A stretch of 64,000 nucleotides of DNA from Candidatus Saccharimonadales bacterium (GTDB taxonomy: Bacteria > Patescibacteriota > Saccharimonadia > Saccharimonadales > JANWIN01), in contig JBBRLY010000013.1 of the NCBI GenBank assembly GCA_038231155.1, positions 4,305 to 68,304 of the forward strand, read 5' to 3'. The notes beneath the pieces were generated by a model. That model did not search any database, was not told where the DNA came from, and saw only the letters and a program-made list of their open reading frames with translations. Below, in pieces: positions 1 through 64,000 of the stretch. Made by a program: the position numbers and the translations under genes. Within the stretch, counting starts at the first letter, position 1; every line of letters starts with the position of its first letter.

Positions 1-2193
1 TGACGGGGCAACTGTATCAGTTGTTGTTGACACTATATAGCTGACATTCGGCATATTTACCGGCGAGGTATTTAATGAATTTGTTACAACCTGGCTGGCG
101 GCGATAGAGTAAGCTCCGTCAGTCACTAAATTATCAGAAGTAAGTTTTAGATTTACCGTCGCACTAGCTCCAGGAGCTATGCTTACTAGGTCGGGACTAG
201 CGACATCGCTAAAACTGTCGGGTACGCCATTGTTATAGGCAAATAATGAGGCAGGTGGAAGGATTCGATAATTTGTGGCAGTGCAATTTGAGCTATCATT
301 ACTAGTGATCTTATAACTGTAAGTAGCCGTCTGTTTTGGTGCCACAGTTTGACTAAAAGGAGAAGTTAAGGCGATCGTTGGATTATTCCGAGTACAATTA
401 GCAGAAGTTGGGATAGTCACCGTGACGTTGGCTCCTGTACTATCGGCAGATTGAGTCGAAATTACGATGCCGGTCTCAGGATCAGTAAAGCTCTTACTAG
501 GCAGTAACATGCCGTCAACTTCATCGTCTATTACAGTTCCGGTTTGATTACTTAGTGGTGTGGTGTCTATTAATTGATTATCACCTGTGCCATCGTTGTA
601 CACAAAATTGAGCATTGGGCCTTTGGTGGCTTGACATTTCGATCCACAATTTGGGTTAGTAGATGTCATCCAAGAATCAAAGCCAATTGGTTGACGGTAC
701 TCTAAAGTAAAAGCCGTACCAGAGTTCCCGCGAGGTATGTAGAGCGTTAATACACCACTAGTGGGAGTTTCGTAGGGTAGGAGTTTAAAGTTATGGGTTC
801 CTGGGGTATTTACAGTTACATTACTGGTGGGGCCCAACCAGCCGGCATTTCGCTTATGTAAGGCATCTAGATGAGGTATTAGACTGCTACCTGATTCGCC
901 TAGTCCTCCACCTAATATGTCAAATTTATTACCATAGGCAATTGATTGACAATTAGGACCGGATCTAGTCGGTGGCACAAAAGCTTGGGGTTGGCAGTTA
1001 TAAAAGTTGGAGTGATAATTTCCGATACCTGCAACATGTGATAGCTCATGCACGATAGTGCTGGTATTAATCGGATCAGATGGTATCTGAGCGATTTGGC
1101 CACCGAAAATAAAACCGCTGGTGACGCTAGGTACTGGGAAGCTACCAGCAAGGCTTAAACCAAGGCAATTCTTAATCAAAACAATCCGGCTGTATTGACT
1201 AAAATCAATAGTTGAACCAAATTGATTGTAAAATTGCTGCCATTCAGTATTAGTGCAACTCAAGCCTGAACCAGTAGGAATAGATATCGTATAGGGTCCT
1301 AAAAACGTTGGGTTAAGATTTTCCTTATTGTATGAAGCTTCACTCCAGTAGCTATTAATATCATGACCTGGATTACCTTGGAATGCTGCTTTAATTGCAG
1401 TTAAACTTAGCGAACTAGGAGAATTAGAAAAATTAACTGGAATCACGACAACATTGGTTTGAGATGCTGCCAGAGTTGCGTTATTTATTATCTTAGAACT
1501 GTCAATATGACTTGAATTTTTTGGTGGTGGTGAGTTAATTTTGATACTCAATAAACTACCGCTCAAACCAGGAATATAGATAACATTTTTGATTTTGTAA
1601 CCACTGATGGATACATTAGATCCAAAGTCCACGGATGGGAATATTCCGTTGCTGTATAGTTGATATTCGCCCGATGATGTAATAAGTGAATTGACCTCAG
1701 AATCGACCCCTTTTAACGTTTGGCTCTTAACGTAGTAAGCTCCTGTTAAAGTGACTTTTTGCTCAAGTTGATTTTCAGGAACACTACTTAGATCAGTCAA
1801 TTCTTGGTCAGTTAGGATGAACTGATTAGCTTGGTTTGGCTTTGCTTCAACCAACTTGATAAGCGCGGATTGCCGTGCTTGGCTAATACTTTTTAAAAAT
1901 GGAGCAACTTGATTTTGACGGAGACGATCATCTCGGACTGCCGCCCCAATAGCTCTTATTTGATTAGTGGTTGTCTGAACAAGTACCAAATCACTGTTTA
2001 TTAATTTTTTTGAATTTATTTGAGGTGTTGCTGCTCTTGAACCTATTAGAAGCAATATCCCACCTGAAACTGCAAACAAAGCCACAAATGCTGTGATATA
2101 TAGTCTTGAGAAACTGTTTGGTTGGAATGGTTTAAAGTTCGATGACTTTAAGCCTTGTAGTTTCTCCACTGGCTCGTGCTCCCATTCTTGCAC
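1..2193 (-). CDS. membrane-anchored secreted zinc metalloprotease (HExxH, gametolysin/M11-like); C-terminus lies beyond the window
   Basis: Absent from the track because it leaves the window. My reverse-strand translation is open from about 2214 down to base 1. It shows an N-terminal TM helix (LYITAFVALFAVSGGILLLIG) and the motif TIVHELSHVAGIGNYH. There is no ATG near the 5' end. Candidate starts are GTG at 2193 (AAGG 7 nt upstream) or TTG at 2214. Confidence 0.6.
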   Translation of the reverse strand, partial: MQEWEHEPVEKLQGLKSSNFKPFQPNSFSRLYITAFVALFAVSGGILLLIGSRAATPQINSKKLINSDLVLVQTTTNQIRAIGAAVRDDRLRQNQVAPFLKSISQARQSALIKLVEAKPNQANQFILTDQELTDLSSVPENQLEQKVTLTGAYYVKSQTLKGVDSEVNSLITSSGEYQLYSNGIFPSVDFGSNVSISGYKIKNVIYIPGLSGSLLSIKINSPPPKNSSHIDSSKIINNATLAASQTNVVVIPVNFSNSPSSLSLTAIKAAFQGNPGHDINSYWSEASYNKENLNPTFLGPYTISIPTGSGLSCTNTEWQQFYNQFGSTIDFSQYSRIVLIKNCLGLSLAGSFPVPSVTSGFIFGGQIAQIPSDPINTSTIVHELSHVAGIGNYHSNFYNCQPQAFVPPTRSGPNCQSIAYGNKFDILGGGLGESGSSLIPHLDALHKRNAGWLGPTSNVTVNTPGTHNFKLLPYETPTSGVLTLYIPRGNSGTAFTLEYRQPIGFDSWMTSTNPNCGSKCQATKGPMLNFVYNDGTGDNQLIDTTPLSNQTGTVIDDEVDGMLLPSKSFTDPETGIVISTQSADSTGANVTVTIPTSANCTRNNPTIALTSPFSQTVAPKQTATYSYKITSNDSSNCTATNYRILPPASLFAYNNGVPDSFSDVASPDLVSIAPGASATVNLKLTSDNLVTDGAYSIAASQVVTNSLNTSPVNMPNVSYIVSTTTDTVAPS

Positions 2194-2361
2194 CGCTTTG
2201 CCTTTTCGTTTCAATTTTAGATCAGTTAATCGTTATCTGGCTTTGTATTCATGTTAATTTAACCGCTTATGGTAAGACCTGTCAAGGTAATGAGGAAGGT
2301 AGCAAGTTTTCTTGAAAAAATCAGTTTTTTCAAAGTTCGACCCGAGGAACAAGTTATTATA

Positions 2362-3612
2362 TTAAGGAGAAGTAAAGCCTAATTTTAGAGCCATATATGC
2401 TGGCTTTGGTGAGTTAGTGGGTAGTGATACAGTCCCAGAATTACATAAGACTTTAGTACTATCAATGCAGTCGTCGCGAAGATCGTACCAATAGATATTA
2501 CCAGCCCACGAGTAAGACTTCCAAAGTTCTAATTCCTGGGTTGCAAGGTTAGCCTGCTCCTTTACTCCTACAATATTAGATGGGGCTCCAGATTCCGTTG
2601 CCCAGACCTTCTTATTAGCATCACCGTAGGCGATCATTAGTGATCGAACTGATGGGGAAGTTTGAGATATTTCCGACCAAGCTGACGACTGATTGTAAGC
2701 CAGAATAGTTTTGGCACTTCGTCCCTGGCTAAAGTTATAAGGATGCCAACCTACATCGTCCATCGAACCTGCAGCTCCTGCTTGGTACATCTTTTCAAGG
2801 AAACTTACTGGATTTATATAGTGATTGTCAGATTGACCATAATAACTGTAGGGACTTAGCCCGCCACTTAGAACTTTAATACTTGGTGTTACTGACTTAA
2901 TTGCGGTAAATGCAGCTTTGAGTAAGGTAGTGTACTTTATAGGGTTAGGAGAGGGAAGCCAGAAAAGACCATTAGGTTCGTTCCAAATTTCAATTGCTTG
3001 AAGCGGACGATATGGCAAAGTAGGGTTTATTGTCCAGAAAGTGCCACCGGCGCCATAACGTTTTGATACCTGGCTTACGAAGTTAGCATAGTCTGAAACT
3101 TTGATTGGTGGGTACTTATCGGAGTCGGCATGGCCGCTTGCCCAGGGTGGCGAATAGCCACACATTGCAAGTACATCTAAACGTTTCTTGGACGTAATAG
3201 TCATTAATAGATCGGTACTGGACCAATTGAATTTGCCTGGCGTTTGTTCAATAGTTGACCAGGCAAAATCATCACGAACAGTTCTAGCTCCACCGTTAAA
3301 TGCCAAGTCAACATAAGCTGACTTATCTGCCTTATCTAATATATGTGTGTCATAACCAAACCGTCCCATTTGAGTTACTGGTTTAGCGCTAAGCTTATGT
3401 TTTGAAGTTGAGTTAATTTGGAGTTGACGACCGTTAGAACTAGGATTTAATACAAAAATTCTAGTAATTAAATAACCACCAAAACCAACAAATACTAGAG
3501 CTATAATACAAATTACTAGATATCTATAAGTTGGTTTAGTCTTTAAAAATGAAATACTAGCATAACTTGAAGGACTCCATTTAAACATGGTTTTTAAGTT
3601 TTTCAGGGTCAC
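2362..3612 (-). CDS. membrane-anchored clan GH-A glycoside hydrolase (GH5/GH39-like TIM barrel)
   Basis: 416-aa ORF with an N-terminal TM helix. IEIWNEPN matches the acid/base NEP motif and WATESG the nucleophile Glu context. Confidence 0.6.
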   Translation of the reverse strand: MTLKNLKTMFKWSPSSYASISFLKTKPTYRYLVICIIALVFVGFGGYLITRIFVLNPSSNGRQLQINSTSKHKLSAKPVTQMGRFGYDTHILDKADKSAYVDLAFNGGARTVRDDFAWSTIEQTPGKFNWSSTDLLMTITSKKRLDVLAMCGYSPPWASGHADSDKYPPIKVSDYANFVSQVSKRYGAGGTFWTINPTLPYRPLQAIEIWNEPNGLFWLPSPNPIKYTTLLKAAFTAIKSVTPSIKVLSGGLSPYSYYGQSDNHYINPVSFLEKMYQAGAAGSMDDVGWHPYNFSQGRSAKTILAYNQSSAWSEISQTSPSVRSLMIAYGDANKKVWATESGAPSNIVGVKEQANLATQELELWKSYSWAGNIYWYDLRDDCIDSTKVLCNSGTVSLPTNSPKPAYMALKLGFTSP

Positions 3613-3699
3613 TAATTATTGCACCTAGTTAATGCCATTGTTTCAGGTTACTTTGTTTATAAAAAGTTGTACATTGGTAATTAAGTAACTTTAATATAA

Positions 3700-3727
3700 T
3701 TGACTTAAACTATAACAAGACTATACT
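3700..3727 (+). promoter_or_regulatory. sigma70-like promoter TTGACT-N16-TATACT for the ArsR gene
   Basis: TTGACT at 3700-3705 and TATACT at 3722-3727, 17 nt before the ATG at 3745. Confidence 0.45.
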
Positions 3728-3744
3728 TAACTTGAAGGTTAAGT
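3725..3744. promoter_or_regulatory. inverted repeat ACTTAAC-N6-GTTAAGT, candidate ArsR operator
   Basis: Perfect 7-bp arms abut the ATG and overlap the -10. A second TTAAGT (3681-3686) / ACTTAA (3703-3708) pair brackets the -35. Confidence 0.4.
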
Positions 3745-4089
3745 ATGACAACTGATATTAACTCTGCTTTTTTAGATAATTTGTTTGAGGCTCTGATGCA
3801 TCGTAAGCGACGGGGCATGATTAATACACTTTCTTACAGGCCGGCTACAGTAAGTCAATTAGCCGATGAATATAAATTATCGCTACCAGCCATACATAAG
3901 CACATACGAACTTTAGAAAAAGCTCAGTTGATCCGACGTAAAAAGGTTGGTCGAACAAACTTTGTTGCCCTAAACCATAAATCACTGCATTCAGCTCAAG
4001 ACTGGATTGCTCAATATCATACGGAATGGGCTAATGATAAGCAGTCGCTGGAAAATTATATCGCCAGCATGAAACACCGTCGGACATAA
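3745..4089 (+). CDS. ArsR/SmtB-family HTH transcriptional regulator
   Basis: 114 aa. The winged-HTH segment VSQLADEYKLSLPAIHKHIRTLEKAQLIRRKKVGRTNF is typical of the family. Confidence 0.75.
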   Translation: MTTDINSAFLDNLFEALMHRKRRGMINTLSYRPATVSQLADEYKLSLPAIHKHIRTLEKAQLIRRKKVGRTNFVALNHKSLHSAQDWIAQYHTEWANDKQSLENYIASMKHRRT

Positions 4090-4142
4090 GCCGCAATTTG
4101 CGGATAATGTTAATTTAATAAAATAATCAAAAGAGGAACAAT

Positions 4143-4454
4143 ATGAAAAACTATGTACTAATATATTACAACAACGGGACTCAAGAAGGTGTCTCACCGG
4201 AAGAATCAAAGGCTGCTTGGGGCGCTTGGTTTGGTAGCATCGGGGATAAGATGGTTGATGCTGGGAATCCATTTAATAGCGGCGCCAAAGTTGTTGAAAA
4301 AAGTGGCATCTCAACTATTAAAAAATGGCCAGCAACGGGATATACAATTGTGAAGGCTAATACTATAGAAGAAGCATCTGACTTAGCCAAGAATTGCCCG
4401 GTCCTAGATGAACCAGATGGTGCGGTACGTGTATATGAAGCGATGCCAATGTAG
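4143..4454 (+). CDS. YCII/DGPF-like small alpha-beta protein
   Basis: 103 aa. It starts MKNYVLIYY, contains AWGAWF and ends VRVYEAMP, which fits the YCII-related pattern. A GAGG Shine-Dalgarno (SD) ribosome-binding site lies upstream. Confidence 0.45.
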   Translation: MKNYVLIYYNNGTQEGVSPEESKAAWGAWFGSIGDKMVDAGNPFNSGAKVVEKSGISTIKKWPATGYTIVKANTIEEASDLAKNCPVLDEPDGAVRVYEAMPM

Positions 4455-4567
4455 TCAAGGTATTTTTAGATAAGCTAGTTACGGCTTACGGTTTTCAAAT
4501 TTTTTAATCGAATTTAATACTTCGATCAGTTGACCGTGATACAGGCTTGAGGACTTAGACTTAAATA

Positions 4568-5170
4568 TTAGATCCTGATTAATCCGCGGGTTCGATTGCT
4601 AATTGATTTACGATCAGGTGATGCATGACTAAAATGTAGGACACCTCGTCCGATTACAACGGCATCACCAGTCTTTACAGCTACCTGGTCGTAGTTTAAG
4701 CTACCCAAGTTTAGTCTTATTTGTTTATAAGCATTAACTATATCTCTATACGGAGCATCGGCGTCAGCCAATCTATATCCGTATACTGTTACTGGTTGTC
4801 CGTCATCATCTAGATTTACAGATGTTGAAAGCGCTATGCTAAATCCGTCATAGTGCGGCATAGTTTCACCGGCCCTTATTACATCTGGACGCTGAGCATA
4901 AATGCTAGCAAAGGTCGACATAGAGCCAAGTCTAGAGGTTATCAGATTGTTGACAACCATCCGAGTATTAGTAATAGGATCGATGGCGTCGTTAAACTTT
5001 GCCATCATACCAAGGTCAAGATAGACTTTATGTCGGCCTTGGTCAGGGGCAAATTTAGCCAGTTCGAGTGCCTTATCATCCGGTAATATATCAGTAACTG
5101 CTACGATGCTATTTTCAAAACTAGCTTGGACGGCATCGATATATTCTAATTCTTTGTGGGTATCAATCAT
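4568..5170 (-). CDS. hypothetical protein, possible small 2OG-Fe(II) oxygenase (HxD...H...RxS)
   Basis: 200 aa. H106-Y-D108, H179 and R188-K-S190 are spaced as in the double-stranded beta-helix oxygenase triad. This rests on the motif only. Confidence 0.35.
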   Translation of the reverse strand: MIDTHKELEYIDAVQASFENSIVAVTDILPDDKALELAKFAPDQGRHKVYLDLGMMAKFNDAIDPITNTRMVVNNLITSRLGSMSTFASIYAQRPDVIRAGETMPHYDGFSIALSTSVNLDDDGQPVTVYGYRLADADAPYRDIVNAYKQIRLNLGSLNYDQVAVKTGDAVVIGRGVLHFSHASPDRKSISNRTRGLIRI

Positions 5171-5191
5171 CGGATTAGATTTTCAATATTG

Positions 5192-5527
5192 TTAGTAATT
5201 GACTGGATAACTTTTCGAATCTGGTTTTTCTTCAAAGAGTTGACCATTTAAAACTTCTTGCCTTAAGGCTTCGAGTAATCTTACAACGTTACCGGGAGAA
5301 ACCTCGTATTGTACGGCGGTTGCTGCTAAATGATCTTCAAGTAAGCTCATTGGTGGGTCCAACGGTATACCAAATATGGTACGTAAGACTCTAGGTGACT
5401 CTAAATCGTGTACCTGCTCAACAAATTCAGCGCGCGTATAGTGTGCAGACAAATTTCTTGTGGTAACCTCTAAAGCTTCAAAGCAGAGGTCTTGTTCAGT
5501 TGATTCGGGAGAACTGGGATTATTCAT
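5192..5527 (-). CDS. hypothetical protein
   Basis: 111-aa ORF co-directional between the purM-like and oxygenase-like genes. I recognise no motif. Confidence 0.4.
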   Translation of the reverse strand: MNNPSSPESTEQDLCFEALEVTTRNLSAHYTRAEFVEQVHDLESPRVLRTIFGIPLDPPMSLLEDHLAATAVQYEVSPGNVVRLLEALRQEVLNGQLFEEKPDSKSYPVNY

Positions 5528-5640
5528 TTTTATTAAGTAATAACCTAACTTATTATATCTTAATACATATAATAATTAAATGTCAATGCACGCAGATTAG
5601 TTATTTAGTTAATAATTCGTACTGAATCATTTTCCACTGC

Positions 5641-6801
5641 TCAAAAATTTAGCCATTCTTCATCTTGCACTGCACCGCGGTTCTTAATACGAATCCCTGG
5701 CTCGTCATCGACTTCACCAATAACTTTAGCCCCATAAAGTCCGGCTTCATGTAAAAGTGGTAATACTTTATTCGGCTCTGGAGTGGCAATTACACCACCT
5801 GGGCCCATATGGAATTTACCATAGGCTTTCTGGTCACTAAAGCCTGCGATTTTTTGAATAAGTGTCATGATGTCTGGAGGTTCAATTGGGTTATCAATGG
5901 TGATACCGAGTCCGGAATCCTCTAACATCGTACGTAGCTTACTAGGTTGCCCGCCACCAGTTATATGTGCAAAACCAGTTACTTTAGCTTTTGGTTCTCG
6001 TCTAGAGTCCCAACCACCAGTGATATCAGTAACAATACCGTGGTAAACAGTAGCCGGAATTTGGACAAGCTGGCCAAGTGTTAGTTTGCCAATACTTGGT
6101 TCTATCTTTGTATGCCAGTTACTGCCATACTCTTGTTTCAAAGAACTACGGAAATCGGTCATTCCATTACAGCGGGGGCCCAGTTCTGGTAATCCGACTA
6201 ATTTATCTCCAGGTTGTAATGTTTTACCCGATAACACCTTAGCTTTATGTGTAAGAGTTAATACACCTGCACCCCAATTGTAATTAAATCTACCATAACC
6301 CTTAACTCTACCAATTAATTCAGCAATCTCGCCATTTATTGCTACAACACCAGCAACTTTAGAAACTGCTACCATGCCGGCTGATAATTCCCTCATTCCT
6401 TCAACTATTAGTGGATCACCAGGATCAAGTTTACCTGTATCAAGTACTGATCCCCAGGCTATGACTTGTGAACCAGAACGAAGTGCATCATCAAAAACCA
6501 TTGCTCCGAGATCAAAAGCACTTCCCATGTGGCTGGCGCCTTTACCTCGCGTAGTTTGCATACGTTCTCTAACTTCAACCTTCGTACCTATGCCATCAAA
6601 TCCTAAATTTTGTACGGTATCTGCAGCTTGATGTGCAAAAAGCTGACAGTCAATTCCCCTAAAACTTCTAAATGAATCATTGGCTCGCCAAACAGCTCCT
6701 GGAATATTTTCATATGTAGCTTGAGCGGCAATGTCAAACATCTGTGACATATCATCACCAAATTCAATATTTACTTCCTGAAACTGTGCGGGTGTAGACA
6801 T
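5641..6801 (-). CDS. purM: AIR-synthase (PurM) family protein
   Basis: 386 aa. By hand it is collinear with E. coli PurM blocks: DGIGTKVEV, DLGAMVFDD...TGKLD, NGEIAEL, GPRCNGMT, AHITGGG, FHMGPGGVIATP. Confidence 0.6.
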   Translation of the reverse strand: MSTPAQFQEVNIEFGDDMSQMFDIAAQATYENIPGAVWRANDSFRSFRGIDCQLFAHQAADTVQNLGFDGIGTKVEVRERMQTTRGKGASHMGSAFDLGAMVFDDALRSGSQVIAWGSVLDTGKLDPGDPLIVEGMRELSAGMVAVSKVAGVVAINGEIAELIGRVKGYGRFNYNWGAGVLTLTHKAKVLSGKTLQPGDKLVGLPELGPRCNGMTDFRSSLKQEYGSNWHTKIEPSIGKLTLGQLVQIPATVYHGIVTDITGGWDSRREPKAKVTGFAHITGGGQPSKLRTMLEDSGLGITIDNPIEPPDIMTLIQKIAGFSDQKAYGKFHMGPGGVIATPEPNKVLPLLHEAGLYGAKVIGEVDDEPGIRIKNRGAVQDEEWLNF

Positions 6802-6986
6802 TGATTACTCCTTAAGGACCATTCTATATTATAAATATTTTTTCGTACTTTGTCGCGCTTTGTTAGGTCTTAGCGGGAAGGGTGAGGATTCATGTCCACA
6901 ATTGAGCTCGGTAAACTACTACTAGAGTTTAAAATAACAGTTCCAAGACTAAAGCATAGAAATTAACTAATAATAATCTTAGTATA

Positions 6987-7015
6987 TTGACAAAGGCTCC
7001 CCTCAAAGCTAACAT
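6987..7015 (+). promoter_or_regulatory. promoter TTGACA-N17-TAACAT; transcript probably leaderless
   Basis: The -10 ends 8 nt before the ATG at 7024, and there is no SD. Confidence 0.4.
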
Positions 7016-7023
7016 TAAACCAT

Positions 7024-7344
7024 ATGGTTGAACAAACTTTATATTTAAATAACATCTTCGCCTCGTTGGCCGATCCAACACGAAGGGATATTTTGCGGCG
7101 AGTAATAGAAAAAGAATTTAATATATCTGAACTTTCTGAATTTTACGATATGAGCTTTGCTGCAGTTGCCAAGCACTTGAAGGTCCTCGAAAAAGCTAGG
7201 TTAATTATTAAAAAGCCTGTTGGTAAGAACCAGATGATCGAAGCCAGCCCAGTTGCTATCAAAGAAGCCACCATTTACTTAAAACAATATGAGAAGCTAT
7301 GGAACGAACGTTTTGATAAATTAGAGCAAATTTTAAAGGAGTAA
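7024..7344 (+). CDS. ArsR/SmtB-family HTH transcriptional regulator
   Basis: 106 aa. LADPTRRDILRRV and ISELSEFYDMSFAAVAKHLKVLEKARLI fit the family. Confidence 0.75.
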   Translation: MVEQTLYLNNIFASLADPTRRDILRRVIEKEFNISELSEFYDMSFAAVAKHLKVLEKARLIIKKPVGKNQMIEASPVAIKEATIYLKQYEKLWNERFDKLEQILKE

Positions 7345-7402
7345 TAAAGCATATATAGGCATAGAGTAAGACTAATTAATTACTAAATGGAGAAATAAAA
7401 TT

Positions 7403-7915
7403 ATGAACAGTACAGAATTTACGCCTGATCTAAAAAATAAAAAACTAACCGTAGAGCGGGTCTTTGATGCGCCACGAGAAAAAGTCTGGCAGGCTTGGAC
7501 AGATGCTAAAATGTTTGCCAAATGGTGGGGCCCACGAGGTTGGAGCACAACTGTAAAGCAAATGGATTTCACTGAGGGTGGGTATCTACTTTATGGCATG
7601 AAGTGCGAAGATAAAAATCAAACTGAATGGTATGGTCAAGTATCGTGGGGTAAATCAATTTATAAAAGTATTGATGAACCAAACGAATTTAGATATGTTG
7701 ATTATTTTTGCGATGCTGATGGTAAAGTTAACAAAGAAATGCCAGTTATCACAATTACAATAAAGTTTAATGAAGTAGATGGCAAAACACGAGTTACTAG
7801 CCATAGTGTATTTGAATCTGAGTCAGCACTAAAACAAGTTATAGATATGGGCATGGAAGAAGGTCTGAAACAGACTTGGGATCGGTTAGCAGAGACTTTA
7901 GCTAAGCGTTCATAG
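7403..7915 (+). CDS. SRPBCC/AHSA1-domain protein
   Basis: 170 aa. RVFDAPREKVWQAWTD...WWGP is the typical AHSA1/START-like N-terminus. The ArsR partner pairing is a common arrangement. Confidence 0.6.
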   Translation: MNSTEFTPDLKNKKLTVERVFDAPREKVWQAWTDAKMFAKWWGPRGWSTTVKQMDFTEGGYLLYGMKCEDKNQTEWYGQVSWGKSIYKSIDEPNEFRYVDYFCDADGKVNKEMPVITITIKFNEVDGKTRVTSHSVFESESALKQVIDMGMEEGLKQTWDRLAETLAKRS

Positions 7916-8003
7916 CCTAGTCCTACGGAGTTTAATAAACTTTGGTAGCTGAACTACTCTTACTCGTCTGCTTTTTGGATTTTTGCTAGCATCAAACGGT
8001 ATT

Positions 8004-8402
8004 TTATTGCATTCTGCAATCGTTTAACTGAACTCCGGATTTCATACGTTCAGCAGAATTAGCAATGCTCAGTACTTCGATAGATTGGCCTATATTTAAA
8101 ACTTCATTAATATTCGTGAAACTACATTGAGCACCGTATGTAGAGTTAGTTTTAAAGCTAACAATTATTTTGCTGTTTACATGAGTGATAGATTCAATAG
8201 AACCAGATATTAGTAATAAATCTTCTCGATAGCTGACCCAAAAATGGTCGTCCTTCATTGCGTTAGCAATTTGGGTGGGCGTAACTTGTCTAATAACTAA
8301 GTGATCCAAAGCATATTTACTTCCAAGAAAGAACGAGCCAATCAGCAAAATAACTAAAGCTAATATAAATATAGGGTATCTAAAACTGTTTAATTTAGGC
8401 AT
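8004..8402 (-). CDS. membrane-anchored hypothetical protein
   Basis: 132 aa with a single N-terminal TM helix (IFILALVILLIGSFFLG). Confidence 0.4.
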   Translation of the reverse strand: MPKLNSFRYPIFILALVILLIGSFFLGSKYALDHLVIRQVTPTQIANAMKDDHFWVSYREDLLLISGSIESITHVNSKIIVSFKTNSTYGAQCSFTNINEVLNIGQSIEVLSIANSAERMKSGVQLNDCRMQ

Positions 8403-8510
8403 ATTAAGATTATACCTATTATATTAATTGTCGTAAGAATTACATAGACATTATAAATATTAATAAAACTGTTAGTTGCAGGCTATTAACTAAAAACAAT
8501 AACCAGGATC

Positions 8511-8891
8511 TTACGAGGCACCGCGGTGCAGGAATAAGTACCAAGCTACAATCCAACCTACCGCTAAGTAAGCCAGGAACACTAAAACTCCTCTCAGCCC
8601 CCCCGTGAGACTACCGCTAGTTTCTCCGCGAACCGATGGATTGAGTGATAAACCGTTAATAACTGGCGGTTGTACTACTTGCTGCAGAGTAGTAAAAGGC
8701 AAGTAAACAGAATTATTTTTCAGGAGTAAACTAAGTACTCCTTCAACTGGGTTCGAAATTATGAAAAGCGCTGCCATAGCACCGACTTGGTTGCGTATAA
8801 GCGATGCAAATAGCATACCGCCCATAGCAAAACCTTCCGATAAGATAGTAAAATGATACAATAACCTCTTAACAAGGAAATTCAATGCCAA
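8511..8891 (-). CDS. possible C-terminal fragment of an ABC-2-type permease
   Basis: 126 aa with 3 hydrophobic segments, ending LAVGWIVAWYLFLHRGAS like permease C-termini. Its 5' end overlaps the start of the opposite-strand ABC ATPase by 7 nt, and no N-terminal half is present. Confidence 0.3.
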   Translation of the reverse strand: MALNFLVKRLLYHFTILSEGFAMGGMLFASLIRNQVGAMAALFIISNPVEGVLSLLLKNNSVYLPFTTLQQVVQPPVINGLSLNPSVRGETSGSLTGGLRGVLVFLAYLAVGWIVAWYLFLHRGAS

Positions 8892-9847
8892 AAAACGATT
8901 ATGTAATTGAAGCTAAAAACTTAACAAAATCATATGGAGCGACGGAAGTACTTAGAGGCATTAACTTGAGAGTTGTGCGTGGCACTATGTTGGCTCTGCT
9001 TGGACCAAACGGAGCCGGTAAAACAACGACAGTTAGAATCTTAAGCACTCTTTTATCTTTTGATGGTGGTATAGCTACTGTAGAAGGTTACGATGTGGTC
9101 ACACAAGCCGACAAAGTTAGGGGCGTGATTGGCTTAACTGGTCAATCTGCTGCAGTTGACGAGTTGCTTACGGGTCGCGAAAACCTAGTAATGATGGGCC
9201 AGCTGTATCGACTAACACCAGACAGCGCCAAAGCTCGGGCGGTAGAATTGTTAGAAGAATTTGATTTGGTTAAAGCTGCTGACCGGACAGCTAAAACTTA
9301 TTCCGGTGGTATGCGCCGACGTTTAGACCTAGCAGTCAGTTTAATTGCCACTCCACCAGTAATTTTTCTGGACGAACCTACAACTGGACTAGATCCCAGG
9401 TCAAGACTAAGTATGTGGGCAATTATAGAAAAGCTTTTGGATAGTGGCACCACAATTTTACTAACTACACAATATTTGGATGAAGCCGACCAGTTAGCCG
9501 ACAAAATTGTGGTAATTGATGAAGGAGTAGTTATAGCCCAGGGTACTTCTACTGAACTCAAGAGTAAGGTTGGCAATGATCGTTTGGAGCTTATATTCTC
9601 CGGAGAAGCTATTATGAAAAATGCTCTTGAACTTCTTGGCAATAGAGTCATTGATACAGATAGTAAAGATTTTTCTGCAACCGTAATAATTAAGGATCCC
9701 AACGTAGATGTGCGTCAGGTACTTGATTTACTGGCCAATAAGAAGATCAAGGTAGAGTCAATGGCGATTCATAAACCCACACTGGACGATGTCTTTTTAT
9801 CACTTACAGGTAAGCAAAAGTCTACCGAAAACAAGGAGAAAAAGTAA
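8885..9847 (+). CDS. ABC transporter ATP-binding protein (DrrA/ABC-2 subfamily)
   Basis: Walker A GPNGAGKTT, signature YSGGMRRRL, Walker B VIFLDEPTTGLD. Confidence 0.85.
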   Translation: MPKNDYVIEAKNLTKSYGATEVLRGINLRVVRGTMLALLGPNGAGKTTTVRILSTLLSFDGGIATVEGYDVVTQADKVRGVIGLTGQSAAVDELLTGRENLVMMGQLYRLTPDSAKARAVELLEEFDLVKAADRTAKTYSGGMRRRLDLAVSLIATPPVIFLDEPTTGLDPRSRLSMWAIIEKLLDSGTTILLTTQYLDEADQLADKIVVIDEGVVIAQGTSTELKSKVGNDRLELIFSGEAIMKNALELLGNRVIDTDSKDFSATVIIKDPNVDVRQVLDLLANKKIKVESMAIHKPTLDDVFLSLTGKQKSTENKEKK

Positions 9848-10656
9848 TGGCTGTTGAATTAGTTTTTGAGAAAAAGCCAAGATGGTTGCTATCGCTTAAT
9901 GACTCACGGCTAATGGTTAAACGCAGTGCTATGCATATTATTCGTAATACCGATCAATTGCTAGGTGCTTTTTTTCAACCAATCATGTTTTTAGTATTGT
10001 TTGCTACGGTATTTGGTGGAGCGATATCAAAGTCCTTACCGCCAGGCATTAGCTATCTCAACTTTTTGATGGCCGGGATTATAGTTCAAACAGTAGCCTT
10101 TGGGTCAACTACTACAGCCGTTTCAGTCTGTAATGACTTGCAAAAAGGTATTGTTGATAGATTTCGGTCGTTACCTATGTCCAATTTGGCGGTTTTGAAC
10201 GGTCATGTTATTTCCGACCTATTCCGCAATATTATTTCTACTGTAGTAATGTTGTTAACTGGTTTGATTATAGGTTTCCGTAGCCATGCTAGCCCACTGC
10301 ATTGGCTTTATATAGCTGGCATACTTATGCTTTTTACATTAGCCTTTTCGTGGTTAGCGGCGATTGTAGGAGTATTTGCTAAAAGCGTCGAAGCTGTTCA
10401 ATGGCTAACCTTTGTGCTAATTTTTCCATTAACTTTTGCCAGTTCAGCCTTTGTACCAGCATCAAGTTTTCCACGTTATCTAAAACCCTTTGCAGTTAAC
10501 CAACCCATTACACAAGTAGTTGAAGCCGTCCGCGCCTTAATTTTAGGATTACCGGTTGGAAATCACGCTTGGCTAGCTATTTTTTGGAGTTTTGGTACGT
10601 TAGTGGTTGCTATGCCGCTAGCTTCTTGGTTATTCCGTCGTAAAACTTCTCAGTAA
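9847..10656 (+). CDS. ABC-2-type transporter permease
   Basis: 269 aa with about 6 TM segments. Its start overlaps the ATPase stop (ATGA-type coupling). Confidence 0.75.
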   Translation: MAVELVFEKKPRWLLSLNDSRLMVKRSAMHIIRNTDQLLGAFFQPIMFLVLFATVFGGAISKSLPPGISYLNFLMAGIIVQTVAFGSTTTAVSVCNDLQKGIVDRFRSLPMSNLAVLNGHVISDLFRNIISTVVMLLTGLIIGFRSHASPLHWLYIAGILMLFTLAFSWLAAIVGVFAKSVEAVQWLTFVLIFPLTFASSAFVPASSFPRYLKPFAVNQPITQVVEAVRALILGLPVGNHAWLAIFWSFGTLVVAMPLASWLFRRKTSQ

Positions 10657-10690
10657 TGAGACGATGTGATGACATCTTATGCTTTATTCT

Positions 10691-10716
10691 ATTTGTCAAA
10701 GTGCTCTTTGACAAAT
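10691..10716. terminator. 11-bp perfect hairpin between convergent genes
   Basis: ATTTGTCAAAG-tgct-CTTTGACAAAT. There is no clear U-tract on either side. Confidence 0.35.
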
Positions 10717-10750
10717 CTGGTCGCTTTGATGCAGAGCTTAGCGTGTAAGG

Positions 10751-11134
10751 TTAGGAACTCTTTTCTACCCATTTTGAACGCCAAGCAGGTGCTTTAAAAG
10801 ACTCACTCCAATAAGCAGTTTCTTTAGCTATTTTCCCGGATTTAAATTCAAAAATGAATACCGTTTTATATGTCGGTCCGCCATAATTTAGATCGGCTTC
10901 GGCTATCACAAGCTGGCCATCACTTATCATTCTTCTTGGAGTTATCACTGGCAATTGTGGAAATAATTTATATATACCTCTGCGGTTATCGGCGCCAACA
11001 ACTTTTTCACCGGATTGGGGCCAGTCCATAATGGCGTCTTTTAAAAACAGATCATCCATTATTTCGATTTTGCGATCATTAATACATTTTATAAGTTGCG
11101 TTATGACTGCTTCATTTGCTGTATTCTGTGGCAT
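10751..11134 (-). CDS. SnoaL/NTF2-like domain protein
   Basis: 127 aa. The size and pattern (..FLKDAIMDWPQSGEKVVG.., FEFKSGKIAKETAYW) match the SnoaL-like polyketide cyclase fold. Confidence 0.5.
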   Translation of the reverse strand: MPQNTANEAVITQLIKCINDRKIEIMDDLFLKDAIMDWPQSGEKVVGADNRRGIYKLFPQLPVITPRRMISDGQLVIAEADLNYGGPTYKTVFIFEFKSGKIAKETAYWSESFKAPAWRSKWVEKSS

Positions 11135-11196
11135 GTTTGGACTCGGGTTAGCTAAATTAAGTATACTCTTTACACAATTAGACTTGAAAATTTAGG

Positions 11197-11221
11197 TGGT
11201 TGAGCGTGCCGATGTAGAAAC
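11197..11221 (+). repeat. 25-nt intergenic motif, copy 1
   Basis: TGGTTGAGCGTGCCGATGTAGAAAC. It lies 36 nt past the VOC gene stop and 62 nt upstream of the SnoaL-like start. Confidence 0.7.
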
Positions 11222-11256
11222 TTTTTTAAGAATCGTAAATAATGATTGTTTAAAAA

Positions 11257-11688
11257 CTAAGCGTTGCTAGCTTGTAAAATCGAGAAGCGGTTACCTTCTG
11301 TATCTTTTATAGAAATCCATAGACCGACACCGGGGATCATCTGCGGCTCCATGGTATGTTCACCTTTTTGGTTCATACCACCTAGTATTTTCCCGCCAGC
11401 ATCTTGGACGGCTTTCACGGCAACATTGATGTCATCGACAGAAACAACTACCGACGGGGCCTGGCTTAAAGGATTATCAGTTTTTTCGTAAAATCCACCA
11501 TTAATGGCGCCTTTTGTTTGAACCATACCGTTTTCATCAGTTTCAGTAGTGTGGGCGACCACATAATTGCCCATTTCCTCTCCCATATTTTCGGTTTTCC
11601 ACCCAAATACTTTTTGATAAAATTTGACCATTCGATCCTTGTCTTTGTAGCCCATCTCAAAATGCACAACTGGATTTGGCTTGTTCAT
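11257..11688 (-). CDS. VOC (glyoxalase/bleomycin-resistance) family protein
   Basis: 143 aa. VVHFEMGYKDKDRMVKFYQKVFGW is the typical VOC N-terminal beta-alpha-beta module. Confidence 0.65.
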   Translation of the reverse strand: MNKPNPVVHFEMGYKDKDRMVKFYQKVFGWKTENMGEEMGNYVVAHTTETDENGMVQTKGAINGGFYEKTDNPLSQAPSVVVSVDDINVAVKAVQDAGGKILGGMNQKGEHTMEPQMIPGVGLWISIKDTEGNRFSILQASNA

Positions 11689-11742
11689 AGATGATTCTCC
11701 TAATTACATCTTCAGCATAGCATTTTTGTGACGTTCCTAGAA

Positions 11743-11766
11743 TGTCTGAGCATGCCGGTCCAGAAC
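11743..11766 (+). repeat. 25-nt intergenic motif, copy 2
   Basis: TGTCTGAGCATGCCGGTCCAGAAC. A CTGAGCA...TGCTCAG inverted pair sits here (11746-11752 / 11776-11782). Confidence 0.75.
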
Positions 11767-11795
11767 ATGAAACACTGCTCAGCTGTCTCGTAAAG

Positions 11796-12074
11796 TTAGT
11801 ACTGCTTAGTTTCAACTATCTCGGCGGTACGAGCTTGTGGGTTTTTTATCACATCCACGTGACTCCATAGGTCAAGTAACGCGGTATGAGCCGCCTTTGC
11901 CTTGTCCAAGCTCTCAAACTCGAGATCGATCATGACGTAGTTAAGATTGTCGGTTGCGCGCAAGACGCGGTAGCTGCGAACGCCAGACTTTTCCCGGCCG
12001 ATTGGATCACTGTGGAATGCCTTATCCCAGGCATCGAAGTCGCCGACGGGGTGTTCGATTCGTAAAACGTACAT
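11796..12074 (-). CDS. small hypothetical protein (ABM/dimeric alpha-beta-barrel-like), G+C-rich
   Basis: I moved the start to the ATG at 12074, which has GGAG 6 nt upstream; the track start at 12110 has no SD. Sequence begins MYVLRIEHPVGDFDAWDKAF. Locally high G+C. Confidence 0.45.
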   Translation of the reverse strand: MYVLRIEHPVGDFDAWDKAFHSDPIGREKSGVRSYRVLRATDNLNYVMIDLEFESLDKAKAAHTALLDLWSHVDVIKNPQARTAEIVETKQY

Positions 12075-12245
12075 GTAAGCTCCTTCTTTGCGTGTTATTA
12101 ATGAATACATTATAACTCTTTAGCTGATACATGACAGTCAGTAATCTTGACGCAATACGGTTCTTTAATTATGAACGACCTCCCACGAGTATTAAACTAT
12201 GGAGTCAAACCTAGCCTTTCTGGACTTACATGCTGTAATAACTTT

Positions 12246-12270
12246 TGGTTGAGCATACCTGTCTAGACCC
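12246..12270 (+). repeat. 25-nt intergenic motif, copy 3
   Basis: TGGTTGAGCATACCTGTCTAGACCC. Confidence 0.7.
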
Positions 12271-12590
12271 CTGAATTTATCAAATAATTTCTGATTAGAA
12301 TTGTGGGGTTCTGGGACTAAGTTAAACGGATTGAATCCTGTTTCTCGTTTCACCAAGGTCTGCCGTATATGCTAATAGGATAGCCAGCTTTAAAAACTTC
12401 TTGTTTGGGCAAGAAAGGTATCTAAGAAAACCGGCATACCCCTAGAGAATCTTTAAATCATATTGCCTAAAAACCGTGACTGGCCACTATGTTCAGAGTT
12501 ATATTTTTGTTGATCGGCACACCCCAAGCGCTGAATTATGCCTCCTGGTACGCTGACCTATATAGTTATAATAGGTCTGTGTTTGAAAGG

Positions 12591-13088
12591 CTAGACAAGC
12601 AGACTTTTTTCTGTCCGCACATAGTGGCAAGTATAGCCGCCAGGATTATGTTGCAAGTAATCTTGGTGGTAAGCTTCGGCGGTATAAAAGGTCGTAAACT
12701 TTTCTAATGTTGTTACGACAGGATTTTTGTAAAGTCCCGAATGGTTTACCTTTTGAATAATATCTTGCGCAGTATGTAACTCCTTTTCATCCTGGTAGAA
12801 GATCGCAGAGCGATATGACGAACCGGTATCATTACCTTGTCTGTTGAGCGTCGTTGGATCGTGAATTCTGAAAAAGAAATCAAGTATAGTCATGTAGTTA
12901 GTTTTATTAGTGTCGTAGGTGATAGCTAGTGCTTCGGCATGTCCGGGGTGATTACTGTAGTCCGGGTTTTTGTTATCACCACCCGTATAACCAATTTCAG
13001 TGGCAATTATTCCAGGCTGCTCCCGAAATAGCTCCTCCAACCCCCAAAAACAACCACCTGCTAAATATATCGTTCTGTGCGTATTCAT
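12591..13088 (-). CDS. msrA: peptide-methionine (S)-S-oxide reductase
   Basis: 165 aa with the active-site GGCFWG motif near the N-terminus and no signal peptide. Confidence 0.9.
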   Translation of the reverse strand: MNTHRTIYLAGGCFWGLEELFREQPGIIATEIGYTGGDNKNPDYSNHPGHAEALAITYDTNKTNYMTILDFFFRIHDPTTLNRQGNDTGSSYRSAIFYQDEKELHTAQDIIQKVNHSGLYKNPVVTTLEKFTTFYTAEAYHQDYLQHNPGGYTCHYVRTEKSLLV

Positions 13089-13102
13089 AGTTTTATTCTC
13101 CT

Positions 13103-13351
13103 CTATATGTTTAGTGCTGACTTAAAGGCTCGCTGATTGTAGCCGCTAATTTTGATTTGCTTACCGGCATCGTTTGTTATGACAGTAAAAGGCACGCCAA
13201 TCATGCCATCATTTACAGACATGAACTCGGCCATAACTTCCTGGTCTGTATCAGTTATTTTCTTAGTATATTGGAAACCGTTTTTATGTAGCCAATCACC
13301 AAGGCTCTTGCAAGAAGCACAGATAGAGGTGGAATAGATGGTTATGATCAT
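13103..13351 (-). CDS. glutaredoxin/NrdH-like small redoxin
   Basis: 82 aa with a CASC (CxxC) motif after the first beta-strand and a GVPF cis-Pro region. Confidence 0.7.
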   Translation of the reverse strand: MIITIYSTSICASCKSLGDWLHKNGFQYTKKITDTDQEVMAEFMSVNDGMIGVPFTVITNDAGKQIKISGYNQRAFKSALNI

Positions 13352-13370
13352 GAGTTACTCCTTATCATAA

Positions 13371-15080
13371 TTAATTACCAAATGTAAAGGTATTCAGGAT
13401 GACGCCACCCGGCACCTTAAGCTCAATAATGCCACTACTAAAATCCTTAAAACTGGCAATGCGGTATAGATTAGATAGTTGTACGCTTACTTGACTGTTA
13501 GTGACATCAGTTCCAGCATCTCCAGACTGACTAACAGGCTGTCCATTAAAGCTAACTCCAACTGGAGTAGAGGTTGGTGCGCCTCCCACTAAATAGACAT
13601 TTTTGGCGGCAATGTTAATCCTAAGTTTTGCGTTCATGCCTGCCGTTATACTGCCTCCTGATACTTGCCACTCACCCGATAAGCTCCATTGTGAATTGGC
13701 TAGGTTAATTGCGTAGCTGTATGTTTGGTCTGGCTGTGACCCTAATGCTGGTGAACCGCTATAAGCCTGAGCACGATCAGTTCCCAAGTAGGTCTCGGGA
13801 GTTTGGTTTTGATTTATAGGTACGGGTGTATTGGATGGTGCGACGAGGTTTGATGACAATTTTGTTTTGCTTTTTTCACTCAACAACCCTCGAATAGCCT
13901 GTTCGGTCTGGTCGTATTCTCCCTCGCCGAAATGTTCTCGTCGTACGTTGCCATTTTGATCAATAAGGTACTCCGCTGGCCAGTATTGGTTTTGGTAGGC
14001 ATTCCAAGTGGCCAGATTGTCGTCTATGGCAATCGGATAGGTAAGGCCATCTTGCTTTACGGCTGCTGCAACATTAGACGGTATCTTTTCGTACGAGAAT
14101 TCAGGCGCTTCAACCCCCACTACTACTAGACCGTCTTTCTGGTAATGACTATACCATCCCTGTAAGTAGGGCAAGCTTCGGATGCAGTTGATACAAGTGT
14201 AAGTCCAGAAGTCGACCAAGACTACTTTGCCTTTAAGTTGCGCCAGGGTTTGAGGATTACTGTTAATCCAGCTTTGAATTCCAGTAAATTCAGGAGCTTT
14301 GAAAGCGGCTACATTGTAAAGTTTGGAGTTATCGATTGTTTTAGCATTAGACTGTTTTGGTATAAGTTTTGAGCTGAGATTATCAAACTTGAAGGGTGTA
14401 TGATCGGCTACTAGAACCTGCAGTTTTGTACCTGTACCGGTAATTATCATTATGCCGACCAAGATGAATAGTATTGCTAGAGTCCTCTGGAAGTAACCAT
14501 TAGGATTGCTGGCGAACTTTATGCGAGATGTAAGCCTCTGGCCGTAATAACCAACAGCCAGGAGTATCAAGGACAAACCAATGACATATGAAATAATGTA
14601 GGCCATTGCTGTCGCGAAGTGTGCTGGTAAGATAGTTGCTAAAATGTAGCCATATACTGGGCTACAACTCGAAAACACCGGTCCTAAGGCTGCTCCCGTA
14701 ATAATCGGTCCGATCATTTGGCTTCGATTACTGGTGCCCGTTCCAAGTAAACGCTGAGCTCGATGTTCAATACCTAGCTTAGCTATAATAGTAGCGTAGG
14801 TCTGCGGAAATAAGGTGGCTAAACCGAGGGCTACAATAATCCCTCCCGAGAAGTATGTAATAGTAGCTGGCGGGATGTTAATTAGTAAGGTTGTGGCCTT
14901 CAAAAGAACCGTAAAAACTATTAACGATATCGCCAATGACCCAGCTATTAAAAATGGTCGTCGCCGGTCTTTGCTTTCACCGGCTACTGAGCCACCGATA
15001 ATTACCGGTAGAAGTGGAAGCACGCAGGGTGCTAAGACAGTAAGTACTCCGGCAATGAATGCGCCTAACAGCAAAAACAT
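13371..15080 (-). CDS. CcdA/DsbD-type thiol-disulfide transporter fused to a TlpA/ResA-like thioredoxin domain plus a C-terminal beta-rich domain
   Basis: 569 aa. The N-terminal half has 6 TM segments with LAPCVLP and SSCSPVY Cys motifs. The middle has FWTYTCINC (CxxC). The last roughly 190 aa are of unknown function. Confidence 0.7.
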   Translation of the reverse strand: MFLLLGAFIAGVLTVLAPCVLPLLPVIIGGSVAGESKDRRRPFLIAGSLAISLIVFTVLLKATTLLINIPPATITYFSGGIIVALGLATLFPQTYATIIAKLGIEHRAQRLLGTGTSNRSQMIGPIITGAALGPVFSSCSPVYGYILATILPAHFATAMAYIISYVIGLSLILLAVGYYGQRLTSRIKFASNPNGYFQRTLAILFILVGIMIITGTGTKLQVLVADHTPFKFDNLSSKLIPKQSNAKTIDNSKLYNVAAFKAPEFTGIQSWINSNPQTLAQLKGKVVLVDFWTYTCINCIRSLPYLQGWYSHYQKDGLVVVGVEAPEFSYEKIPSNVAAAVKQDGLTYPIAIDDNLATWNAYQNQYWPAEYLIDQNGNVRREHFGEGEYDQTEQAIRGLLSEKSKTKLSSNLVAPSNTPVPINQNQTPETYLGTDRAQAYSGSPALGSQPDQTYSYAINLANSQWSLSGEWQVSGGSITAGMNAKLRINIAAKNVYLVGGAPTSTPVGVSFNGQPVSQSGDAGTDVTNSQVSVQLSNLYRIASFKDFSSGIIELKVPGGVILNTFTFGN

Positions 15081-15343
15081 TATTGACCTGTAGGTGTGCT
15101 ACCGGTTGAGCTTGTAGTAGCGTGCATCATCGCGTCGTGAGCTGCCATCTTGTCAGTTTCTGCTTGTTTCATCGCTGCGTCAGCCGCTGCTTTTTTAACG
15201 GCCTTTGCTTGCATTGTCTGGGAGGTCATCAGGGCATGGTCATTTGAAACCTTATCATTGTGGTGTACGACTAGCGCAGTAGCAGCTGAAAAGCCGATTA
15301 CCGCTATTAAGGCTATAATAATTTGAATATTCTTAGTATTCAT
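15080..15343 (-). CDS. membrane-anchored Met/His/Ala-rich small protein
   Basis: 87 aa with an AGGAGGG SD and one TM helix. Then VVHHND, MTSQTMQ and MAAHDAMMH. It overlaps the downstream gene by 1 nt. Confidence 0.5.
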   Translation of the reverse strand: MNTKNIQIIIALIAVIGFSAATALVVHHNDKVSNDHALMTSQTMQAKAVKKAAADAAMKQAETDKMAAHDAMMHATTSSTGSTPTGQ

Positions 15344-15378
15344 TAGGCTACCCTCCTGAAGTTTTTATGATATTGTTT

Positions 15379-15407
15379 AGTGTAGGATAAGAAATATGTA
15401 AAGTCAA
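15379..15407 (-). promoter_or_regulatory. promoter TTGACT-N17-TACACT for the Met-rich/ccdA/grx/msrA unit
   Basis: Read on the minus strand. The palindrome GTCAA-C-TTGAC (15403-15413) overlaps the -35. Confidence 0.4.
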
Positions 15408-15426
15408 CTTGACATATTAATAAAGC

Positions 15427-15795
15427 TCATTTGCGACTTATCCAGGTACTCACAATCAGTTTCGTAATAACCATTGCACCTAGTGTAATTGCTAACCAAA
15501 GATCGAGATGATGCTGAATAGATTGAATAATGATTGCCACCACTAGTACGCCACCGCCAATAAAATATGAAATGCGACCAGCCATGAGACCATAGAGGGC
15601 TTCGCGTTCGTCATGAGGTTTCTCGCGCCAGATGAACACGGCGAAGGCAATTACCGCAACGGCAAGTATCATTATTAAAGAAAGCGTGACCGCAGAAGTC
15701 ATTAGTATACTGAGTGGATTTATAAGAAGCACCAAAGCAATAACTATGGCTAAGCCTATCAGTCCTTCTGAAGCCTGGGGTAGCCTAAGTTTCAT
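15427..15795 (-). CDS. integral membrane protein (3-4 TM), partner of the XRE regulator
   Basis: 122 aa, strongly hydrophobic. It overlaps the upstream regulator gene by 11 nt. Confidence 0.5.
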   Translation of the reverse strand: MKLRLPQASEGLIGLAIVIALVLLINPLSILMTSAVTLSLIMILAVAVIAFAVFIWREKPHDEREALYGLMAGRISYFIGGGVLVVAIIIQSIQHHLDLWLAITLGAMVITKLIVSTWISRK

Positions 15796-16054
15796 ATTGG
15801 AATACCATTTCTAGGGAGGTGTTAAATTGTCTACTTATTTTAAGCGCTAATAGTACCGAAGGCACATAATTGCCTTTTTCGATTGAGATAATCGTCTGTC
15901 TGGTTACGTTCACCATTTTGCCTAATTCCTCTTGCGTCATTCCAGCTTTTTTACGATATTTCTCAACGCTATTTATAACTTTCTCTCGCGTTGCCATGCA
16001 GACTACTATAGCATCACTTTGTAAAGTTAGTTTAACATTTTCTTTATATATCAT
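15785..16054 (-). CDS. XRE-family HTH transcriptional regulator
   Basis: MTQEELGKMVNVTRQTIISIEKGNYVPSVLLALKISRQF is the Cro/C1-type HTH. The true start may be the ATG at 15997. Confidence 0.75.
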   Translation of the reverse strand: MIYKENVKLTLQSDAIVVCMATREKVINSVEKYRKKAGMTQEELGKMVNVTRQTIISIEKGNYVPSVLLALKISRQFNTSLEMVFQYET

Positions 16055-16148
16055 CAGTCGTTCTTCGAATAAGTATAAGATAAGCTAATCGTTACATCGG
16101 TTCTAACATACTCAATGGCCGACTAAAATTAACAGATACAAAATGAGG

Positions 16149-16173
16149 TGGCTGAGCACCCCGGTCTAGAACC
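16149..16173 (+). repeat. 25-nt intergenic motif, copy 4
   Basis: TGGCTGAGCACCCCGGTCTAGAACC. A partial inverted copy, GGTTCTAAC, lies about 60 nt to its left. Confidence 0.8.
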
Positions 16174-16226
16174 GTTAACCAATAAAGATAGGTTTTACTC
16201 AAGCTATTGTCTGGCAGAGCTTTAAA

Positions 16227-17552
16227 TTACTTTGTAAGTTGATAATTAGTAAAGCCAACATGAGAATCCTCGTTATAAAAGCCTGGTCGGCCAGAAGTAT
16301 ACGGAGTCTGGGTGTCGGTAAATGTAGTAATCAGTTGGTCATTTACGTAGGCGCTAATTTTATTATTACTGTCTTGGAATATTGAGATCTTATACCAGGG
16401 GCCGATAGGATAGCTTGGCGAAGAGCTGTCCGCCAGGAAGCGCTGCGATCCGGGGTAGGCGGGGTCTTCTTTCCCCAGCTCCCAGCCGTTTGTTTTTGGG
16501 GTAAAGTAGTAAAAATGATTGTCGTCGGTGTAATTCCAAACGACCCAAGCAACCTCCCACGGATTTGGAGCTGAACCGGTTCTGAGCTGTTTAAACGTAG
16601 TGAGTAGTGTATTAAACGCTATCGGACCTGAGTGTGACTGACCTAGTACCAATGAGGCATGCGTTTCGGATGCTGAAGTGCTAGCCTTAGGAGATTCGTC
16701 TAAGTAGGTTTGACTTGACGCTGTTTTAATTTGCGTACAGCCGTAACCGTTATAGGTTGATGTCCATTGTCCAAAAGTAGTCCCATCAGGGAAACATAAG
16801 TTTTGGGTGTAGCTAGAAAAATTCTCAACTGTTGCACCGGGTGTTATAACAAGATTGGAAATATCAAGTTTAGTATTACTAGCAGTATCACTAATAAAAA
16901 ATTCTACTCCTTGGTAGGTATTCGGGTTATGAATTATGCTAAGGCAAGCTATTTGTTGGTAACTGGTTGAGCTTTCAGTGTAAGCTACACTTGCGAGAGT
17001 GCTACCTATAGGTGAGCTACCAAACTCTTTGGCTGATAGACTCCCAGTGCTCGTGCCACTTGCAGCCCTAGCCGTTAGACATACGCTGTAACCAGTACCG
17101 GTAAGTCCATTTGCTGTAATAGCTGCCACACCGTTCGATTGATTGGTTGAGTTAGCTATTTGAATAGCATTTGGAGATTTAGAGTTATCACCTATAACTG
17201 AGGCATTTATAGAATTAGCAGGATCAAAATTATGATAGTTTAAAGTTATCTGTGTACCAGTTGATGTCTGTGTCGTAGCTGCATGACTAAACTTAAGACC
17301 TATTACACCAAGTACTCCAAAAAGTATGGCAAAGGCAGCAACCCGACTATAAGTAAATGCACTGGGCTTTTTAGGCAGAGGTTTATACTTTACTTTATTC
17401 GATATTCTTGTGTCTGTTTCTTTTTTATCTAGATTCGCTTGAGTGTTATTAGAGGCGGTTGTGTCATTATCTGATGCAGCGGTTTCATTCTGTTCTTGCG
17501 GGTGATTTTCCATCAACTTTTTTAGATGTCCTTGAGATTTACGATGTTTCAT
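16227..17552 (-). CDS. membrane-anchored secreted protein with C-terminal LamG/DUF1080-like jelly-roll domain
   Basis: 441 aa with a TM helix at about residues 70-90. The C-terminus (WVVWNYTDDNHFYYF...ISAYVNDQLI...GRPGFY) fits the concanavalin-like pattern. Confidence 0.45.
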   Translation of the reverse strand: MKHRKSQGHLKKLMENHPQEQNETAASDNDTTASNNTQANLDKKETDTRISNKVKYKPLPKKPSAFTYSRVAAFAILFGVLGVIGLKFSHAATTQTSTGTQITLNYHNFDPANSINASVIGDNSKSPNAIQIANSTNQSNGVAAITANGLTGTGYSVCLTARAASGTSTGSLSAKEFGSSPIGSTLASVAYTESSTSYQQIACLSIIHNPNTYQGVEFFISDTASNTKLDISNLVITPGATVENFSSYTQNLCFPDGTTFGQWTSTYNGYGCTQIKTASSQTYLDESPKASTSASETHASLVLGQSHSGPIAFNTLLTTFKQLRTGSAPNPWEVAWVVWNYTDDNHFYYFTPKTNGWELGKEDPAYPGSQRFLADSSSPSYPIGPWYKISIFQDSNNKISAYVNDQLITTFTDTQTPYTSGRPGFYNEDSHVGFTNYQLTK

Positions 17553-17611
17553 AACAGCTATTCATAAGTATACCCTCTATTTATGCTAAATATACAAGAG
17601 ACATCTTTAAT

Positions 17612-19015
17612 ATGATAAAAGGTAATATCAATGTGGCTGGGCATTGCGGTCTATTACCAGACAGTACTAAAATTGCTTATGCTATAGTTAAGACATTAGT
17701 GCAAGATACCCCTAACCCCCATCAAATAGCCAAAGAAACCGCGTCCCCACCCAGGCTTAAAAGTAGGCGCGTTACTATCATAGTTGGAGTGGCCGTGCTG
17801 GGACTATTACTTATAGCGCTCGGCACCTTCTTTGCGTTCAAGAATTACAGTATTGTCCATAAATCTACAAACAAATCTGCTCAGCCCAGTAATAAGCAGG
17901 TTACCGCTATCGATCCAGCCCTACAGGCTGGCCAGGAGCTGTCAAGTGGCAAGTGCAACGGCAGTGGCGCTGGTAAATTGACCGTCCCGGCCATGAATCC
18001 CGCCGACTTCTCAATTCTCATTCCGTATGGACTAGTGGTGGGCGGCCACGTTACCCCCATTGATCACCAATACTGGGCTCCAGCCAATTACAACTCCCCG
18101 CTTAATGCCTATCCAGTATTTGCCATGGGCGACGCCCACATTACCGACATTGAACCTCGCACTCATGCAGACCCAACAAACCCAACCAAATCCTACACCG
18201 AATACCGTCTAGTCTTTACTCATAGCTGTACATGGTTATACTACTACGACCTAGTAACTAGTCTTTCGCCTGACATCAAAGCCATTTACGACAAACACGG
18301 TGGTTTTGATATTCCAGTTAAAGCTGGCCAGATGATTGGACGGATTGGTCATCAGACGCTCGACTTCGCCGTCTGGGATACCACTAAGCCTCTGAAGGGC
18401 TTCATTAACCCCACTAGCTACAAAAGCGAGGCTTGGAAAATCTACACCGCTAACCCTCTAAATTATATGTCGGCCAGCCTCAAAGCCTTAGTCATCGCTC
18501 GTGACCCTAGAACGGCTGAACCGATTGAAGGCAAGATAGATTACGACCTTGACGGCAAGCTAATTGGTAACTGGTTTGTTAAGGGCACAGGTGGTTACAG
18601 TGGCGGCGTTAGTAGCGGCCAACCCAATTATTGGAAGACCCATCTATCTATTGTTCCCAATCTGTACGATCCTAGTGCTTTCATATTGTCTATTGGCAGC
18701 TGGCAGACCTCCAATGGACAATTAGCAGATCAGTTTGCAGCTAAGGGCAATGCCCCCGACCCTTCTACTGTCAGTGTCGCAACCGGGTTAGTTAGGTATA
18801 ACTTAGTCAAGTTTAACTATACGGCACAAGATGGCACTCCTTGGACGCAAATGAACGTGATTAAGAACCCAAAACTTCAGCTGCAAGTGCAGATAGAGGG
18901 CTGTGCATTAGTGCAGCTAACAGGTGATCGGGCATTAAAGTTTGAAGCCATCCAAGGCAAAAGTTGTGCCAGCATTAATGGCTTTAGTGCCAACGCCAAA
19001 GCTTACGAACGTTAA
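17612..19015 (+). CDS. membrane-anchored secreted protein, possibly a degenerate LytM/M23-like domain; G+C-rich
   Basis: 467 aa with a TM helix (VTIIVGVAVLGLLLIALGTFFAF). VKAGQMIGRIGHQTLDF resembles an M23 strand but lacks HxH. The first 16 codons overlap motif copy 5, so the in-frame GTG at 17699 is an alternative start. Confidence 0.4.
   Translation: MIKGNINVAGHCGLLPDSTKIAYAIVKTLVQDTPNPHQIAKETASPPRLKSRRVTIIVGVAVLGLLLIALGTFFAFKNYSIVHKSTNKSAQPSNKQVTAIDPALQAGQELSSGKCNGSGAGKLTVPAMNPADFSILIPYGLVVGGHVTPIDHQYWAPANYNSPLNAYPVFAMGDAHITDIEPRTHADPTNPTKSYTEYRLVFTHSCTWLYYYDLVTSLSPDIKAIYDKHGGFDIPVKAGQMIGRIGHQTLDFAVWDTTKPLKGFINPTSYKSEAWKIYTANPLNYMSASLKALVIARDPRTAEPIEGKIDYDLDGKLIGNWFVKGTGGYSGGVSSGQPNYWKTHLSIVPNLYDPSAFILSIGSWQTSNGQLADQFAAKGNAPDPSTVSVATGLVRYNLVKFNYTAQDGTPWTQMNVIKNPKLQLQVQIEGCALVQLTGDRALKFEAIQGKSCASINGFSANAKAYER
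17634..17658 (+). repeat. 25-nt intergenic motif, copy 5 (most divergent)
   Basis: TGGCTGGGCATTGCGGTCTATTACC, 19/25 to copy 4. It lies 81 nt upstream of the LamG-like gene start. Confidence 0.55.
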
Positions 19016-19052
19016 ATAACCGTATTTATCTTTTAATTTTTCTTAGACAGAT

Positions 19053-19078
19053 TGGCTGGGGAAAAGGGATGCGAACTC
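19053..19078 (-). repeat. duplicate of the 3' end of tRNA-Gln (CCA, acceptor 3' strand, T-arm)
   Basis: TGGCTGGGGAAAAGGGATGCGAACTC versus 21331-21356 TGGCTGGGGAAGAGGGATTTGAACCC: 22/26, with the first 11 identical. No rest of a tRNA is adjacent. Confidence 0.7.
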
Positions 19079-19081
19079 TAT

Positions 19082-19330
19082 TTAACGAGGCAAAGTTATT
19101 CCAGCTTGTTTAGCCGCGCTAACTAGTTTAGAATTTAATGTTAAAATCTTCTTTTCAATTGATAGTTTATCAAATTCTTTTGTGATAATTGGTTCGCTTT
19201 GAATTTGTGCAATCATGTCGTAGATTTCTTTTATGTCATTCCTTAATGCGTGTAACTCGCCCTGAACAGGCTGAATTTCCTCCTTGATTATATTCCGTAT
19301 TTCTTGCAGATCTGACGATGTTAGACTCAT
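19082..19330 (-). CDS. small coiled-coil hypothetical protein
   Basis: 82 aa with a heptad-like pattern (LQEIRNIIKEEIQPVQGELHALRNDIKEIYDMI). Confidence 0.4.
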   Translation of the reverse strand: MSLTSSDLQEIRNIIKEEIQPVQGELHALRNDIKEIYDMIAQIQSEPIITKEFDKLSIEKKILTLNSKLVSAAKQAGITLPR

Positions 19331-19376
19331 ACAGTTATTTTAGCATGCGTTAACTGCGGCTTAATACTTATTATAT

Positions 19377-19401
19377 TGGCTGAGCATGCCTGGTGTTGAA
19401 C
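19377..19401 (+). repeat. 25-nt intergenic motif, copy 6
   Basis: TGGCTGAGCATGCCTGGTGTTGAAC. In gene sense it is followed directly by TATAAT. Confidence 0.65.
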
Positions 19402-19543
19402 TCATTCAATAAAGTGATGAGACTTGTACCAAAGATTCGTATTAGCAAGCCGAAGTTGGATATACAACAGCTTAGAACAACTCCCCCTTGTTCAGGATCA
19501 GAAATAATTAGGGCATGAGAAGATTCTATACAACGACTAACGT

Positions 19544-20134
19544 TTATTGTAGGAGATCTTCGTTGGCGGCCTCAAAGACTGTAGATATTTTGCCTTCGCA
19601 ATCAAACGAAAACGAAATGACTTTTTTAGTACTGGATTTGCCAACCACGGCATTACTCGGGAAATATGTTTTATAGAAACTCTTGGCGTAGCCGCTTGTG
19701 ACAGAAGACGCTAGAGCAAAATCCCAAGTTGTAGTTGTGGGGTCACCGATAAAACTGGTGATATCGGTTACGGCTTGAGTTGGTGTTTGCACACCAATGC
19801 TCTCGCTGGCCGCTACTATTACAGTCACCTTGATCGCCATGTAGCCTTCCAGCGCGGCAGTGTTGCCGGAAGTAATGCTGGCTTTGATATTGTCTAAATT
19901 GCTAGCGCTAGGGTCTTTGCATACAGTTTTAGGTGGTGTAACCTCAGTTGAAGTAGTCGTCTTTGGCGTTGCTGCTGGTGCGGGTTTTGAGTTAGAACTA
20001 GGTGTGGTTTTTTTGCTGTCGTTATTTTGTTTCCAAATGTACCAGCCCAATGCACCTAAAATGATTAGTATTAACAATATCAGCAATAGCTCCACCATGC
20101 CCATACCATGTTGATTAGATCTTAGTTTTCGCAT
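19544..20134 (-). CDS. type IV pilin-like protein (non-canonical prepilin leader)
   Basis: 196 aa. The sequence MRKLRSNQHG/MGMVELLLILLILII has a basic leader ending in Gly, Glu at +5 and a hydrophobic helix. Confidence 0.5.
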   Translation of the reverse strand: MRKLRSNQHGMGMVELLLILLILIILGALGWYIWKQNNDSKKTTPSSNSKPAPAATPKTTTSTEVTPPKTVCKDPSASNLDNIKASITSGNTAALEGYMAIKVTVIVAASESIGVQTPTQAVTDITSFIGDPTTTTWDFALASSVTSGYAKSFYKTYFPSNAVVGKSSTKKVISFSFDCEGKISTVFEAANEDLLQ

Positions 20135-20222
20135 TAACCACCCCGCTATTTATTAGCTTAAGCATATATCTAAATCTATAAGCAATCAAATCAAGGTTTA
20201 AGAAATTCGTATATTATTATTT

Positions 20223-20247
20223 GAGCTGAGCACCTCGGTCTAGAACC
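20223..20247 (+). repeat. 25-nt intergenic motif, copy 7
   Basis: GAGCTGAGCACCTCGGTCTAGAACC, 22/25 to copy 4. It lies 10 nt past the purC stop. Confidence 0.8.
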
Positions 20248-20256
20248 TATAATGAT

Positions 20257-21168
20257 TCATACCGTATAATCCAAAAGATTATTCATAATTCGTTCTCTTA
20301 CTGGTGTAATTAAGTCTGGCCGGAAAGGCTGACCGGTTAATTGTTGATACACCTGAATGTATCGCCTAGTCATTTCCATAACTTTACCTTTTGGTGCATC
20401 TGGCATAAATTCATCATCATACGGTCTGCTATTAGTCTGAAACCATAAGCGAAGAAACTCTTTGTCATAATTCTCAGGCTCTTGTCTTTGCTCAAATTTT
20501 TCTGAGTAATCAGCCATTTGCCAATATCTTGATGAGTCTGGTGTATGTAACTCATCGATTAGGATAATTTCACCAGTGTCGTTTATACCAAACTCATACT
20601 TAGTGTCCACTAGTACCAGGCTGTGTTCTCGAGCAACATGTTGACCAAAGCCAAATAGCTCTAGCGCTACTGAAACTAGTCTGTCTCTAGTTTCAGTGTC
20701 AACTAGGCCTTCTTTTACAATGCTATCGAGCGTAAGATTACGGTCATGAGTTTCTAATTTTGTAGATGGTGTAATAACCGGATGATTAAGTCGTTGGTTT
20801 TTATGTAAGTTATCGGGAAGTATAAAATCCCCGAAATCGCGCTGCCCTTTATCATACGTTTTCCATAAAGACGTATTGGTTACACTAGTAACGAATCCTC
20901 TCACGATCATCTCTACTGGTAATACATCACATCTTTGAGCAACAGTAACGTTGGGATCAGGATACCCTATAGCATGGTTATCAATGATATGTCTAGTTCT
21001 ATCGAACCACCAACGACTTATTTGCGTAACTGTCTCTCCTTTATATGGCACAAGTGCTAAATTACGATCAAAAGCAGAATAACGATCAGTCGCTACCAAC
21101 AATACTCTTCCTGGCTGCTCATATATGTCTCTAACCTTACCAACTCTTTTCTCCTCAATTTCAGGCAT
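20257..21168 (-). CDS. purC: phosphoribosylaminoimidazole-succinocarboxamide (SAICAR) synthase, long form
   Basis: GKVRDIYE and LLVATDRYSAFD motifs. I moved the start to the ATG at 21168, which has GAGGAA 6 nt upstream. The track's 5' extension to 21405 runs through the tRNA gene. Confidence 0.8.
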   Translation of the reverse strand: MPEIEEKRVGKVRDIYEQPGRVLLVATDRYSAFDRNLALVPYKGETVTQISRWWFDRTRHIIDNHAIGYPDPNVTVAQRCDVLPVEMIVRGFVTSVTNTSLWKTYDKGQRDFGDFILPDNLHKNQRLNHPVITPSTKLETHDRNLTLDSIVKEGLVDTETRDRLVSVALELFGFGQHVAREHSLVLVDTKYEFGINDTGEIILIDELHTPDSSRYWQMADYSEKFEQRQEPENYDKEFLRLWFQTNSRPYDDEFMPDAPKGKVMEMTRRYIQVYQQLTGQPFRPDLITPVRERIMNNLLDYTV

Positions 21169-21330
21169 ATATGTTTCCTCAAGAATAAATCTTTGAGGAG
21201 GGTCTAATAATCCGAGATCTATATCAGTAAAATCTAACGCCTCATGACCAAGTTGTTCGCCTCTGTCTGGCATAGATATATTTAAACATACAAGTCTCGG
21301 AACACGGTCACAACCCCTGTTGCTAATGCT

Positions 21331-21404
21331 TGGCTGGGGAAGAGGGATTTGAACCCCCGATCCTGGGACCAGAACCCAGTGCCTTACCGCTTGGCCATTC
21401 CCCA
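21331..21404 (-). tRNA. tRNA-Gln (anticodon CUG), CCA encoded
   Basis: Hand-folded cloverleaf. Acceptor TGGGGAA/TTCCCCA with U1-A72 as in bacterial tRNA-Gln. Anticodon stem CTGGG/CCCAG with loop TTCTGGT. T-arm GGGGG-TTCAAAT-CCCTC. Confidence 0.85.
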
Positions 21405-21471
21405 TTACTAGCGAGGTTATTGTAACAATTTGTATCTGTACTGACCAGGATATTGTATACTTAATTCAAAT

Positions 21472-22113
21472 ATGAAATTGGCTCATCTGCATCACAAAAG
21501 TCAGCACTTAAACGAACCAGTTTGGCATGTACAGCTTGCTGTCTTAGTTGCGATTGGCTTACAGCTCAGTCTTAGCAGTCAATTAACATTGGGGCCTAAG
21601 TACGTTATTGCCGGTTTCGAAGTTCTATTACTTTTGTCCTTGTCTGTAATAAAACCAGCTGATAGTGCAGTACCTGTACGACGTAGTTTGGCAATGATAT
21701 TAATTGCTCTTATTTCAATGGTTAATATTGGATCTCTAATTATTGTTTTGGACGCTCTATTTAACGGTAGCCGAATAAGTGGACATGAACTGATTATATC
21801 CAGCGTGGCAATTTATTTAACTAATATTATTATGTATGGACTATGGTATTGGGAGTTAGATAGTACTCGAGTAGAAACACGAGACTTTTTATTTCCGCAA
21901 ATGATGTCTAAAAGTGAAGTTACACATCAGCCGGGATGGCAACCAGCCTATTTTGACTATCTATATGTATCAATAACCAATGCTTCAGCCTTTAGCCCTA
22001 CTGATACTATGCCTCTTACTCACCGAGCTAAATTGTTGATGAGTTCCCAATCCATGGTCTCGCTTATTACAATAGTGCTTGTTACAGCCAGGGCTGTAAA
22101 TATCTTGGCCTAA
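21472..22113 (+). CDS. DUF1345-like integral membrane protein
   Basis: 213 aa with 4-5 TM segments. YFDYLYVSITNASAFSPTD resembles the conserved DUF1345 segment. Confidence 0.5.
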   Translation: MKLAHLHHKSQHLNEPVWHVQLAVLVAIGLQLSLSSQLTLGPKYVIAGFEVLLLLSLSVIKPADSAVPVRRSLAMILIALISMVNIGSLIIVLDALFNGSRISGHELIISSVAIYLTNIIMYGLWYWELDSTRVETRDFLFPQMMSKSEVTHQPGWQPAYFDYLYVSITNASAFSPTDTMPLTHRAKLLMSSQSMVSLITIVLVTARAVNILA

Positions 22114-22125
22114 TTTCTAGATTTA

Positions 22126-22647
22126 CTAGGCTTTATCAATTCGACCGCAGGCCAGGCGAGGGCCACCACTAATACCCGAACCCGACTCACCAGGGCCGTA
22201 AGGGTCAGGGTTGGCGTGCACCATTAATGAAGTACCTTCTTTGGGTTCCAAAATAGAGAATGGACCATCAGATAAGGTCACCCTAGTAGTAATAGCTTGT
22301 AACTCGCCCTCGCCACTGTCGTTAATTGAAATACTCGGTAAATCACCGGCATGATAACCGTGATTGGCGTCAGGATCGCTATTCCCAGCTGGACCGGGGT
22401 CAAAGTGGCCACCCGCACATTTAAAACCGTCACACTCGCAATCACCCTTTTCATGAATATGCACTGCATGCTTACCAGACTTTAATATTTTTGGATCACC
22501 TTTGAGCGTTAAACGCAGATGCACATATTTCCAACCATCGACGTCATACTCAATAAATTCAGCTATACCGCTTATATCTGGTCCAGACACTTTAGCAGCG
22601 GCCTTTAAAGTCACTTTTTTAGTGTCAGCTTGTAAATCAACTTTCAT
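22126..22647 (-). CDS. sodC: Cu/Zn superoxide dismutase, no signal peptide
   Basis: HAVHIHEKGDC, GGHFDP, HAGDLP, MVHANPD and GGPRLACG motifs. The N-terminus is hydrophilic. Confidence 0.85.
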   Translation of the reverse strand: MKVDLQADTKKVTLKAAAKVSGPDISGIAEFIEYDVDGWKYVHLRLTLKGDPKILKSGKHAVHIHEKGDCECDGFKCAGGHFDPGPAGNSDPDANHGYHAGDLPSISINDSGEGELQAITTRVTLSDGPFSILEPKEGTSLMVHANPDPYGPGESGSGISGGPRLACGRIDKA

Positions 22648-22921
22648 GATCTACTCCGTTTCCTAAAAGGTAAATAAACGATCCACCAAAACTAGATCCG
22701 GCTAGAAATATCAGTACGTGTTGAAGGGCATGGTGCCAAGGCGCTATTTCGGCCCAACTAGACATAATAAATATGGCAAACAGGGTTAATCCAACAGACA
22801 CTATCATAAAAGCTCTTGGCAACCATAGTTCAATTGAAAGCCTTTTAGTTTTACTTAATATAGTTTTTTGTTGCGTAAGTGGCATAATCCCTCCTATCAA
22901 TATTAAGAATTGTAGCACCAA
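22637..22921 (-). CDS. small 2-TM membrane protein with His cluster (APWHHALQH)
   Basis: 94 aa. Its stop overlaps the sodC start by 11 nt, and a GGAG SD for sodC sits inside its 3' end. Confidence 0.45.
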   Translation of the reverse strand: MVLQFLILIGGIMPLTQQKTILSKTKRLSIELWLPRAFMIVSVGLTLFAIFIMSSWAEIAPWHHALQHVLIFLAGSSFGGSFIYLLGNGVDHES

Positions 22922-22955
22922 AGTTTGGGCATATCAGTCAAATAACTCTACGGAA

Positions 22956-24137
22956 TTACTTAAATAAATCTAGATCGCCTAGTTCATCAGGTAAAAAGCC
23001 AGCTTGATGTTTAAAATTAGCCTGCCACTTGTAACCCTTTTGATATCCAAGTTCTTTCATCAGCTTTGTTGGGGCATTGCGTAGATGTAAGGGAACCGGT
23101 AAATCGGGAAATTCTCGTGCAGCTGTTAATGCCTTACTCATAGCATTGGCTACCACTCTAGATTTTTGGCATTTAGCCAAAACAGTTGCGCAATGAAACA
23201 GGTTATATTGGCACTCCGGCATACCAATGCGCTCTACTGCTTGAAACGTTGCAACCGCTAAATTTAGTGCTGGTGAAGTGGCAATGCCGACATCTTCGCT
23301 AGCAAAGATTACCATTCGTCGGGCAATAAATTTGGGGTCTTCACCGGCCTGTAGCATCCTAGCCATGTAATAAAGTGAGGCATTGGCATCACTACCTCGA
23401 AGAGATTTTATAAAGGCGCTAATAATGTTGTAGTGATTCTCGCCGGCTTTATCGTATCCCGGTACCCGTTTCTGGGCAGCAGTTTTGATAACCTCAGGCG
23501 TAATATTGCCAGTAGTAAGTTGGGCAGCTAATTCTAAATTACTAAGAGCCACCCGAGCATCACCACCGGAAATTTCTGCCAATAGATCTATACTAGAAAC
23601 TGGTAAGCGTTTAATTGAAAGTTTTTCCTGCATAGCGGCTTTTTTGATGATCTTAATAATTTCAGGCTTGGTCAGTGGTTCTAGTACTAAGACTCGGCTA
23701 CGCGAAAGCAGTGGATTAATAACTTCAAAACTGGGGTTTTCTGTAGTAGCACCAACTAGTATCAGTACACCGTTTTCAACATAAGGTAAAAAAGCATCTT
23801 GCTGAGCTTTATTAAAGCGGTGAATTTCATCGACAAACAGCAGAGTTTGACTACCTAGTCGTTGATTAGCTTCAGCTCGTTGTATAACTTTAACAACGTC
23901 AGCTTTTCCAGCAGCCACAGCGCTTAGCTCTACGAAATCGGCAGCAGTTTCATTGGCAATAATCCTGGCCAGAGTGGTTTTGCCACTTCCTGGTGGTCCC
24001 CACAAAATTAAACTTGCCGGACGTTTATTGGCTATCATTTCACGGATGATTTTACCTTCGGAAATCAAATGCGTCTGACCAATAACATCTCTCAGTTTTT
24101 TAGGCCTCATCCGTTCGGCTAATGGTATTGACTCCAC
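22956..24137 (-). CDS. rarA: replication-associated recombination protein A (AAA+ ATPase)
   Basis: PLAERMRPKKL, Walker A GPPGSGKTT, LFVDEIHRFNK, and a C-terminal MgsA domain. Confidence 0.9.
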   Translation of the reverse strand: MESIPLAERMRPKKLRDVIGQTHLISEGKIIREMIANKRPASLILWGPPGSGKTTLARIIANETAADFVELSAVAAGKADVVKVIQRAEANQRLGSQTLLFVDEIHRFNKAQQDAFLPYVENGVLILVGATTENPSFEVINPLLSRSRVLVLEPLTKPEIIKIIKKAAMQEKLSIKRLPVSSIDLLAEISGGDARVALSNLELAAQLTTGNITPEVIKTAAQKRVPGYDKAGENHYNIISAFIKSLRGSDANASLYYMARMLQAGEDPKFIARRMVIFASEDVGIATSPALNLAVATFQAVERIGMPECQYNLFHCATVLAKCQKSRVVANAMSKALTAAREFPDLPVPLHLRNAPTKLMKELGYQKGYKWQANFKHQAGFLPDELGDLDLFK

Positions 24138-24205
24138 AGCTTAATTATAAGACCTTGCCTGTATTCTATAAAAGGTCAAATACCATTTCCGCGAAGTGTA
24201 TAATC

Positions 24206-24481
24206 ATGCTTTGGATGGTGCAGCTTAAAGATATTAGATCTAACTTCTGGGAAGATAAAACCGGACGTCTTGTTATTTGGCAGTCGCCAAATATCTGGTT
24301 ATCGGTATGGTTTATATCAATGATCATCAATTGGATCATGTCAAATAAAATACTCGGTTATATATCCTTAGTGTCGCTGACTATATGGGCAATCTTAGAA
24401 ATATTTAAAGGTGTCAATTATTTTCGACGCTTATTAGGCTTAGTTGTGCTAACAAGTTTAGTTGTCAGCCATCTTCGTTAG
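24206..24481 (+). CDS. small integral membrane protein
   Basis: I moved the start from the track's 24122 to the ATG at 24206 or 24215. TGTATAAT at 24197-24204 favours 24215. Two to three TM segments. Confidence 0.4.
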   Translation: MLWMVQLKDIRSNFWEDKTGRLVIWQSPNIWLSVWFISMIINWIMSNKILGYISLVSLTIWAILEIFKGVNYFRRLLGLVVLTSLVVSHLR

Positions 24482-24494
24482 TTATTTAAATATA

Positions 24495-25067
24495 ATGGCT
24501 CAGGCTATGACAATAGATTTATTAAGTGACTCACTACATGCAGCTCCAGGGCTGCTAGGTTATAAATTATCACACCGAACGGATGAAGGTGTTGCTAGCG
24601 GTATTATTGTAGAAACTGAGGCCTATAATAGTACAGATCCAGCTAGCCATACTTATAGAGGCCAAACGGCACGAAACTCCGTAATGTTTGGCCCGCCTGG
24701 GCATGCTTATATCTATTTTACATATGGTATGCACTATTGTGTCAATGTAGTAACTGGTCCGGTTGGCGACGGCCAGGCTGTACTTATTAGAGCCCTTGAA
24801 CCGATTGAAGGCCTAGATATTATGAAAAAAAGACGTCACACCGATGATATAAAACAACTTACAAATGGTCCAGCTAAATTAGTACAAGCCCTAGGCATAG
24901 CTAAAGCTGATTACGGTATTAATTTATTTACCAGTAAAAAACTATATATTAAGCCTGGTATAAAACCCCAGACCGTTATCCAAACGACTAGAGTAGGCAT
25001 TAGGCAAGCTATAGAAAAACCTTGGCGCTTTTATATTGGAAATAATAGCTATATTTCTAAACCATAA
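24495..25067 (+). CDS. DNA-3-methyladenine glycosylase (AAG/Mpg family)
   Basis: ETEAY, DPASH and GHAYIYFTYGMHYCVNVV motifs. The start is the ATG at 24495 or 24507. Confidence 0.85.
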   Translation: MAQAMTIDLLSDSLHAAPGLLGYKLSHRTDEGVASGIIVETEAYNSTDPASHTYRGQTARNSVMFGPPGHAYIYFTYGMHYCVNVVTGPVGDGQAVLIRALEPIEGLDIMKKRRHTDDIKQLTNGPAKLVQALGIAKADYGINLFTSKKLYIKPGIKPQTVIQTTRVGIRQAIEKPWRFYIGNNSYISKP

Positions 25068-25139
25068 TTCCAACTATTTCTCTACTTGAAATCATGCTTA
25101 ATTGGGAATAATCTGATTGTGGAAGTGTGAGGCTTCCGC

Positions 25140-25164
25140 TGACCTCGGCAATCTGCCGAGGTCA
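25140..25164 (+). terminator. 11-bp GC-rich hairpin followed by TTTAGT
   Basis: TGACCTCGGCA-atc-TGCCGAGGTCA, downstream of the glycosylase gene and between convergent genes. Confidence 0.5.
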
Positions 25165-25219
25165 TTTAGTATCTGTTCTTGGAATGCCGGTTTCCATAAA
25201 TAGCTTAAACTTTAATGGC

Positions 25220-25636
25220 TTAAGTCTGGCAATTAGAACAAAGACCCCGAATTTCCAATTGATGGTCACTTATGGCAAAGTTTTGACTGGCTGCCAGTAA
25301 ATTAATTTTACGCTCAAGTTGAGAGTTCTCTTTAAGAGTTACTATTTGCCCACAATTACTACAAACTGCGTGGTGATGGTGATAACTAAATTTGTCACTT
25401 AACTCTAATTTATATTTCCAGCCGATTTGTAATCGTTGAACGATACCTAATTTTTCATATAAGGCGATTGTTCTATAAACACTGGCCCGGTCAACCTTTG
25501 GAACGGCTTTAATTAGCTCTAACATAGATAGTGGCTTAGATTGTTGCAAGGCCTTAAAAATAGCTTGGCGGGGTGTAGATAAGCTAAAGTTTTTACTAGA
25601 TAGATATTCTTTTAAGCGAGTATCGTTTTTCTGCAT
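25220..25636 (-). CDS. Fur-family metalloregulator (Zur-like by context)
   Basis: I moved the start to the ATG at 25636. It has a winged HTH, an HHHH run, and CxxC pairs CSNC...CSNC. It is divergent from a ZIP transporter. Confidence 0.75.
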   Translation of the reverse strand: MQKNDTRLKEYLSSKNFSLSTPRQAIFKALQQSKPLSMLELIKAVPKVDRASVYRTIALYEKLGIVQRLQIGWKYKLELSDKFSYHHHHAVCSNCGQIVTLKENSQLERKINLLAASQNFAISDHQLEIRGLCSNCQT

Positions 25637-25672
25637 ACTACAAAAATAACATAAATTACGACAAATTTGCAA

Positions 25673-25695
25673 AATATAAGTTGATATCTTATATT
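25673..25695. promoter_or_regulatory. palindrome AATATAAG-N7-CTTATATT, candidate Fur/Zur box
   Basis: Perfect 8-bp arms centred in the 68-nt divergent intergenic region. Confidence 0.5.
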
Positions 25696-25704
25696 CATTT
25701 CAGT

Positions 25705-26430
25705 ATGCTACCCATTTTGTTATCAGCTGCTACTTTTGTATCAACCCTCTTGGGCGGCTTATTTGCCCTTAAGCATCAAGACCGTTTACATCGTATTCTT
25801 GGGTATACGGCAGGAGTTATTTTAGGAGTTATAGCTTTTGATATTCTGCCTGAAATATTTAAAAACTTAAACCAGCAGCACCTATCGGCAACTTGGCCAA
25901 TGCTAGCTTTGGTGATTGGTTTTTTAACCTTTCATATCGTCGAAAAATCAATTTTGTTACACAATGCCCAAGAAGAAGATTATGGTCATCACCATCATCC
26001 TCACGTAGGGCTTGCTTCAGCATTAGCGTTATCTGGACACAGTTTTCTAGACGGAGTCGGTATAGGTTTGGGCTTTCAAGTTGGTCATGCTGTCGGTATT
26101 GCTGTAGCCATTGCGGTTATTGCACATGATTTTAGCGATGGGCTAAATACCGTGAGTTTGATGATGGCTCACCAAAACAATCGTGCCAACACTATTAAGC
26201 TACTTTTCTTAGACGCATCAACACCTATCTTAGGCGTTCTTTCGACGCTTCTAATCCATATTTCAGACAAGGCACTATTAATTTATTTGGGATTTTTTGC
26301 TGGGTTCTTACTGTATATTGGTGCTAGTGAAATTTTACCTGAAGCACATAGTAAGCACTCTTCATATACAACCATAGCACTGACAGTACTGGGAGCTACG
26401 TTTATCTTTGTAGTTACTCGATTTATCTAA
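25705..26430 (+). CDS. zupT: ZIP-family divalent metal (zinc) transporter
   Basis: Multi-TM protein with a His-rich loop (DYGHHHHPH), plus HSFLDGVGIG and HDFSDG motifs. The start is the ATG at 25705; the track used an upstream TTG. Confidence 0.75.
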   Translation: MLPILLSAATFVSTLLGGLFALKHQDRLHRILGYTAGVILGVIAFDILPEIFKNLNQQHLSATWPMLALVIGFLTFHIVEKSILLHNAQEEDYGHHHHPHVGLASALALSGHSFLDGVGIGLGFQVGHAVGIAVAIAVIAHDFSDGLNTVSLMMAHQNNRANTIKLLFLDASTPILGVLSTLLIHISDKALLIYLGFFAGFLLYIGASEILPEAHSKHSSYTTIALTVLGATFIFVVTRFI

Positions 26431-26457
26431 TCTCAACAGAGGTGATACAATAAGCTA

Positions 26458-27513
26458 ATGAATATTGGGACGGTTCTTATCACCGCATTATTGACTGGTT
26501 TAATTGTTGTTATAGCAATTTATTTCTTTGGGCAGCGCTTATTACTTACTTTAATGAAAAACCATGAAACTAGTCGTAAAGGCAATAAAGAAGAAATTGA
26601 ATCTGGCGTTAAAGACATGCTGGAAAATAATCAAAAAGCCATTAACCAACTAGTTGAAGGTCTAGAAAAACAGCTCAAAGAAAGTCGCAGAGAAATAGGT
26701 GACTTGAAGGGTCAGAACTCAGCAATCAGAGAGCAGCTTGTCAATACGGCTAAGGTAACTGAGGGTTTACATGTATCAACTGAAGGACTTAGGAACTTAC
26801 TGGCTAATAACCGCTTACGGGGAGAATGGGGTGAGCAAATAGCTGAAGATTTATTACTAGCTGCCGGTTTTGTTGAAAAAGTAAATTATCTAAAACAAAC
26901 CAGCAGTGGGCAGGGCCGGCCAGACTTTACTATATTGTTGCCAGACGGTACAAAGTTAAATGTTGATGCCAAGTTTCCGTTTGACGATTTGATAACCTAC
27001 CAAGAAGCTAAAGATGATACCGATAAAAAAAGAGCTCTAAATAACTTTAGAACAGCCGTTAAGAACAAGATTAAAGAAGTTACTACCCGTGATTATATTA
27101 ATCCGGAAAACCAAACACTAGATTTTGTAATCATGTTTATACCCAACGAGATGATATTTAGTTTTATCTATGAAAAACTGCCGGAACTCAATAAATACAG
27201 TAATGAACAAAAAGTAATCTTAGCCGGACCATTTGGCTTTACTGCGGTATTACGAATAGTCCTACAGGCCTATAAAAATTTTCGCTACGAAAAAGATCTT
27301 CAACAAATCCTGGGGCTTATCGCAAAGTTTCAGACAGAGTATTATAAATTTGGTGAAAGTCTAGAAAAACTTGGTCGCAATATAGAAATGAGCCAAAAAA
27401 CTTATTTAGAAATCGAAGGCATACGTAGCCGCCAATTAACTAGAGTGGTTGATCGTATTGGTGAACACTCCAAACATGAAGAATTAACGACCGCTGAGGA
27501 CCGTGATGATTAA
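26458..27513 (+). CDS. rmuC: DNA recombination protein RmuC
   Basis: N-terminal TM and coiled coil, then RGEWGE, RPDFTILLP and DAKFP motifs. Confidence 0.8.
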   Translation: MNIGTVLITALLTGLIVVIAIYFFGQRLLLTLMKNHETSRKGNKEEIESGVKDMLENNQKAINQLVEGLEKQLKESRREIGDLKGQNSAIREQLVNTAKVTEGLHVSTEGLRNLLANNRLRGEWGEQIAEDLLLAAGFVEKVNYLKQTSSGQGRPDFTILLPDGTKLNVDAKFPFDDLITYQEAKDDTDKKRALNNFRTAVKNKIKEVTTRDYINPENQTLDFVIMFIPNEMIFSFIYEKLPELNKYSNEQKVILAGPFGFTAVLRIVLQAYKNFRYEKDLQQILGLIAKFQTEYYKFGESLEKLGRNIEMSQKTYLEIEGIRSRQLTRVVDRIGEHSKHEELTTAEDRDD

Positions 27514-28111
27514 ATCCGAGAGTCCAAGTACCTGGATGAAAGTTTATCCATATTTATTAGTTATAGGTGCCATAATTGGCTTATTGGCGGCTGGCATACT
27601 TGTAAACGACGAAATGAAACTTCTGCAAAATAGTAGTTTTAAACCCAACTGTAATCTTAACCCGATATTCAGTTGTACATCAGTAATGAAAAGTGACCAA
27701 GCTAAAGCTTTTGGCTTTCCTAACCCTATAATTGGCCTAGCCAGCTTTGGAATAGTTTTGACCGCCGGCATGGCCATCTTAGCCGGCGCGCGGTTTAAGC
27801 GTTGGTTTTGGTTAGGTCTACAGGCTGGGACAGTATTTGGACTTTTGTTTATCCATTGGCTGTTTTTTGAAAGTGTTTATCGGATTGGAGCGCTATGTAT
27901 TTACTGCATGATTGTCTGGACTGTCACAATTGCCATCTTTTGGTACACTTTGCTCTATAACTTAAGACAAGGTCATATTAGGGCACCGGCGTCGCTTAAA
28001 AAAATAACTGACTTCGCCCAAACTAATCATCTAGGTATTTTATTTATTTGGTATGTGGTAATAGCAGTTTTGATAATTCATCGATTCTGGTATTTCTTCG
28101 GCCCACACTAG
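27503..28111 (+). CDS. vitamin K epoxide reductase (VKOR) family membrane protein
   Basis: Loop cysteines CNLNPIFSC and the active site CIYC in a TM helix. Confidence 0.75.
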   Translation: MMIKSESPSTWMKVYPYLLVIGAIIGLLAAGILVNDEMKLLQNSSFKPNCNLNPIFSCTSVMKSDQAKAFGFPNPIIGLASFGIVLTAGMAILAGARFKRWFWLGLQAGTVFGLLFIHWLFFESVYRIGALCIYCMIVWTVTIAIFWYTLLYNLRQGHIRAPASLKKITDFAQTNHLGILFIWYVVIAVLIIHRFWYFFGPH

Positions 28112-29439
28112 GTTTTATTGTTTCCAAGTAGATCAATAGTCAACGAAGCAGTCCATGAGAAGTTAGGGGCACCAGCTGGTTCGGCATTTATTGGTGAAAA
28201 GTATTCATAAAATCCAGATTGCTTAACCATTTGGACAGTAATGGCTATTAATTTCTCGGCTTCCTCGTGAAACTTATATCTTTTAAGTCCGTCTATTACT
28301 AACCAGTTTGTATTTAGCCAGGTTGGTCCCTGCCAATAGGCTAGCGGGTGAAACCACATAGAATTAAGGGGCACACTGGGGATTGGATATTCAGCAGCGT
28401 AAAGGTGAGTATTCTTGAGACTTGCAACCAATTGTTTTGCCCTATCGGGACTAATTGCTCCGCTATATAAAGGAATTAGGGCGGCGATACTAGGTTCTTT
28501 AATAAGTTTATGCGTGACAAAGTTTCTGGAATAATATTGACCTGTTTCTGAATCCCATAATTGCTCAAATGACTCTTCAGTTTTAGCCATTTGCTTTTCC
28601 ATGCCCTCTGGTAAGGATTGCTTTATGGTAGTCGCAATATACCTTAAGCAGTGATTAGCCCTTATAAAAATAGAATTAAATGTTAAATCCTCAATTGCAA
28701 ATAATGAGCGAGTTAATATGGAATCAATGTTATAGCGTTTTCTACGAAGACGCCTGATTACATCAAAATATAAAAGTGCATCAATATTGGTCATGCGCTG
28801 ACCGGGAGGCACATGTTTGGTGTCGCGTCTGACTATGTTTATAAGTCCGGACAAACGGGCCTTTTCAATAAAAGCTATCCACCACGGCCGGTTATGCTCG
28901 TATAGTTGGTCTATCCAGGGCGGAGTATTATCTAGTCCAACTTCGTATGGGTGAATCTGCAGAACTAGGCCCTCTTGATGCGGATCACGTTCCTTATATA
29001 GCCATTGATGATGCTCAAGTAGGGCTGGGTAAATCAAGTGATACCAACTGCGTCTTTCTGGCAAAGATAGTTTTTCACCAACCTTTACGACTGCTTCTGC
29101 CAGCATTGGTGGTTGCGTAATACCACTGGTGGTGAAGTCATCTGGGGCGAAAGGGTTAACCCAACTACGCCAAATGTTACGGTCTTGGCGGTATAGAATA
29201 TTTTTATCAAAGATCATATGTGGCAGCATTCCGTTTGCCCATTGACCTCGCAGAACACTGAGTAATTCTTGTTTAGCTCGTTCGACATTGTAGTGCCTAA
29301 GACCAATCGCAATAAAACAACTATCCCACAGCCATTGGTGAGGGTATAAACCCTCGGCTGGGATAGTAAAACTACCTTGGTCATTCATCTCCAGCACTGC
29401 TTTGGCTTGGTCAAGCAGCTGCTTATCATCCATAAGCAT
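28108..29439 (-). CDS. (alpha/alpha)6-barrel glycoside hydrolase, GH63/GH37-like
   Basis: 443 aa. YPHQWLWDSCFIAIG and WQGPTWLNTNWL are typical of GH63-like glucosyl/mannosylglycerate hydrolases. Confidence 0.6.
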   Translation of the reverse strand: MLMDDKQLLDQAKAVLEMNDQGSFTIPAEGLYPHQWLWDSCFIAIGLRHYNVERAKQELLSVLRGQWANGMLPHMIFDKNILYRQDRNIWRSWVNPFAPDDFTTSGITQPPMLAEAVVKVGEKLSLPERRSWYHLIYPALLEHHQWLYKERDPHQEGLVLQIHPYEVGLDNTPPWIDQLYEHNRPWWIAFIEKARLSGLINIVRRDTKHVPPGQRMTNIDALLYFDVIRRLRRKRYNIDSILTRSLFAIEDLTFNSIFIRANHCLRYIATTIKQSLPEGMEKQMAKTEESFEQLWDSETGQYYSRNFVTHKLIKEPSIAALIPLYSGAISPDRAKQLVASLKNTHLYAAEYPIPSVPLNSMWFHPLAYWQGPTWLNTNWLVIDGLKRYKFHEEAEKLIAITVQMVKQSGFYEYFSPINAEPAGAPNFSWTASLTIDLLGNNKT

Positions 29440-29504
29440 AAGTATACAGTAGCAATAACAGGTTTATGCTTGCCTAGTTAGCCCATCGATCATATGTTAG
29501 ATAC

Positions 29505-30463
29505 ATGACTGAATTTAATGGCAAAATCGGACATTTAGAAGATATAGAATCTCCTTGGTCAAATGCCGGTGGCGTTGTTAAGACTTACGATGATACTTTA
29601 GCAATTGCCAAAACTGGTGTTGGTTATATCAAAGCGGGTTCATACACAATAGACAGACGTACATATGACAGGTTAATTCCAGATATTGGTGATCAAGCAA
29701 TCAAAGCATACTATCACGACCCCGAAACCGGACTAACATATAACGGCGTTCAAATGACTAACGAAGGCATTGATGTTGTTGAAAAACAAATCCCAGAAAT
29801 GCTAAAAATTGCCCATTCCCATAAAAAAGCCTTAATTGTTAATGTAGCCTCAGTAGGCGATGATTATATTAAGCAAGCTGTTGAACTTAGTCGACGCGCC
29901 TACGCAGCAGGAGCCGATGCTGTACTTGTGAATGCCGGTTGCAACCATACAACGAATGAAGAGGGTGTTCAGCAAGAATCATATTAGTAACGATGAAATT
30001 TTTCGAAGATTAATATTTGGATTAAAACGGGCAAATCTATCGAAACCAATCTTTGTGCGCATTTCACCTCAGGAATCACTCCAAGATATGCATACGACTG
30101 CAAGAATTATGCGAAAATCAGGCATTGTAAGCGCAGTAATGATACCAAATAGCTGGTCTGTAGCTATGCCACTTGATGATTTAAGCAAACCAATACTTAA
30201 TGTACCACTTGAAAAGATAGGTCAAAGTGGACCCCGGGAAAACCAGTGAAGTTCAACGCCAAATCAGATTTATACAAATGTACCTAAAAAACAGCGGTAT
30301 AGATATAGTTAGTTCAAGCGGAATTACTAGCGCGAAAGAGTTAAAAACTCACATGGGTTTAGGTGCAATTGCTGGTGCCGGTACAACTTTCTTTTTTGAA
30401 TCACAAAGTTGGGCTGATGACGTTAACCGGTTGCTATATGAATTTGCTAATGGAAATTTGTGA
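29505..30463 (+). pseudogene. dihydroorotate-dehydrogenase-like (class 1 DHOD/DHPD fold) gene broken by two +1 frameshifts
   Basis: Three consecutive overlapping ORFs (29505-29987, 29932-30249, 30227-30463) in frames 0, +1 and +2. Together they are collinear with class 1A DHOD: SNAGGV.., VNAGCNH (NLSCPN position), PIFVRISP, GQSG, SSSGITS...GAGTTFF. Confidence 0.6.
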
Positions 30464-30944
30464 AATTTAGTGGGAAATCAAAGCCCTGAGACTTTAAGAG
30501 TCTCATTACTTCTTGTAGATCGTTTTTGCTGCCACTGATTACTCGTACAGCATCTCCCTGAATGACTGTTTTAACTTTGGGATACTTTTCTCGGATAACT
30601 GAAGTAATTTTCTTAGTTTTATCCTGACCAAGGCCCTGTTTAAAAGGTACTTCCCGACTAGTCTGCATATTGTTAGTTGTTGATTCAATAGATATATCTA
30701 AGACTTTTTGACTTTGACCGCGGCTAGCCAATTTTTTACGGACAATATCTAAAATAGTATCTATTTGCCAATCACCACCACCAGTAATTTTCAACCCAGT
30801 TTTATCAGCGTTTAGCCAATCAATACCAGCCGGGGTACCTTTAAAATCATAACGGTTAGAAATTTCCCGTTGTACCTGGTCAAAGACATTGTTCATCTCA
30901 GCTTTATCATATTCTGATACAACGTCGAATGAGAATTGGGCCAT
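30447..30944 (-). CDS. yajQ: YajQ-family nucleotide-binding protein (UPF0234)
   Basis: I moved the start to the ATG at 30944 (MAQFSFDVVSEYDKAEMNNVFDQVQREISNRYDFKG). Confidence 0.8.
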   Translation of the reverse strand: MAQFSFDVVSEYDKAEMNNVFDQVQREISNRYDFKGTPAGIDWLNADKTGLKITGGGDWQIDTILDIVRKKLASRGQSQKVLDISIESTTNNMQTSREVPFKQGLGQDKTKKITSVIREKYPKVKTVIQGDAVRVISGSKNDLQEVMRLLKSQGFDFPLNFTNFH

Positions 30945-30990
30945 AATTCGATTATACCTTAGGCACCTCTTTGCTATAATCAAAACAAGT

Positions 30991-32028
30991 ATGAATTATC
31001 AAAATCCTCGGGTGGCTCAAGTTGCTGAAGAATTAAAGAAAAGTTTAAGCCAAACTAAAGATAAAGTTACAATTTTACGTTCGCCAAAACTGAGATCTTT
31101 ATATTCAGAGATTCCTAGCTTGCCTGAAGAACAACGCGCTGGATTTGGAAAGGAAATAAATGACTTAAAAAATGAACTAGCTGATCTTATTGCTGAAAGC
31201 CAAGATCAAGAGGTATCTTTAATACCAATTGACGTCACTGCGCCGTTTGATATTAATGTGCCACAGGAGAAAAAACCAAAGCTTTTACCCACCCAATATA
31301 GTGGTAAACATCCGATTACTAAAGAAATCGAACATATATCCAATATATTTCAACGGATGGGCTTTATGGTTGAGGGATCTCGGGTAATTGATGATGAATT
31401 CCATATGTTTGATAGTCTGAACTTTCCAAAAGATCATCCAGCTCGCGACGATTATGACAGTTTCATAACAACTGATGGGTTTATAGCGCCGGCCCACACT
31501 TCTACAATGCAGAACCGTATGCTTAATAAATACAAAGCTAATCTAGAAAAGGATGAGCCGATAGCGGTTTTAATACCAGATAGGGTTTTCAGAAATGAAG
31601 ACTTAGATGCTCGGCATGAGCACACTTTTTACCAGCATGAAGGAATTTATGTAGATAAAGCCATGAATGTCGGTAATCTAATGGCAATTCTAAAGACATT
31701 TTTAGAAGATTATTATGAGCAAGAATTAGAAGTTAAAACTCAACCATTTTATTTTCCGTTTACAGAACCAAGTTTTGAATTTGCCATGAGCTGCCCATTT
31801 TGCAAAAAGCAAGGCTGTAATGTATGTAGCTATAGCGGATGGATAGAGATTTTAGGCTGCGGCATGATTCACCCAAATGTGTTAAAAATGGCAACCATTG
31901 ATCCTAATATTTATACTGGTTTCGCTTGGGGTGGGGGTATTGATCGGTTAGTGATGATGAAATATGACATTGAAGATGTACGCTACTTTGAAAGTGGACG
32001 TTTAGATTTTTTGAGGCAATTTAAATGA
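30991..32028 (+). CDS. pheS: phenylalanine--tRNA ligase alpha subunit
   Basis: HPARD, class II motifs FRNE and GWGGGIDRL. The start is the ATG at 30991, 10 nt after TGCTATAAT. Confidence 0.9.
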   Translation: MNYQNPRVAQVAEELKKSLSQTKDKVTILRSPKLRSLYSEIPSLPEEQRAGFGKEINDLKNELADLIAESQDQEVSLIPIDVTAPFDINVPQEKKPKLLPTQYSGKHPITKEIEHISNIFQRMGFMVEGSRVIDDEFHMFDSLNFPKDHPARDDYDSFITTDGFIAPAHTSTMQNRMLNKYKANLEKDEPIAVLIPDRVFRNEDLDARHEHTFYQHEGIYVDKAMNVGNLMAILKTFLEDYYEQELEVKTQPFYFPFTEPSFEFAMSCPFCKKQGCNVCSYSGWIEILGCGMIHPNVLKMATIDPNIYTGFAWGGGIDRLVMMKYDIEDVRYFESGRLDFLRQFK

Positions 32029-34574
32029 AATTATCTCTAAACTGGGCGCAGCAGTTTTCGAACGTCGACCTGGTGCCTGATGGTGAGGAAAAACTAATTG
32101 AGAAAATTGGCTCACAACTTGGAGAAATTGAAGAAGTTGAAAAGTGGGGTCCACGTTACCAAGGGATATTAGTGGTTAGGGTTGTTAAATGCCAGCCGCA
32201 TCCCAATGCCGATAATTTATCGGTCTGCAAAATTGATGACGGTGGTATTAACGCCGATGTTAAACGTGATGAAAACGGTCTGATTGAGCTTGTATGTGGC
32301 GCTCCGAATGTCCACCCGGACATATTAGCAGTCTGGATCCCGCCAGGTGGAACTGTCCCAAGTTCCTTAGGTAAACAAGGAGAACTGCTATTAGAAGCTC
32401 GTGATATTAGGGGTGTAACAAGTAATGGAATGTTAGCTAGCTTAAATGAACTTGGAATAGGAGACGATCATAACGGGATACTCATTATAAATCCAGTTGA
32501 TGTTGGCGAAGAACTTGCAATACCAGGAACTGAATTTAAAAAACTATTTAAAATGGAAGATACTGTCATTGATATTGAAAATAAGATGTTTACGCATCGA
32601 CCAGATCTATTCGGCATTCTAGGCATTGCCAGAGAGCTTGCCGCTATACAGCATCTAACTTTCCAAAGTCCAGAATGGTATAAATCAGAAGCTAGCTTTC
32701 CTCAAGCGCAAGACGAAACTCTAAGTTCCGAAGTAAAAATTCCTAATTTAGTTTCCAGATTTATGGCTGTTGCCGTAAAAAATGTAACTGTTAAATCAAG
32801 TCCGATTTGGTTGCAGGCAGCGCTAGTAAGAGTTGGAATTCGTCCAATTAATAATGTCGTTGATATAACTAACTTTATTATGCAATTAACCGCACAACCA
32901 ATGCATGCTTATGACGCCGATAAATTAAAATCTATAAGTGGCAGTCAGAACTTAAGTTTAGAAGTTCGTTTATCTCATAAAGATGAAAAAGTTAAGTTAC
33001 TAGGTGGTAAAGACTTAAAATTAATCGACGAATCAACTATTTTAATCACATCAAATGATGTACCTGTTGGTATCGGTGGTGTGATGGGGGGTGCCGATAC
33101 TGAAGTAGATGGTGATACCAAAAACATCGTTTTAGAATGTGCTACTTTTGACATGTATAGTATTAGAAAAACAGCAATGCAATACGGACTTTTTACAGAT
33201 GCCGTGACTAGATTTAACAAAGGCCAAAGTCCTCTCCAAAATGACAAAATTCTGTTTTATGCATTGCAACAAGTTAGCAAAGTAACAGGTGGTCAAGTAG
33301 CCAGTAATGTAAAAGACATTCACGGTGAATTATCAAGAAATAAAGAAGTAAATATCACCGCTGACTTTGTAAATATCCGATTGGGTGAGCAATTAGATAT
33401 TCAAGAAATGGCCGATTTATTAAAAAATGCCGAGTTTGAAATTCAAATCTCAGGAAATGAAATGAGTGTCACAGCACCATTTTGGCGAACTGATATCGAG
33501 ATACCTGAGGATGTTGTCGAAGAAGTTGGACGATTATTTGGGTATGATCATCTAACTTTAAAATTACCAAAGAGATCTACAAAGCCAATTGATGACGATC
33601 CACTTCTGGAAACTAAATCAAAAATTCGAGATATTTTAAGTCGGGCTGGTGCTAATGAATTACTGACTTATACATTTGTTCCTGGAGACTTAATGGAAAA
33701 AGTCGGTCAAAGTAAAGACAACGCCTTTAAAATTGCCAATGCTCTTAGTCCAGACCTTCAGTATTACCGCCAAAGTTTAATACCCAGCTTGCTTGATAAA
33801 GTTCATGGAAATATTAAAGCTGGCTTTAACCACTTTGCCCTATTTGAGATCAATCCAGTTCACGGAAAAGACTTAATTAATGAAGAAGATAAGTTACCGA
33901 TCGAAGATCAAAGGCTTGCCTTAGTAATCACAGCTGATGATAAAACTGTTAAAACCACTTACAAAGGTGCTGCCTTCTACTTGGCAAAATTATATCTTGA
34001 AGAAATGTTAAGTAAGTTTGGAATAAACAATCTGGAGTTTCAAAATGCCGCAGATTACGAACCAAAAATGAATATAAGCAAAGCAGCATTAGCACCATTT
34101 GAAAAATCACGAACCGCACTTGTTAAAACCAAAGACGGCCAATTTATTGGGGAATTAGGCGAATTTAAAAATTCGGTTAGAAGAAATCTTAAATTACCTG
34201 AATTTATAGCTGGGTTTGAAGTCGATGTCAGCCAGATTAAAAAATTAACTGATAAGAAATCAGTATATTTGCCAATTCCAAAATTTCCAAAAGTTGAGCA
34301 GGATCTAACATTAAAGGTTCCAGCAAACATAGCTTATGGGGAATTATTTGATTTAATAAATAATGAACTAACAAAGCAGCGACCTACTAACAGTAGTTCA
34401 ATCATTAACCCGATAGATATTTATCAACCTGAAAAAGACAATAATTATAAAAATATCAGTTTTAGAATAAGTATCTCTTCATATGAGCGAACACTTATTG
34501 CAGAGGAAGTTAATAGCCTATTGGACAGAATAGCCGAAACAGCTAAGTCTGGTCTTGGAGTAGATCGAATTTGA
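32025..34574 (+). CDS. pheT: phenylalanine--tRNA ligase beta subunit
   Basis: 849 aa with an N-terminal tRNA-binding domain, B3/4 and B5 domains (FWRTDI) and a C-terminal FDX-ACB domain. It overlaps pheS by 4 nt. Confidence 0.9.
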   Translation: MKLSLNWAQQFSNVDLVPDGEEKLIEKIGSQLGEIEEVEKWGPRYQGILVVRVVKCQPHPNADNLSVCKIDDGGINADVKRDENGLIELVCGAPNVHPDILAVWIPPGGTVPSSLGKQGELLLEARDIRGVTSNGMLASLNELGIGDDHNGILIINPVDVGEELAIPGTEFKKLFKMEDTVIDIENKMFTHRPDLFGILGIARELAAIQHLTFQSPEWYKSEASFPQAQDETLSSEVKIPNLVSRFMAVAVKNVTVKSSPIWLQAALVRVGIRPINNVVDITNFIMQLTAQPMHAYDADKLKSISGSQNLSLEVRLSHKDEKVKLLGGKDLKLIDESTILITSNDVPVGIGGVMGGADTEVDGDTKNIVLECATFDMYSIRKTAMQYGLFTDAVTRFNKGQSPLQNDKILFYALQQVSKVTGGQVASNVKDIHGELSRNKEVNITADFVNIRLGEQLDIQEMADLLKNAEFEIQISGNEMSVTAPFWRTDIEIPEDVVEEVGRLFGYDHLTLKLPKRSTKPIDDDPLLETKSKIRDILSRAGANELLTYTFVPGDLMEKVGQSKDNAFKIANALSPDLQYYRQSLIPSLLDKVHGNIKAGFNHFALFEINPVHGKDLINEEDKLPIEDQRLALVITADDKTVKTTYKGAAFYLAKLYLEEMLSKFGINNLEFQNAADYEPKMNISKAALAPFEKSRTALVKTKDGQFIGELGEFKNSVRRNLKLPEFIAGFEVDVSQIKKLTDKKSVYLPIPKFPKVEQDLTLKVPANIAYGELFDLINNELTKQRPTNSSSIINPIDIYQPEKDNNYKNISFRISISSYERTLIAEEVNSLLDRIAETAKSGLGVDRI

Positions 34575-34600
34575 GTTACATACAATGATTATTGTCATAA

Positions 34601-34622
34601 AAAGCTTAACATGTTAAGCTTT
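34601..34622. promoter_or_regulatory. 22-nt perfect palindrome AAAGCTTAACATGTTAAGCTTT
   Basis: Lies 27 nt after the pheT stop and ends 5 nt before the ABC exporter ATG. It could be a terminator hairpin or an operator. Confidence 0.4.
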
Positions 34623-34627
34623 AACTA

Positions 34628-36406
34628 ATGAAGCATATCTGGCGAATTATTAAATTTACCGGCAGTTTGTGGCGATACTACGTTGTAGTATCGTTGTTTA
34701 CTATATTTCTGGCGGCTATGAGCCAGTTACAGCCATTATTTACTAAAGGGGCTATCGACCAAATTAGTAAGTTAACAGCCGGTGGGCATCCCAATGTTAA
34801 AATCGTAGCCTTGTTTGCCTTTTTAATATTCTTAACAGATTTTGGTCAAACAATATTTAGCAATATAAGTGGCTATTTAGGTGATATACTGGCGGTTAAA
34901 CTCAAACATCTACTTAGTAAACGCTATTATCAACACCTACTGAGCTTACCGCAATCCTATTTTGATAAAGAACTCACCGGTAAAATAATTAACCGCATGA
35001 ATCGTGGTATTCAGGATATTGGTGACTTTGCCCAAATGTTTACCAATAACTTTTTACAATTTATTTTTAGCACCATTTTTACACTGGCTATCGTGGCCTA
35101 TTATTCGTGGCCAGTGGCCTTAATGTTAGCAGCTTTATACCCAGTCTTTATATGGATGACAGCCAAAACCAGTAACAAATGGCAAGGATATCAAAAGAAG
35201 ATAAATGAGGACTTTGATGTCGCCAGTGGCCGGTTTGCTGAGAGCGTACTCCAAATAAAAGTTGTAAAAAGTTTTATTCAAGAAGTTCGGGAACTTAAAT
35301 TTTTTGACCTTCGCCTTAAGAAAGCTATAAATACTACGAAACCGCAGAGTAATTATTGGCATAGGCAAGATGTGATCAGGCGATCTGTGCTGGCAGTTAT
35401 ATTTTTTGCAGTATTCATGTTTATTTTTGTAAGAACTGCTCAAGGCCAATACAGCATTGGTGTGATGGTGCTCTTAGTCCAATATGCGATGTTGGTGCGC
35501 ATACCGATCTTTAGTATTAGTTTCCTAGTTGATCGTACCCAACGGGCAATTGCCAATAGTAAAGATTACTTTGAAGTTATGGACCAAAAACCAGAAATCG
35601 TAGATATTAAAGATGCTAAGCCATTACACATTAATAAGGGAGAAATAGTTTACGAAAATGTCACCTTTGGTTACGGGGATAAAGATGTACTTAAAAACCT
35701 AAGCTTTATTATTAAACAAGATGCTAAGGTGGCATTAGTTGGTGAAAGCGGTGAAGGTAAAACCACAATTACTAACTTGCTACTAAGACTTTATGAACCA
35801 CAGGCTGGTAGGATACTAATTGATGGTCTGGATATAGCCAAAGTAACCCAAGAAAGTCTTCGTTCCCAAATTGGAGTAGTATTTCAGGATCCAGCACTTT
35901 TTAGTGGCACAGTGCTAGAAAATATAGCCTATGCCAATCCGTCAGTGTCTAGATCTCAGGTGGAGTCAGCCGCCAAAGCCGCCAATGCTCATGAATTTAT
36001 CGATAAATTTAAAAAAGGCTACGACACTGAAATTGGTGAACGTGGATTAAAGCTCAGTGGCGGACAAAAACAGCGGATTGCTATTGCTAGAGCTCTATTG
36101 AAAGATGCTCCAATCTTGGTGCTTGATGAAGCGACCAGTAGCTTAGATAGTAAAAGTGAAGCCATGGTACAAGAAGCCCTGGAAAGACTAATGAAAGGCC
36201 GAACAACCTTAATAATCGCTCACCGACTTAGTACCATCCAGCATGTTGATGAAATTATAACTCTACAAAACGGCCATGTAGACGAAACCGGCACACCTGA
36301 ACAACTGTCCAAAAGTGGTGGTATATATGATCAATTGCTTAAGCTGCAACGTGGTCAAACCGAAGCTACTAAGAAAAAACTCAAAGAATACGAAATCGCT
36401 GGCTAA
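34628..36406 (+). CDS. ABC exporter, fused permease/ATPase (MsbA/multidrug type)
   Basis: 592 aa with 6 TM segments. Walker A GESGEGKTT, signature LSGGQKQR, Walker B ILVLDEATS. Confidence 0.85.
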   Translation: MKHIWRIIKFTGSLWRYYVVVSLFTIFLAAMSQLQPLFTKGAIDQISKLTAGGHPNVKIVALFAFLIFLTDFGQTIFSNISGYLGDILAVKLKHLLSKRYYQHLLSLPQSYFDKELTGKIINRMNRGIQDIGDFAQMFTNNFLQFIFSTIFTLAIVAYYSWPVALMLAALYPVFIWMTAKTSNKWQGYQKKINEDFDVASGRFAESVLQIKVVKSFIQEVRELKFFDLRLKKAINTTKPQSNYWHRQDVIRRSVLAVIFFAVFMFIFVRTAQGQYSIGVMVLLVQYAMLVRIPIFSISFLVDRTQRAIANSKDYFEVMDQKPEIVDIKDAKPLHINKGEIVYENVTFGYGDKDVLKNLSFIIKQDAKVALVGESGEGKTTITNLLLRLYEPQAGRILIDGLDIAKVTQESLRSQIGVVFQDPALFSGTVLENIAYANPSVSRSQVESAAKAANAHEFIDKFKKGYDTEIGERGLKLSGGQKQRIAIARALLKDAPILVLDEATSSLDSKSEAMVQEALERLMKGRTTLIIAHRLSTIQHVDEIITLQNGHVDETGTPEQLSKSGGIYDQLLKLQRGQTEATKKKLKEYEIAG

Positions 36407-36470
36407 AGCTACTTTTTGATTAGCTAGTTACGATTCTTGAAGCTTAAATAGTACCAAAGAATTTAATTTT

Positions 36471-37034
36471 TTAGTGATCGTGCCCTTTAACGACGGATTC
36501 GATTACATCACGCGGTAAAGCGGCGGCTGAAAGCAAAGCATCACGCACTTTTTGGACTGCATCACCACCCACACCTGCAGCTGCATCTAGAGCTCCGCTG
36601 GCTGCAGCTTTAGCGGCTTCAGATGTATCAGCTCCAACTTCTCCAGTTGATTTAATAGCACCTTCTACTGCTGATACGGCTGTTGAACCAATATCACCAC
36701 CGGTTTCAGAAGTTGCTTGTACGATTCCATGAGCTGCTTCTCGAACGGCTGAAATTACATTGCCTCCGGCTTGGCTGGTTCCTTTAACAACGCCACTAAT
36801 GATTCCAGAAGCGGCATCAGTTATGGAAGCTCCAACTTGAGTTGCTCCCTTTATGGCACCACTGGCAACTGAAGCTATAGCATCTATACCAGCTCCAGAA
36901 GCCTCACCGGCTCCTTTAAATACGTTAACCACTTGATCCTTAACTGTTCCGGTAACAGCTCCTAAAATATCGTCAACTCCTTGAACTGCAGCTACTACTG
37001 CGCCAGAAGCCTCGTCAACAATTTCCTTAAGCAT
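36471..37034 (-). CDS. Gly/Ala/Val/Ser-rich repeat protein of unknown function
   Basis: 187 aa with no TM or signal peptide. It has at least five degenerate 18-26-aa repeats, each opening A-(S/H/E)-G-(A/I)-(I/V/L). Confidence 0.5.
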   Translation of the reverse strand: MLKEIVDEASGAVVAAVQGVDDILGAVTGTVKDQVVNVFKGAGEASGAGIDAIASVASGAIKGATQVGASITDAASGIISGVVKGTSQAGGNVISAVREAAHGIVQATSETGGDIGSTAVSAVEGAIKSTGEVGADTSEAAKAAASGALDAAAGVGGDAVQKVRDALLSAAALPRDVIESVVKGHDH

Positions 37035-37162
37035 TCTAACCCTCCACTTATTTTGTTGTAACCCTAATACAATACCATGACTGGAAAGCTTTTGACCATT
37101 GGTCCAAAGTTTACCTCCAGATAAATAATGCGCTATACTATTTCAACGATATAGGAGAGACA

Positions 37163-37708
37163 ATGGGAAAATTTTTTGCGAGATTTGGTGTTATTGTTAT
37201 AGTAGTCTTGTTTTTGATCACTACTTTTGGATTTAGTGCGCTGGTAATCTGGCAGCAGCATCAACAAAATAGGCAAACTCAGCAACAAGCCCAATTACAA
37301 AAAACTGTTCAACAATCCCAAACAAAGGCGGGAAAATTGCGAGGCACTCAACTTAAAAATTTCACACCAGTAAGTAAAGTCAATAGTTTACAAAAAATTG
37401 ATACTACGCCAGGGTCGGGCGCAGAGGTAAAAACTGGAGATACAGTTACAGTTCACTACACCGGAGCAGTAGCTTCTACCGGTATAATATTCCAGAGCTC
37501 TTTAGATAGTGGTCAACCGGTTGCGTTTCCGCTGGGTCAAGTAATTAAAGGCTGGACTGATGGTATACCAGACATGAAAGTAGGTGGTACTAGGCGTCTA
37601 TTGATTCCATCTTCAATGGCTTACGGAGCCAACCCACCACAAGGATCTAATATTCCTCCGAATGCTGATTTAGTGTTTGATGTACAATTAATTAAGATTG
37701 GGCAGTAA
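37163..37708 (+). CDS. membrane-anchored FKBP-type peptidyl-prolyl isomerase
   Basis: N-terminal TM helix and a Gln-rich linker. VTVHYTG...F.SS...G.P..F.LG.VIKGW..G...MKVGG.R.L.IP...AYG. Confidence 0.85.
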   Translation: MGKFFARFGVIVIVVLFLITTFGFSALVIWQQHQQNRQTQQQAQLQKTVQQSQTKAGKLRGTQLKNFTPVSKVNSLQKIDTTPGSGAEVKTGDTVTVHYTGAVASTGIIFQSSLDSGQPVAFPLGQVIKGWTDGIPDMKVGGTRRLLIPSSMAYGANPPQGSNIPPNADLVFDVQLIKIGQ

Positions 37709-37766
37709 CCTTTTTAAACTGCCAAACTTTTATAAAGAGAGGTTAATATAGGTAAAAAACACAATA

Positions 37767-37795
37767 TATAGGGGGGTTGACATCTACTTAAGCGC
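37767..37795 (+). promoter_or_regulatory. promoter TTGACA-N17-TATACT upstream of the nrdH-like/trxB pair
   Basis: Consensus -35 and near-consensus -10, about 83 nt before the ATG at 37879. Confidence 0.5.
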
Positions 37796-37878
37796 TATCT
37801 ATACTATATTTACAAGAACTGTTTAACAAATAAAATAAACTAAAATCACTATATTAAGGATTTAAAAAGGAATTATTT

Positions 37879-38127
37879 ATGGCCAAAAAAATCACTATAT
37901 TTACCACCAATACCTGCGCCTATTGCGTTATGGTTAAACGTTGGCTTGATATAAAAGGCTTTAAATACGATGTAGTGAACCTAGATGAAAATCCTGAACG
38001 ACAGCAAGAAGCTTTAGCGGTCAGTGGCCAGTTGGCTGTTCCGGTAACAGTGGTTACCAAGCAGGATGATAGCCAAGAAGTTATTGTTGGCTATAACTTA
38101 GCCAGGCTAGCACCAGCAGTAGCTTAA
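37879..38127 (+). CDS. glutaredoxin/NrdH-like redoxin
   Basis: 82 aa with a CAYC motif. It is a paralogue of 13103-13351. Confidence 0.7.
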   Translation: MAKKITIFTTNTCAYCVMVKRWLDIKGFKYDVVNLDENPERQQEALAVSGQLAVPVTVVTKQDDSQEVIVGYNLARLAPAVA

Positions 38128-38209
38128 TTTTAACCTTTTGATCAGTAGTTATATAAACTAATGACATATGTGACTTTAAAACTGTACAATTGAATATTAA
38201 TGGGAAATT

Positions 38210-39181
38210 ATGGCAGATATTAAGGCAAAGGACTCAAAGCTATGGGATGTGATTACTGTTGGCGCTGGCCCTGCAGCCTTAAGTGCAGCCATATACACCA
38301 CTCGTGAAGATCTATCGACTTTAGTAATAGAAAAGGGACCGATCGGTGGACTGGCGGCGGTGACTGATTGGATCGATAATTACCCAGGCTTTCCCAAAGG
38401 TATTTCTGGCCTAGATTTATCTGAAAACTTGCGACTTCAAGCTGAACGGTTTGGTACCCAGTTTGATTATGGTGAAGTTACTCAGATTATAGATGAAGGT
38501 AAAACTAAACGCCTTAAGACTACTGATGGAGATTTTGTAGCTAGATCAGTATTAATAGCTACTGGCACGGATTATAAAAAGGCAGGAGTACCAGGAGAAA
38601 AAGAATACTATGCCCGCGGCGTGCATTATTGTGCTACATGTGATGGAGCTTTTTATAGAGATAAAAGACTGGTAGTAATTGGCGGTGGTAACTCTGCCGT
38701 CCAAGAAAGCTTATTTTTAACTCGATTTGCAAGTAGTATTGATATGCTGGTACGCAGTAAAGTTAGTGCTAGTGACGTATTAGTACATGAGCTTGAGAAG
38801 AACCCAAAAATTAAAGTTCATTTAGCTGTTACAACAAATGAAATAGTCGGCGATAAGCCAATTAGTGAAGGTGGGAAAGTCATTAAAGTGCTAGGTACAG
38901 ATAGTGCAACTGGTCAAAAGATAGAGCTTCCAGCTGATGGAGTTTTCGTATTCGTAGGCCTAAGCCCGAATACCGCCTTTTTAAAAAATACAATATCGCT
39001 GGACGAAATTGGATTTGTTAAAGCCGATGCCAATAATTTAAATACTAGTATGCCAGGGGTATTTGTTGCAGGCGATGTACGTAGCGGTGCTACTATGCAG
39101 ATCGCTAGTGCCAGTGGCGAAGGCGCCACTGCAGCTTTAATGATTAGGCACTATCTTGAAGACATGGAGCGCACAGCTTAA
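38210..39181 (+). CDS. trxB: thioredoxin-disulfide reductase
   Basis: GAGPAA FAD site, redox CATCDG, GGGNSA NADPH site. Confidence 0.9.
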   Translation: MADIKAKDSKLWDVITVGAGPAALSAAIYTTREDLSTLVIEKGPIGGLAAVTDWIDNYPGFPKGISGLDLSENLRLQAERFGTQFDYGEVTQIIDEGKTKRLKTTDGDFVARSVLIATGTDYKKAGVPGEKEYYARGVHYCATCDGAFYRDKRLVVIGGGNSAVQESLFLTRFASSIDMLVRSKVSASDVLVHELEKNPKIKVHLAVTTNEIVGDKPISEGGKVIKVLGTDSATGQKIELPADGVFVFVGLSPNTAFLKNTISLDEIGFVKADANNLNTSMPGVFVAGDVRSGATMQIASASGEGATAALMIRHYLEDMERTA

Positions 39182-39182
39182 T

Positions 39183-39917
39183 TTATTTCAGATCAGCCGT
39201 ATAACCAGGGAAGTAATCAAAGATCAGTTGGTTTTTACTGATTCCGTGTTTGTTCAAATCGTCTTCTATAGCTTCTACCATTGGTTCTGGACCAGAGACA
39301 TAAATACGGTTTGCATCGGAGTTACCGACTAAATCTATAATTTTCTGAGCATTCAATTTTCCAGTCTCACCTTTCCAATCCGGAGATGGCTGTGTAACTA
39401 TTAGTTTAATTTTAGCTCCATAAGCTTTAAATAACTTTTCGAACAATATATCTTCCGGTTTATTGGCAGCCAGTAGCACTTGAATATGACGTTGTTCATG
39501 CTTAACAGATAAATACTTAACCATGCTATGGTATGGTGTAGCTCCTATTCCACCGGCAACAAATACCAAAGGGATTGATTTATCTTTTGGTAATACGAAA
39601 TCTCCCATTGGCTCAACAATTTTTATCTGTTCACCAGGTTTTAAACCAAATAACTTCTTTTTGAAACTACTGGCCTTTTCGCCAAAAAATTTAGTGGTAA
39701 TACTAATCAGGGCATCTGTCGGGCTAGATGATAGTGTAAACCAGTGTTTATAGCCGCGGTCATCAGGGTGATCTATGTCTAGAAACATTTCAATAAATTG
39801 ACCGGCGGTAAAATCAAAGTGTTTTTCTGGCTTAAACCAAAAGGTTTTTACATTATAATTTTCTTGGTCAGTGTGATCTAGCGTTACCTGCATAAGCTTA
39901 CTGTAATTAGTGTACAA
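39183..39917 (-). CDS. ferredoxin-NADP reductase-like FAD/NAD(P)-binding oxidoreductase
   Basis: 244 aa. GQFIEM, HWFTLSSSP (the RxYS-type position) and VAGGIGATP. Confidence 0.6.
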   Translation of the reverse strand: MYTNYSKLMQVTLDHTDQENYNVKTFWFKPEKHFDFTAGQFIEMFLDIDHPDDRGYKHWFTLSSSPTDALISITTKFFGEKASSFKKKLFGLKPGEQIKIVEPMGDFVLPKDKSIPLVFVAGGIGATPYHSMVKYLSVKHEQRHIQVLLAANKPEDILFEKLFKAYGAKIKLIVTQPSPDWKGETGKLNAQKIIDLVGNSDANRIYVSGPEPMVEAIEDDLNKHGISKNQLIFDYFPGYTADLK

Positions 39918-39943
39918 TATTATAGATTAACTGGAGAAATATA

Positions 39944-40468
39944 ATGAGTGCTGATGTAGGTTTTGGTGATGACGCACCAAGTATCGTTAATGTAGTTATT
40001 GAAATTCAAAAAGGTAGTCGTAATAAATTTGAACATGATGAAAAATCTGGCCGGATTGTCTTGGACCGAGTTAACGGAACTTTGCTTGGCTATCCAACTG
40101 ATTACGGAGAAATTCCAGGCACACTGTGTGAAGACGGCGATCCCTTAGATGTATTACTTATTATTGACGAATCTGTGCCACTTGATGTGATCGTACCATC
40201 GCGCCCTATTGGCGTGCTTTACTTTGAAGATGATGGCGAAGCTGATGAGAAAATCATTTGCGTACCAGCCAAAGACATAAGTAAAGACCACCTTAAAAAT
40301 GTCGATGATTTAGGAGATGCCTTTAAACGAAACATCGAACACTTTTATAAACACTACAAGGACTGGAAAAACGACTGGCAAGGTGTTAGTGCTAAATTGA
40401 ATGGTTGGGGTGACGCTGAAGCTGCCAAAAAAGTCATAAATGAATCAATCGCCCGAAACAAAAAGTGA
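39944..40468 (+). CDS. ppa: inorganic pyrophosphatase (family I)
   Basis: IEIQKGSRNKFE, YPTDYGEIPGT and DGDPLDVL motifs. Confidence 0.9.
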   Translation: MSADVGFGDDAPSIVNVVIEIQKGSRNKFEHDEKSGRIVLDRVNGTLLGYPTDYGEIPGTLCEDGDPLDVLLIIDESVPLDVIVPSRPIGVLYFEDDGEADEKIICVPAKDISKDHLKNVDDLGDAFKRNIEHFYKHYKDWKNDWQGVSAKLNGWGDAEAAKKVINESIARNKK

Positions 40469-41058
40469 AAAAAATTCTACCAGAAAATGCCATACTGATT
40501 CCAGATAATGCCGAATCAGTTTATAAGGGACAAATATTTGATGTTTATCAATGGCCACAACTCATGTTTGATGGAACCCAAGCAACTTTTGAGCTTTTAA
40601 AACGCCCCGACACAGTACAAGTAATAGCAATAAAAGATGGCAAGCTAGTACTTGTTAACGATGAGCAACCTGGCAGAAGCCCGAGACTTCATTTTGCTGG
40701 TGGCAGAGTTGATGACAAAGATGAATCGTGGGAAGGGACGGCCGAAAGAGAAACATTAGAAGAAACTGGAATGAGGTTTAATTCCTGGAAGCTAATCGCC
40801 GTATTTCAACCAATTCCAAAGATTGAGTGGTTTGTACCATGGTTCTTAGCCACAGATTTTGATCATCAGCAAAAGCAAAACCTGGACGCTGGTGAAAAAA
40901 TAGAAGTCAAGTTAGTTGATTTTGATGAAGTTAGCAAAATGGTATTATCTGGCAGGGAAAGCACCCTTAATTATGCTATGCCGATATTTGCCGGCCTTAA
41001 AAAATTAGATGAACTTTTAAGCATGCCTAAATTCCTAGGTATAGCAATAAATCGCTAG
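40465..41058 (+). CDS. NUDIX hydrolase
   Basis: Nudix box GGRVDDKDESWEGTAERETLEETG. Confidence 0.8.
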   Translation: MKKILPENAILIPDNAESVYKGQIFDVYQWPQLMFDGTQATFELLKRPDTVQVIAIKDGKLVLVNDEQPGRSPRLHFAGGRVDDKDESWEGTAERETLEETGMRFNSWKLIAVFQPIPKIEWFVPWFLATDFDHQQKQNLDAGEKIEVKLVDFDEVSKMVLSGRESTLNYAMPIFAGLKKLDELLSMPKFLGIAINR

Positions 41059-41103
41059 CGAAGATATTTTATAAAATTATAGAATTATTATATACTAGAC
41101 TTT

Positions 41104-41421
41104 ATGGATCACCCCGTAATGAACAATGATACAAGTAGTGAGATCGGCGGTTTAACTCGTCAGTTACCGGTTATAGATTTTTTGACTCAATACTTACCTC
41201 CAAATCCAATTACTAAAGAAAGACAGTTTTCTTCTTCTCAAGACAGACAAATTACTCCTGAGGTTGCCGAACAATACTTACCGATCTTTATGGAGTTAGC
41301 TGAAGAGTATGAGGCTGAGCCTGAGGTTGCTACAAAAAGTATGAACGCTTCATTTAGTCTTGAACCAGCTGATGTTGGTTATATCATTTTGGCTTTATAT
41401 GCTGCTAAGCTGGCAGCGTAG
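41104..41421 (+). CDS. hypothetical acidic protein
   Basis: 105-aa ORF with no recognisable motif. Confidence 0.35.
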   Translation: MDHPVMNNDTSSEIGGLTRQLPVIDFLTQYLPPNPITKERQFSSSQDRQITPEVAEQYLPIFMELAEEYEAEPEVATKSMNASFSLEPADVGYIILALYAAKLAA

Positions 41422-41508
41422 ATATAAAAATCAGTTATTCGGTTGCAGCTGCGCTAGATTATCTATACAATTATTTTGAAAACCAGTAATGCTTAAAACG
41501 GGGTAAAA

Positions 41509-42576
41509 ATGAATAATAGGGTGGCAATAAACGGATTTGGGCGAATTGGCCGCAACGCTTTTAAGATCGCCTTTGAACGTAGCGATCTAGACATTGTAGC
41601 CATAAATGATTTAACAGATACTAAAACTCTTGCCCATCTACTTAAATATGATACAAACTACGGCCGATATGAACACAAAGTAGATTTTGATGAGCAAAAT
41701 ATTATTGTCGAAGGAAAACCAATTAGAGTCCTTGCTGAAAAAGATCCAGCAGCTTTACCCTGGAAAGACATGAATGTTGACATAGTAATAGAGTCTACAG
41801 GTCTATTTGTTGACCCTGCCAAAGCTCAGGCCCACATTAGTGCGGGCGCTAAGAAAGTAGTAATATCGGCTCCGGCTAAAGGTGAAGGCGCTACTACAAT
41901 CGTGCTGGGCGTCAATGAAGACAAATTAAAGGGTTCCAGTGACATTATTGATAATGGCAGCTGTACAACTAACTGCATTACACCAGTAGCTGCCATAATT
42001 GAAAGCGAATTTGGCATAGAAAAAGCCATGATGACCACAATTCATAGCTATACTGCAGACCAACGCTTACAAGACGCTCCACACAAAGATTTACGACGCG
42101 CTAGAGCAGCAGCTCAAAACATTGTGCCAACAAGTACCGGGGCAACCATCGCGGCTACAGAAGTATTGCCAAGCCTCAAAGGGGCTTTTGGTGGCTTGTC
42201 GCTGCGTGTACCCACACCGGTAGTATCACTTAGTGATTTTGTGATCATCACTAAAAAGACCGTTACAATCGAGCAAGTCAATGATGCTTTTAAAAAAGCC
42301 GCGGCCAACCCATATTTTCAGGGGATCCTGGATATTACAGAAGAAGAACTGGTTAGTTCGGACTTTATAGGCAATAGTCACTCAGCCATAGTCGATCTCA
42401 GCTTAACGGCGGTAGTGGGCGGTAATATGTTGAAGGTTGTCGCCTGGTATGACAATGAGTGGGGCTATAGCAATCGATTAGTTGAAGTGGTAGCCGATGC
42501 TGGTAAAATTCTGTCTGGGTCTAGTGAAACTACAGTTACAGCTGCACTAGAGCCGACAACGGTTGTAGCCGAATAA
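41509..42576 (+). CDS. gap: glyceraldehyde-3-phosphate dehydrogenase
   Basis: INGFGRIGR, SCTTNC active site, WYDNEWGYS. Confidence 0.92.
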   Translation: MNNRVAINGFGRIGRNAFKIAFERSDLDIVAINDLTDTKTLAHLLKYDTNYGRYEHKVDFDEQNIIVEGKPIRVLAEKDPAALPWKDMNVDIVIESTGLFVDPAKAQAHISAGAKKVVISAPAKGEGATTIVLGVNEDKLKGSSDIIDNGSCTTNCITPVAAIIESEFGIEKAMMTTIHSYTADQRLQDAPHKDLRRARAAAQNIVPTSTGATIAATEVLPSLKGAFGGLSLRVPTPVVSLSDFVIITKKTVTIEQVNDAFKKAAANPYFQGILDITEEELVSSDFIGNSHSAIVDLSLTAVVGGNMLKVVAWYDNEWGYSNRLVEVVADAGKILSGSSETTVTAALEPTTVVAE

Positions 42577-42589
42577 AAGGTTAGTTTAG

Positions 42590-43036
42590 ATGAAAATTTA
42601 TATCGGGGCTGATCACCGCGGCTTCCGCCTGAAACAAGACCTGGTGGACTACTTACATAGAGCAGCTTACGAAGTCGAAGATGAAGGCGATAGTGAGCTT
42701 AGTCCGGAAGATGATTATCCTCAGTTTGCCGGACGAGTATGTTCTAAAATTTTGTCTAGCAACGACCCAGACACACGGGGGATATTACTTTGCGGAAGCG
42801 GCCAGGGAATGTGTATGGCAGCTAACCGATTTAAAGGCATTCGGGCAGCACTGGGATTTAATAGACAATCAGCGCGTGTCTCCCGAAATGATGATGATAG
42901 CAATGTTTTATGTATTCCAACCGATATCTTAGGCAAGAATGAGATTTATAGAATTGTAGATATTTGGCTTAAAACAGCCTTTGCAGCAGCACCCAGGTAT
43001 ATTCGGCGCAACCAAGAGTTGGATGAGCTTGGCTAA
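42590..43036 (+). CDS. rpiB: ribose-5-phosphate isomerase B
   Basis: IGADHRG and LLCGSGQGMCMAANR motifs. Confidence 0.88.
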   Translation: MKIYIGADHRGFRLKQDLVDYLHRAAYEVEDEGDSELSPEDDYPQFAGRVCSKILSSNDPDTRGILLCGSGQGMCMAANRFKGIRAALGFNRQSARVSRNDDDSNVLCIPTDILGKNEIYRIVDIWLKTAFAAAPRYIRRNQELDELG

Positions 43037-43037
43037 T

Positions 43038-43694
43038 ATGGCCATTATTTGTCCTACAGTTACAGCTGGCACGGTGGAGGTTTACAAGAAGCAGATGGAG
43101 CGTGTGGCATCATTTGCTCAAAGGATCCATATTGATCTAATGGATGGCAAATTTACTCGACATGAATCAGTAGCTATACCGGAAGTTTGGTGGCCAGTAG
43201 GTATAACCACCGATATACACCTAATGTATCAAAGACCTATAGATAGTCTAAAACAAATAATTGAGCTTAAGCCAAGCTTGGTAATTATTCATGCCGAGGC
43301 CGAAGGTAATTTTTTTGAGCTAGCAGAAGACTTAAAAGCTAATCATATAAGATTAGGTGTCACGCTGTTAAAACCTACAGCAGTTTCGACTATTGCACCA
43401 GTTCTTGAATTGATCGACCACGTATTAATATTTAGCGGTGAGCTCGGTAGTTTTGGAGGCCATGCCGATTTGGAACTACTTGATAAAGTTAGGCGACTTA
43501 AAACATTGAAACCAGATCTGGAAATTGGATGGGATGGCGGTATCAATGGTAGTAATGCCAAACTTTTAATCAGTGGCGGCGTTGATGTATTAAATGTTGG
43601 CGGATTCATCCATCGCTCCGATGACCCAGCTCACGCTTATGCTATGCTTAAAGAAGTAGTGGATCAAAACAGTGGGCAACAAGAAAACAATTGA
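43038..43694 (+). CDS. rpe: ribulose-phosphate 3-epimerase family protein
   Basis: IHIDLMDGKF, DIHLM and IGWDGGI motifs. The start is the ATG at 43038, 1 nt after the rpiB stop. Confidence 0.75.
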   Translation: MAIICPTVTAGTVEVYKKQMERVASFAQRIHIDLMDGKFTRHESVAIPEVWWPVGITTDIHLMYQRPIDSLKQIIELKPSLVIIHAEAEGNFFELAEDLKANHIRLGVTLLKPTAVSTIAPVLELIDHVLIFSGELGSFGGHADLELLDKVRRLKTLKPDLEIGWDGGINGSNAKLLISGGVDVLNVGGFIHRSDDPAHAYAMLKEVVDQNSGQQENN

Positions 43695-44529
43695 AGATCT
43701 TCAGCAAATAGCTAATGATATTAGACAAGATATCATTAAAATGCTGGAAGCAGCCGGTAGTGGGCATAGTGCTGGACCGCTAGGACTGGCCGATATTTTT
43801 ACGGCCCTTTATTTTGATATTTTAAAACAAGATCCAAAGAATCCGGATTGGGATCAAAGAGACATCTTAGTGTTAAGTAATGGGCATTGCGTGCCAGTGC
43901 GCTATGCAACTATGGCCCACGTGGGATATTTTGATCGTAAAGAACTTCTGACATTGCGAAAGTTTGGCTCGCGCCTACAGGGCCATCCGGAGCGTCAGCG
44001 TTTACCAGGTCTCGAAACAACTAGTGGACCGCTGGGTTCAGGTTTAAGTCAAGCTGTAGGTATGGCCTTAGCGCTACGCTTGGATCAGAACAAATTCCGT
44101 TGGGTATACGTGGTAATGAGCGATGGAGAGCAAGATGAGGGCAACACTTGGGAGGCTGCCATGTTAGCCAGCAAGTACCATCTAAACAATATAATTGCCA
44201 TAACAGATCGAAACAACATACAAATTGATGGTCCAACCGAAACAGTTATGCCACTTGAAGATTTAAAAGCCAAATGGGAAGCCTTTGGTTGGCATGTAGT
44301 TGAAATTGATGGCAACAACATTGAGGCCATAATCGATGCTTGTGCAATGGGCCGAGCAATAATAGAAAAACCGACGATGATTATCGCTCACACAGTGCCA
44401 GGTATGGGCGTAGATTTTATGGAATATGACTTTCACTGGCATGGTAAACCACCAAATGAGCAAGAGGCTAAAAAAGCTCTTGATGAACTAAGGACACTTG
44501 GTGGCAAGATAAAGTCGGAGCACCAATAG
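43672..44529 (+). CDS. transketolase, N-terminal (TPP-binding) subunit
   Basis: GHSAGPLG, SNGH and GSLGQ-like (GPLGSGLSQAVG), DGEQDEGNTWEA. Confidence 0.9.
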   Translation: MGNKKTIEDLQQIANDIRQDIIKMLEAAGSGHSAGPLGLADIFTALYFDILKQDPKNPDWDQRDILVLSNGHCVPVRYATMAHVGYFDRKELLTLRKFGSRLQGHPERQRLPGLETTSGPLGSGLSQAVGMALALRLDQNKFRWVYVVMSDGEQDEGNTWEAAMLASKYHLNNIIAITDRNNIQIDGPTETVMPLEDLKAKWEAFGWHVVEIDGNNIEAIIDACAMGRAIIEKPTMIIAHTVPGMGVDFMEYDFHWHGKPPNEQEAKKALDELRTLGGKIKSEHQ

Positions 44530-45512
44530 TGGATACTAACCTAGCCAGTAATATTATGGCAAAAGATTTAGCTAAGGAAGCTATTCGCAAAGGATTTGGT
44601 CGGGGGCTACTTAAAGCCGGACAAATTGACGAAACCGTTGTAGCTTTATGTGCTGATTTAACAGAGTCCACTAACATGCATTTATTTAAAGAACAATTTC
44701 CTAAGCGATTTATTGAAGTGGGTGTGGCTGAACAGAACTTAGTTACCGTAGGATCTGGTATGGCAGCTATGGGAAAGATACCATTTGTTAGTAGTTACGC
44801 TGCCTTTAGCCCGGGTCGCAACTGGGAGCAGATACGTACAACCATTGCTCTTAATAATCAGCCAGTTAAGATAATCGGATCACATGCTGGGGTGTCGGTT
44901 GGACCAGACGGCGCCACTCATCAAATGTTGGAAGATATTGCCTTGATGCGGTCTTTACCTAATATGATCGTAATAGCACCAGGTGATTCTTTGGAGGCAG
45001 AAAGAGCCACTTTAGCGATCGCGAGTGACAAACAACACCCTACCTATATGCGATTAGCAAGAGAAGCGACGCCGATTATTAGCACACCTAAAACACCGTT
45101 TAATATCGGTAAAGCTTATGTTTATACGGCTGGCACTGATGTTACTATAGTTAGCACTGGGACAATGACCTATCATGCGTTAGTTGCTGCCGATAAACTA
45201 TATAAAGATGGCATTGATACAGAAGTCATTCATTGCCCGACTATTAAACCTTTAGATGCCGTAACAATTCTGCGCAGTGCACGTAAAACCGCTGCCGTAA
45301 TTACAGCCGAAGAGGGTCAGATAAATGGTGGGCTAGGTAGCGCAGTAGCTGAACTACTCGGAGAAGAACACCCAACAATCTTAAAACGTATTGGTGTAAG
45401 AGATCACTTCGGCGAGTCAGGAGACCCCGAAGAGCTAATGGAGCATTTTGGGCTTACCGCTAAAAGCATTATATTAACCGCCCACGCATTAATGGCAAAA
45501 AGAAAAGGATAG
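44529..45512 (+). CDS. transketolase, C-terminal (pyrimidine-binding) subunit
   Basis: FIEVGVAEQN, GPDGATHQ. Its start overlaps the upstream stop. Confidence 0.9.
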   Translation: MDTNLASNIMAKDLAKEAIRKGFGRGLLKAGQIDETVVALCADLTESTNMHLFKEQFPKRFIEVGVAEQNLVTVGSGMAAMGKIPFVSSYAAFSPGRNWEQIRTTIALNNQPVKIIGSHAGVSVGPDGATHQMLEDIALMRSLPNMIVIAPGDSLEAERATLAIASDKQHPTYMRLAREATPIISTPKTPFNIGKAYVYTAGTDVTIVSTGTMTYHALVAADKLYKDGIDTEVIHCPTIKPLDAVTILRSARKTAAVITAEEGQINGGLGSAVAELLGEEHPTILKRIGVRDHFGESGDPEELMEHFGLTAKSIILTAHALMAKRKG

Positions 45513-45516
45513 ATCG

Positions 45517-46428
45517 ATGCCGCTGACCCTTAGACAAATTAGACAGAATTGTCAAAAAGCCCGCCAGACAATGCAACGTGCTCGAGATGAGCATTTTGCT
45601 TTAGGTGCTTTTAATCTAGACAACCAAGAGACTTTAATAGCAGTATGTAAAGCCGCCAAAGCTAAAAATGCTCCGGTATTAGTGGAAGTAAGTAAAGGCG
45701 AAGTAGATGCTCTTGGCCTAGACAATTTACGCGATATGGTTGACAACTATAAGGCTGATTTTGGTCTTGAAATGTATGTAAATTTAGACCACTCACCATC
45801 AGTAGAAGATGCAATTAATGGTATTGAGGCTGGTTTTGAATTCATTCATATTGATATTTCTCAGTCCAATCACGAAGCTGCTGAGGAACAAATTATAGTT
45901 GAAACTAAAAAAGTTGTCGAAGCCGCCAAGCTAACTGGCGCTTTAGTAGAAAGTGAGCCTCATTACTTTGGTGGTAGTTCTAATGTCTACACAGAGAAAA
46001 TTAACTATGAAGAGATAAAGAAGTCGTTTAGCACACCCGAAGGTGCTAAAGCCTTTGTGGCGGCTACTGGGATTGACACATACGCGGCAGCTGTAGGTAA
46101 CCTACATGGTCATTATCCAGTGCCTAAAATGCTAGATCTTGAGTTACTTCAGCGTATTCGAGATGTGATTAGCTGTAATATTAGCCTTCACGGTGGTAGC
46201 GGTACCCCAGAACATTATTTTATTGATGCTGTTAAAATTGGTGTCAGTAAAGTAAATATTAATACCGATATGCGCATGGCTTACCGCCAAACTTTGGAGC
46301 AAGTACTACGCGATAATCCCTCGGAATATGCAGTCGTAAAACTAATGAATAGTGTGATTGAGGCTGTTCAAAAAGTAGTCGAATCTAAAATAGATATGTT
46401 TAATTCAACTGGCAAAGCCTTGCCATAA
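45517..46428 (+). CDS. fba: class II fructose-bisphosphate aldolase
   Basis: NLDHS, LHGGSG and the NINTD region. Confidence 0.85.
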   Translation: MPLTLRQIRQNCQKARQTMQRARDEHFALGAFNLDNQETLIAVCKAAKAKNAPVLVEVSKGEVDALGLDNLRDMVDNYKADFGLEMYVNLDHSPSVEDAINGIEAGFEFIHIDISQSNHEAAEEQIIVETKKVVEAAKLTGALVESEPHYFGGSSNVYTEKINYEEIKKSFSTPEGAKAFVAATGIDTYAAAVGNLHGHYPVPKMLDLELLQRIRDVISCNISLHGGSGTPEHYFIDAVKIGVSKVNINTDMRMAYRQTLEQVLRDNPSEYAVVKLMNSVIEAVQKVVESKIDMFNSTGKALP

Positions 46429-46498
46429 GTAGTTTGCTTGGTTACATATACTTATGACACAATACAAGCAAAGTAAAATTTAAGAAAGCGGTGGGACG

Positions 46499-47503
46499 AT
46501 GGCTTACCAGGTACCAGATGTAGTTTCAGTAGGTGACATTGTTACGGATGCCTTTATTAAACTATTAGAAGATCAAGCGCATACTTACACCAACCAAGAC
46601 GGTGATTGGCTGGCAATGCCGTTTGCCACAAAAGTACCTTTTGACTACGCTGAAATTATCCCAGGCGTTGGCAATGCCGCTAACGCCGCCGTTAGCTTTG
46701 CCAGGCTTGGCCTAAAAAGTGGCTTTGTAACTAATGTCGGTGAAGATACTTACGGACGTGAAATGATTCAATCACTTCATAAAAACAAAGTCGATAGCCG
46801 TTTTGTGCATATCAATCCTGATAAGAAAAGCAATTATCATTATGTGCTTTGGTATAAAGAGGAGCGGACTATATTAATAAAGCACGAAGAGTACGATTAC
46901 TTTTGGCCACATTTCAGACCAGACGAAATCCCTCGCTGGTTATACTTTAGTTCAATAAGTAAAAATGCTTTGGATTTTCACGACGAACTAGCTGATTGGT
47001 TAGAAAAACACGCTGAAGTTAAACTGGCATTCCAGCCCGGTACATTTCAAATGGAGGCTGGCACGCATCGATTAGAACGAATATATAAACGTACAGAAGT
47101 ATTGATATTAAATCGCCAAGAGGCTGCCAAAGTTGGAGGTGGTGACCACCGCAACATCAATGATTTGCTGGAAAAGCTTCATCATTTAGGGCCAAAAATA
47201 GTAGTTATTACTGACGGACCAAACGGTGCTTATGCTTCTGATCAACAAGTCCGGCTTAAAATGCTGGCTTACCCCGATCCTAAACCGCCATTTGAACGAA
47301 CTGGCGCCGGCGATGCTTTTGCTTCAACCTTTGTGGCGGCCTTAATTAAAGGTAATAATATCCAAGGAGCTTTACAGTGGGCCCCAATAAATTCAATGAG
47401 TGTTGTCCAACAAGTTGGTGCTCAAAGTGGCTTATTAACCGAACCAGAACTTGAAAGTCTTCTCAAAAGATCGCCTGATTGGTATAAACCATCGTCAATT
47501 TGA
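46499..47503 (+). CDS. PfkB-family carbohydrate/nucleoside kinase
   Basis: GVGNAANAA and TGAGDAF motifs. The substrate cannot be determined from sequence. Confidence 0.75.
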   Translation: MAYQVPDVVSVGDIVTDAFIKLLEDQAHTYTNQDGDWLAMPFATKVPFDYAEIIPGVGNAANAAVSFARLGLKSGFVTNVGEDTYGREMIQSLHKNKVDSRFVHINPDKKSNYHYVLWYKEERTILIKHEEYDYFWPHFRPDEIPRWLYFSSISKNALDFHDELADWLEKHAEVKLAFQPGTFQMEAGTHRLERIYKRTEVLILNRQEAAKVGGGDHRNINDLLEKLHHLGPKIVVITDGPNGAYASDQQVRLKMLAYPDPKPPFERTGAGDAFASTFVAALIKGNNIQGALQWAPINSMSVVQQVGAQSGLLTEPELESLLKRSPDWYKPSSI

Positions 47504-47542
47504 TTTTTTAAAAGTACTTCTTATGCTAATCTAAATCTAAGT

Positions 47543-48799
47543 ATGTCACATGTTCTGTCAGAGTTGATGGGTGCCACTGAGCCTATATACACAAATCAGT
47601 TGCGCCAACTAGAGCGTGACAATGGTTACCCAGATGTTGATGTCCGGTTGATATCGTATATTGCTGAAAAAGTTCGTCAAAAAACCAAAGAGCTGGGACT
47701 TGACCCTAACGACACAAACGGTCAAGAATTATATACCGCTTTGCAAATATTGACGGCTAAACATAACCAATTTTTAGCCAGTGCTATTGCCGGGCAGGAT
47801 CCCGACAATGTAGAGGAAATGTTACCTTTAATCATTAACTATGTTCAAAAATTGTCGATACCAAGAAATTGCTGGGCAATTAAGGCTAGCGTTGCCAAGC
47901 GTTTGCTTAAAGACAAACCACCGAAGAAAGTAATGAAGCAGTTGGGCTACCGATCAATCGATTCTATGATAAAGCGCGAGAATATAAATGAACTTTACGC
48001 TGCTCTACGCTTAATTGAATCAACTAGCTGGATTAAAAAATTTGTATCAACCTATAAACAGTTAACCTCCAGTGATTTTGAAACTCGGAGAATAAAAATC
48101 ATCAGTTTAAACCCAAAACAATGGGGGATGTTAGCTCAGGACTTTGTCTATAGCCAAAGACAAAACGTTACTAATCTTAAAGAAATGGGAATTGTGGTTG
48201 TTTTACCGATGCCCGTTAAGCGCTTAAATGGATTCACCATCGCGTTATTACCTTTACTACTTAGTTATATTAATGAAGTACGATTTTATAGTGCTTATTT
48301 CAAACTGCAACAGGTAAAACCTAATTTTGGGGCTATTTTAGCTGCTACTATCAATAGCAATAAAGCTGTGAGCCTTAATGTTGCTGGCCAGCAATTGACT
48401 TGGCGAACTATGCAGCGATATTTTGGTCGAATATCGGCTGAGCGTCACCCTGAAATCTTTGAACCATATGTGCAAACCGAAGACTTGGCCTGGAAAAGTG
48501 CCGAGGAGACTTTATATCGACTTGAACCAGCCTTAAAGTTTTGGGAAGATATGGACTTTGTTGCTGCCTTTAAAGACGGTCAACCAATACCGCTAGGACT
48601 GGCCGATAATTCAGCTAGTTTTTGTAATCAACTAGCCTATGGCAAGCAGTGTGTATATAACTTTAAAGATAGCTTAACCGCTGAACTATATGCCCGTTAT
48701 ATGGAACAAGACAACTTAGTAAACAATATATCCAAACAAATTGATAGCGATTCCGATAATCTAGAGATTTCAAATCATATAGTTAGTGCTGAGGCTTAG
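47543..48799 (+). CDS. hypothetical protein (418 aa) in the pentose-phosphate operon
   Basis: Long intact ORF, 3 nt upstream of the LOG-like gene. I recognise no motif. Confidence 0.5.
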   Translation: MSHVLSELMGATEPIYTNQLRQLERDNGYPDVDVRLISYIAEKVRQKTKELGLDPNDTNGQELYTALQILTAKHNQFLASAIAGQDPDNVEEMLPLIINYVQKLSIPRNCWAIKASVAKRLLKDKPPKKVMKQLGYRSIDSMIKRENINELYAALRLIESTSWIKKFVSTYKQLTSSDFETRRIKIISLNPKQWGMLAQDFVYSQRQNVTNLKEMGIVVVLPMPVKRLNGFTIALLPLLLSYINEVRFYSAYFKLQQVKPNFGAILAATINSNKAVSLNVAGQQLTWRTMQRYFGRISAERHPEIFEPYVQTEDLAWKSAEETLYRLEPALKFWEDMDFVAAFKDGQPIPLGLADNSASFCNQLAYGKQCVYNFKDSLTAELYARYMEQDNLVNNISKQIDSDSDNLEISNHIVSAEA

Positions 48800-48802
48800 G
48801 AG

Positions 48803-49366
48803 ATGTATCAAATATGTGTCTCTGGCTCTGCTAAAGGTGAAAGCGTCGAACTTGGTAAAAACCTAGCCCACGACAGCGGTTTAGCCATCGCTAAAGGTGG
48901 TCATACTTTGTTGACAGGTGCTACCAGCGGATTACCACTTATTGCCGCTCAAGCCTATAAGCAAGCTGGTGGCGCCATGAGCTTAGGGATTAGCCCTGCC
49001 CGCACTAAAATAGAGCATGTAGTTAAATACCGTTTACCTATAAGACCATATGATGCAATTTTATACACCGGTATGCACTACGTAGGGCGGGATGCTTTTT
49101 TAATTAATTCAGCAGACGCTGTTATTAGCATCGGTGGGCGACTGGGTACTTTACACGAGGCAGTAATTGCCCTTGAAACTGATACACCTATCGGTTTTCT
49201 ACTGGGCGCTGGCGGTACCACAGAATTTATTGATGATATTTTAAAGGCCGCTGGTAGGGAATCTAACCGTAATGTAATTTTTAGCGATAACTCAGATGAT
49301 TTGCTTAACCGGTTAATCCAACTGATGGACGTTGAAAACGCCCGTTACCCAGATATTTACGCTTGA
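48803..49366 (+). CDS. LOG/TIGR00725-family Rossmann protein (possible nucleotide 5'-monophosphate nucleosidase)
   Basis: 187 aa. ICVSGSA, TGATSG and GGRLGTLHE (the PGGxGTxxE-type motif). Confidence 0.6.
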   Translation: MYQICVSGSAKGESVELGKNLAHDSGLAIAKGGHTLLTGATSGLPLIAAQAYKQAGGAMSLGISPARTKIEHVVKYRLPIRPYDAILYTGMHYVGRDAFLINSADAVISIGGRLGTLHEAVIALETDTPIGFLLGAGGTTEFIDDILKAAGRESNRNVIFSDNSDDLLNRLIQLMDVENARYPDIYA

Positions 49367-49399
49367 GCCAACTAAAATATTAGCTGTTAAACTATCTAG

Positions 49400-51364
49400 G
49401 TGAGCAAGTTTAAATTAACTAGTGATTATAAACCAACCGGCGATCAACCATCAGCTATCACCCAACTAACCAATAATTTACAGAAAAATGTCAATCAACA
49501 AGTTTTGTTGGGGGTAACCGGCAGTGGCAAGACCTTTACAATGGCTAATGTTATTCAAAATATTCAGAAACCAACGCTAGTACTAAGCCATAATAAGACA
49601 TTAGCAGCTCAGCTTTACACGGAATTTAAAAAATATTTCCCAAAAAATGCTGTTCATTATTTTGTTAGTTATTTTGACTATTATCAGCCGGAAGCTTATA
49701 TGCCAAGGACTGATACTTATATTGAAAAAGATAGTGATATTAATGAAGAAATTGATCGTCTTAGACATGCCGCTACCGATGCATTGTTATCTAGGCGTGA
49801 CGTAATTATTGTTGCTAGTGTCAGCTGTATCTATGGCATTGGATCAGTAGAAGATTACAGTAACATGGCAATTAAATTAAATCGTGGCGAAAGGCGGGTG
49901 CGCGATAAATTACTCAGACAACTAACCGATATTCAGTACCAGCGTAATGATATCGACTTTCATCGTTCGACATTTCGGGTGCGCGGTGATGTAGTCGATA
50001 TATTCCCAGCTGGTGAAGAACTTGCCTACCGGGTGGAACTGTTTGGCGATGAAGTCGAGCGGATGACCAAAATTGATCCTTTAACTGGTGAAATATTGAA
50101 TTCTGTAGAGTCCATAAAAATATTCCCCGGTAGCCACTACGTTACACCTGGCGAAAAACTAAAACTGGCACTTGGTAAAATTGAGAAAGAACTTGAACAA
50201 AGACTAGCTTTGTTTAAGTCCAACGGGCAACTATTGGAGGCCCAACGCCTAGAACAACGCACCCGCTTTGATCTAGAGATGATGGAAGAAACCGGTTTTG
50301 TTAAAGGTATTGAAAACTATAGCCGTTATTTAACAAATCGCTCTCCTGGAGAGCAACCTGCTACACTACTCGATTATTATCCAGATGATTTTATGATGTT
50401 TGTCGATGAATCACATATGACAATACCTCAAGTCCGCGGTATGTATAACGGTGACCAGGCTCGTAAACAAGTTTTAGTAGACTATGGTTTTAGACTACCA
50501 AGTGCCTTAGATAATCGTCCTTTAACTTTCACAGAATTTGAGAGGCATATTAATAGGGTAGTTTATGTTAGTGCTACTCCAGCTGACTTTGAACTTAGCC
50601 ACTCTCCCAAACCAGCTGAGCAAATTATTCGCCCCACTGGGTTACTTGATCCTAAGATTGACGTAAGACCAATCGAAGGCCAAATCGATGACCTTATCGC
50701 CGAAATAAGATCAAATGTTGAATTTCATCAGCGAGTTCTGGTAACGACATTAACTAAGCGCATGTCAGAAGATCTGACTGAATATCTAAAAGAACTAAAC
50801 ATTAAAGTTACTTACTTGCATAGTGAAGTCGAAACTCTAGAGAGGACCGACATCTTACGTGATCTTCGCTTAGGTATTTATGATGTGGTGGTCGGTATAA
50901 ATCTTTTGCGTGAAGGGCTTGATTTACCGGAAGTTAGTTTAGTAGTAATTTTAGATGCCGATAAAGAAGGCTTCTTACGCAGTGAACAGGCTTTAATTCA
51001 AACAATCGGCCGAGCCGCACGTCACGAAAACGGTCGTGTTCTGATGTATGCCGCTTCGGTTACAGGCAGTATGCAACGGGCAATTGATGAAACAAATCGT
51101 AGACGAAAAATTCAAGAAACTTACAACAAAAAACATGGCCAGAAACCAGTAGGTATTACCAAACAGATTGAAAAAGGTCTACGCCCTGATCTACCAGAAG
51201 AAGCTAAAAAAGCCAAACTAGATCTTAATAAAATTCCAAAGGACGAATATAATCACTTAATAAAGGACCTAACTGGTCAAATGGATTTAGCTGCCGCTAA
51301 TCTAGAATTTGAAAAAGCTGCAGAACTGCGCGACATTATTGCTGATATAAAATCCAAACTTTAA
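49400..51364 (+). CDS. uvrB: excinuclease ABC subunit B
   Basis: GTG start. [12 protein letters not shown], beta-hairpin region, and a C-terminal UVR motif ([11 protein letters not shown]). Confidence 0.93.
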
Positions 51365-51369
51365 AGTCT

Positions 51370-51690
51370 TTAAACTGGAAGGGCTAAGTGTTCAATACCT
51401 AACGTAATTTTTAAAACTGCATCAGCAGCATGCAGCATTTTTCTGGCTGGCAGTTTAATAAGTTCAATTCCTCCGTAAAACATAACTTCATATGGATTAT
51501 CGGAGTTAGGATAACTTGACAAAATATTGGTGTTAAGTTGGTAGACAGTTTGGCTGCCAATTATCCGCGCTGTTTGCATTAAGGATTGGTCTTGGGCCTT
51601 TTGAATATCTGGAGTATTAACAATCTCAGCTATTGGCTCGGCTAGTAGGGTCGGGCAATCGGCGGGTTGGATTTGCGCAATTGCTACCAT
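51370..51690 (-). CDS. hypothetical protein
   Basis: 106-aa ORF convergent with uvrB. Confidence 0.35.
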   Translation of the reverse strand: MVAIAQIQPADCPTLLAEPIAEIVNTPDIQKAQDQSLMQTARIIGSQTVYQLNTNILSSYPNSDNPYEVMFYGGIELIKLPARKMLHAADAVLKITLGIEHLALPV

Positions 51691-51756
51691 TTTTTATTCT
51701 TTAATTATTAAGCTTAGCATAGAACTATTTTATAATATTGTCAACTCAAAAGACGA

Positions 51757-51790
51757 CGAGACTGTCCCTTGACGTCAAGGGATAGTCTCG
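51757..51790. promoter_or_regulatory. 34-nt near-perfect palindrome with TTGACGTCAA core
   Basis: CGAGACTGTCCCTTGAC/GTCAAGGGATAGTCTCG, 16/17 arm match (the mismatch is G-T), in a divergent intergenic region. Confidence 0.5.
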
Positions 51791-51915
51791 AAGTTCTTCG
51801 ATATAGGTGTTTTTGGATGTAGGTTTATTATCCACAAGCGGTTTGACAGCAGTATTCTAATAAAGGATTATAATTGTATATAACAATAACCACTTAATAC
51901 AGGAAACGTTTAGCG

Positions 51916-52410
51916 ATGCCAAATAAAAAAAGCCGCACTAAAACTAGCAAGTCTAATGCCAGAAAATTAATAAACTTAAATAAGTGGAAAAAATGGCAGA
52001 AAATAACGGCATTTGCCGTCACATTTGGGCTCGTAGGATCGGTTATTGTATTTAAGAGTTTTGCAGCGACACCACACTGCATAAACTCTACATTTAGACA
52101 AGGAAGTAGTGGTGCCTGCGTCTCAGATATTCAGTATATGCTAAATGGGGCAAATTATTATTATCATTTTGCCGGAAACCCGCCCATAATGCTGAAGGTT
52201 GATGGTAAGTATGGATCATCCACCGCTTTGATTGTTGGCGCTTTCCAAGCTGCTCACAAAAATATATTAAAAGTCGATGGTATCGTCGGCTCCCAAACTT
52301 GGCCGGTGCTGTGCAGCTATGGTTACGCCGACTACTCTCCTCACGCTCCGTTAGTTATCGTCCAAGCCTACCTAGGCACAATCGCCGCCGGCTGCAAGCC
52401 CATGACCTAG
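51916..52410 (+). CDS. membrane-anchored peptidoglycan-binding (PG_binding_1) domain protein
   Basis: Basic N-terminus and a TM helix. VSDIQYMLNG...VDGKYGSSTA...VDGIVGSQTW. Confidence 0.7.
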   Translation: MPNKKSRTKTSKSNARKLINLNKWKKWQKITAFAVTFGLVGSVIVFKSFAATPHCINSTFRQGSSGACVSDIQYMLNGANYYYHFAGNPPIMLKVDGKYGSSTALIVGAFQAAHKNILKVDGIVGSQTWPVLCSYGYADYSPHAPLVIVQAYLGTIAAGCKPMT

Positions 52411-52561
52411 CCCAACAATGTCCACCATGATGCAGTAAGCCGCCTTTGCCACCCGCCACAGATTGTTGCACCCTGCGCTTATAAGTCTTTTTAGATCACC
52501 ATTCATTTACAGTCGTTTTCGATAACAATCTAGTTGTCATATACTTACTTGGGAGGAAAGT

Positions 52562-52681
52562 ATGGCCAATAATATTAAAAAATCTCGTCAATATATCACT
52601 GATGCCTACGAAATGGTAAAGCGAGCTAATATCCATGAAGAGCTTTTAGAAATGACCCATCATTGTCCCATGCCTCTCTAA
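52562..52681 (+). CDS. candidate 39-aa small protein
   Basis: GGGAGG SD 6 nt upstream of the ATG. Sequence MANNIKKSRQYITDAYEMVKRANIHEELLEMTHHCPMPL. Below the track's length cutoff. Confidence 0.3.
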   Translation: MANNIKKSRQYITDAYEMVKRANIHEELLEMTHHCPMPL

Positions 52682-52938
52682 ATAAACCGTAAGGAAAAAG
52701 CCGCCATCCATCGAATAGTCGTCTTCCTTTTGACTCACCAACCGTAACTAAGCCTTTATTAACTTTCAAATAATTCTCTGCAACCGCAGTATCGAAATAT
52801 TCAGAGGTCTTTTCATAACTTTGCCAGTGTCTGATCCGATTACAGTACTTTAGCGTGTGACCTTTTTTGAAACGATACGGTTCCCTTTATCCCTTAAGGT
52901 AATTGGATTTTTTTATTTAATTTATTTATATCGTTATC

Positions 52939-52965
52939 AACATATATCGTGAGCCGATATATGTT
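52939..52965. other. 11-bp perfect hairpin with TGAGC loop
   Basis: AACATATATCG-tgagc-CGATATATGTT. A second, nested hairpin follows at 52990-53042 (TATACCCT...AGGGTATA). Confidence 0.4.
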
Positions 52966-53073
52966 ATAGGTAGTACGCATAGTCTGAATTATACCCTTAC
53001 TCATGGCTCAACCGAGTCTTTCGTACTTGGCTTGAGGGTATAGTCGCCAAAGACGAAATTACAGCTTGCTTTC

Positions 53074-53082
53074 TGTTATAAT
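53074..53082 (+). promoter_or_regulatory. extended -10 TGTTATAAT, 9 nt before the gatC ATG
   Basis: No SD lies between the box and the ATG at 53092, which implies a leaderless or near-leaderless gatC mRNA. Confidence 0.4.
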
Positions 53083-53091
53083 TTTTAGTTA

Positions 53092-53382
53092 ATGGCGAAA
53101 CTTACTAGAGATGAGGTATTAAAATTGGCACGGCTAGCTCGCCTACAGCTAAGTGATGCCGAAGTTAATAATTTTATTCAAGAAATAAGTGAGATACTGG
53201 GTTACGTTGAACAATTACAATCTGTAGATATTGCCAACTTAGATCCAACCTATCAAGTTACTGGCTTAAAAAATGTAACTCGACCAGATGAAATTATTAA
53301 TTATCAAGCCTCACCGAAAGAATTGTTAAAAAACCTACCAGCGGTAGAAAAAAATTATATTAAAGTAAAGCGAGTTCTTTAA
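53092..53382 (+). CDS. gatC: Asp/Glu-tRNA amidotransferase subunit C
   Basis: LARLARLQLSDAEV and the typical 96-aa size. Operon with gatA and gatB. Confidence 0.88.
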   Translation: MAKLTRDEVLKLARLARLQLSDAEVNNFIQEISEILGYVEQLQSVDIANLDPTYQVTGLKNVTRPDEIINYQASPKELLKNLPAVEKNYIKVKRVL

Positions 53383-54809
53383 TGGCAAGTTGGTTAGCAG
53401 TTAGCGATATTGCTAATAAGGTCCAAAAATCTGAGCTTAAAGCTGAAAAATTGGTTAATAAAGCACTTAGATCGATAAAAGAAGCTCATGAGTATAAAGC
53501 AATCATCGCCACTACCACCGAAAGAGCCCAGCAACGAGCTAAAACTATAGATAAAAAAGTCAGTCAGGGACAAGCTGTCGGTCGCTTAGCCGGTGTACCT
53601 TTTATCGCTAAGGATAATTTTTTGACATTTGGTGCCAAAACAACCGCAGCCAGTAATATACTTAAAAATTTTGATGCTCCTTATCAAGCAACCGTTATCG
53701 AACGATTAGAAGCCGAGGGTGCAATCTGTGTTGCCAAGGCCAATTTAGATGCTTTTGGGCATGGAAGCAGTACCGAAAACAGTGATTTTTTCACAACTCA
53801 CAACCCCCATGACAAGTCGCGCGTGCCTGGTGGAAGTAGTGGTGGATCGGCAGCCGCGGTGGTGCTAGATATAGTTCCGTTTGCGCTAGGTACCGACACT
53901 GGCGGATCGATACGTTTACCGGCAAGCTTTTGCGGTGCCATAGGCTATAAACCAACTTATGGCCTGGTTTCGCGCTCAGGCGTTATCGCGATGGCTAGTA
54001 GCACTGACGTAATTGGACCTATAACGCGTACGGTCGATGATAGTTCTTTAGTGCTCGATGTTATTGCTGGTAAGGATGTGCTAGACGCCACTACAATTGA
54101 TCGGGATGAATCAAGTTATGTTACATCTGCCGATGATATTAAGCTTAAGGGAATTAAAATAGGTGTAATTAAAGAATACTTAGCTTCTGGTTTGGACGCC
54201 CGGGTTAAAAGTCAAATTGAATCAGTCATACAAAAACTCAAAATAGCCGGTGCTAAAATTGAAATGATCAGCCTACCATCTTTACACCTAGCTTTAGCCG
54301 TGTACTATATAGTTTGTCCGGCTGAAATAAGTAGCAATTTGAGTCGGTACGACGGCCAAAGGTACGGTTTAAGTGCGCCGGGTGCAAAGGATCTATTTGA
54401 AAGCTATACTAAAGCCCGTAGTGAAGGATTTAATTATGAGAATAAACGTCGGATTTTAATTGGTACTTATGTACTTAGCAGTGGCTATTACGAGGCCTAT
54501 TACAGACGAGCCCAAGTTGTCAGAACGAAACTTATAAAAGAATTTAGCCAGGCTTTTAAAAATGTAGATTTTCTAATCGGACCTACGGCATCAACTACGG
54601 CATTTAAAATTGGCGAGCATAGTAGTCCTTTAAAAATGTACTTAACCGATATTATGACTGTGGCAGCTAATTTAACTGGTATCCCAGCTATCAACTTGCC
54701 AAGCGGTTTTATAGGCAAATTACCTGTAGGACTACAAATTATGGCTGCTCAAAAAAAAGACAAGCAATTACTTGCCTTTGCTAAAGCGGCCGAAAAGGTA
54801 ATCTCATGA
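53382..54809 (+). CDS. gatA: Asp/Glu-tRNA amidotransferase subunit A
   Basis: Amidase signature [11 protein letters not shown]...GTDTGGSIR. Confidence 0.92.
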
Positions 54810-55225
54810 GAATTTTATTAATAGTTACTACCAGCTTAGTTTTTATACTTATTGTTGGAGCTATATTATTAGCAGTTAGAAAACTTAAACTTAGACGCAA
54901 CCAGCCACAACGTTTCCGAGAAAAGTGGCTAAATATCCAACGCTTATGTGCTAGCAAAGAAACTTGGATACTTGCTGTAATTAATGCCGACAAATTATTG
55001 GACAACGCCCTTAAGGAAAAACATATTAAAGGTCGGTCCATGGGTGAAAGGTTGGTTTCAGCACAACGACGGTTTAAGGATAATGACAGCGTTTGGTATG
55101 CCCATAATCTGGCTAAAAAATTATTAAATGATTCAGATTTAAGTATTCGTGAAGCTGAAGCTAAAAAGTCTTTATTGGGTGTGCGACAAGCCCTGGGTGA
55201 CTTAGGTATTCTCTATGATAAGTGA
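54806..55225 (+). CDS. membrane-anchored hypothetical protein inserted between gatA and gatB
   Basis: 139 aa with an N-terminal TM helix. It overlaps gatA by 4 nt and gatB by 11 nt. Confidence 0.5.
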   Translation: MRILLIVTTSLVFILIVGAILLAVRKLKLRRNQPQRFREKWLNIQRLCASKETWILAVINADKLLDNALKEKHIKGRSMGERLVSAQRRFKDNDSVWYAHNLAKKLLNDSDLSIREAEAKKSLLGVRQALGDLGILYDK

Positions 55226-56654
55226 ATCTGTCAGAAAAAAATATAAAACAACCATTGGTATTGAATGTCATGTCCAATTAAAAACGGCTACAAAGTTATT
55301 CTCAGCGGTAAGTAATGATGCTCGTAAAGCTAGTCCGAATACGCTTATTAGTCATATTTGTTTAGGAATGCCTGGAGCCTTGCCGGTACTAAACCAAAAA
55401 GCTGTCGATTTGGCAGTGAAGATGGCCTTTGCTTTAAATACCAAACCTGAGCCATACAGTATTTTTGAACGTAAGCATTATTTTTACCCGGATTTACCGA
55501 AGGGCTATCAAATTAGCCAATTGAGTCAACCGATTATTAAAGGCGGTCATATAACAATAAGCTCCAGCAGCAAACCTATCCAAATTAACCGCGTCCAAAT
55601 TGAAGAAGATGCCGGCAAGAATACTCATCCTGCCGGCAAAGACTACTCTCTGGTCGATTTAAATAGGGCTGGGACTCCGTTACTTGAAATTGTATCTGAA
55701 GCTGACATGCATTCCGCAGAACAAGCTAAGCAATATGTCCGTGAACTTTATTTACTAGTTAAATATGCGGATATTTCTGATGCTGATTTATATCACGGTA
55801 ATATGCGGTTTGATGTTAATGTAAGCGTTAGCCAAAATTTAAAATTGGGAATTCGAACTGAAACTAAAAACCTAAATTCTTTTAAAACTGTTGAAAAAGC
55901 CGCCCAATATGAAATTGATCGACAAATCGAACAACTTGAAAAAGGTCAAAAAATTGTTCAAGAAACTCGTGGCTGGGATGAGGCTAAACAAAAAACACTT
56001 AGCCAGCGTGGTAAAGAAGAAGCCCATGACTATCGTTATATGCCTGAACCAGATTTACCGCCGATTGAGCTGAACGTCAAATATGTAGAAGATATAAAAA
56101 AATCGATGTTAATGATGCCGTCTGAATTAAGAGTAAAATTCGAAAACATCGGTTTAAATAAGTCAGCGGTCGAAACTTTGATAGCTATTCCAAGTAATGC
56201 CTTACTAATAAACGATATTATGTCTCGGTTCGGAAAAACACACGCCAAACGGATCGCTAATTGGTTTGTTAACTCGTTAGATACTGAATCTGAAGAAACA
56301 ATAGAGGCAAGTCTAAAGCCAATCGACCCTGCTTCGACAATTCAGTTATCTAAAATGGTAGAAACTAGTGAAGTAAGTTCCACGGCTGCTAAACAAATTT
56401 GGTCGTATTTACTTAAGGGTGGGGATGATCCGCTTAAAATTGCCAAAGAGCAAAATTTGATACAAGTTTCTGACGAAACTGAGATTAGCAAACTGGTTGA
56501 AAAAGTGATTAAAGAGAATTATCAAGCAGCTCAAGATGTAAAAAACGGCCTAGCTAAAGCCATCGGCTTTTTAGTTGGACAAGTAATGAAACAGAGCCAT
56601 GGTAAAGCTAACCCACAAATCGTTCAAGACATGATACGTCAAAAACTTAATTAG
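55215..56654 (+). CDS. gatB: Asp/Glu-tRNA amidotransferase subunit B
   Basis: IGIECHVQL, YFYPDLPKGYQISQ, and a C-terminal YqeY-like tail. Confidence 0.92.
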   Translation: MISESVRKKYKTTIGIECHVQLKTATKLFSAVSNDARKASPNTLISHICLGMPGALPVLNQKAVDLAVKMAFALNTKPEPYSIFERKHYFYPDLPKGYQISQLSQPIIKGGHITISSSSKPIQINRVQIEEDAGKNTHPAGKDYSLVDLNRAGTPLLEIVSEADMHSAEQAKQYVRELYLLVKYADISDADLYHGNMRFDVNVSVSQNLKLGIRTETKNLNSFKTVEKAAQYEIDRQIEQLEKGQKIVQETRGWDEAKQKTLSQRGKEEAHDYRYMPEPDLPPIELNVKYVEDIKKSMLMMPSELRVKFENIGLNKSAVETLIAIPSNALLINDIMSRFGKTHAKRIANWFVNSLDTESEETIEASLKPIDPASTIQLSKMVETSEVSSTAAKQIWSYLLKGGDDPLKIAKEQNLIQVSDETEISKLVEKVIKENYQAAQDVKNGLAKAIGFLVGQVMKQSHGKANPQIVQDMIRQKLN

Positions 56655-56660
56655 ATTTGC

Positions 56661-56668
56661 TGTATAAT
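56661..56668 (+). promoter_or_regulatory. extended -10 TGTATAAT, 6 nt before an ATG
   Basis: Sits inside the track's TTG-started ORF. It implies a leaderless start at 56675. Confidence 0.4.
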
Positions 56669-56674
56669 AGACCT

Positions 56675-56941
56675 ATGAGTACTGCAGAGAGTGTATTGTT
56701 AATTATTTTATCGTCGTTCTTGGCGATATTTTTAATTTTGACCATTGTAGTTTTATACAAAACTATCCAGATCATTAATCATATAAAACAAATAACCCAA
56801 AAAGCTGAAAGATTAACTGATCAAGCTCAGCATGTTGGCGAGTTCTTTCAAAAAACTGGTTCTGCATCGGCCGTCGTTAAATTAATATCCAATATTGTTG
56901 GTGTGTTTAGAGATCGTAATAGTAAAAAAGGAGGTGACTAA
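56675..56941 (+). CDS. DUF948-like small membrane stress protein
   Basis: N-terminal TM helix plus a coiled segment. Adjacency to a YtxH-like gene mirrors the Bacillus ytxGH arrangement. Confidence 0.45.
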   Translation: MSTAESVLLIILSSFLAIFLILTIVVLYKTIQIINHIKQITQKAERLTDQAQHVGEFFQKTGSASAVVKLISNIVGVFRDRNSKKGGD

Positions 56942-56942
56942 A

Positions 56943-57359
56943 ATGAAAGATAAGACCAAAAAAATTGCCTTTGGCGCTATCATTGCCGCCATCGCTGGCT
57001 ATATTGCGGGACTATTAACTGCTCCGAAAAGCGGTAAAGAGACTAGAAAAGATATAAGTGATAAAGCCATAAAAACAAAAACTGAGGCCGAAAAAACACT
57101 AAAACATCTTCATAGTGAATTAGACAGTTTATTAAATAAAGCGACCACAGAATTAAAACAAATGAAATCCAATGCCAGCAAAGAGTTTATCGCAAGCGTG
57201 GCTAGCGCAAAGCTATCTAAAGAAAAAGCTCGCGAAATTTTATCAGCCTTACACGACGGTGATGCCGATGACAAGGATTTACAAAAGGCCGTAGATCAAG
57301 TCAAGAAATCTTTAGATAGTCTGAAAAAGTATTTAGCTAAAGATAAACCGACATCCTAA
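56943..57359 (+). CDS. YtxH-domain general stress protein
   Basis: GGAGGTG SD. AFGAIIAAIAGYIAGLLTAPKSGKETRKD is the YtxH signature. Confidence 0.7.
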   Translation: MKDKTKKIAFGAIIAAIAGYIAGLLTAPKSGKETRKDISDKAIKTKTEAEKTLKHLHSELDSLLNKATTELKQMKSNASKEFIASVASAKLSKEKAREILSALHDGDADDKDLQKAVDQVKKSLDSLKKYLAKDKPTS

Positions 57360-57433
57360 GAACAAAAAACTAAAATCTTAATTATTAAATCTGCTAGATA
57401 ATCAATTAATATATGATTTGTTAATGGGGAATA

Positions 57434-60400
57434 ATGGCTAAATCAAAATTAAAGCCAAGTAGTTTTGTACATCTGCATAATCATACGCAGTACAGTTTGC
57501 TTGATGGCTTAACGAAAATACCAGCTATGGTCCAAACCGTCCAAAAAATGGGCATGGAGTCGATAGCTGTTACCGACCATGGCACTTTATCTGGAACTAT
57601 TGAATTTTATAAAGCGGCTAAGGGAACCGGAATAAAGCCAATAATTGGTATTGAAGCTTATGTAGCTCCAAGGTCTCATACCGACAAAGACCCGGCTAAA
57701 GACAAAAATCCATTTCATTTAACACTATTGGCAATGAATAACCAGGGTTATCAAAACTTAATGAAGTTGTCTACAGTCGCTAATTTAGAAGGTTTTTATT
57801 ACCGGCCTAGAATCGATCATGAATTACTCCAAAAATATAGTGACGGATTAATTGTTTTAAGTGGCTGCATTGGCGGCGAAGTAAGTGATGCACTGAGGCA
57901 AAATCAATACAAACAAGCTTTGGATATTGCTAAGTGGTATAGGTCTGTATTTAAGGATCGTTACTACCTTGAAATACAAGATCATGGTCATCCAGAACAT
58001 TCCAGTATGTGGCAGGAACAAGTTCTGGTTACTGAACAAACATTCAAATTGTCTAAAGAGCTAAATATACCATGTGTTGTAACTTGTGATGCTCACTACT
58101 TAAACCATTCCGATCAAGAAGCACATGAAATCTTACTTTGCGTCCAGACTGGTTCTTTTCTAAATGATTCGAATCGACTAACTTTAAAAGACTTTGAACT
58201 GCATATTACCGACCCACTACAAGTTATTAAACGCTGGGGAAAAGACTATCCCGAAGTAATAACAAATACAAAAAAAATTGCCGATCTTTGTAATGTAGAT
58301 ATCGAGTTAGGTAAAATTTTAATCCCCAAATTCAAAGTTCCAAGAGGAGCAACTGAAAAGAGCCATTTGAGAACTTTAGTTTACCAAGGATTGGCTTGGC
58401 GTTATGTCGGGATTGATGAAAAACAGATAGCAGTTTTAAAAGAAGATGAAGCAAAGCAGAAGTTAAGTACAGAAATTATTGTTCGAGCTGAGTATGAACT
58501 AAATGTTATAAATGAAATGCGATTCAATGCTTTTTTCTTAATAATTGCCGACTTTATTAATTGGGGTAAAGATAGGGGAATTGTTTTCGGACCAGGACGT
58601 GGCAGTGCGGCTAGCTCAATAATCTCCTATGCTTTAAGAATTACCGAGCTCGACCCTTTGAAATACGACTTGTTGTTTGAACGTTTCTTAAATCCTGATC
58701 GAATCAGTATGCCTGATTTTGATATAGATATCCAAGACTCTCATCGTGATCAAGTTATCCAGTACTGTGTTGAAAAATATAGTAAGGAGCGCGTGGCTAA
58801 CATAGTAACTTTTGGACGGATGGCTGCCCGTAACGCTGTACGTGATGTTGCTAGAGTTTTACAGGTTCCATATGCCGAAGCCGACAGGTATGCCAAATTG
58901 ATTCCCCCACCAATTCAAGGACGTCATATTCCATTGCAGAAATCTTTACTTGACAATTCAGAGCTGAAATCTGCTTACCGGGAAAATGAACAGTCTAAGC
59001 GGGTATTTGATTTAGCTATTCAACTGGAAGGGACGATTCGCTCACATGGAGTGCATGCAGCCGGAGTAGTAATTGCACCAGAAGATATCGTAAACTACGC
59101 ACCTTTAGAAATGGCCCAAAAAGGTGTCATTGCTACGCAATATTCTATGGGGCCAATTGAAGACATCGGTCTTCTTAAAATAGACTTCTTAGGCTTATCT
59201 AACCTCACTATTATTAAAAACACTCTTCGTATAATTAAAAGGGTAAATCAAAAAGAAATTAATATTAACGCTATACCACTGGACGACACTCAAACATTTG
59301 AACTATTGCAAAAAGGCGATACTACAGGCGTTTTCCAATTTGAATCAGCCGGCATGAAAAGATACCTTAAACAACTTAAACCGACGATATTTGATGACAT
59401 TATTGCCATGGTAGCTTTATATAGACCGGGGCCAATGCAGTGGATAGACGATTTTATCGCCCGTAAACACGGTCAAAAGAAGATTAGTTATATTCATGAC
59501 GCCATGCAACCGGCGTTAAAAAATACTTATGGGATAATTGTATACCAAGAACAGGTCATGCAAATTAGTAAAGAAATGTGTGGCTTTAGTGGTGGGCAGG
59601 CTGACACATTAAGAAAGGCAATTGGTAAAAAAGATCCCGAAGTGTTGGCCAAACTTAAAAACGATTTCATTGAAGGCGCCATAAAAAAAGTTGGTGCTGA
59701 CCGACATCTAATGGAGAAATTCTGGAGTCAGTTAGAAGACTTTGCAGCTTATTGTTTTAACAAGGCTCACGCGGCGTGTTACGGTATGATCGCCTATCAA
59801 ACGGCTTATCTAAAGGCTCATTTTCCGGATGCTTTTATGGCTGCATTAATGACCAGTGACTTTGATAACACCGATCGGTTAGCCATAGAAATCAATGAGT
59901 GTGAACATATGGACATTGGGGTACTACCTCCAGACGTTAATGAATCTTTTTTGGAATTTGCAGTTGTGCCAAACCAAAATAAAATTCGTTTTGGATTAGC
60001 AGCAGTAAAAAACGTTGGTAGTGCTGCTGTTGAGGAAATACTTAGGATACGCGAACGGCAAGGACAGTTTAAAAATCTTGAAAGTTTTTTTAGCCAAGTT
60101 AATTCCAGAGTTGTTAACCGTAAAGCAATTGAGGCCTTAATTAAAGCTGGTGCTTTTGATAGTTTCTTAGACAGAAGTCAATTAATTAATAGTTTGGATA
60201 ATTTAATGGCATTTGCCAGTCGTACCCAAAAGCAATTGGATAGTGGTCAGACGGACTTATTTGGTGGCATTGGTGACACTGAAGAGTCGATCATACCTCA
60301 ACTAGTTTTAAATAAAGATGGGCCGGTCTATAATCAAAATCAAAGGCTGCAATGGGAACGTGAATTACTTGGTATTTATTTATCGCAGCATCCTCTTGAA

Positions 60401-60997
60401 AACTATAAGGAATTATTAGCAAAGCAATCAGTACCGCTGGTGTCACTTAAAGACCAAACTGAAGGCCGTCTAGTAACTGTTGGCGGTGTTATTTCAAGTG
60501 TTAGAGAGATTACCACAAAAAACGGGCAGCGCATGGCATTTGTAAGATTGGCCGACACAACCGGTGACATTGAGCTAGTACTATTTCCAAACGCTTATCA
60601 AGAAGATACCGACGTTTGGCAGCGCGACAAAATCATTATCGCCAAAGGTAAAACCAGCAGTCGTGGACAAAATGGAACAACTGATGAAATTAAAGTAATT
60701 GTTGACTCCGCGACTGAATTAAATCCTGAGCTTATCCAAAGTAAAGAAGCAATTAAAGATGGGCAGGATACAGTTAAGCGTGTTTATATAAGGCTAACTA
60801 GTAGCGAGGACCAAGCTACGCTTATGTCTATCAAACGAATCGTCGATGGCCATACCGGACAAACTGATGTGGTGCTAGTAATTGGCGATAATCAAAATCA
60901 AAAAGCTATTAAATTACCTAACAGAATTAGTAATAATACTCAAACTTTAAAACAACTTGAAACACTAGTTGGCCAAGAAAACGTTAAATTGAACTAA
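57434..60997 (+). CDS. dnaE: DNA polymerase III alpha subunit
   Basis: 1187 aa. PHP domain FVHLHNHTQYSLLDG, PDFDIDI, and a C-terminal OB fold. Confidence 0.95.
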   Translation: MAKSKLKPSSFVHLHNHTQYSLLDGLTKIPAMVQTVQKMGMESIAVTDHGTLSGTIEFYKAAKGTGIKPIIGIEAYVAPRSHTDKDPAKDKNPFHLTLLAMNNQGYQNLMKLSTVANLEGFYYRPRIDHELLQKYSDGLIVLSGCIGGEVSDALRQNQYKQALDIAKWYRSVFKDRYYLEIQDHGHPEHSSMWQEQVLVTEQTFKLSKELNIPCVVTCDAHYLNHSDQEAHEILLCVQTGSFLNDSNRLTLKDFELHITDPLQVIKRWGKDYPEVITNTKKIADLCNVDIELGKILIPKFKVPRGATEKSHLRTLVYQGLAWRYVGIDEKQIAVLKEDEAKQKLSTEIIVRAEYELNVINEMRFNAFFLIIADFINWGKDRGIVFGPGRGSAASSIISYALRITELDPLKYDLLFERFLNPDRISMPDFDIDIQDSHRDQVIQYCVEKYSKERVANIVTFGRMAARNAVRDVARVLQVPYAEADRYAKLIPPPIQGRHIPLQKSLLDNSELKSAYRENEQSKRVFDLAIQLEGTIRSHGVHAAGVVIAPEDIVNYAPLEMAQKGVIATQYSMGPIEDIGLLKIDFLGLSNLTIIKNTLRIIKRVNQKEININAIPLDDTQTFELLQKGDTTGVFQFESAGMKRYLKQLKPTIFDDIIAMVALYRPGPMQWIDDFIARKHGQKKISYIHDAMQPALKNTYGIIVYQEQVMQISKEMCGFSGGQADTLRKAIGKKDPEVLAKLKNDFIEGAIKKVGADRHLMEKFWSQLEDFAAYCFNKAHAACYGMIAYQTAYLKAHFPDAFMAALMTSDFDNTDRLAIEINECEHMDIGVLPPDVNESFLEFAVVPNQNKIRFGLAAVKNVGSAAVEEILRIRERQGQFKNLESFFSQVNSRVVNRKAIEALIKAGAFDSFLDRSQLINSLDNLMAFASRTQKQLDSGQTDLFGGIGDTEESIIPQLVLNKDGPVYNQNQRLQWERELLGIYLSQHPLENYKELLAKQSVPLVSLKDQTEGRLVTVGGVISSVREITTKNGQRMAFVRLADTTGDIELVLFPNAYQEDTDVWQRDKIIIAKGKTSSRGQNGTTDEIKVIVDSATELNPELIQSKEAIKDGQDTVKRVYIRLTSSEDQATLMSIKRIVDGHTGQTDVVLVIGDNQNQKAIKLPNRISNNTQTLKQLETLVGQENVKLN

Positions 60998-61000
60998 AGT

Positions 61001-61945
61001 TTATTTTACGTATCCAGCAGCTTGGCTGACTATAACGCATAGCCCAATCAAACTGATTAGCGTGATGTCAAACAAAAAATGGTGTAGTACGTAGCGTTCA
61101 CCTTTGGTTAGCCATTTACGGATAGCTAGGGCATGGCGTGTTGCTAGCGCAATTATTGAAAGTAGCAGAGTGATTGAAACAATAGATGCAACCAAAGATA
61201 TTGGATAATGAGTTAAGGCGGCAGCTAGAGATATGGCTTTAGTGGTTGGCTCAACTACTGGAGCAGATGCGGACGATGAATTTGGCTGTATGTCAGATTT
61301 AGTTTGAGGTGGTGAGGTACTCTGATTTGAACTATTTGATGATGTAGCTATAGCTGCGTCAGAATGAAGTGGTGCCCCGTACATAGCAACTACAATCGTT
61401 TCCGGTCCGCTATTTTGATAATTACTTGAACTTGCAATACCAAACCCTACGTCAACAAATCCCGCATTGAGTAAATTAGCTTTATGCGGCGGGCTATTCA
61501 TCCATCCAGTCACAGTATCGTTACTTGTTGCAAAACCATAGGCTAAATTCTCTCCGGCAGTTTTATAATCATAACCCGCTTGGGTAATAAAAACCCAAGG
61601 TGGGTTGCCCTCAGGTGTATTATGCGACCAATAATTTCGGTTGGCCATATCTTTGGCCTTGGCCTGAGCCGATTGATTTAGTAATGCATTAAGTGAAAGA
61701 GCTGCCACACCATTGGCCGTTCTGTTTTGATTTGTAGACTGGAGCAGACCGTTGATGCTAGTTGATGTAGCATAAGCCAGAACGTTCTTGTTAAGTCGTG
61801 GTTGCCAAAGAACGCTAACCATTAAACCAATGCTTATAATCACAGCCAGTGGCATGTAAGGCCAATAGACTTTTAAAAAGGGCCTGGTATGCTTTTGGTG
61901 TTTGCCGTATCTTTTGTGTTGGTGAGTTGCCGCTCCGGCAGCCAT
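61001..61945 (-). CDS. membrane protein with extracytoplasmic CAP/SCP (PR-1-like) domain
   Basis: N-terminal TM helix. YWSHNTP, GENLAYG, GWMNSPPHKANLL. Ser-rich linker and C-terminal TM helices. Confidence 0.7.
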   Translation of the reverse strand: MAAGAATHQHKRYGKHQKHTRPFLKVYWPYMPLAVIISIGLMVSVLWQPRLNKNVLAYATSTSINGLLQSTNQNRTANGVAALSLNALLNQSAQAKAKDMANRNYWSHNTPEGNPPWVFITQAGYDYKTAGENLAYGFATSNDTVTGWMNSPPHKANLLNAGFVDVGFGIASSSNYQNSGPETIVVAMYGAPLHSDAAIATSSNSSNQSTSPPQTKSDIQPNSSSASAPVVEPTTKAISLAAALTHYPISLVASIVSITLLLSIIALATRHALAIRKWLTKGERYVLHHFLFDITLISLIGLCVIVSQAAGYVK

Positions 61946-62034
61946 AATTGCTTAATTATAAACTAACACTAAGCTTATGGCTATGGTTATCGTATACTTA
62001 AAAACTAAAGTCTTTAGTTTTGCCCGTTATTAAC

Positions 62035-62529
62035 TTAAGAAAATCGAATATTATATAAGGCTATGGCCGAGGCTACACTAACGTTAAAAGATTCCTTGAC
62101 ACCAAGCATTGGTATTTGCAGACATAGATCTACGGCTTTAACAATGCTTGAATCCAAACCTTCAACTTCATTACCGACAATTAGTGCTATTTTTTGAGTC
62201 GGATTAAAATCTACTAAACTAACTGATTGTGCTGTTTGCTCTAAAGCAACTATCTTGAACTTTAAACTTTTTAATTTTCCAATAACACTTAATACATCTG
62301 AACTGTGGTGAATTCTGAGTACTTTTTCAGCTCCCAAGGCCGTTTTAGCAATCTGGGCATTGAGTTTATTAGCCAAATGTGGCAAGCGTTTATCTCCTGG
62401 TAAATGCGGGTAAGGCGTATACCCAGTAAGGTATATACTGCTTACACCTAATCCATCGGCAGTTCGAAGCAACGAGCCGACATTATGAGCACTGCGTATA
62501 TTATGAGCAACTAATACAATGTTAACCAT
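62035..62529 (-). CDS. TrmH/SpoU-family RNA 2'-O-methyltransferase
   Basis: HNVGSLLRTADGLGV, LIVGNEVEGL, IPMLGVKESFNVSVA. Confidence 0.8.
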   Translation of the reverse strand: MVNIVLVAHNIRSAHNVGSLLRTADGLGVSSIYLTGYTPYPHLPGDKRLPHLANKLNAQIAKTALGAEKVLRIHHSSDVLSVIGKLKSLKFKIVALEQTAQSVSLVDFNPTQKIALIVGNEVEGLDSSIVKAVDLCLQIPMLGVKESFNVSVASAIALYNIRFS

Positions 62530-62637
62530 ATTTTTAAAGATATAACCTTCTTTATTTACAATATACTAACACCTTTTCTTTTTTAGCATTGACTTAAAAT
62601 AATATAAGATTTAAACGCTAGCATTTATAATGTACTT

Positions 62638-64000
62638 ATGTCTCAAGACGCCCGTTTAGATGAGGAACGCTCAACAGCCAGGCGAGCCCAGATTTTAGCT
62701 CTAACTTATATTGATACTTCGCAGATATCCGATAAGCGTATATTTAGTCAAATTCTTAGCATTGCTGAACTATATCAATTGCGGGTAATACCGATTAATG
62801 TCGATCCGCATAATATTACTTTTGGAATAACAAACACTACCTCGCAGCAAACAATGAATAATTTACGTCAACGTTTTGCTGACCAACAAATTAACTTCGC
62901 ACTGATCTCAGATACCGGCTTTCGTGATTATATGCATCTTTATGATCCTCCAAAACAAGTTGTATACCAAGATATAAACGTAAATAACGCCGGAAATCAA
63001 GATTTAGTAAAACAAGTATCCCTAACCTTGGAACAAGTTAGAGCCGATGACATGCTGGCTTATCTTGTACGTCAAGCACATCGCTTAAAAGCTTCAGATA
63101 TCCATTTAGAAAACCAACGAGATTTAGTCAGGATCCGTTTTAGAATCGATGGTGTTTTGCACCCCGTCGTTAATTTAAGCCGGCAAAAAAGCCATATTCT
63201 AATTTCTGCTATTGCCAGTGCTGGGAACGTTTCAACGTCGGCCAATGATGCTCAGCAGGGTCATATCGCTCAAAAAGTTCGAATGGCTGATGGAGCCGAG
63301 GTGGATGTAAACTTGCGAGTTGAAACTGCACCAGCCATAAACGGTATGGACATCGTAATGCGCTTGTTTAACCTGGATAAAAGTATGTTTACACTTGATA
63401 GGTTGGGATTATCGGCAAAAGAACGACAAGTTGTTGAAGCTATTATTAATAAGCCTAGCGGCTTATTGCTGGCTGTTGGACCAACCGGTTCAGGTAAAAC
63501 CACCACCTTATATTCAATTCTCAATTCACTAAATACCGAGGAACGTAAAATTATTACTATAGAAGACCCGGTCGAGTACCAGTTCGACGGCATTACTCAG
63601 ATTTCAGTAACCTCTAAAACTAGTAGCGAGACTAACTTTGCCGATAAATTAAGAGCCGTGCTTCGATTAGATCCGGATGTAGTTATGGTAGGCGAGATTC
63701 GAGATATGGATACCGCTAAGACGGCTCTACAGTCCTCGCTAACTGGACACTTGGTCTTATCTACCTTCCACGCCAGTTCGGCATCGGCAGCCTTAACCAG
63801 GCTAATGGATATAATAGGTGAAAATCCTTTATTTATTTCAGCTATACGCTTAATTATGGCTCAACGATTAATCCGTAAACTTGACGATAAAATTAAGCAA
63901 CCTTACCGGCCTGATGAAAAAACTACTACTCGCATTAAACAAATTATTGAATCTTTGCCAAGCGGAGTTGAAAGGCCCAATTTAGATAACCTGACGCTCT
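62638..64000 (+). CDS. pilB: type IV pilus assembly ATPase (GspE/PilB family); 3' end beyond the window
   Basis: Absent from the track because it is an edge ORF. My translation shows ASDIHLE, Walker A GPTGSGKTTT, Walker B VVMVGEIRD and His box GHLVLSTFH. TATAAT lies 6 nt before the ATG. Confidence 0.85.
   Translation, partial: MSQDARLDEERSTARRAQILALTYIDTSQISDKRIFSQILSIAELYQLRVIPINVDPHNITFGITNTTSQQTMNNLRQRFADQQINFALISDTGFRDYMHLYDPPKQVVYQDINVNNAGNQDLVKQVSLTLEQVRADDMLAYLVRQAHRLKASDIHLENQRDLVRIRFRIDGVLHPVVNLSRQKSHILISAIASAGNVSTSANDAQQGHIAQKVRMADGAEVDVNLRVETAPAINGMDIVMRLFNLDKSMFTLDRLGLSAKERQVVEAIINKPSGLLLAVGPTGSGKTTTLYSILNSLNTEERKIITIEDPVEYQFDGITQISVTSKTSSETNFADKLRAVLRLDPDVVMVGEIRDMDTAKTALQSSLTGHLVLSTFHASSASAALTRLMDIIGENPLFISAIRLIMAQRLIRKLDDKIKQPYRPDEKTTTRIKQIIESLPSGVERPNLDNLTL

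Follow-up and report, generated by a model that had tools for sequence, protein, structure and literature searches.

A tRNA-Gln-anchored array of 25-nt tRNA-end mimics delimits accessory-gene units in a Saccharimonadales genome and probably marks a composite island

The 64-kb window analysed here, from a Candidatus Saccharimonadales bacterium, probably holds a composite island in which recombinase-less remnants or satellites follow a tRNA-Gln gene, each of them ending in a copy of an integration site. The 25-nt motif that separates these units is, on the same explanation and at the same good but incomplete confidence, the integration-site sequence itself: one attachment-site half whose sequence imitates the 3'-terminal 25 nt of tRNA-Gln. 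The initial annotation, which saw the motif as the divider between cassette-like groups of accessory genes, is supported on this point.

That annotation counted seven copies, and all seven are borne out at the positions given, on a single strand. Allowing up to three mismatches, the consensus pattern occurs four times in the window against 0.00 expected from 100 shuffles. A profile built from the seven copies recovers them at E<=3e-4 (next match E=0.58) and detects no further copy in the 64 kb. What we call the decisive test used an external profile of 163 copies from other genomes only, without any window sequence. Its top seven matches in the window are exactly the same seven, all on the minus strand, at E=3e-7 to 0.099, with the next-best match at E=2.3. 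These values show the copies at 16149 and 20223 to be near-consensus and those at 19377, 17634 and 11197 to be degenerate but real. The seven lie within 9 kb, and the profile scans find none in the remaining 55 kb of the window, as had been noted by eye for its 22-64 kb half. Reading the sequence likewise confirms 22/25 identity between the copies at 16149 and 20223, while the ending TGCTCA-R-CCA, previously ascribed to four of the seven, strictly occurs in three.

What does the motif resemble? In gene sense it reads GGTTCTAGACCGnnnTGCTCAGCCA and can be aligned without gaps to the 3'-terminal 25 nt of tRNA-Gln, from the T-loop to the CCA. CCA-encoding tRNA-Gln ends agree with it at 15-16 of 22 specified positions and other tRNAs at 10-14. 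An earlier alignment to tRNA-Gln was indeed in register, though its score is 16/25 and not 16/26. Among the loci listed, 30 of the 39 tRNAs found near a motif are tRNA-Gln, and wherever tRNA-Gln is present (31/31 loci, window included) it lies upstream of the motif in the same orientation. The idea of a tRNA 3'-end mimic, first raised as one alternative, is thereby strengthened and narrowed to tRNA-Gln, collinear and adjacent. The motif cannot restore tRNA-Gln, since its acceptor strand is TGCTCA instead of CCCCCA, and no clear inverted copy of it is seen 3' of the CCA.

This resemblance, together with the intergenic position of all window copies on the transcribed strand, could also hint at a role in RNA, with a tRNA-like 3' end that punctuates a polycistronic transcript as a substrate of RNase P, RNase Z or the CCA-adding enzyme. 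We regard this as very improbable: searches for tRNAs and for Rfam families do not recover any copy, even at E<=10, a 5' acceptor strand and a T-stem partner are missing, folding is no better than that of shuffled sequence, and elsewhere many units carry ORFs on the other strand. A folded element is ruled out as RNA (no Rfam match) and as DNA (folding z-scores -1.2 to +0.5). The same z-scores leave no attC-like hairpin as in integrons or CALINs, and no R''/R' core pair is present, in keeping with the initial judgement that the motif is not a canonical attC.

The island is anchored by the tRNA-Gln(CTG) gene at 21331..21404 on the minus strand (ARAGORN; Rfam tRNA, 61.7 bits), whose last 25 nt, GGTTCAAATCCCTCTTCCCCAGCCA, are the proposed primary integration-site half. 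Unit 1 (20248..21330, minus) is a lone purC gene for SAICAR synthase (PF01259), whose closest homologue is just 58% identical; it fills the space between the tRNA gene and motif copy 1, a position at which the related locus L184 has different DNA. Copy 1, GGTTCTAGACCGAGGTGCTCAGCTC (20223..20247, minus; external profile E=1.4e-6), starts 9 nt past the purC stop. Copies 1 and 2 bound unit 2 (19402..20222, minus), a pilin-like gene of 196 aa (ORF 19544-20134), and copy 2 is a degenerate version with one indel, GTTCAACACCAGGCATGCTCAGCCA (19377..19401, minus; E=0.048).

One site had been overlooked. At 19053..19077 on the minus strand, 4 nt past the stop of an 82-aa gene (19082-19330), the sequence reads AGTTCGCATCCCTTTTCCCCAGCCA, a displaced 3' fragment of tRNA-Gln that matches the last 25 nt of the tRNA gene at 21/25 positions in the same orientation. 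It is also matched by tblastn with the antisense-tRNA tails of recombinase ORFs, and is a genuine piece of a tRNA-Gln 3' end that would serve as an eighth integration-site copy. Beyond it lies unit 3b (17659..19052), a cassette with a reversed ORF on the plus strand that encodes 467 aa (ORF 17612-19015); reversed ORFs inside units are seen in locus L092 too. Copy 3, GGTAATAGACCGCAATGCCCAGCCA (17634..17658, minus; E=0.048), is degenerate and directly preceded on its 5' side by TTTTAGTACTGTCT, which an alignment of upstream elements identifies as a remnant of the conserved element TTTTATACTGTCTCA.

Unit 4 (16174..17633, minus) encodes a LamG-like secreted protein of 441 aa (ORF 16227-17552) and is followed by copy 4, the consensus GGTTCTAGACCGGGGTGCTCAGCCA (16149..16173, minus; E=3e-7). 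According to its Pfam families, unit 5 (12271..16148, minus) is a multi-gene block of an XRE regulator, membrane proteins of 122 and 87 aa, a CcdA-thioredoxin fusion (569 aa), a glutaredoxin-like protein (82 aa) and MsrA. It is a thiol/oxidative-stress module, possibly composed of two fused units; the pair of XRE and 122-aa genes is also found 3' of a motif copy in L040 and L190. Copy 5, GGGTCTAGACAGGTATGCTCAACCA (12246..12270, minus; E=0.026), shares 81.5% identity with L056 over the motif and 40 nt downstream. Unit 6 (11768..12245, minus) codes for a protein of 92-104 aa (ORF 11796-12110), and copy 6 is TGTTCTGGACCGGCATGCTCAGACA (11743..11767, minus; E=7.6e-4). The VOC/glyoxalase gene of unit 7 (11222..11742, minus; PF00903) has a homologue with 77% nucleotide identity downstream of the tRNA-Gln of L009, directly 3' of a tRNA-Gln 3' fragment. 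Copy 7, GTTTCTACATCGGCACGCTCAACCA (11197..11221, minus), is degenerate (external profile E=0.099; seven-copy profile E=1.4e-4). The SnoaL-like gene past it (10700..11196, minus; PF12680) is either a last unit that lost its terminal site or the original chromosomal flank; beyond this gene neither a motif nor a flank-type element is detected.

Six copies follow an upstream stop codon at 9, 142, 53, 320, 28 and 35 nt, so that the upper end of the range given initially (10-320 nt) holds and its lower end becomes 9 nt. Each window copy also lies 46-171 nt 5' of a minus-strand gene. This is close to the 50-175 nt first described, but the spacing stems from the gene orientation of this array and is not a general rule. 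Such an arrangement would fit a local regulon whose genes have a promoter or operator in common, for instance under the XRE protein of the array, and sigma-70-like elements do overlap two copies (TCAACA-18-TATAAT at 19377 and TAGACC-18-AATAAT at 20223). Yet promoter-like matches in the region are not in excess (29 against 24.7 expected in shuffles), and comparative data contradict this proposal of the initial annotation. In 49/129 cases from other genomes, the ORF that follows lies on the opposite strand; it can also begin 5-8 nt past the motif, and the orientation of the motif tracks tRNA-Gln (31/31 loci) rather than the flanking genes. The motif is moreover conserved across classes next to unrelated genes, and most arrays are missing an XRE gene. 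We give a regulatory role hardly any credence.

How widespread is the arrangement? In exact-pattern scans, 29 species-representative genomes have the motif in non-coding DNA, and their labels include Saccharibacteria, WWE3, Woesebacteria and Amesbacteria. A metagenome scan adds at least 120 further loci; because these external loci were gathered with an exact pattern, the apparent conservation of the motif is inflated. At least two copies occur in 33/120 listed metagenome loci, in a single orientation in 33/33 and with a median spacing of ~1.3 kb among those listed. The position of the motif 3' of tRNA-Gln genes across the ultra-small Patescibacteria points to a phylum-wide gene-acquisition hotspot, and on comparative grounds the motif is evidently a phylum-wide insertion boundary tied to tRNA-Gln.

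Synteny supports this boundary. Between loci L017 and L066, 89% identity extends as far as the motif end, past which the two are unrelated; L091 and L114 break at the same point, and L078 and L109 differ by a swapped segment (1.9 kb vs 2.9 kb) with both ends at motif 3' ends. As synteny between related genomes breaks exactly at the CCA end, the motif behaves as a recombination or insertion boundary. The window itself and L184 share a 95% identical tRNA and the same upstream gene of 213 aa, and their homology stops 2 nt past the tRNA-Gln 3' end.

Crossovers inside a shared 25-mer would yield the same breakpoints. The motif might thus be kept because exchange by homologous repair, following DNA uptake, uses it as target or as homology anchor, in a homing-like process that is perhaps promoted by GIY-YIG nucleases, whose small genes recur as neighbours more often than any others (14 loci, immediately 3' of the motif or of tRNA-Gln). 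We consider this improbable. Homing does not duplicate its target and so leaves same-orientation arrays unexplained, 25 nt is short for RecA-dependent exchange, and the ~90-aa GIY-YIG proteins are presumably of the YhbQ type, which has no DNA-binding domain. Furthermore, a sufficient enzyme is already at hand in elements that encode a large serine recombinase (LSR) and have homologous junctions at both kinds of site.

In L017, an LSR and a Toprim/AAA_25 primase lie directly 3' of a motif. L242-L245 have LSRs that share 68-70% identity with that of L017 and come with the same primase module plus restriction-modification cargo; these lie directly 3' of the CCA of an authentic tRNA-Gln. The two kinds of junction are homologous to each other (..CAGCCA|AGAGGTACG..CAAAACCCTTAATATTTGC vs ..CAGCCA|AGCGGAACG..CAAAACCCTTTATATTTGC). 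No motif is found within 10 kb of the recombinase in L242-L247, whose far ends are outside view. An element in L209 with an LSR, a rolling-circle Rep and an ATPase terminates in a motif, and a second LSR clade (L018 and L249/L250) has the motif 165-190 nt 5' of the LSR start codon. In L120 the order is tRNA-Gln, LSR fragment, then motif, and between the same flanks in L018 and L067 a 1.38-kb LSR gene is present in one and absent from the other. LSR elements thus evidently abut both tRNA-Gln CCA ends and motifs with homologous junctions, and a recombinase-less derivative exists.

In the mechanism that we favour, integrative elements encoding an LSR would insert immediately 3' of a ...CAGCCA end, be it that of the tRNA-Gln gene or that of a motif copy already in place. 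Each element would carry one motif copy at its far end, oriented as the tRNA, so that every insertion adds one motif-terminated unit. Loss of recombinase and replication genes, or alternatively the capture of recombinase-less satellite units, would leave small units of cargo plus motif, and repeated insertion a same-orientation array 3' of tRNA-Gln. The window would then represent tRNA-Gln followed by seven or eight accessory units that no longer contain a recombinase and are each closed by a motif copy or by a true 3' fragment of tRNA-Gln. We infer that LSRs catalyse the insertions and that crossover takes place at, or within a few nucleotides 3' of, the CCA; what allows tandem accretion, and whether the window units still move in trans, are likewise matters of inference. 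Canonical LSRs recombine attP with attB only and leave no long direct repeats, while the Ccr recombinases of SCC have a relaxed site choice. Given the canonical rules, tandem accretion would need such relaxed choice or a motif-plus-flank junction that acts as a new target.

Several observations count against this explanation. Recombinases are near only ~8 of ~150 motif loci and absent from the window, where tblastn finds no LSR and the other large ORFs show no integrase among the 25 of 55 Pfam families listed, in line with the first reading. In the window, copies do not become poorer farther from the tRNA, and many units consist of one gene only and measure 0.4-1.5 kb, a size that resembles dedicated cassettes more than decayed elements of 7-15 kb. 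Could the array be an integron-like platform, on which single-gene cassettes with a 3' 25-nt site are captured and shuffled one by one at the end of tRNA-Gln by a recombinase in trans, be it an LSR with its gene elsewhere or another enzyme, without being decay products of larger elements? Besides unit size and the lack of a recombinase in most arrays, including that of the window, tight packing and very diverse cargo (154 families in 150 ORFs) speak for it. In L092, which has six copies, each unit holds a single ORF on one or the other strand; the motif begins 0-10 nt past the preceding stop and the next ORF 5-8 nt past the CCA; in other genomes the median distance from a same-strand stop to the motif is 36 nt. 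However, no recurrent gene adjoins tRNA-Gln, the same cassette is never seen at two array positions, units with reversed ORFs or several genes are common, and L120 and the L018/L067 pair show a route of decay from LSR elements. We therefore hold such a platform to be unlikely, albeit worth considering. Membership among integrons or CALINs, suggested earlier by likeness, is not supported: no tyrosine recombinase family is among the top 25 families listed for 286 neighbouring ORFs, and no IntI-type family of at least three members is listed, where the GTDB batch would show families with at least three members and the metagenome batch those with at least two.

No description of this system was found in the searchable literature, and its features recur in part in four known ones. 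In SCC of staphylococci, as proposed here, several elements, some of them recombinase-less, lie in tandem and in one orientation with site copies between them. SCC composite islands (SCCmec, pseudo-SCC and ACME at rlmH/orfX) share LSR insertion at a short 3' site of a conserved gene, and flanking direct repeats that include this site, with the present case. There, the target is protein-coding and the recombinases are ccrAB or ccrC; here, the target is a tRNA-Gln gene, single LSR genes belong to two distant clades, a 25-nt mimic of a tRNA end that is conserved between classes of one phylum serves as the repeated site, a unit often consists of just one gene, and the evidence comes from sequence. 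SCC elements use serine recombinases, and their site, which lies within the 3' end of a conserved gene, is contained in the flanking direct repeats (PMC8772726), and composite islands are mentioned in PMC7029136. The tycheposons of Prochlorococcus are also cargo elements with integrase and replication modules (primase or helicase) at tRNA genes, where successive integrations push older elements inward and accumulate partial tRNA repeats and degraded elements (bioRxiv 10.1101/2020.12.28.424599). They mostly use tyrosine recombinases, with LSRs in a minority of 27/937 (same source), and true partial copies of host tRNAs, whereas only serine recombinases are seen here, a distinct mimic dominates and elements throughout the phylum use one tRNA species.

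Integrons and CALINs resemble the array in their same-orientation order of small, mostly single-gene accessory units that are each closed by a conserved site, in a recombinase often missing from the array, and in cargo such as VOC/glyoxalase, SnoaL, acetyltransferases and methyltransferases. Their site is an imperfect palindrome of 60-140 nt conserved in structure; here it is a conserved 25-nt sequence that forms no single-strand hairpin, there is no IntI tyrosine recombinase, attI or Pc promoter, ORFs take either orientation and the anchor is a tRNA gene. Islander-type tRNA islands (PMC4383910), finally, also target the 3' portion of a tRNA gene and leave a displaced tRNA 3' fragment at the far end, as at 19053-19077 of the window and near 7313 in L009. 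They rely on tyrosine integrases and restore the tRNA with an identical block (PMC4383910). In the present system, by contrast, insertion at or after the CCA would leave the tRNA untouched, and the repeated block is mostly a non-identical mimic.

The initial annotation had described seven copies of a 25-nt motif on a single strand of the window, and all seven are found, at 11197, 11743, 12246, 16149, 17634, 19377 and 20223 (the last ending at 20247), each on the minus strand. The consensus in gene sense is GGTTCTAGACCGnnnTGCTCAGCCA; the copies at 16149 and 20223 are near to it, and those at 19377, 17634 and 11197 are eroded. A scan against shuffled controls, as suggested there, bears the motif out: allowing up to three mismatches, the consensus pattern recovers four of the seven copies and nothing in 100 shuffles. 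A profile built from the seven copies finds no comparable match elsewhere in the 64 kb. An external profile, derived from 163 copies outside this genome and containing no window sequence, returns exactly the seven copies as its top seven window matches, all on the minus strand (E 3e-7 to 0.099), with the next-best match at E=2.3.

Read in gene sense, the array opens with tRNA-Gln (21404 to 21331, minus strand). Positions two and three are held by purC with copy 1 (20223) and a pilin-like gene with copy 2 (19377), position four by an 82-aa gene with a displaced 3' fragment of tRNA-Gln, and position five by a reversed 467-aa gene with copy 3 (17634). A LamG-like gene with copy 4 (16149) comes sixth, followed by a block of XRE, membrane proteins, CcdA-thioredoxin, a glutaredoxin-like protein and MsrA with copy 5 (12246), a 92-aa gene with copy 6 (11743), a VOC gene with copy 7 (11197) and, tenth and last, a SnoaL-like gene. 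The fragment, at 19053-19077 on the minus strand (AGTTCGCATCCCTTTTCCCCAGCCA), begins 4 nt past the stop of the 82-aa gene and agrees at 21/25 positions with the terminal 25 nt of the neighbouring tRNA-Gln. The 467-aa and 82-aa genes, which had been read as one unit, do lie between the same two motif copies, but the fragment, overlooked in that reading, divides them. True tRNA-end copies and mimic copies coexist in this one array, and the seven motif copies, the fragment, which shares their orientation, and the tRNA gene all point the same way. Outside 10.7-21.4 kb the window encodes core functions such as GatA/GatB, DnaE, PheRS and glycolytic enzymes. Between msrA and copy 5 lies an ORF-free stretch of 320 nt (12271-12590), for which Rfam at E<=10 gave a chance-level sRNA just above the stretch as its sole match.

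The motif is not confined to this genome. A scan of species-representative genomes for the exact pattern gave 30 matches of the form GGTTCTAGACCGnnnTGCTCAGCCA in non-coding DNA, at 29 loci labelled Saccharibacteria, WWE3, Woesebacteria, Amesbacteria and other Patescibacteria, whose flanks are unrelated; a stricter pattern located at least 120 motif loci in metagenomes. The apparent conservation of the motif is inflated, because these external loci were picked by exact pattern. Viral contigs gave no exact pattern match. With the first collection pattern, GTTCTRGACCG..., about 89 of 119 matches were discarded as coding-sequence coincidence: these Proteobacteria and Streptomyces hits (GTTCTGGACCG...) lie inside the coding sequence of a membrane-protein gene and were rejected as motif copies. 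At loci within L003-L121, all outside Patescibacteria, the pattern GTTCTGGACCGnnGTGCTCAGC recurs inside a Streptomyces gene and, in many Proteobacteria, inside a conserved gene for a membrane protein (..LFWTGVLS..); it is a coding coincidence unrelated to the motif. In the searchable literature neither the motif string nor any account of tRNA-Gln islands of Patescibacteria turned up.

Two or more copies occur in 33 of the 120 metagenome loci listed, at a median spacing of about 1.3 kb and in a single orientation in all 33. Arrays are seen in L092, L109, L078, L218 and others among the comparison loci from other genomes and metagenomes (L-numbers). The WWE3 locus L092 carries six copies and one ORF per unit, on either strand; here 0-10 nt separate the motif from the stop codon before it, and some of the following ORFs begin 5-8 nt past the CCA. 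Across external genomes the motif lies close behind a stop codon on its own strand (median 36 nt), and the next ORF lies on the opposite strand in 49/129 cases, so that a unit consists of cargo followed by a terminal motif. Gene orientation and spacing in these other genomes contradict a shared promoter or operator, one of the alternatives that had been raised; promoter and terminator scans likewise gave counts no higher than in shuffled sequence.

What the motif does resemble is the 3' end of a tRNA, as had also been suggested. It is collinear with the end of tRNA-Gln (GGTTCGAATCCnnnnnnnCCCAGCCA against GGTTCTAGACCGnnnTGCTCAGCCA), tRNA-Gln accounts for 30/39 tRNA genes in motif loci, and where present it lies upstream of the motif in the same orientation in 31/31 loci, the window counted. 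The likeness is to tRNAs in general, with tRNA-Gln ahead by a small margin that it owes mainly to ...CAGCCA: CCA-encoding tRNA-Gln ends match 15-16 of the 22 specified positions and other tRNAs 10-14. A tRNA-mimic role played at the level of RNA finds no support: neither ARAGORN nor the Rfam tRNA model, even at E<=10, detects any tRNA in the window other than 21331-21404, the motif copies match no Rfam family at the gathering threshold or at E<=10, and 80-nt DNA folds of all seven copies have z-scores of -1.16 to +0.49.

A dedicated cassette system of the integron kind is a possible reading of such arrays, one that tight packing, small units and missing recombinases would fit, but every defining integron feature is absent, with no IntI and no attC structure. 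The likeness to integron or CALIN arrays drawn in the initial annotation fails on these points: an IntI-type tyrosine recombinase is seen neither in the window nor among the 25 commonest families listed for the 286 ORFs of motif loci (families of at least three members in the GTDB batch and at least two in the metagenome batch), which contain no tyrosine recombinase, and there is no attC hairpin. Its remark that the motif is no canonical attC is borne out. An attC is an imperfect palindrome of 60-140 nt (R''-L''...L'-R') that has RYYYAAC and GTTRRRY cores and folds as a single strand, whereas here GTTCTAG misfits GTTRRRY, the 25-nt block has no inverted partner, and the DNA folds have z-scores of -1.2 to +0.5. 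Set against integron cassettes, the arrays show uniform site orientation (33/33), ORFs opposite to it in 27-38% and, for the window units, leader sequences of 46-171 nt. No recurrent gene upstream of tRNA-Gln was found that could serve as an intI analogue.

Where related genomes stop matching, they do so at the CCA end of the motif. L017 and L066 share 89% identity for 3.5 kb, as far as the final base of the motif, past which they are unrelated, and L091 and L114 break in the same way. Between L078 and L109 a 1.9-kb segment is swapped for one of 2.9 kb, with left and right breakpoints both at motif 3' ends; the right-hand motif is part of the variable segment. Because these matches end exactly at the CCA, the motif is an insertion boundary. 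Block-wise variation was examined in these other related pairs because at the window locus the neighbours of the source contig are also those of its duplicates and the best relative of purC is only 58% identical. For the locus of the window itself, the comparison is with the relative L184: both have the 213-aa gene upstream, their tRNA-Gln genes are 95% identical, and they diverge 2 nt past the tRNA 3' end. L184 also carries a second tRNA-Gln-like copy at ~150-330 (minus strand), 2.2 kb downstream of the intact gene, whose T arm is interrupted by about 85 inserted nt.

Some of the cargo is met again at such sites in other genomes. In L009 a VOC gene 77% identical at the nucleotide level to that of the window lies 5 kb downstream of tRNA-Gln, directly after a near-perfect copy of the 3' end of that tRNA, and a pair formed by XRE and a 122-aa gene follows a motif copy in both L040 and L190. 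The window's lone purC (20257-21273, minus strand) sits between tRNA-Gln and the first motif copy; its best matches are from Patescibacteria, to which the contig belongs, and the closest loci found are labelled Saccharibacteria. With its nearest homologue at 58% identity and no purC after tRNA-Gln in L184, the gene has the look of acquired cargo and not of a core gene. The cargo of other motif loci includes a purA-like adenylosuccinate synthetase. Of the genes that directly follow the motif or tRNA-Gln on the 3' side, the one that recurs most encodes a small YhbQ-like GIY-YIG protein of about 90 aa, present at 14 loci (L141, L148, L169, L179, L201, L205, L227, L239, L119, L126 and others). These genes could be selfish nuclease cassettes or take part in mobility, and as the commonest neighbour they could contribute a homing-like spread, but homing produces no repeated sites.

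Near motif copies no recombinases were seen other than large serine recombinases (LSRs, which have Resolvase and Recombinase domains); these stand next to an element end in L017, L018, L209, L151 and L242-L250. In L017, which represents a first clade, an LSR gene followed by a Toprim/AAA_25 primase starts right after the motif. In L242-L245, homologues 68-70% identical to this LSR directly follow a genuine tRNA-Gln(TTG), again accompanied by the primase/DUF5659 module and by restriction-modification cargo. Element junctions directly follow the ..CAGCCA of tRNA-Gln (L242-L245) or of the motif (L017, L151). Since both kinds are homologous on the element side (..CAGCCA|AGAGGTACG...CAAAACCCTTAATATTTGC versus ..CAGCCA|AGCGGAACG...CAAAACCCTTTATATTTGC), the motif and the true tRNA-Gln end are interchangeable as the left half of the target. 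The far ends of the L242-L247 elements were not found within the 10 kb covered. L209 contains an element with an LSR, a rolling-circle Rep and an ATPase, with the motif at its end. The recombinase ORFs called in L017 (3733-3753, through the motif on the opposite strand), L242 (11609-11728) and L243-L245 extend across the attachment junction, with the final 6 to ~40 codons antisense to the motif or tRNA-Gln; integration would therefore alter the C-terminus of the recombinase.

In a second clade (L018 type), whose LSR is 26-29% identical to that of the first, 165-190 nt separate the motif from the LSR start codon downstream of it in L018 and L249/L250. L018 and L067 have the same flanks, with a 1.38-kb LSR gene in L018 only, and L120 reads tRNA-Gln, LSR C-terminal fragment and then motif. 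Together these loci show a route from recombinase-bearing elements to recombinase-less units ending in the motif. Recombinases accompany only a minority of arrays, and the window is true to the initial annotation in having none: tblastn detected no LSR or LSR remnant, its only matches in the array being the antisense-tRNA tails of recombinase ORFs, and no tyrosine recombinase was seen either, among the 25 of 55 Pfam families listed for its other large ORFs. On these grounds the window array is most probably a recombinase-less composite island and counts only as a remnant array, as the element-encoded LSR is found in related loci and not in the window. Catalysis by the LSR, the position of the crossover and the rule permitting tandem accretion are what we infer from this comparison.

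Further sequence is conserved on both sides of the motif. A block of TGAGACA/TGTCTCA repeats precedes it in L018, L249/L250 and about a quarter of external copies. This block lies 20-70 nt before the motif and consists of an inverted TGAGACA, then TTTTATAC, then TGTCTCATTTGTCTCATTT, continuing as ACATCCTGGAGAATAAAA or in a longer form ..GTGATACA..GGTTATGGGATCGAAA, whose GGATCG resembles the variable region of tRNA-Gln. Examples are L017 3660-3729, L018 5270-5358, L249 5810-5990 and a remnant at window 17659-17672; the block may contain sites to which a regulator or directionality factor encoded by the element binds. On the other side, a recurrent flank 3' of the CCA, GATTGGGCACCCCAGTGACC..TCTAGAAAAGCCC, follows tRNA-Gln and motif copies at 24/202 ends, against 1.4% of controls; no consistent inverted-repeat architecture could be derived from it. 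A flank of about 40 nt, GATTGGGCACCCCAGTGACCnnnnnTCTAGAAAAGCCC or variants, is found after the tRNA-Gln CCA in L032, L120, L179 and L184 and after motif copies in L062, L152, L155, L156, L208, L210 and L212. This flank may be the second half of the attachment site. In the window neither the recurrent 3' flank nor the upstream TGTCTCA element was matched; a weak version of the flank, ..GTTGTGACCGTGTTCC.., comes after its tRNA-Gln.

The genomes of Patescibacteria are tiny, and the ways in which these bacteria gain genes are poorly understood. In several of their classes, a single conserved 25-nt site together with one tRNA gene appears to mark the places at which accessory genes build up; in the window and related loci these are genes for redox defence, pili, restriction-modification, methyltransferases and lone purine-pathway enzymes. 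The motif provides a simple sequence handle to find and delimit this variable gene pool in metagenome-assembled genomes, and the candidate recombinase/site pairs could become integration tools for organisms in which genetic manipulation is very difficult. An integron-like outcome would be reached by a different class of recombinase and a tRNA-mimic site. In its widest form this would become a serine-recombinase-driven, integron-like gene-capture platform spanning the phylum, with the tRNA-Gln 3' end as landing pad and the 25-nt mimic, sometimes with TGTCTCA repeats, tagging small cassettes that are mobilised in trans, exchanged between classes and supply ultra-reduced genomes with accessory functions; we consider this wide form rather unlikely.

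SCC elements stack in tandem, recombinase-less ones included. Their serine recombinases insert at an integration-site sequence in the 3' end of a conserved gene, and the flanking direct repeats contain the site (PMC8772726). Tycheposon islands are seeded at tRNA genes and, as one integration follows another, come to contain degraded elements and dispersed partial tRNAs; a minority of the elements use LSRs (bioRxiv 10.1101/2020.12.28.424599). Composite SCC islands and tycheposon islands come closest to the behaviour described here. Shared with the former are the LSR at the element end (in related loci only), the same junction in independent genomes and the tandem direct repeats. As for the latter, a replication module (Toprim/AAA_25 primase, Phage_CRI Rep) and a tRNA target are present. 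Tycheposons mostly rely on tyrosine recombinases and partial copies of the host tRNA, whereas the recombinases here are of the serine type and most repeats are a mimic. Both systems differ from the present case, in which a whole phylum uses a single tRNA species, the repeats are a conserved mimic and not a copy of the tRNA end, insertion falls after the CCA and so leaves the tRNA untouched, and many units consist of a single gene.

Follow-up and report, generated by a model that had tools for sequence, protein, structure and literature searches.

SCC and SCCmec elements insert at the 3′ end of rlmH by means of the Ccr large serine recombinases, and short direct repeats derived from the target mark the individual units. 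The units accrete in tandem, and those without a recombinase (pseudo-SCC) are presumably moved in trans. The attC sites of integrons are imperfect palindromes of 57–141 nt with RYYYAAC...GTTRRRY cores. Classic tRNA islands and prophages, as well as CIME accretion in streptococci, show that an element lacking an integrase can still persist and be mobilised, whether in cis or in trans. In Prochlorococcus, tycheposons form islands adjoining tRNA genes, in which full-length and partial tRNAs flank the elements (bioRxiv 10.1101/2020.12.28.424599). Successive integrations push the older elements inward and leave degenerate remnants and scattered partial tRNAs (bioRxiv 10.1101/2020.12.28.424599). Tycheposons are multi-gene elements, many with replication genes, whose repeats are copies of the host tRNA; most carry tyrosine recombinases (910/937) and a minority a large serine recombinase (bioRxiv 10.1101/2020.12.28.424599).

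The locus described here lies in a stretch of 64,000 nucleotides (the window) from a Candidatus Saccharimonadales bacterium. A first-pass annotation had reported a direct repeat of the tRNA-Gln 3′ end bracketing 2.25 kb, and had read it as the scar of a single islet inserted into the tRNA gene by an integrase. We prefer another reading, with a probability of about 0.6: an array of cassettes, comparable to SCC islands or integrons, has the tRNA-Gln 3′ end as its anchor and the repeat fragment as one of its sites. A literature search returned no description of such an array in Saccharibacteria or Patescibacteria; the layout occurs in many of these ultra-small bacteria and has seemingly not yet been described.

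The tRNA-Gln gene and the repeat of its 3′ end

ARAGORN has identified one tRNA within the 64 kb, tRNA-Gln(CUG), supported by the Rfam tRNA model at 61.7 bits; between 10.5 and 22 kb Rfam returned nothing besides it. The repeat fragment lies 2278 nt downstream of its 3′ end in the same orientation (Table 1). Compared with the plus-strand 26-mer of the tRNA-Gln 3′ end, the fragment has 4 mismatches with the first 11 nt identical, and identity reaches one base more (19052/21330), giving 23/27. All 4 mismatches fall inside the 5′ 15 nt of the fragment, and its last 11–12 nt are exact. Elsewhere in the window the tRNA 26-mer matches neither strand with fewer than 9 mismatches. Over 300 simulations of the window with a first-order Markov model, the closest match had 6 mismatches (reached once) and the mode was 9. 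The direct repeat first described (22/26, first 11 nt identical, same orientation) is therefore real, and its significance, which had been named as a point on which the islet reading could fail, holds, as the simulations never reached 4 mismatches.

ARAGORN, Rfam and the sequence gave no tRNA 5′ remainder beside the fragment, and a second tRNA or pseudo-tRNA there was ruled out because neither program finds one. The ARAGORN check proposed with the annotation returned tRNA-Gln only, and the fragment itself is not called as a tRNA. A site of tRNA-Gln 3′-end type, with the geometry expected for site-specific insertion at a tRNA, is thus borne out. In GC content the array does not stand out from the remainder of the window, and composition gives no signal. 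The flank directly 3′ of tRNA-Gln resembles CACCAAAGGTGACCGTAATGCC, a motif that some of the relatives have behind tRNA-Gln or behind sites.

Sites and cassettes in the window

About 6–8 tRNA-end-like sites of ~25 nt lie between ~11.2 and 21.3 kb, all on the tRNA strand, and cut the ~10-kb stretch behind tRNA-Gln into mostly single-gene cassettes (Table 1). The sites occur in two forms. The T type is like the tRNA itself, and the M type has the consensus GGTTCTAGACC-N4-TGCTCAGCCA. The latter is the 25-nt motif of the first-pass annotation, and proves to mimic the 3′ end of tRNA-Gln at equal length. Two models were built, a position weight matrix (PWM) from M sites and R1 from metagenome sites only. 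R1 gave six matches with E < 0.1 in the window, all on the minus strand between 11.7 and 20.3 kb.

Table 1. Features of the tRNA-Gln locus, in window coordinates, from the tRNA outward.
Feature	Position	Strand	Description
tRNA-Gln(CUG)	21331..21404	-	Putative array anchor; 3′ end GGTTCAAATCC-CTCT-TCCCCAGCCA is the first site
Flank directly 3′ of tRNA-Gln	21295..21330	-	Small hairpin and ACCGT motif (AGCATTAGCAACAGGGGTTGTGACCGTGTTCC)
Cassette 1, purC	20257..21273	-	SAICAR synthase, 338 aa from ATG at 21273; PF01259, E 1.6e-59
M-type site	20222..20247	-	GGTTCTAGACCGAGGTGCTCAGCTCA; 10 nt past purC stop; R1 26.6 bits, E 3.5e-7; PWM 32.9
Cassette 2, 196-aa protein	19544..20134	-	Hydrophobic N-terminus, weakly pilin/Flp-like; ORF; Pfam sub-threshold only
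M-type site, 5-nt spacer	19377..19402	-	AGTTCAACACC-AGGCA-TGCTCAGCCA; R1 13.8 bits, E 0.004
Cassette 3, p82	19082..19330	-	82-aa predicted coiled-coil protein; ORF; without Pfam match
T-type site (repeat fragment)	19053..19078	-	GAGTTCGCATCCCTTTTCCCCAGCCA; 22/26 to tRNA-Gln 3′ end
Cassette 4, 467-aa protein	17612..19015	+	Opposite orientation; ORF; without Pfam match
Weaker M-type site	17634..17658	-	GGTAATAGACCGCAATGCCCAGCCA; overlaps 5′ end of 467-aa ORF; PWM 25.0; R1 E 0.055
Cassette 5, 441-aa protein	16227..17552	-	Secreted-type; ORF
M-type site, best copy in window	16149..16173	-	GGTTCTAGACCGGGGTGCTCAGCCA; R1 30 bits, E 3e-8; PWM 39.9
Cassette 6, multi-gene	12271..16148	-	HTH protein, two small membrane proteins, DsbD/thioredoxin fusion, 82-aa ORF, MsrA
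DsbD/thioredoxin fusion	13371-15080		In cassette 6
MsrA	12591-13088		In cassette 6
M-type site	12246..12270	-	GGGTCTAGACAGGTATGCTCAACCA; PWM 30.9; R1 E 0.095
104-aa ORF	11796-12110		Before M site 11743..11767
M-type site	11743..11767	-	TGTTCTGGACCGGCATGCTCAGACA; after 104-aa ORF, before glyoxalase gene; R1 E 0.002; PWM 33.0
Glyoxalase gene	11257-11688		Between sites 11743..11767 and 11197..11221
Weak site	11197..11221	-	GTTTCTACATCGGCACGCTCAACCA; after glyoxalase gene; PWM 19.7
SnoaL gene	10751-11134		Beyond weak site 11197..11221; probably the last cassette

Conservation of the sites stops at ~25 nt and does not extend into the flanks. A right-hand arm, GCACC...GTGACCG, was found behind only ~8–12% of sites/tRNAs and is therefore not a general part of the site. 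Clear dyad symmetry, as expected of a recombinase core, is absent from the M sites. The motif was also considered as a promoter or operator, since −10-like AATAAT boxes lie downstream, but in other genomes it is strictly tied to tRNA-Gln, which suits a recombination site better. In IMG/VR, searched with phage origin in mind, the M pattern has no exact match and the tRNA 3′ 25-mer has two.

The interval between tRNA-Gln and the fragment contains, as first described, purC, the genes for a 196-aa and an 82-aa protein and two 25-nt motifs, with no recombinase. Less of the label 'pilin-like' has survived, as the sole relevant Pfam match of the 196-aa protein is Flp1_like at 19.6 bits, under the 33.5-bit cutoff. 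The second 82-aa ORF, at ~13.1–13.35 kb in cassette 6, was tried as a p82 paralogue and is not one. Some cassettes are common to arrays in different contexts. One relative (L254) has a 79.5% homologue of the SnoaL gene with an M site behind it and also shares p82 (65%); another (L138) has a 64% homologue of the glyoxalase gene beside an M site. Elsewhere the cargo is typical of mobile islands and includes toxin-antitoxin pairs, Fic/Doc, a TetM-like GTPase, and restriction and CBASS-like genes.

The p82 family is specific to Saccharimonadales, with 76 homologues in variable contexts. The T site of the window begins 3 nt past the p82 stop codon, and a T-like site lies 1–12 nt after the stop of a p82 homologue in four other genomes (L259, L253, L254/L255 and L079), or five including the window. 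In L079, L253, L254 and L259 p82 and its site occur without purC or the pilin-like gene. By manual count, the fragment matches the site behind the closest p82 homologue (L259) at 20/25 and its own tRNA at 21/25. Since the fragment is linked to the p82 stop in other genomes, it travels with p82 and is not the far end of a purC-pilin-p82 insertion.

Comparison with related and metagenome loci

The tRNA-Gln loci of 120 related species of Saccharibacteria were compared. Upstream of the tRNA, many of them have duf213, SOD, rarA, DNA glycosylase, FUR, RmuC, glycoside hydrolase and PheST in the same order. Synteny is lost downstream, where the only exceptions in the 120 are p82 (L079) and three distal genes (L117). 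In the relatives the tRNA 3′ end thus forms a sharp border between conserved and variable DNA. The M pattern, derived from the window alone and then searched in the 120 loci, had 12 matches downstream in the tRNA orientation and a single one downstream in the opposite orientation; the upstream DNA had none. The PWM scores the tRNA 3′ end itself in 92–105 of the 120 loci, and gave 26–34 downstream same-strand matches against at most 10 in any other class, in a search space of 479 kb upstream and 326 kb downstream. T-type fragments are also found in about 12 relatives, and bracketed islets of 0.03–4.8 kb occur among the relatives.

Pairwise comparisons place breaks in homology at the tRNA and at the sites. 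Homology stops at the last base of the tRNA in three pairs of loci (L010/L061, L018/L060 and L056/L120). L010 and L066 share a cassette (94%) between T sites, and its neighbours are unrelated. In L134 and L242 shared and unrelated cassettes alternate, and the last shared block starts 1–2 nt after a site in both contigs; at the first M site of this pair the breakpoint lies 43–74 nt beyond the site. An indel between L202 and L225 was left out of the evidence because only one of its ends has a site. A screen of 240 loci yielded no clean insertion/deletion pair at ≥85% identity, and a looser search gave replacement-type breakpoints. An empty site with the 19052-side flank was not found in the 120 species. 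Exact-protein look-ups for an islet-free strain returned only near-identical contigs. For this organism neither an empty-site variant nor a circular junction was found, the only further contigs being near-identical.

A further 120 metagenome loci were retrieved with the M pattern as the sole criterion. They contain 20 tRNA-Gln genes, every one upstream of M on the same strand. The anticodons of these genes are CUG or UUG and their acceptor stems differ widely, but the M core that follows them is the same; M is thus not a decayed copy of the local tRNA. Of the 28 loci that extend 3 kb or more upstream of the M site, 16 have no tRNA-Gln in that span; either the arrays reach very far or M sites have other locations as well.

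Recombinases

No recombinase gene was found among the gene calls covering ~1–52 kb of the window. The earlier description of the interval as lacking an integrase and non-autonomous is upheld, and the same follows for the region as a whole. In 23/120 related species, large serine recombinases (Resolvase, Recombinase and Zn_ribbon_recom domains) adjoin tRNA-Gln or read into it, and serine recombinases with the same domains lie near M sites in 9/120 metagenome loci. Among the downstream ORFs clustered from the 120 relatives, serine recombinase is the one recombinase family present. No tyrosine integrase was found at tRNA-Gln in the window or in the clustered downstream gene families of these relatives, so that the classic tRNA integrase first suggested is not the enzyme found at this tRNA. 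Most recombinase-bearing loci, with 3–7 kb available downstream, have no M or T site. A DUF1345-like membrane protein adjoins the anchor and is syntenic in relatives; no IntI is found there.

Origin of purC

purC is the only pur gene found in the window. Its best homologues are 55–58% identical, and all five of those looked up sit within full pur operons. It was not present downstream of tRNA-Gln in the 120 related species, in blocks of up to 8 kb and often shorter. A PurM-like gene at 5641–6801 was considered as evidence of a purine pathway; it is only 24% identical to operon PurM and provides none. purC, the cassette nearest the tRNA, was probably captured from the pur operon of another Patescibacteria lineage. 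On this point the first-pass annotation, which had proposed horizontal acquisition, agrees with the comparison: purC looks acquired.

Interpretation

In the proposed mechanism, the stretch from ~10.7 to 21.3 kb would consist mostly of single-gene modules, each ended on the tRNA strand by a ~25-nt mimic of the tRNA-Gln 3′ end. Modules would be gained, lost and exchanged by site-specific recombination with crossover at the 3′ edge of the site (...CCA|), so that every cassette would carry its own site at its 3′ end. tRNA-Gln would take the role of attI in integrons or of the rlmH 3′ end in SCC elements. The likely enzyme belongs to the large serine recombinase family, whose genes may themselves be cassettes adjoining tRNA-Gln in other genomes; what bears on its role is its co-location with the tRNA and the sites, together with the homology breakpoints at sites. 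Observed directly are the sites with their bias in strand and position, the tie of the fragment to p82, the breaks in homology at sites, and the recombinases beside the tRNA in relatives; action of a serine recombinase on the sites, the exact crossover point, circular intermediates and the order of insertion are inferred. As the window has no recombinase, its array would be static or moved in trans.

The closest rival is the islet reading itself, according to which one 2.25-kb unit (purC, pilin-like gene and p82) was inserted whole into tRNA-Gln, its integrase was later lost, and the fragment is the displaced tRNA 3′ end (attR). The geometry and significance of the repeat are as this reading has them, the confinement of mismatches to the 5′ 15 nt is what a crossover within the site would leave, and the bracketed islets of relatives are comparable. 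Two further sites (20222–20247 and 19377–19402), however, divide the supposed unit into three single-gene cassettes, and the series runs 8 kb past the fragment, to ~11.2 kb. The fragment is tied to p82 in four other genomes with different neighbours, where p82 and the site do without purC and the pilin-like gene, and it is about equally like the L259 site and its own tRNA. A single islet bounded by attL and attR is thus unlikely.

Alternatively, the sites may act at the level of RNA, as tRNA-like 3′ elements (mimics of the T-arm and acceptor with a terminal CCA) that give 3′-end, processing or stability signals to mRNAs transcribed onward from the tRNA promoter, their likeness to att sites being incidental. 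In the metagenome loci the ORF nearest upstream has the orientation of the site in 79 cases and the opposite one in 29, with a median gap of ~64 nt from the ORF end, and the sites start with a GGTTC..ACC T-arm-like hairpin and end in CCA, all of which would suit such a signal. Against it, the sites are restricted to DNA downstream of tRNA-Gln and not spread through the genome, and DNA homology breaks at them. The position equivalent to T-loop A58 varies (TCTAGA, TCCTGA, TCCAGA), and there is no 5′ acceptor partner, covariation with the flanks or Rfam match. We regard a role in RNA as improbable.

That the sites are decayed pseudogenes left by duplication of tRNA-Gln, or some generic dispersed repeat without a role in recombination, is very improbable. 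Partial tRNA duplication does occur at the tRNA-Gln locus, as shown by three tandem copies of the tRNA 5′ 33-mer in L020, but only the 3′ ~25 nt recurs here, always on the tRNA strand and always downstream, and random decay would not keep the M core across hosts with differing acceptor stems. Chance similarity, for which the short length of the match might speak, is refuted by the simulations and by the occurrence of such fragments in about a dozen other genomes, and can be dismissed.

The cassette array anchored at tRNA-Gln may extend beyond this organism. As a tentative generalization, to which we give somewhat less than even odds, Patescibacteria (Saccharibacteria and other lineages) would have an undescribed system of mostly single-gene cassettes anchored at the tRNA-Gln (CUG/UUG) 3′ end, each closed by a conserved 25-nt mimic of that end, GGTWCYWGACC-N4-TGCTCAGCCA, shuffled by large serine recombinases that are cassettes themselves, and forming their main variable and defence locus. 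Gene gain in the tiny genomes of these ultra-small episymbionts is poorly understood, and one hot spot at tRNA-Gln would explain where strain-specific genes are located. Small toxin-antitoxin, defence, surface and stray metabolic cassettes such as purC would be exchanged at a recognisable 25-base site. The tRNA-Gln gene and the motif could serve as a sequence handle for the variable gene pool in metagenomes, and they point to a serine recombinase family whose target is short, defined and tRNA-like. In annotation, a purC found alone in a genome of this kind would be cassette cargo and not proof of purine synthesis.

Comparison with known systems

Like a classic tRNA island, the locus has an intact tRNA at one end and a same-orientation repeat of its 3′ end at the other. 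It differs in having many sites per array, in a site class conserved independently of the host tRNA, in the lack of an integrase, and in that the bracketed DNA does not behave as one unit. With tycheposons it shares partial tRNA copies scattered beside the full tRNA, in the window and ~12 relatives. In contrast to these, it has single-gene cassettes and a conserved mimic of the tRNA end across hosts with differing tRNAs, and the window has no tyrosine recombinase or replication genes.

SCC elements are similar in their insertion at the 3′ end of one conserved gene and in the target-like sites between tandem units. The recombinases in relatives are also large serine recombinases and can be likened to Ccr at the level of class. 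Here, however, the anchor is a tRNA gene, the units are far smaller and often of one gene, and the hosts are Patescibacteria. Most sites belong to a conserved, cassette-borne 25-nt class (M) and are not copies of the host target, and no large serine recombinase is found in this window. Integrons differ in their sites and enzyme, as the sites here span ~25 nt and lack the R''/L''/L'/R' palindrome of attC, a tRNA 3′ end serves as the anchor, and the candidate enzyme is a serine recombinase, with no IntI here. They resemble the locus in their mostly co-oriented, single-gene cassettes, with a site at each 3′ end, a fixed anchor and diverse cargo. Functionally, if the proposed reading is true, the array would amount to an integron made up of a tRNA gene and a serine recombinase.

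The tRNA-Gln gene and its repeated 3' end

The window holds one intact tRNA gene, the minus-strand tRNA-Gln(CUG), as called by ARAGORN and by Rfam (tRNA, 61.7 bits). In tRNA orientation its 3' end is GGGTTCAAATCCCTCTTCCCCAGCCA, and the fragment, a repeat of that end lying in the same orientation directly behind the gene for the 82-aa predicted coiled-coil protein p82, is GAGTTCGCATCCCTTTTCCCCAGCCA. The two agree at 22 of 26 positions (23 of 27 with the next base counted), and the final 11-12 nt are exact. The first-pass annotation had reported this partial repeat, and its significance is borne out: the fragment has 4 mismatches, all other window positions have at least 9, and the lowest count in 300 Markov simulations was 6, reached once. 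Neither ARAGORN nor Rfam detected a 5' tRNA remainder beside the fragment. The interval from the fragment to tRNA-Gln, read earlier as a 2.25-kb islet, contains purC (PF01259, E 1.6e-59), a gene for a 196-aa protein and the p82 gene, and no recombinase, in agreement with the earlier description. The label 'pilin-like' is weakly supported for the 196-aa protein, whose Flp/pilin-type Pfam matches were all sub-threshold.

tRNA-Gln loci in related genomes

Related loci were retrieved from species-representative genomes with a 33-nt piece of the tRNA-Gln 5' half, outside the repeat. Nearly all of the 120 loci are titled Saccharibacteria/Saccharimonadales or generic MAG, and three come from bins assigned to other phyla. 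Across many of these genomes the 5'-side window genes (duf213, Cu/Zn SOD, rarA, DNA glycosylase, FUR, RmuC, glycoside hydrolase, and PheST) lie upstream of tRNA-Gln with order and orientation kept. The 3'-side genes showed no such synteny in the 120 loci except in L079, with a p82 homologue downstream of tRNA-Gln, and in L117, where homologues of 7403-7915, 7024-7344, and 3745-4089 are collinear 0.75-1.3 kb past the tRNA. In three pairs of loci (L010/L061, L018/L060, and L056/L120) kilobases of upstream alignment end exactly with the final base of the tRNA. Because synteny is kept upstream and largely lost downstream, and homology stops at this base, the tRNA-Gln 3' end sharply divides core from variable DNA. 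In L117 (745-1300) an ArsR/AHSA1 gene pair is found no more than ~1 kb from tRNA-Gln; in the window its distance is 13.4 kb, with the relative order unchanged. The pair may represent the original flank of tRNA-Gln, from which insertion of the whole array has separated it.

About 12 of the 120 loci carry one intact tRNA-Gln and a downstream same-strand copy of its 3' 18-26 nt; an upstream copy was never found among them. These copies enclose 0.03-4.8 kb, and ORF inspection of the cargo indicated RelE/ParE-, PIN-, MazF-, HicAB-, and Fic/Doc-type modules, a glycosyltransferase, and, in L079, a TetM-like GTPase with the p82 homologue. The cargo of L049 includes a 489-aa large serine recombinase (Pfam-confirmed). 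The reverse of such 3' fragments was observed in L020 (7549-7977), where the 5' 33-mer occurs three times at a spacing of 182 nt as partial tandem copies upstream of the gene, and ARAGORN calls the last copy alone intact.

A conserved mimic of the tRNA-Gln end

The two 25-nt motif copies of the interval, previously listed as mere contents of the islet, are the same kind of site as the tRNA end. In tRNA orientation they read GGTTCTAGACC-GAGG-TGCTCAGC(T)CA and GTTCAACACC-AGGCA-TGCTCAGCCA, matching the length and register of the tRNA end, GGTTCAAATCC-CTCT-TCCCCAGCCA. Such conserved mimics are called M sites here, and sites that resemble the tRNA-Gln 3' end itself are called T sites. The window-derived M pattern gave 13 matches in the 120 relatives' loci, 12 downstream on the tRNA strand and none upstream. 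A weight matrix built from M sites only also recognised the 3' end of the tRNA in 92-105 loci. It found 26-34 downstream same-strand sites, and no other class exceeded 10, in a search space of 479 kb upstream and 326 kb downstream.

Metagenomes scanned with the M pattern alone yielded a further 120 loci. Each of the 20 tRNA-Gln genes in them is on the strand of the site and upstream of it, and another tRNA type without tRNA-Gln was seen in one locus only. These genes have CUG or UUG anticodons and widely different acceptor and D arms; they therefore belong to distinct lineages, and the M core is nonetheless constant. On sequence grounds, the M sites are not decayed copies of the local tRNA. 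Of the 28 loci with 3 kb or more available upstream of the M site, 12 showed tRNA-Gln, and several of those with no visible tRNA-Gln are dense same-strand arrays. The genes around the sites vary enormously. The closest ORF upstream has the orientation of the site in 79 cases and the opposite one in 29, with a median gap of ~64 nt. The sites had no Rfam match.

A small hairpin and a motif (consensus CACCAAAGGTGACCGTAATGCC) lie directly 3' of the ...CCA end of the window tRNA-Gln. A hairpin with a CACCAAAGGTGACCGTAATGCC-type motif follows the ...CCA of tRNA-Gln or M sites in ~10% of cases (e.g., L139, L146, L149, L159, and L174) and might serve as a right-hand half-site or as a 5' element of cassettes. 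Runs of two to three M sites, spaced by 55-92 nt and free of intervening genes, were observed in L136 (10942-11076) and L165 (26-160 and 10629-10708), and further geneless runs at this spacing in L054 (4923-5131), L175 (1137-1233), and L202 (324-420). Such runs might represent empty cassettes or structures with several sites.

Cassettes in the window and in other genomes

A profile built from 68 metagenome sites gave six window matches at E < 0.1, all on the minus strand.

Features of the window discussed in the text
Feature	Position	Strand	Profile E
tRNA-Gln(CUG)	21331-21404	minus	
Hairpin and motif	21295-21330		
Interval	19053-21404		
T-type fragment	19053-19078	as tRNA-Gln	
M site	20225-20250	minus	3.5e-7
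M site	19374-19390	minus	0.004
M site	17632-17653	minus	0.055
M site	16149-16176	minus	3e-8
M site	12244-12267	minus	0.095
M site	11746-11766	minus	0.002
Weak site	11197-11221		
Longest purC ORF	20257-21405	minus	
Probable purC start (ATG)	21273		
ArsR/AHSA1 pair	7024-7915		
PurM-superfamily gene	5641-6801	minus	

Added to the T-type fragment and one weak site, these matches cut the DNA from 21331 down to ~11.2 kb into eight units, or cassettes, each a small gene unit with its own site at the 3' end: purC, the 196-aa protein, p82, a 467-aa protein (reversed), a 441-aa protein, an HTH-to-MsrA block, a 104-aa ORF, and glyoxalase. The SnoaL gene, next after the glyoxalase unit, is probably the last cassette. 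Cassettes other than p82 also recur between arrays amid differing surroundings: the SnoaL gene is 79.5% identical to a gene of L254 with an M site behind it, and the glyoxalase is 64% identical to a gene of L138 beside an M site.

Homologues of p82 number 76, and the named ones are all from Saccharimonadales. A T-like site lies 1-12 nt past the p82 stop codon in the window, L259 (78% identical), L253, L254/L255, and L079; L259 has T-like sites on both sides of the gene. The neighbours of p82 are different in every genome. Because the T-like site tracks p82 in varied contexts, the fragment is the 3' site of a p82 cassette and not the far end of an insertion. By manual count it matches the L259 site at 20 of 25 positions and its own tRNA at 21 of 25, about equally. 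The observation of the first-pass annotation stands. Its interpretation is partly supported and has to give way to a broader one: the comparison of relatives confirmed the tRNA 3' end as a border, and tied the fragment to p82, which recurs with its site among other neighbours, and not to the end of a single purC-pilin-p82 insertion. In L254 (1-9400), the p82 homologue lies beside a defence-type cluster punctuated by M sites, with a type I restriction subunit, an SMODS/CBASS-like nucleotidyltransferase, a LexA-like protein, and MazEF; cassette arrays may double as defence islands.

Homology between contigs also breaks at the sites. L010 and L066 have in common a 0.8-kb cassette of 94% identity with unrelated DNA on either side, and the homologous stretch runs from one T site through the final base of the following one. 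L134 and L242 show 100% identity as far as the tRNA reaches, including its final base, and then alternate between unrelated and shared cassettes, the last shared block starting 1-2 nt past the site in both contigs. Crossover at the 3' edge of the site would be expected to leave this pattern. The two less clean cases are a breakpoint 43-74 nt beyond an M site and an indel with a site at a single end.

Origin of purC

The purC product is full length (a 321-aa homologue aligns with it over 319 aa at 55% identity), and its best database matches are 53-58% identical. In comparison, RarA has >100 homologues at 77-83%, and p82 reaches 78%. All five purC homologues looked up lie in purE-purM-purC-purB operons. 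None of the 120 loci showed a purC on the 3' side of tRNA-Gln in the sequence available (8-kb blocks, often with shorter coverage), and the window has no further pur genes; a 386-aa PurM-superfamily protein encoded 13 kb from purC has an AIRS_C domain only and is 24% identical to the operon PurM. Horizontal acquisition of purC had been proposed, and from the homologue identities and operon contexts its capture, as the cassette nearest the tRNA, would be the best reading. The longest purC ORF (382 aa) starts inside the tRNA-Gln gene, and its first ~25 residues are translated tRNA, an artefact also present in a public record (P0001, 382 aa); tblastn with this record matches the tRNA in dozens of loci. 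The true start is probably an ATG further inside the ORF. The pur operons of the nearest homologues (L125-L127) adjoin cytochrome oxidase genes (COX1-3), an unusual arrangement in Patescibacteria-type genomes of the kind named among the matches.

Candidate recombinase

Clustering of ORFs from the first 4 kb downstream of tRNA-Gln in the 120 loci gave as by far the largest family a large serine recombinase (23 of 120 loci) with Resolvase and Recombinase domains and, in one case, Zn_ribbon_recom. The gene is convergent with tRNA-Gln, and its frame often runs into the tRNA. In L104, L058, L032, L070, L080, L122, and L068 the frame runs antisense through the entire tRNA-Gln gene, with the C-terminus ...WLGMRDSNPRSWDQNPVPYRLANP. 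The 3' part of the recombinase coding sequence therefore seems to contain the attachment site, and integration at such a site would alter the recombinase C-terminus. Homologues were also found near M sites in 9 of the 120 metagenome loci, just past the site or 0.3-3.7 kb before it, and in L075 the recombinase adjoins a displaced T fragment. From these positions we infer that the serine recombinase acts on the sites. None was present among the window gene calls, which cover ~1-52 kb.

Comparison with known systems

Literature searches yielded no description of such arrays in Saccharibacteria/Patescibacteria. SCC composite islands rely on a serine recombinase and insert at the 3' end of a single housekeeping gene; their target-like sites are repeated, and some of their units lack a recombinase. 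The tRNA-Gln array is similar in logic to these islands, to classic tRNA islands, and to tycheposon-type tRNA islands (bioRxiv 10.1101/2020.12.28.424599), and it is similar to integrons in array architecture. It lacks defining traits of each of the four systems: the array has no tyrosine integrase/IntI and no attC structure, and the called part of the window has no recombinase. Two features seem to be new: a 25-nt mimic of the tRNA-Gln end, carried by the cassettes and constant across hosts with differing tRNAs, and the very small size of the units, which often consist of one gene.
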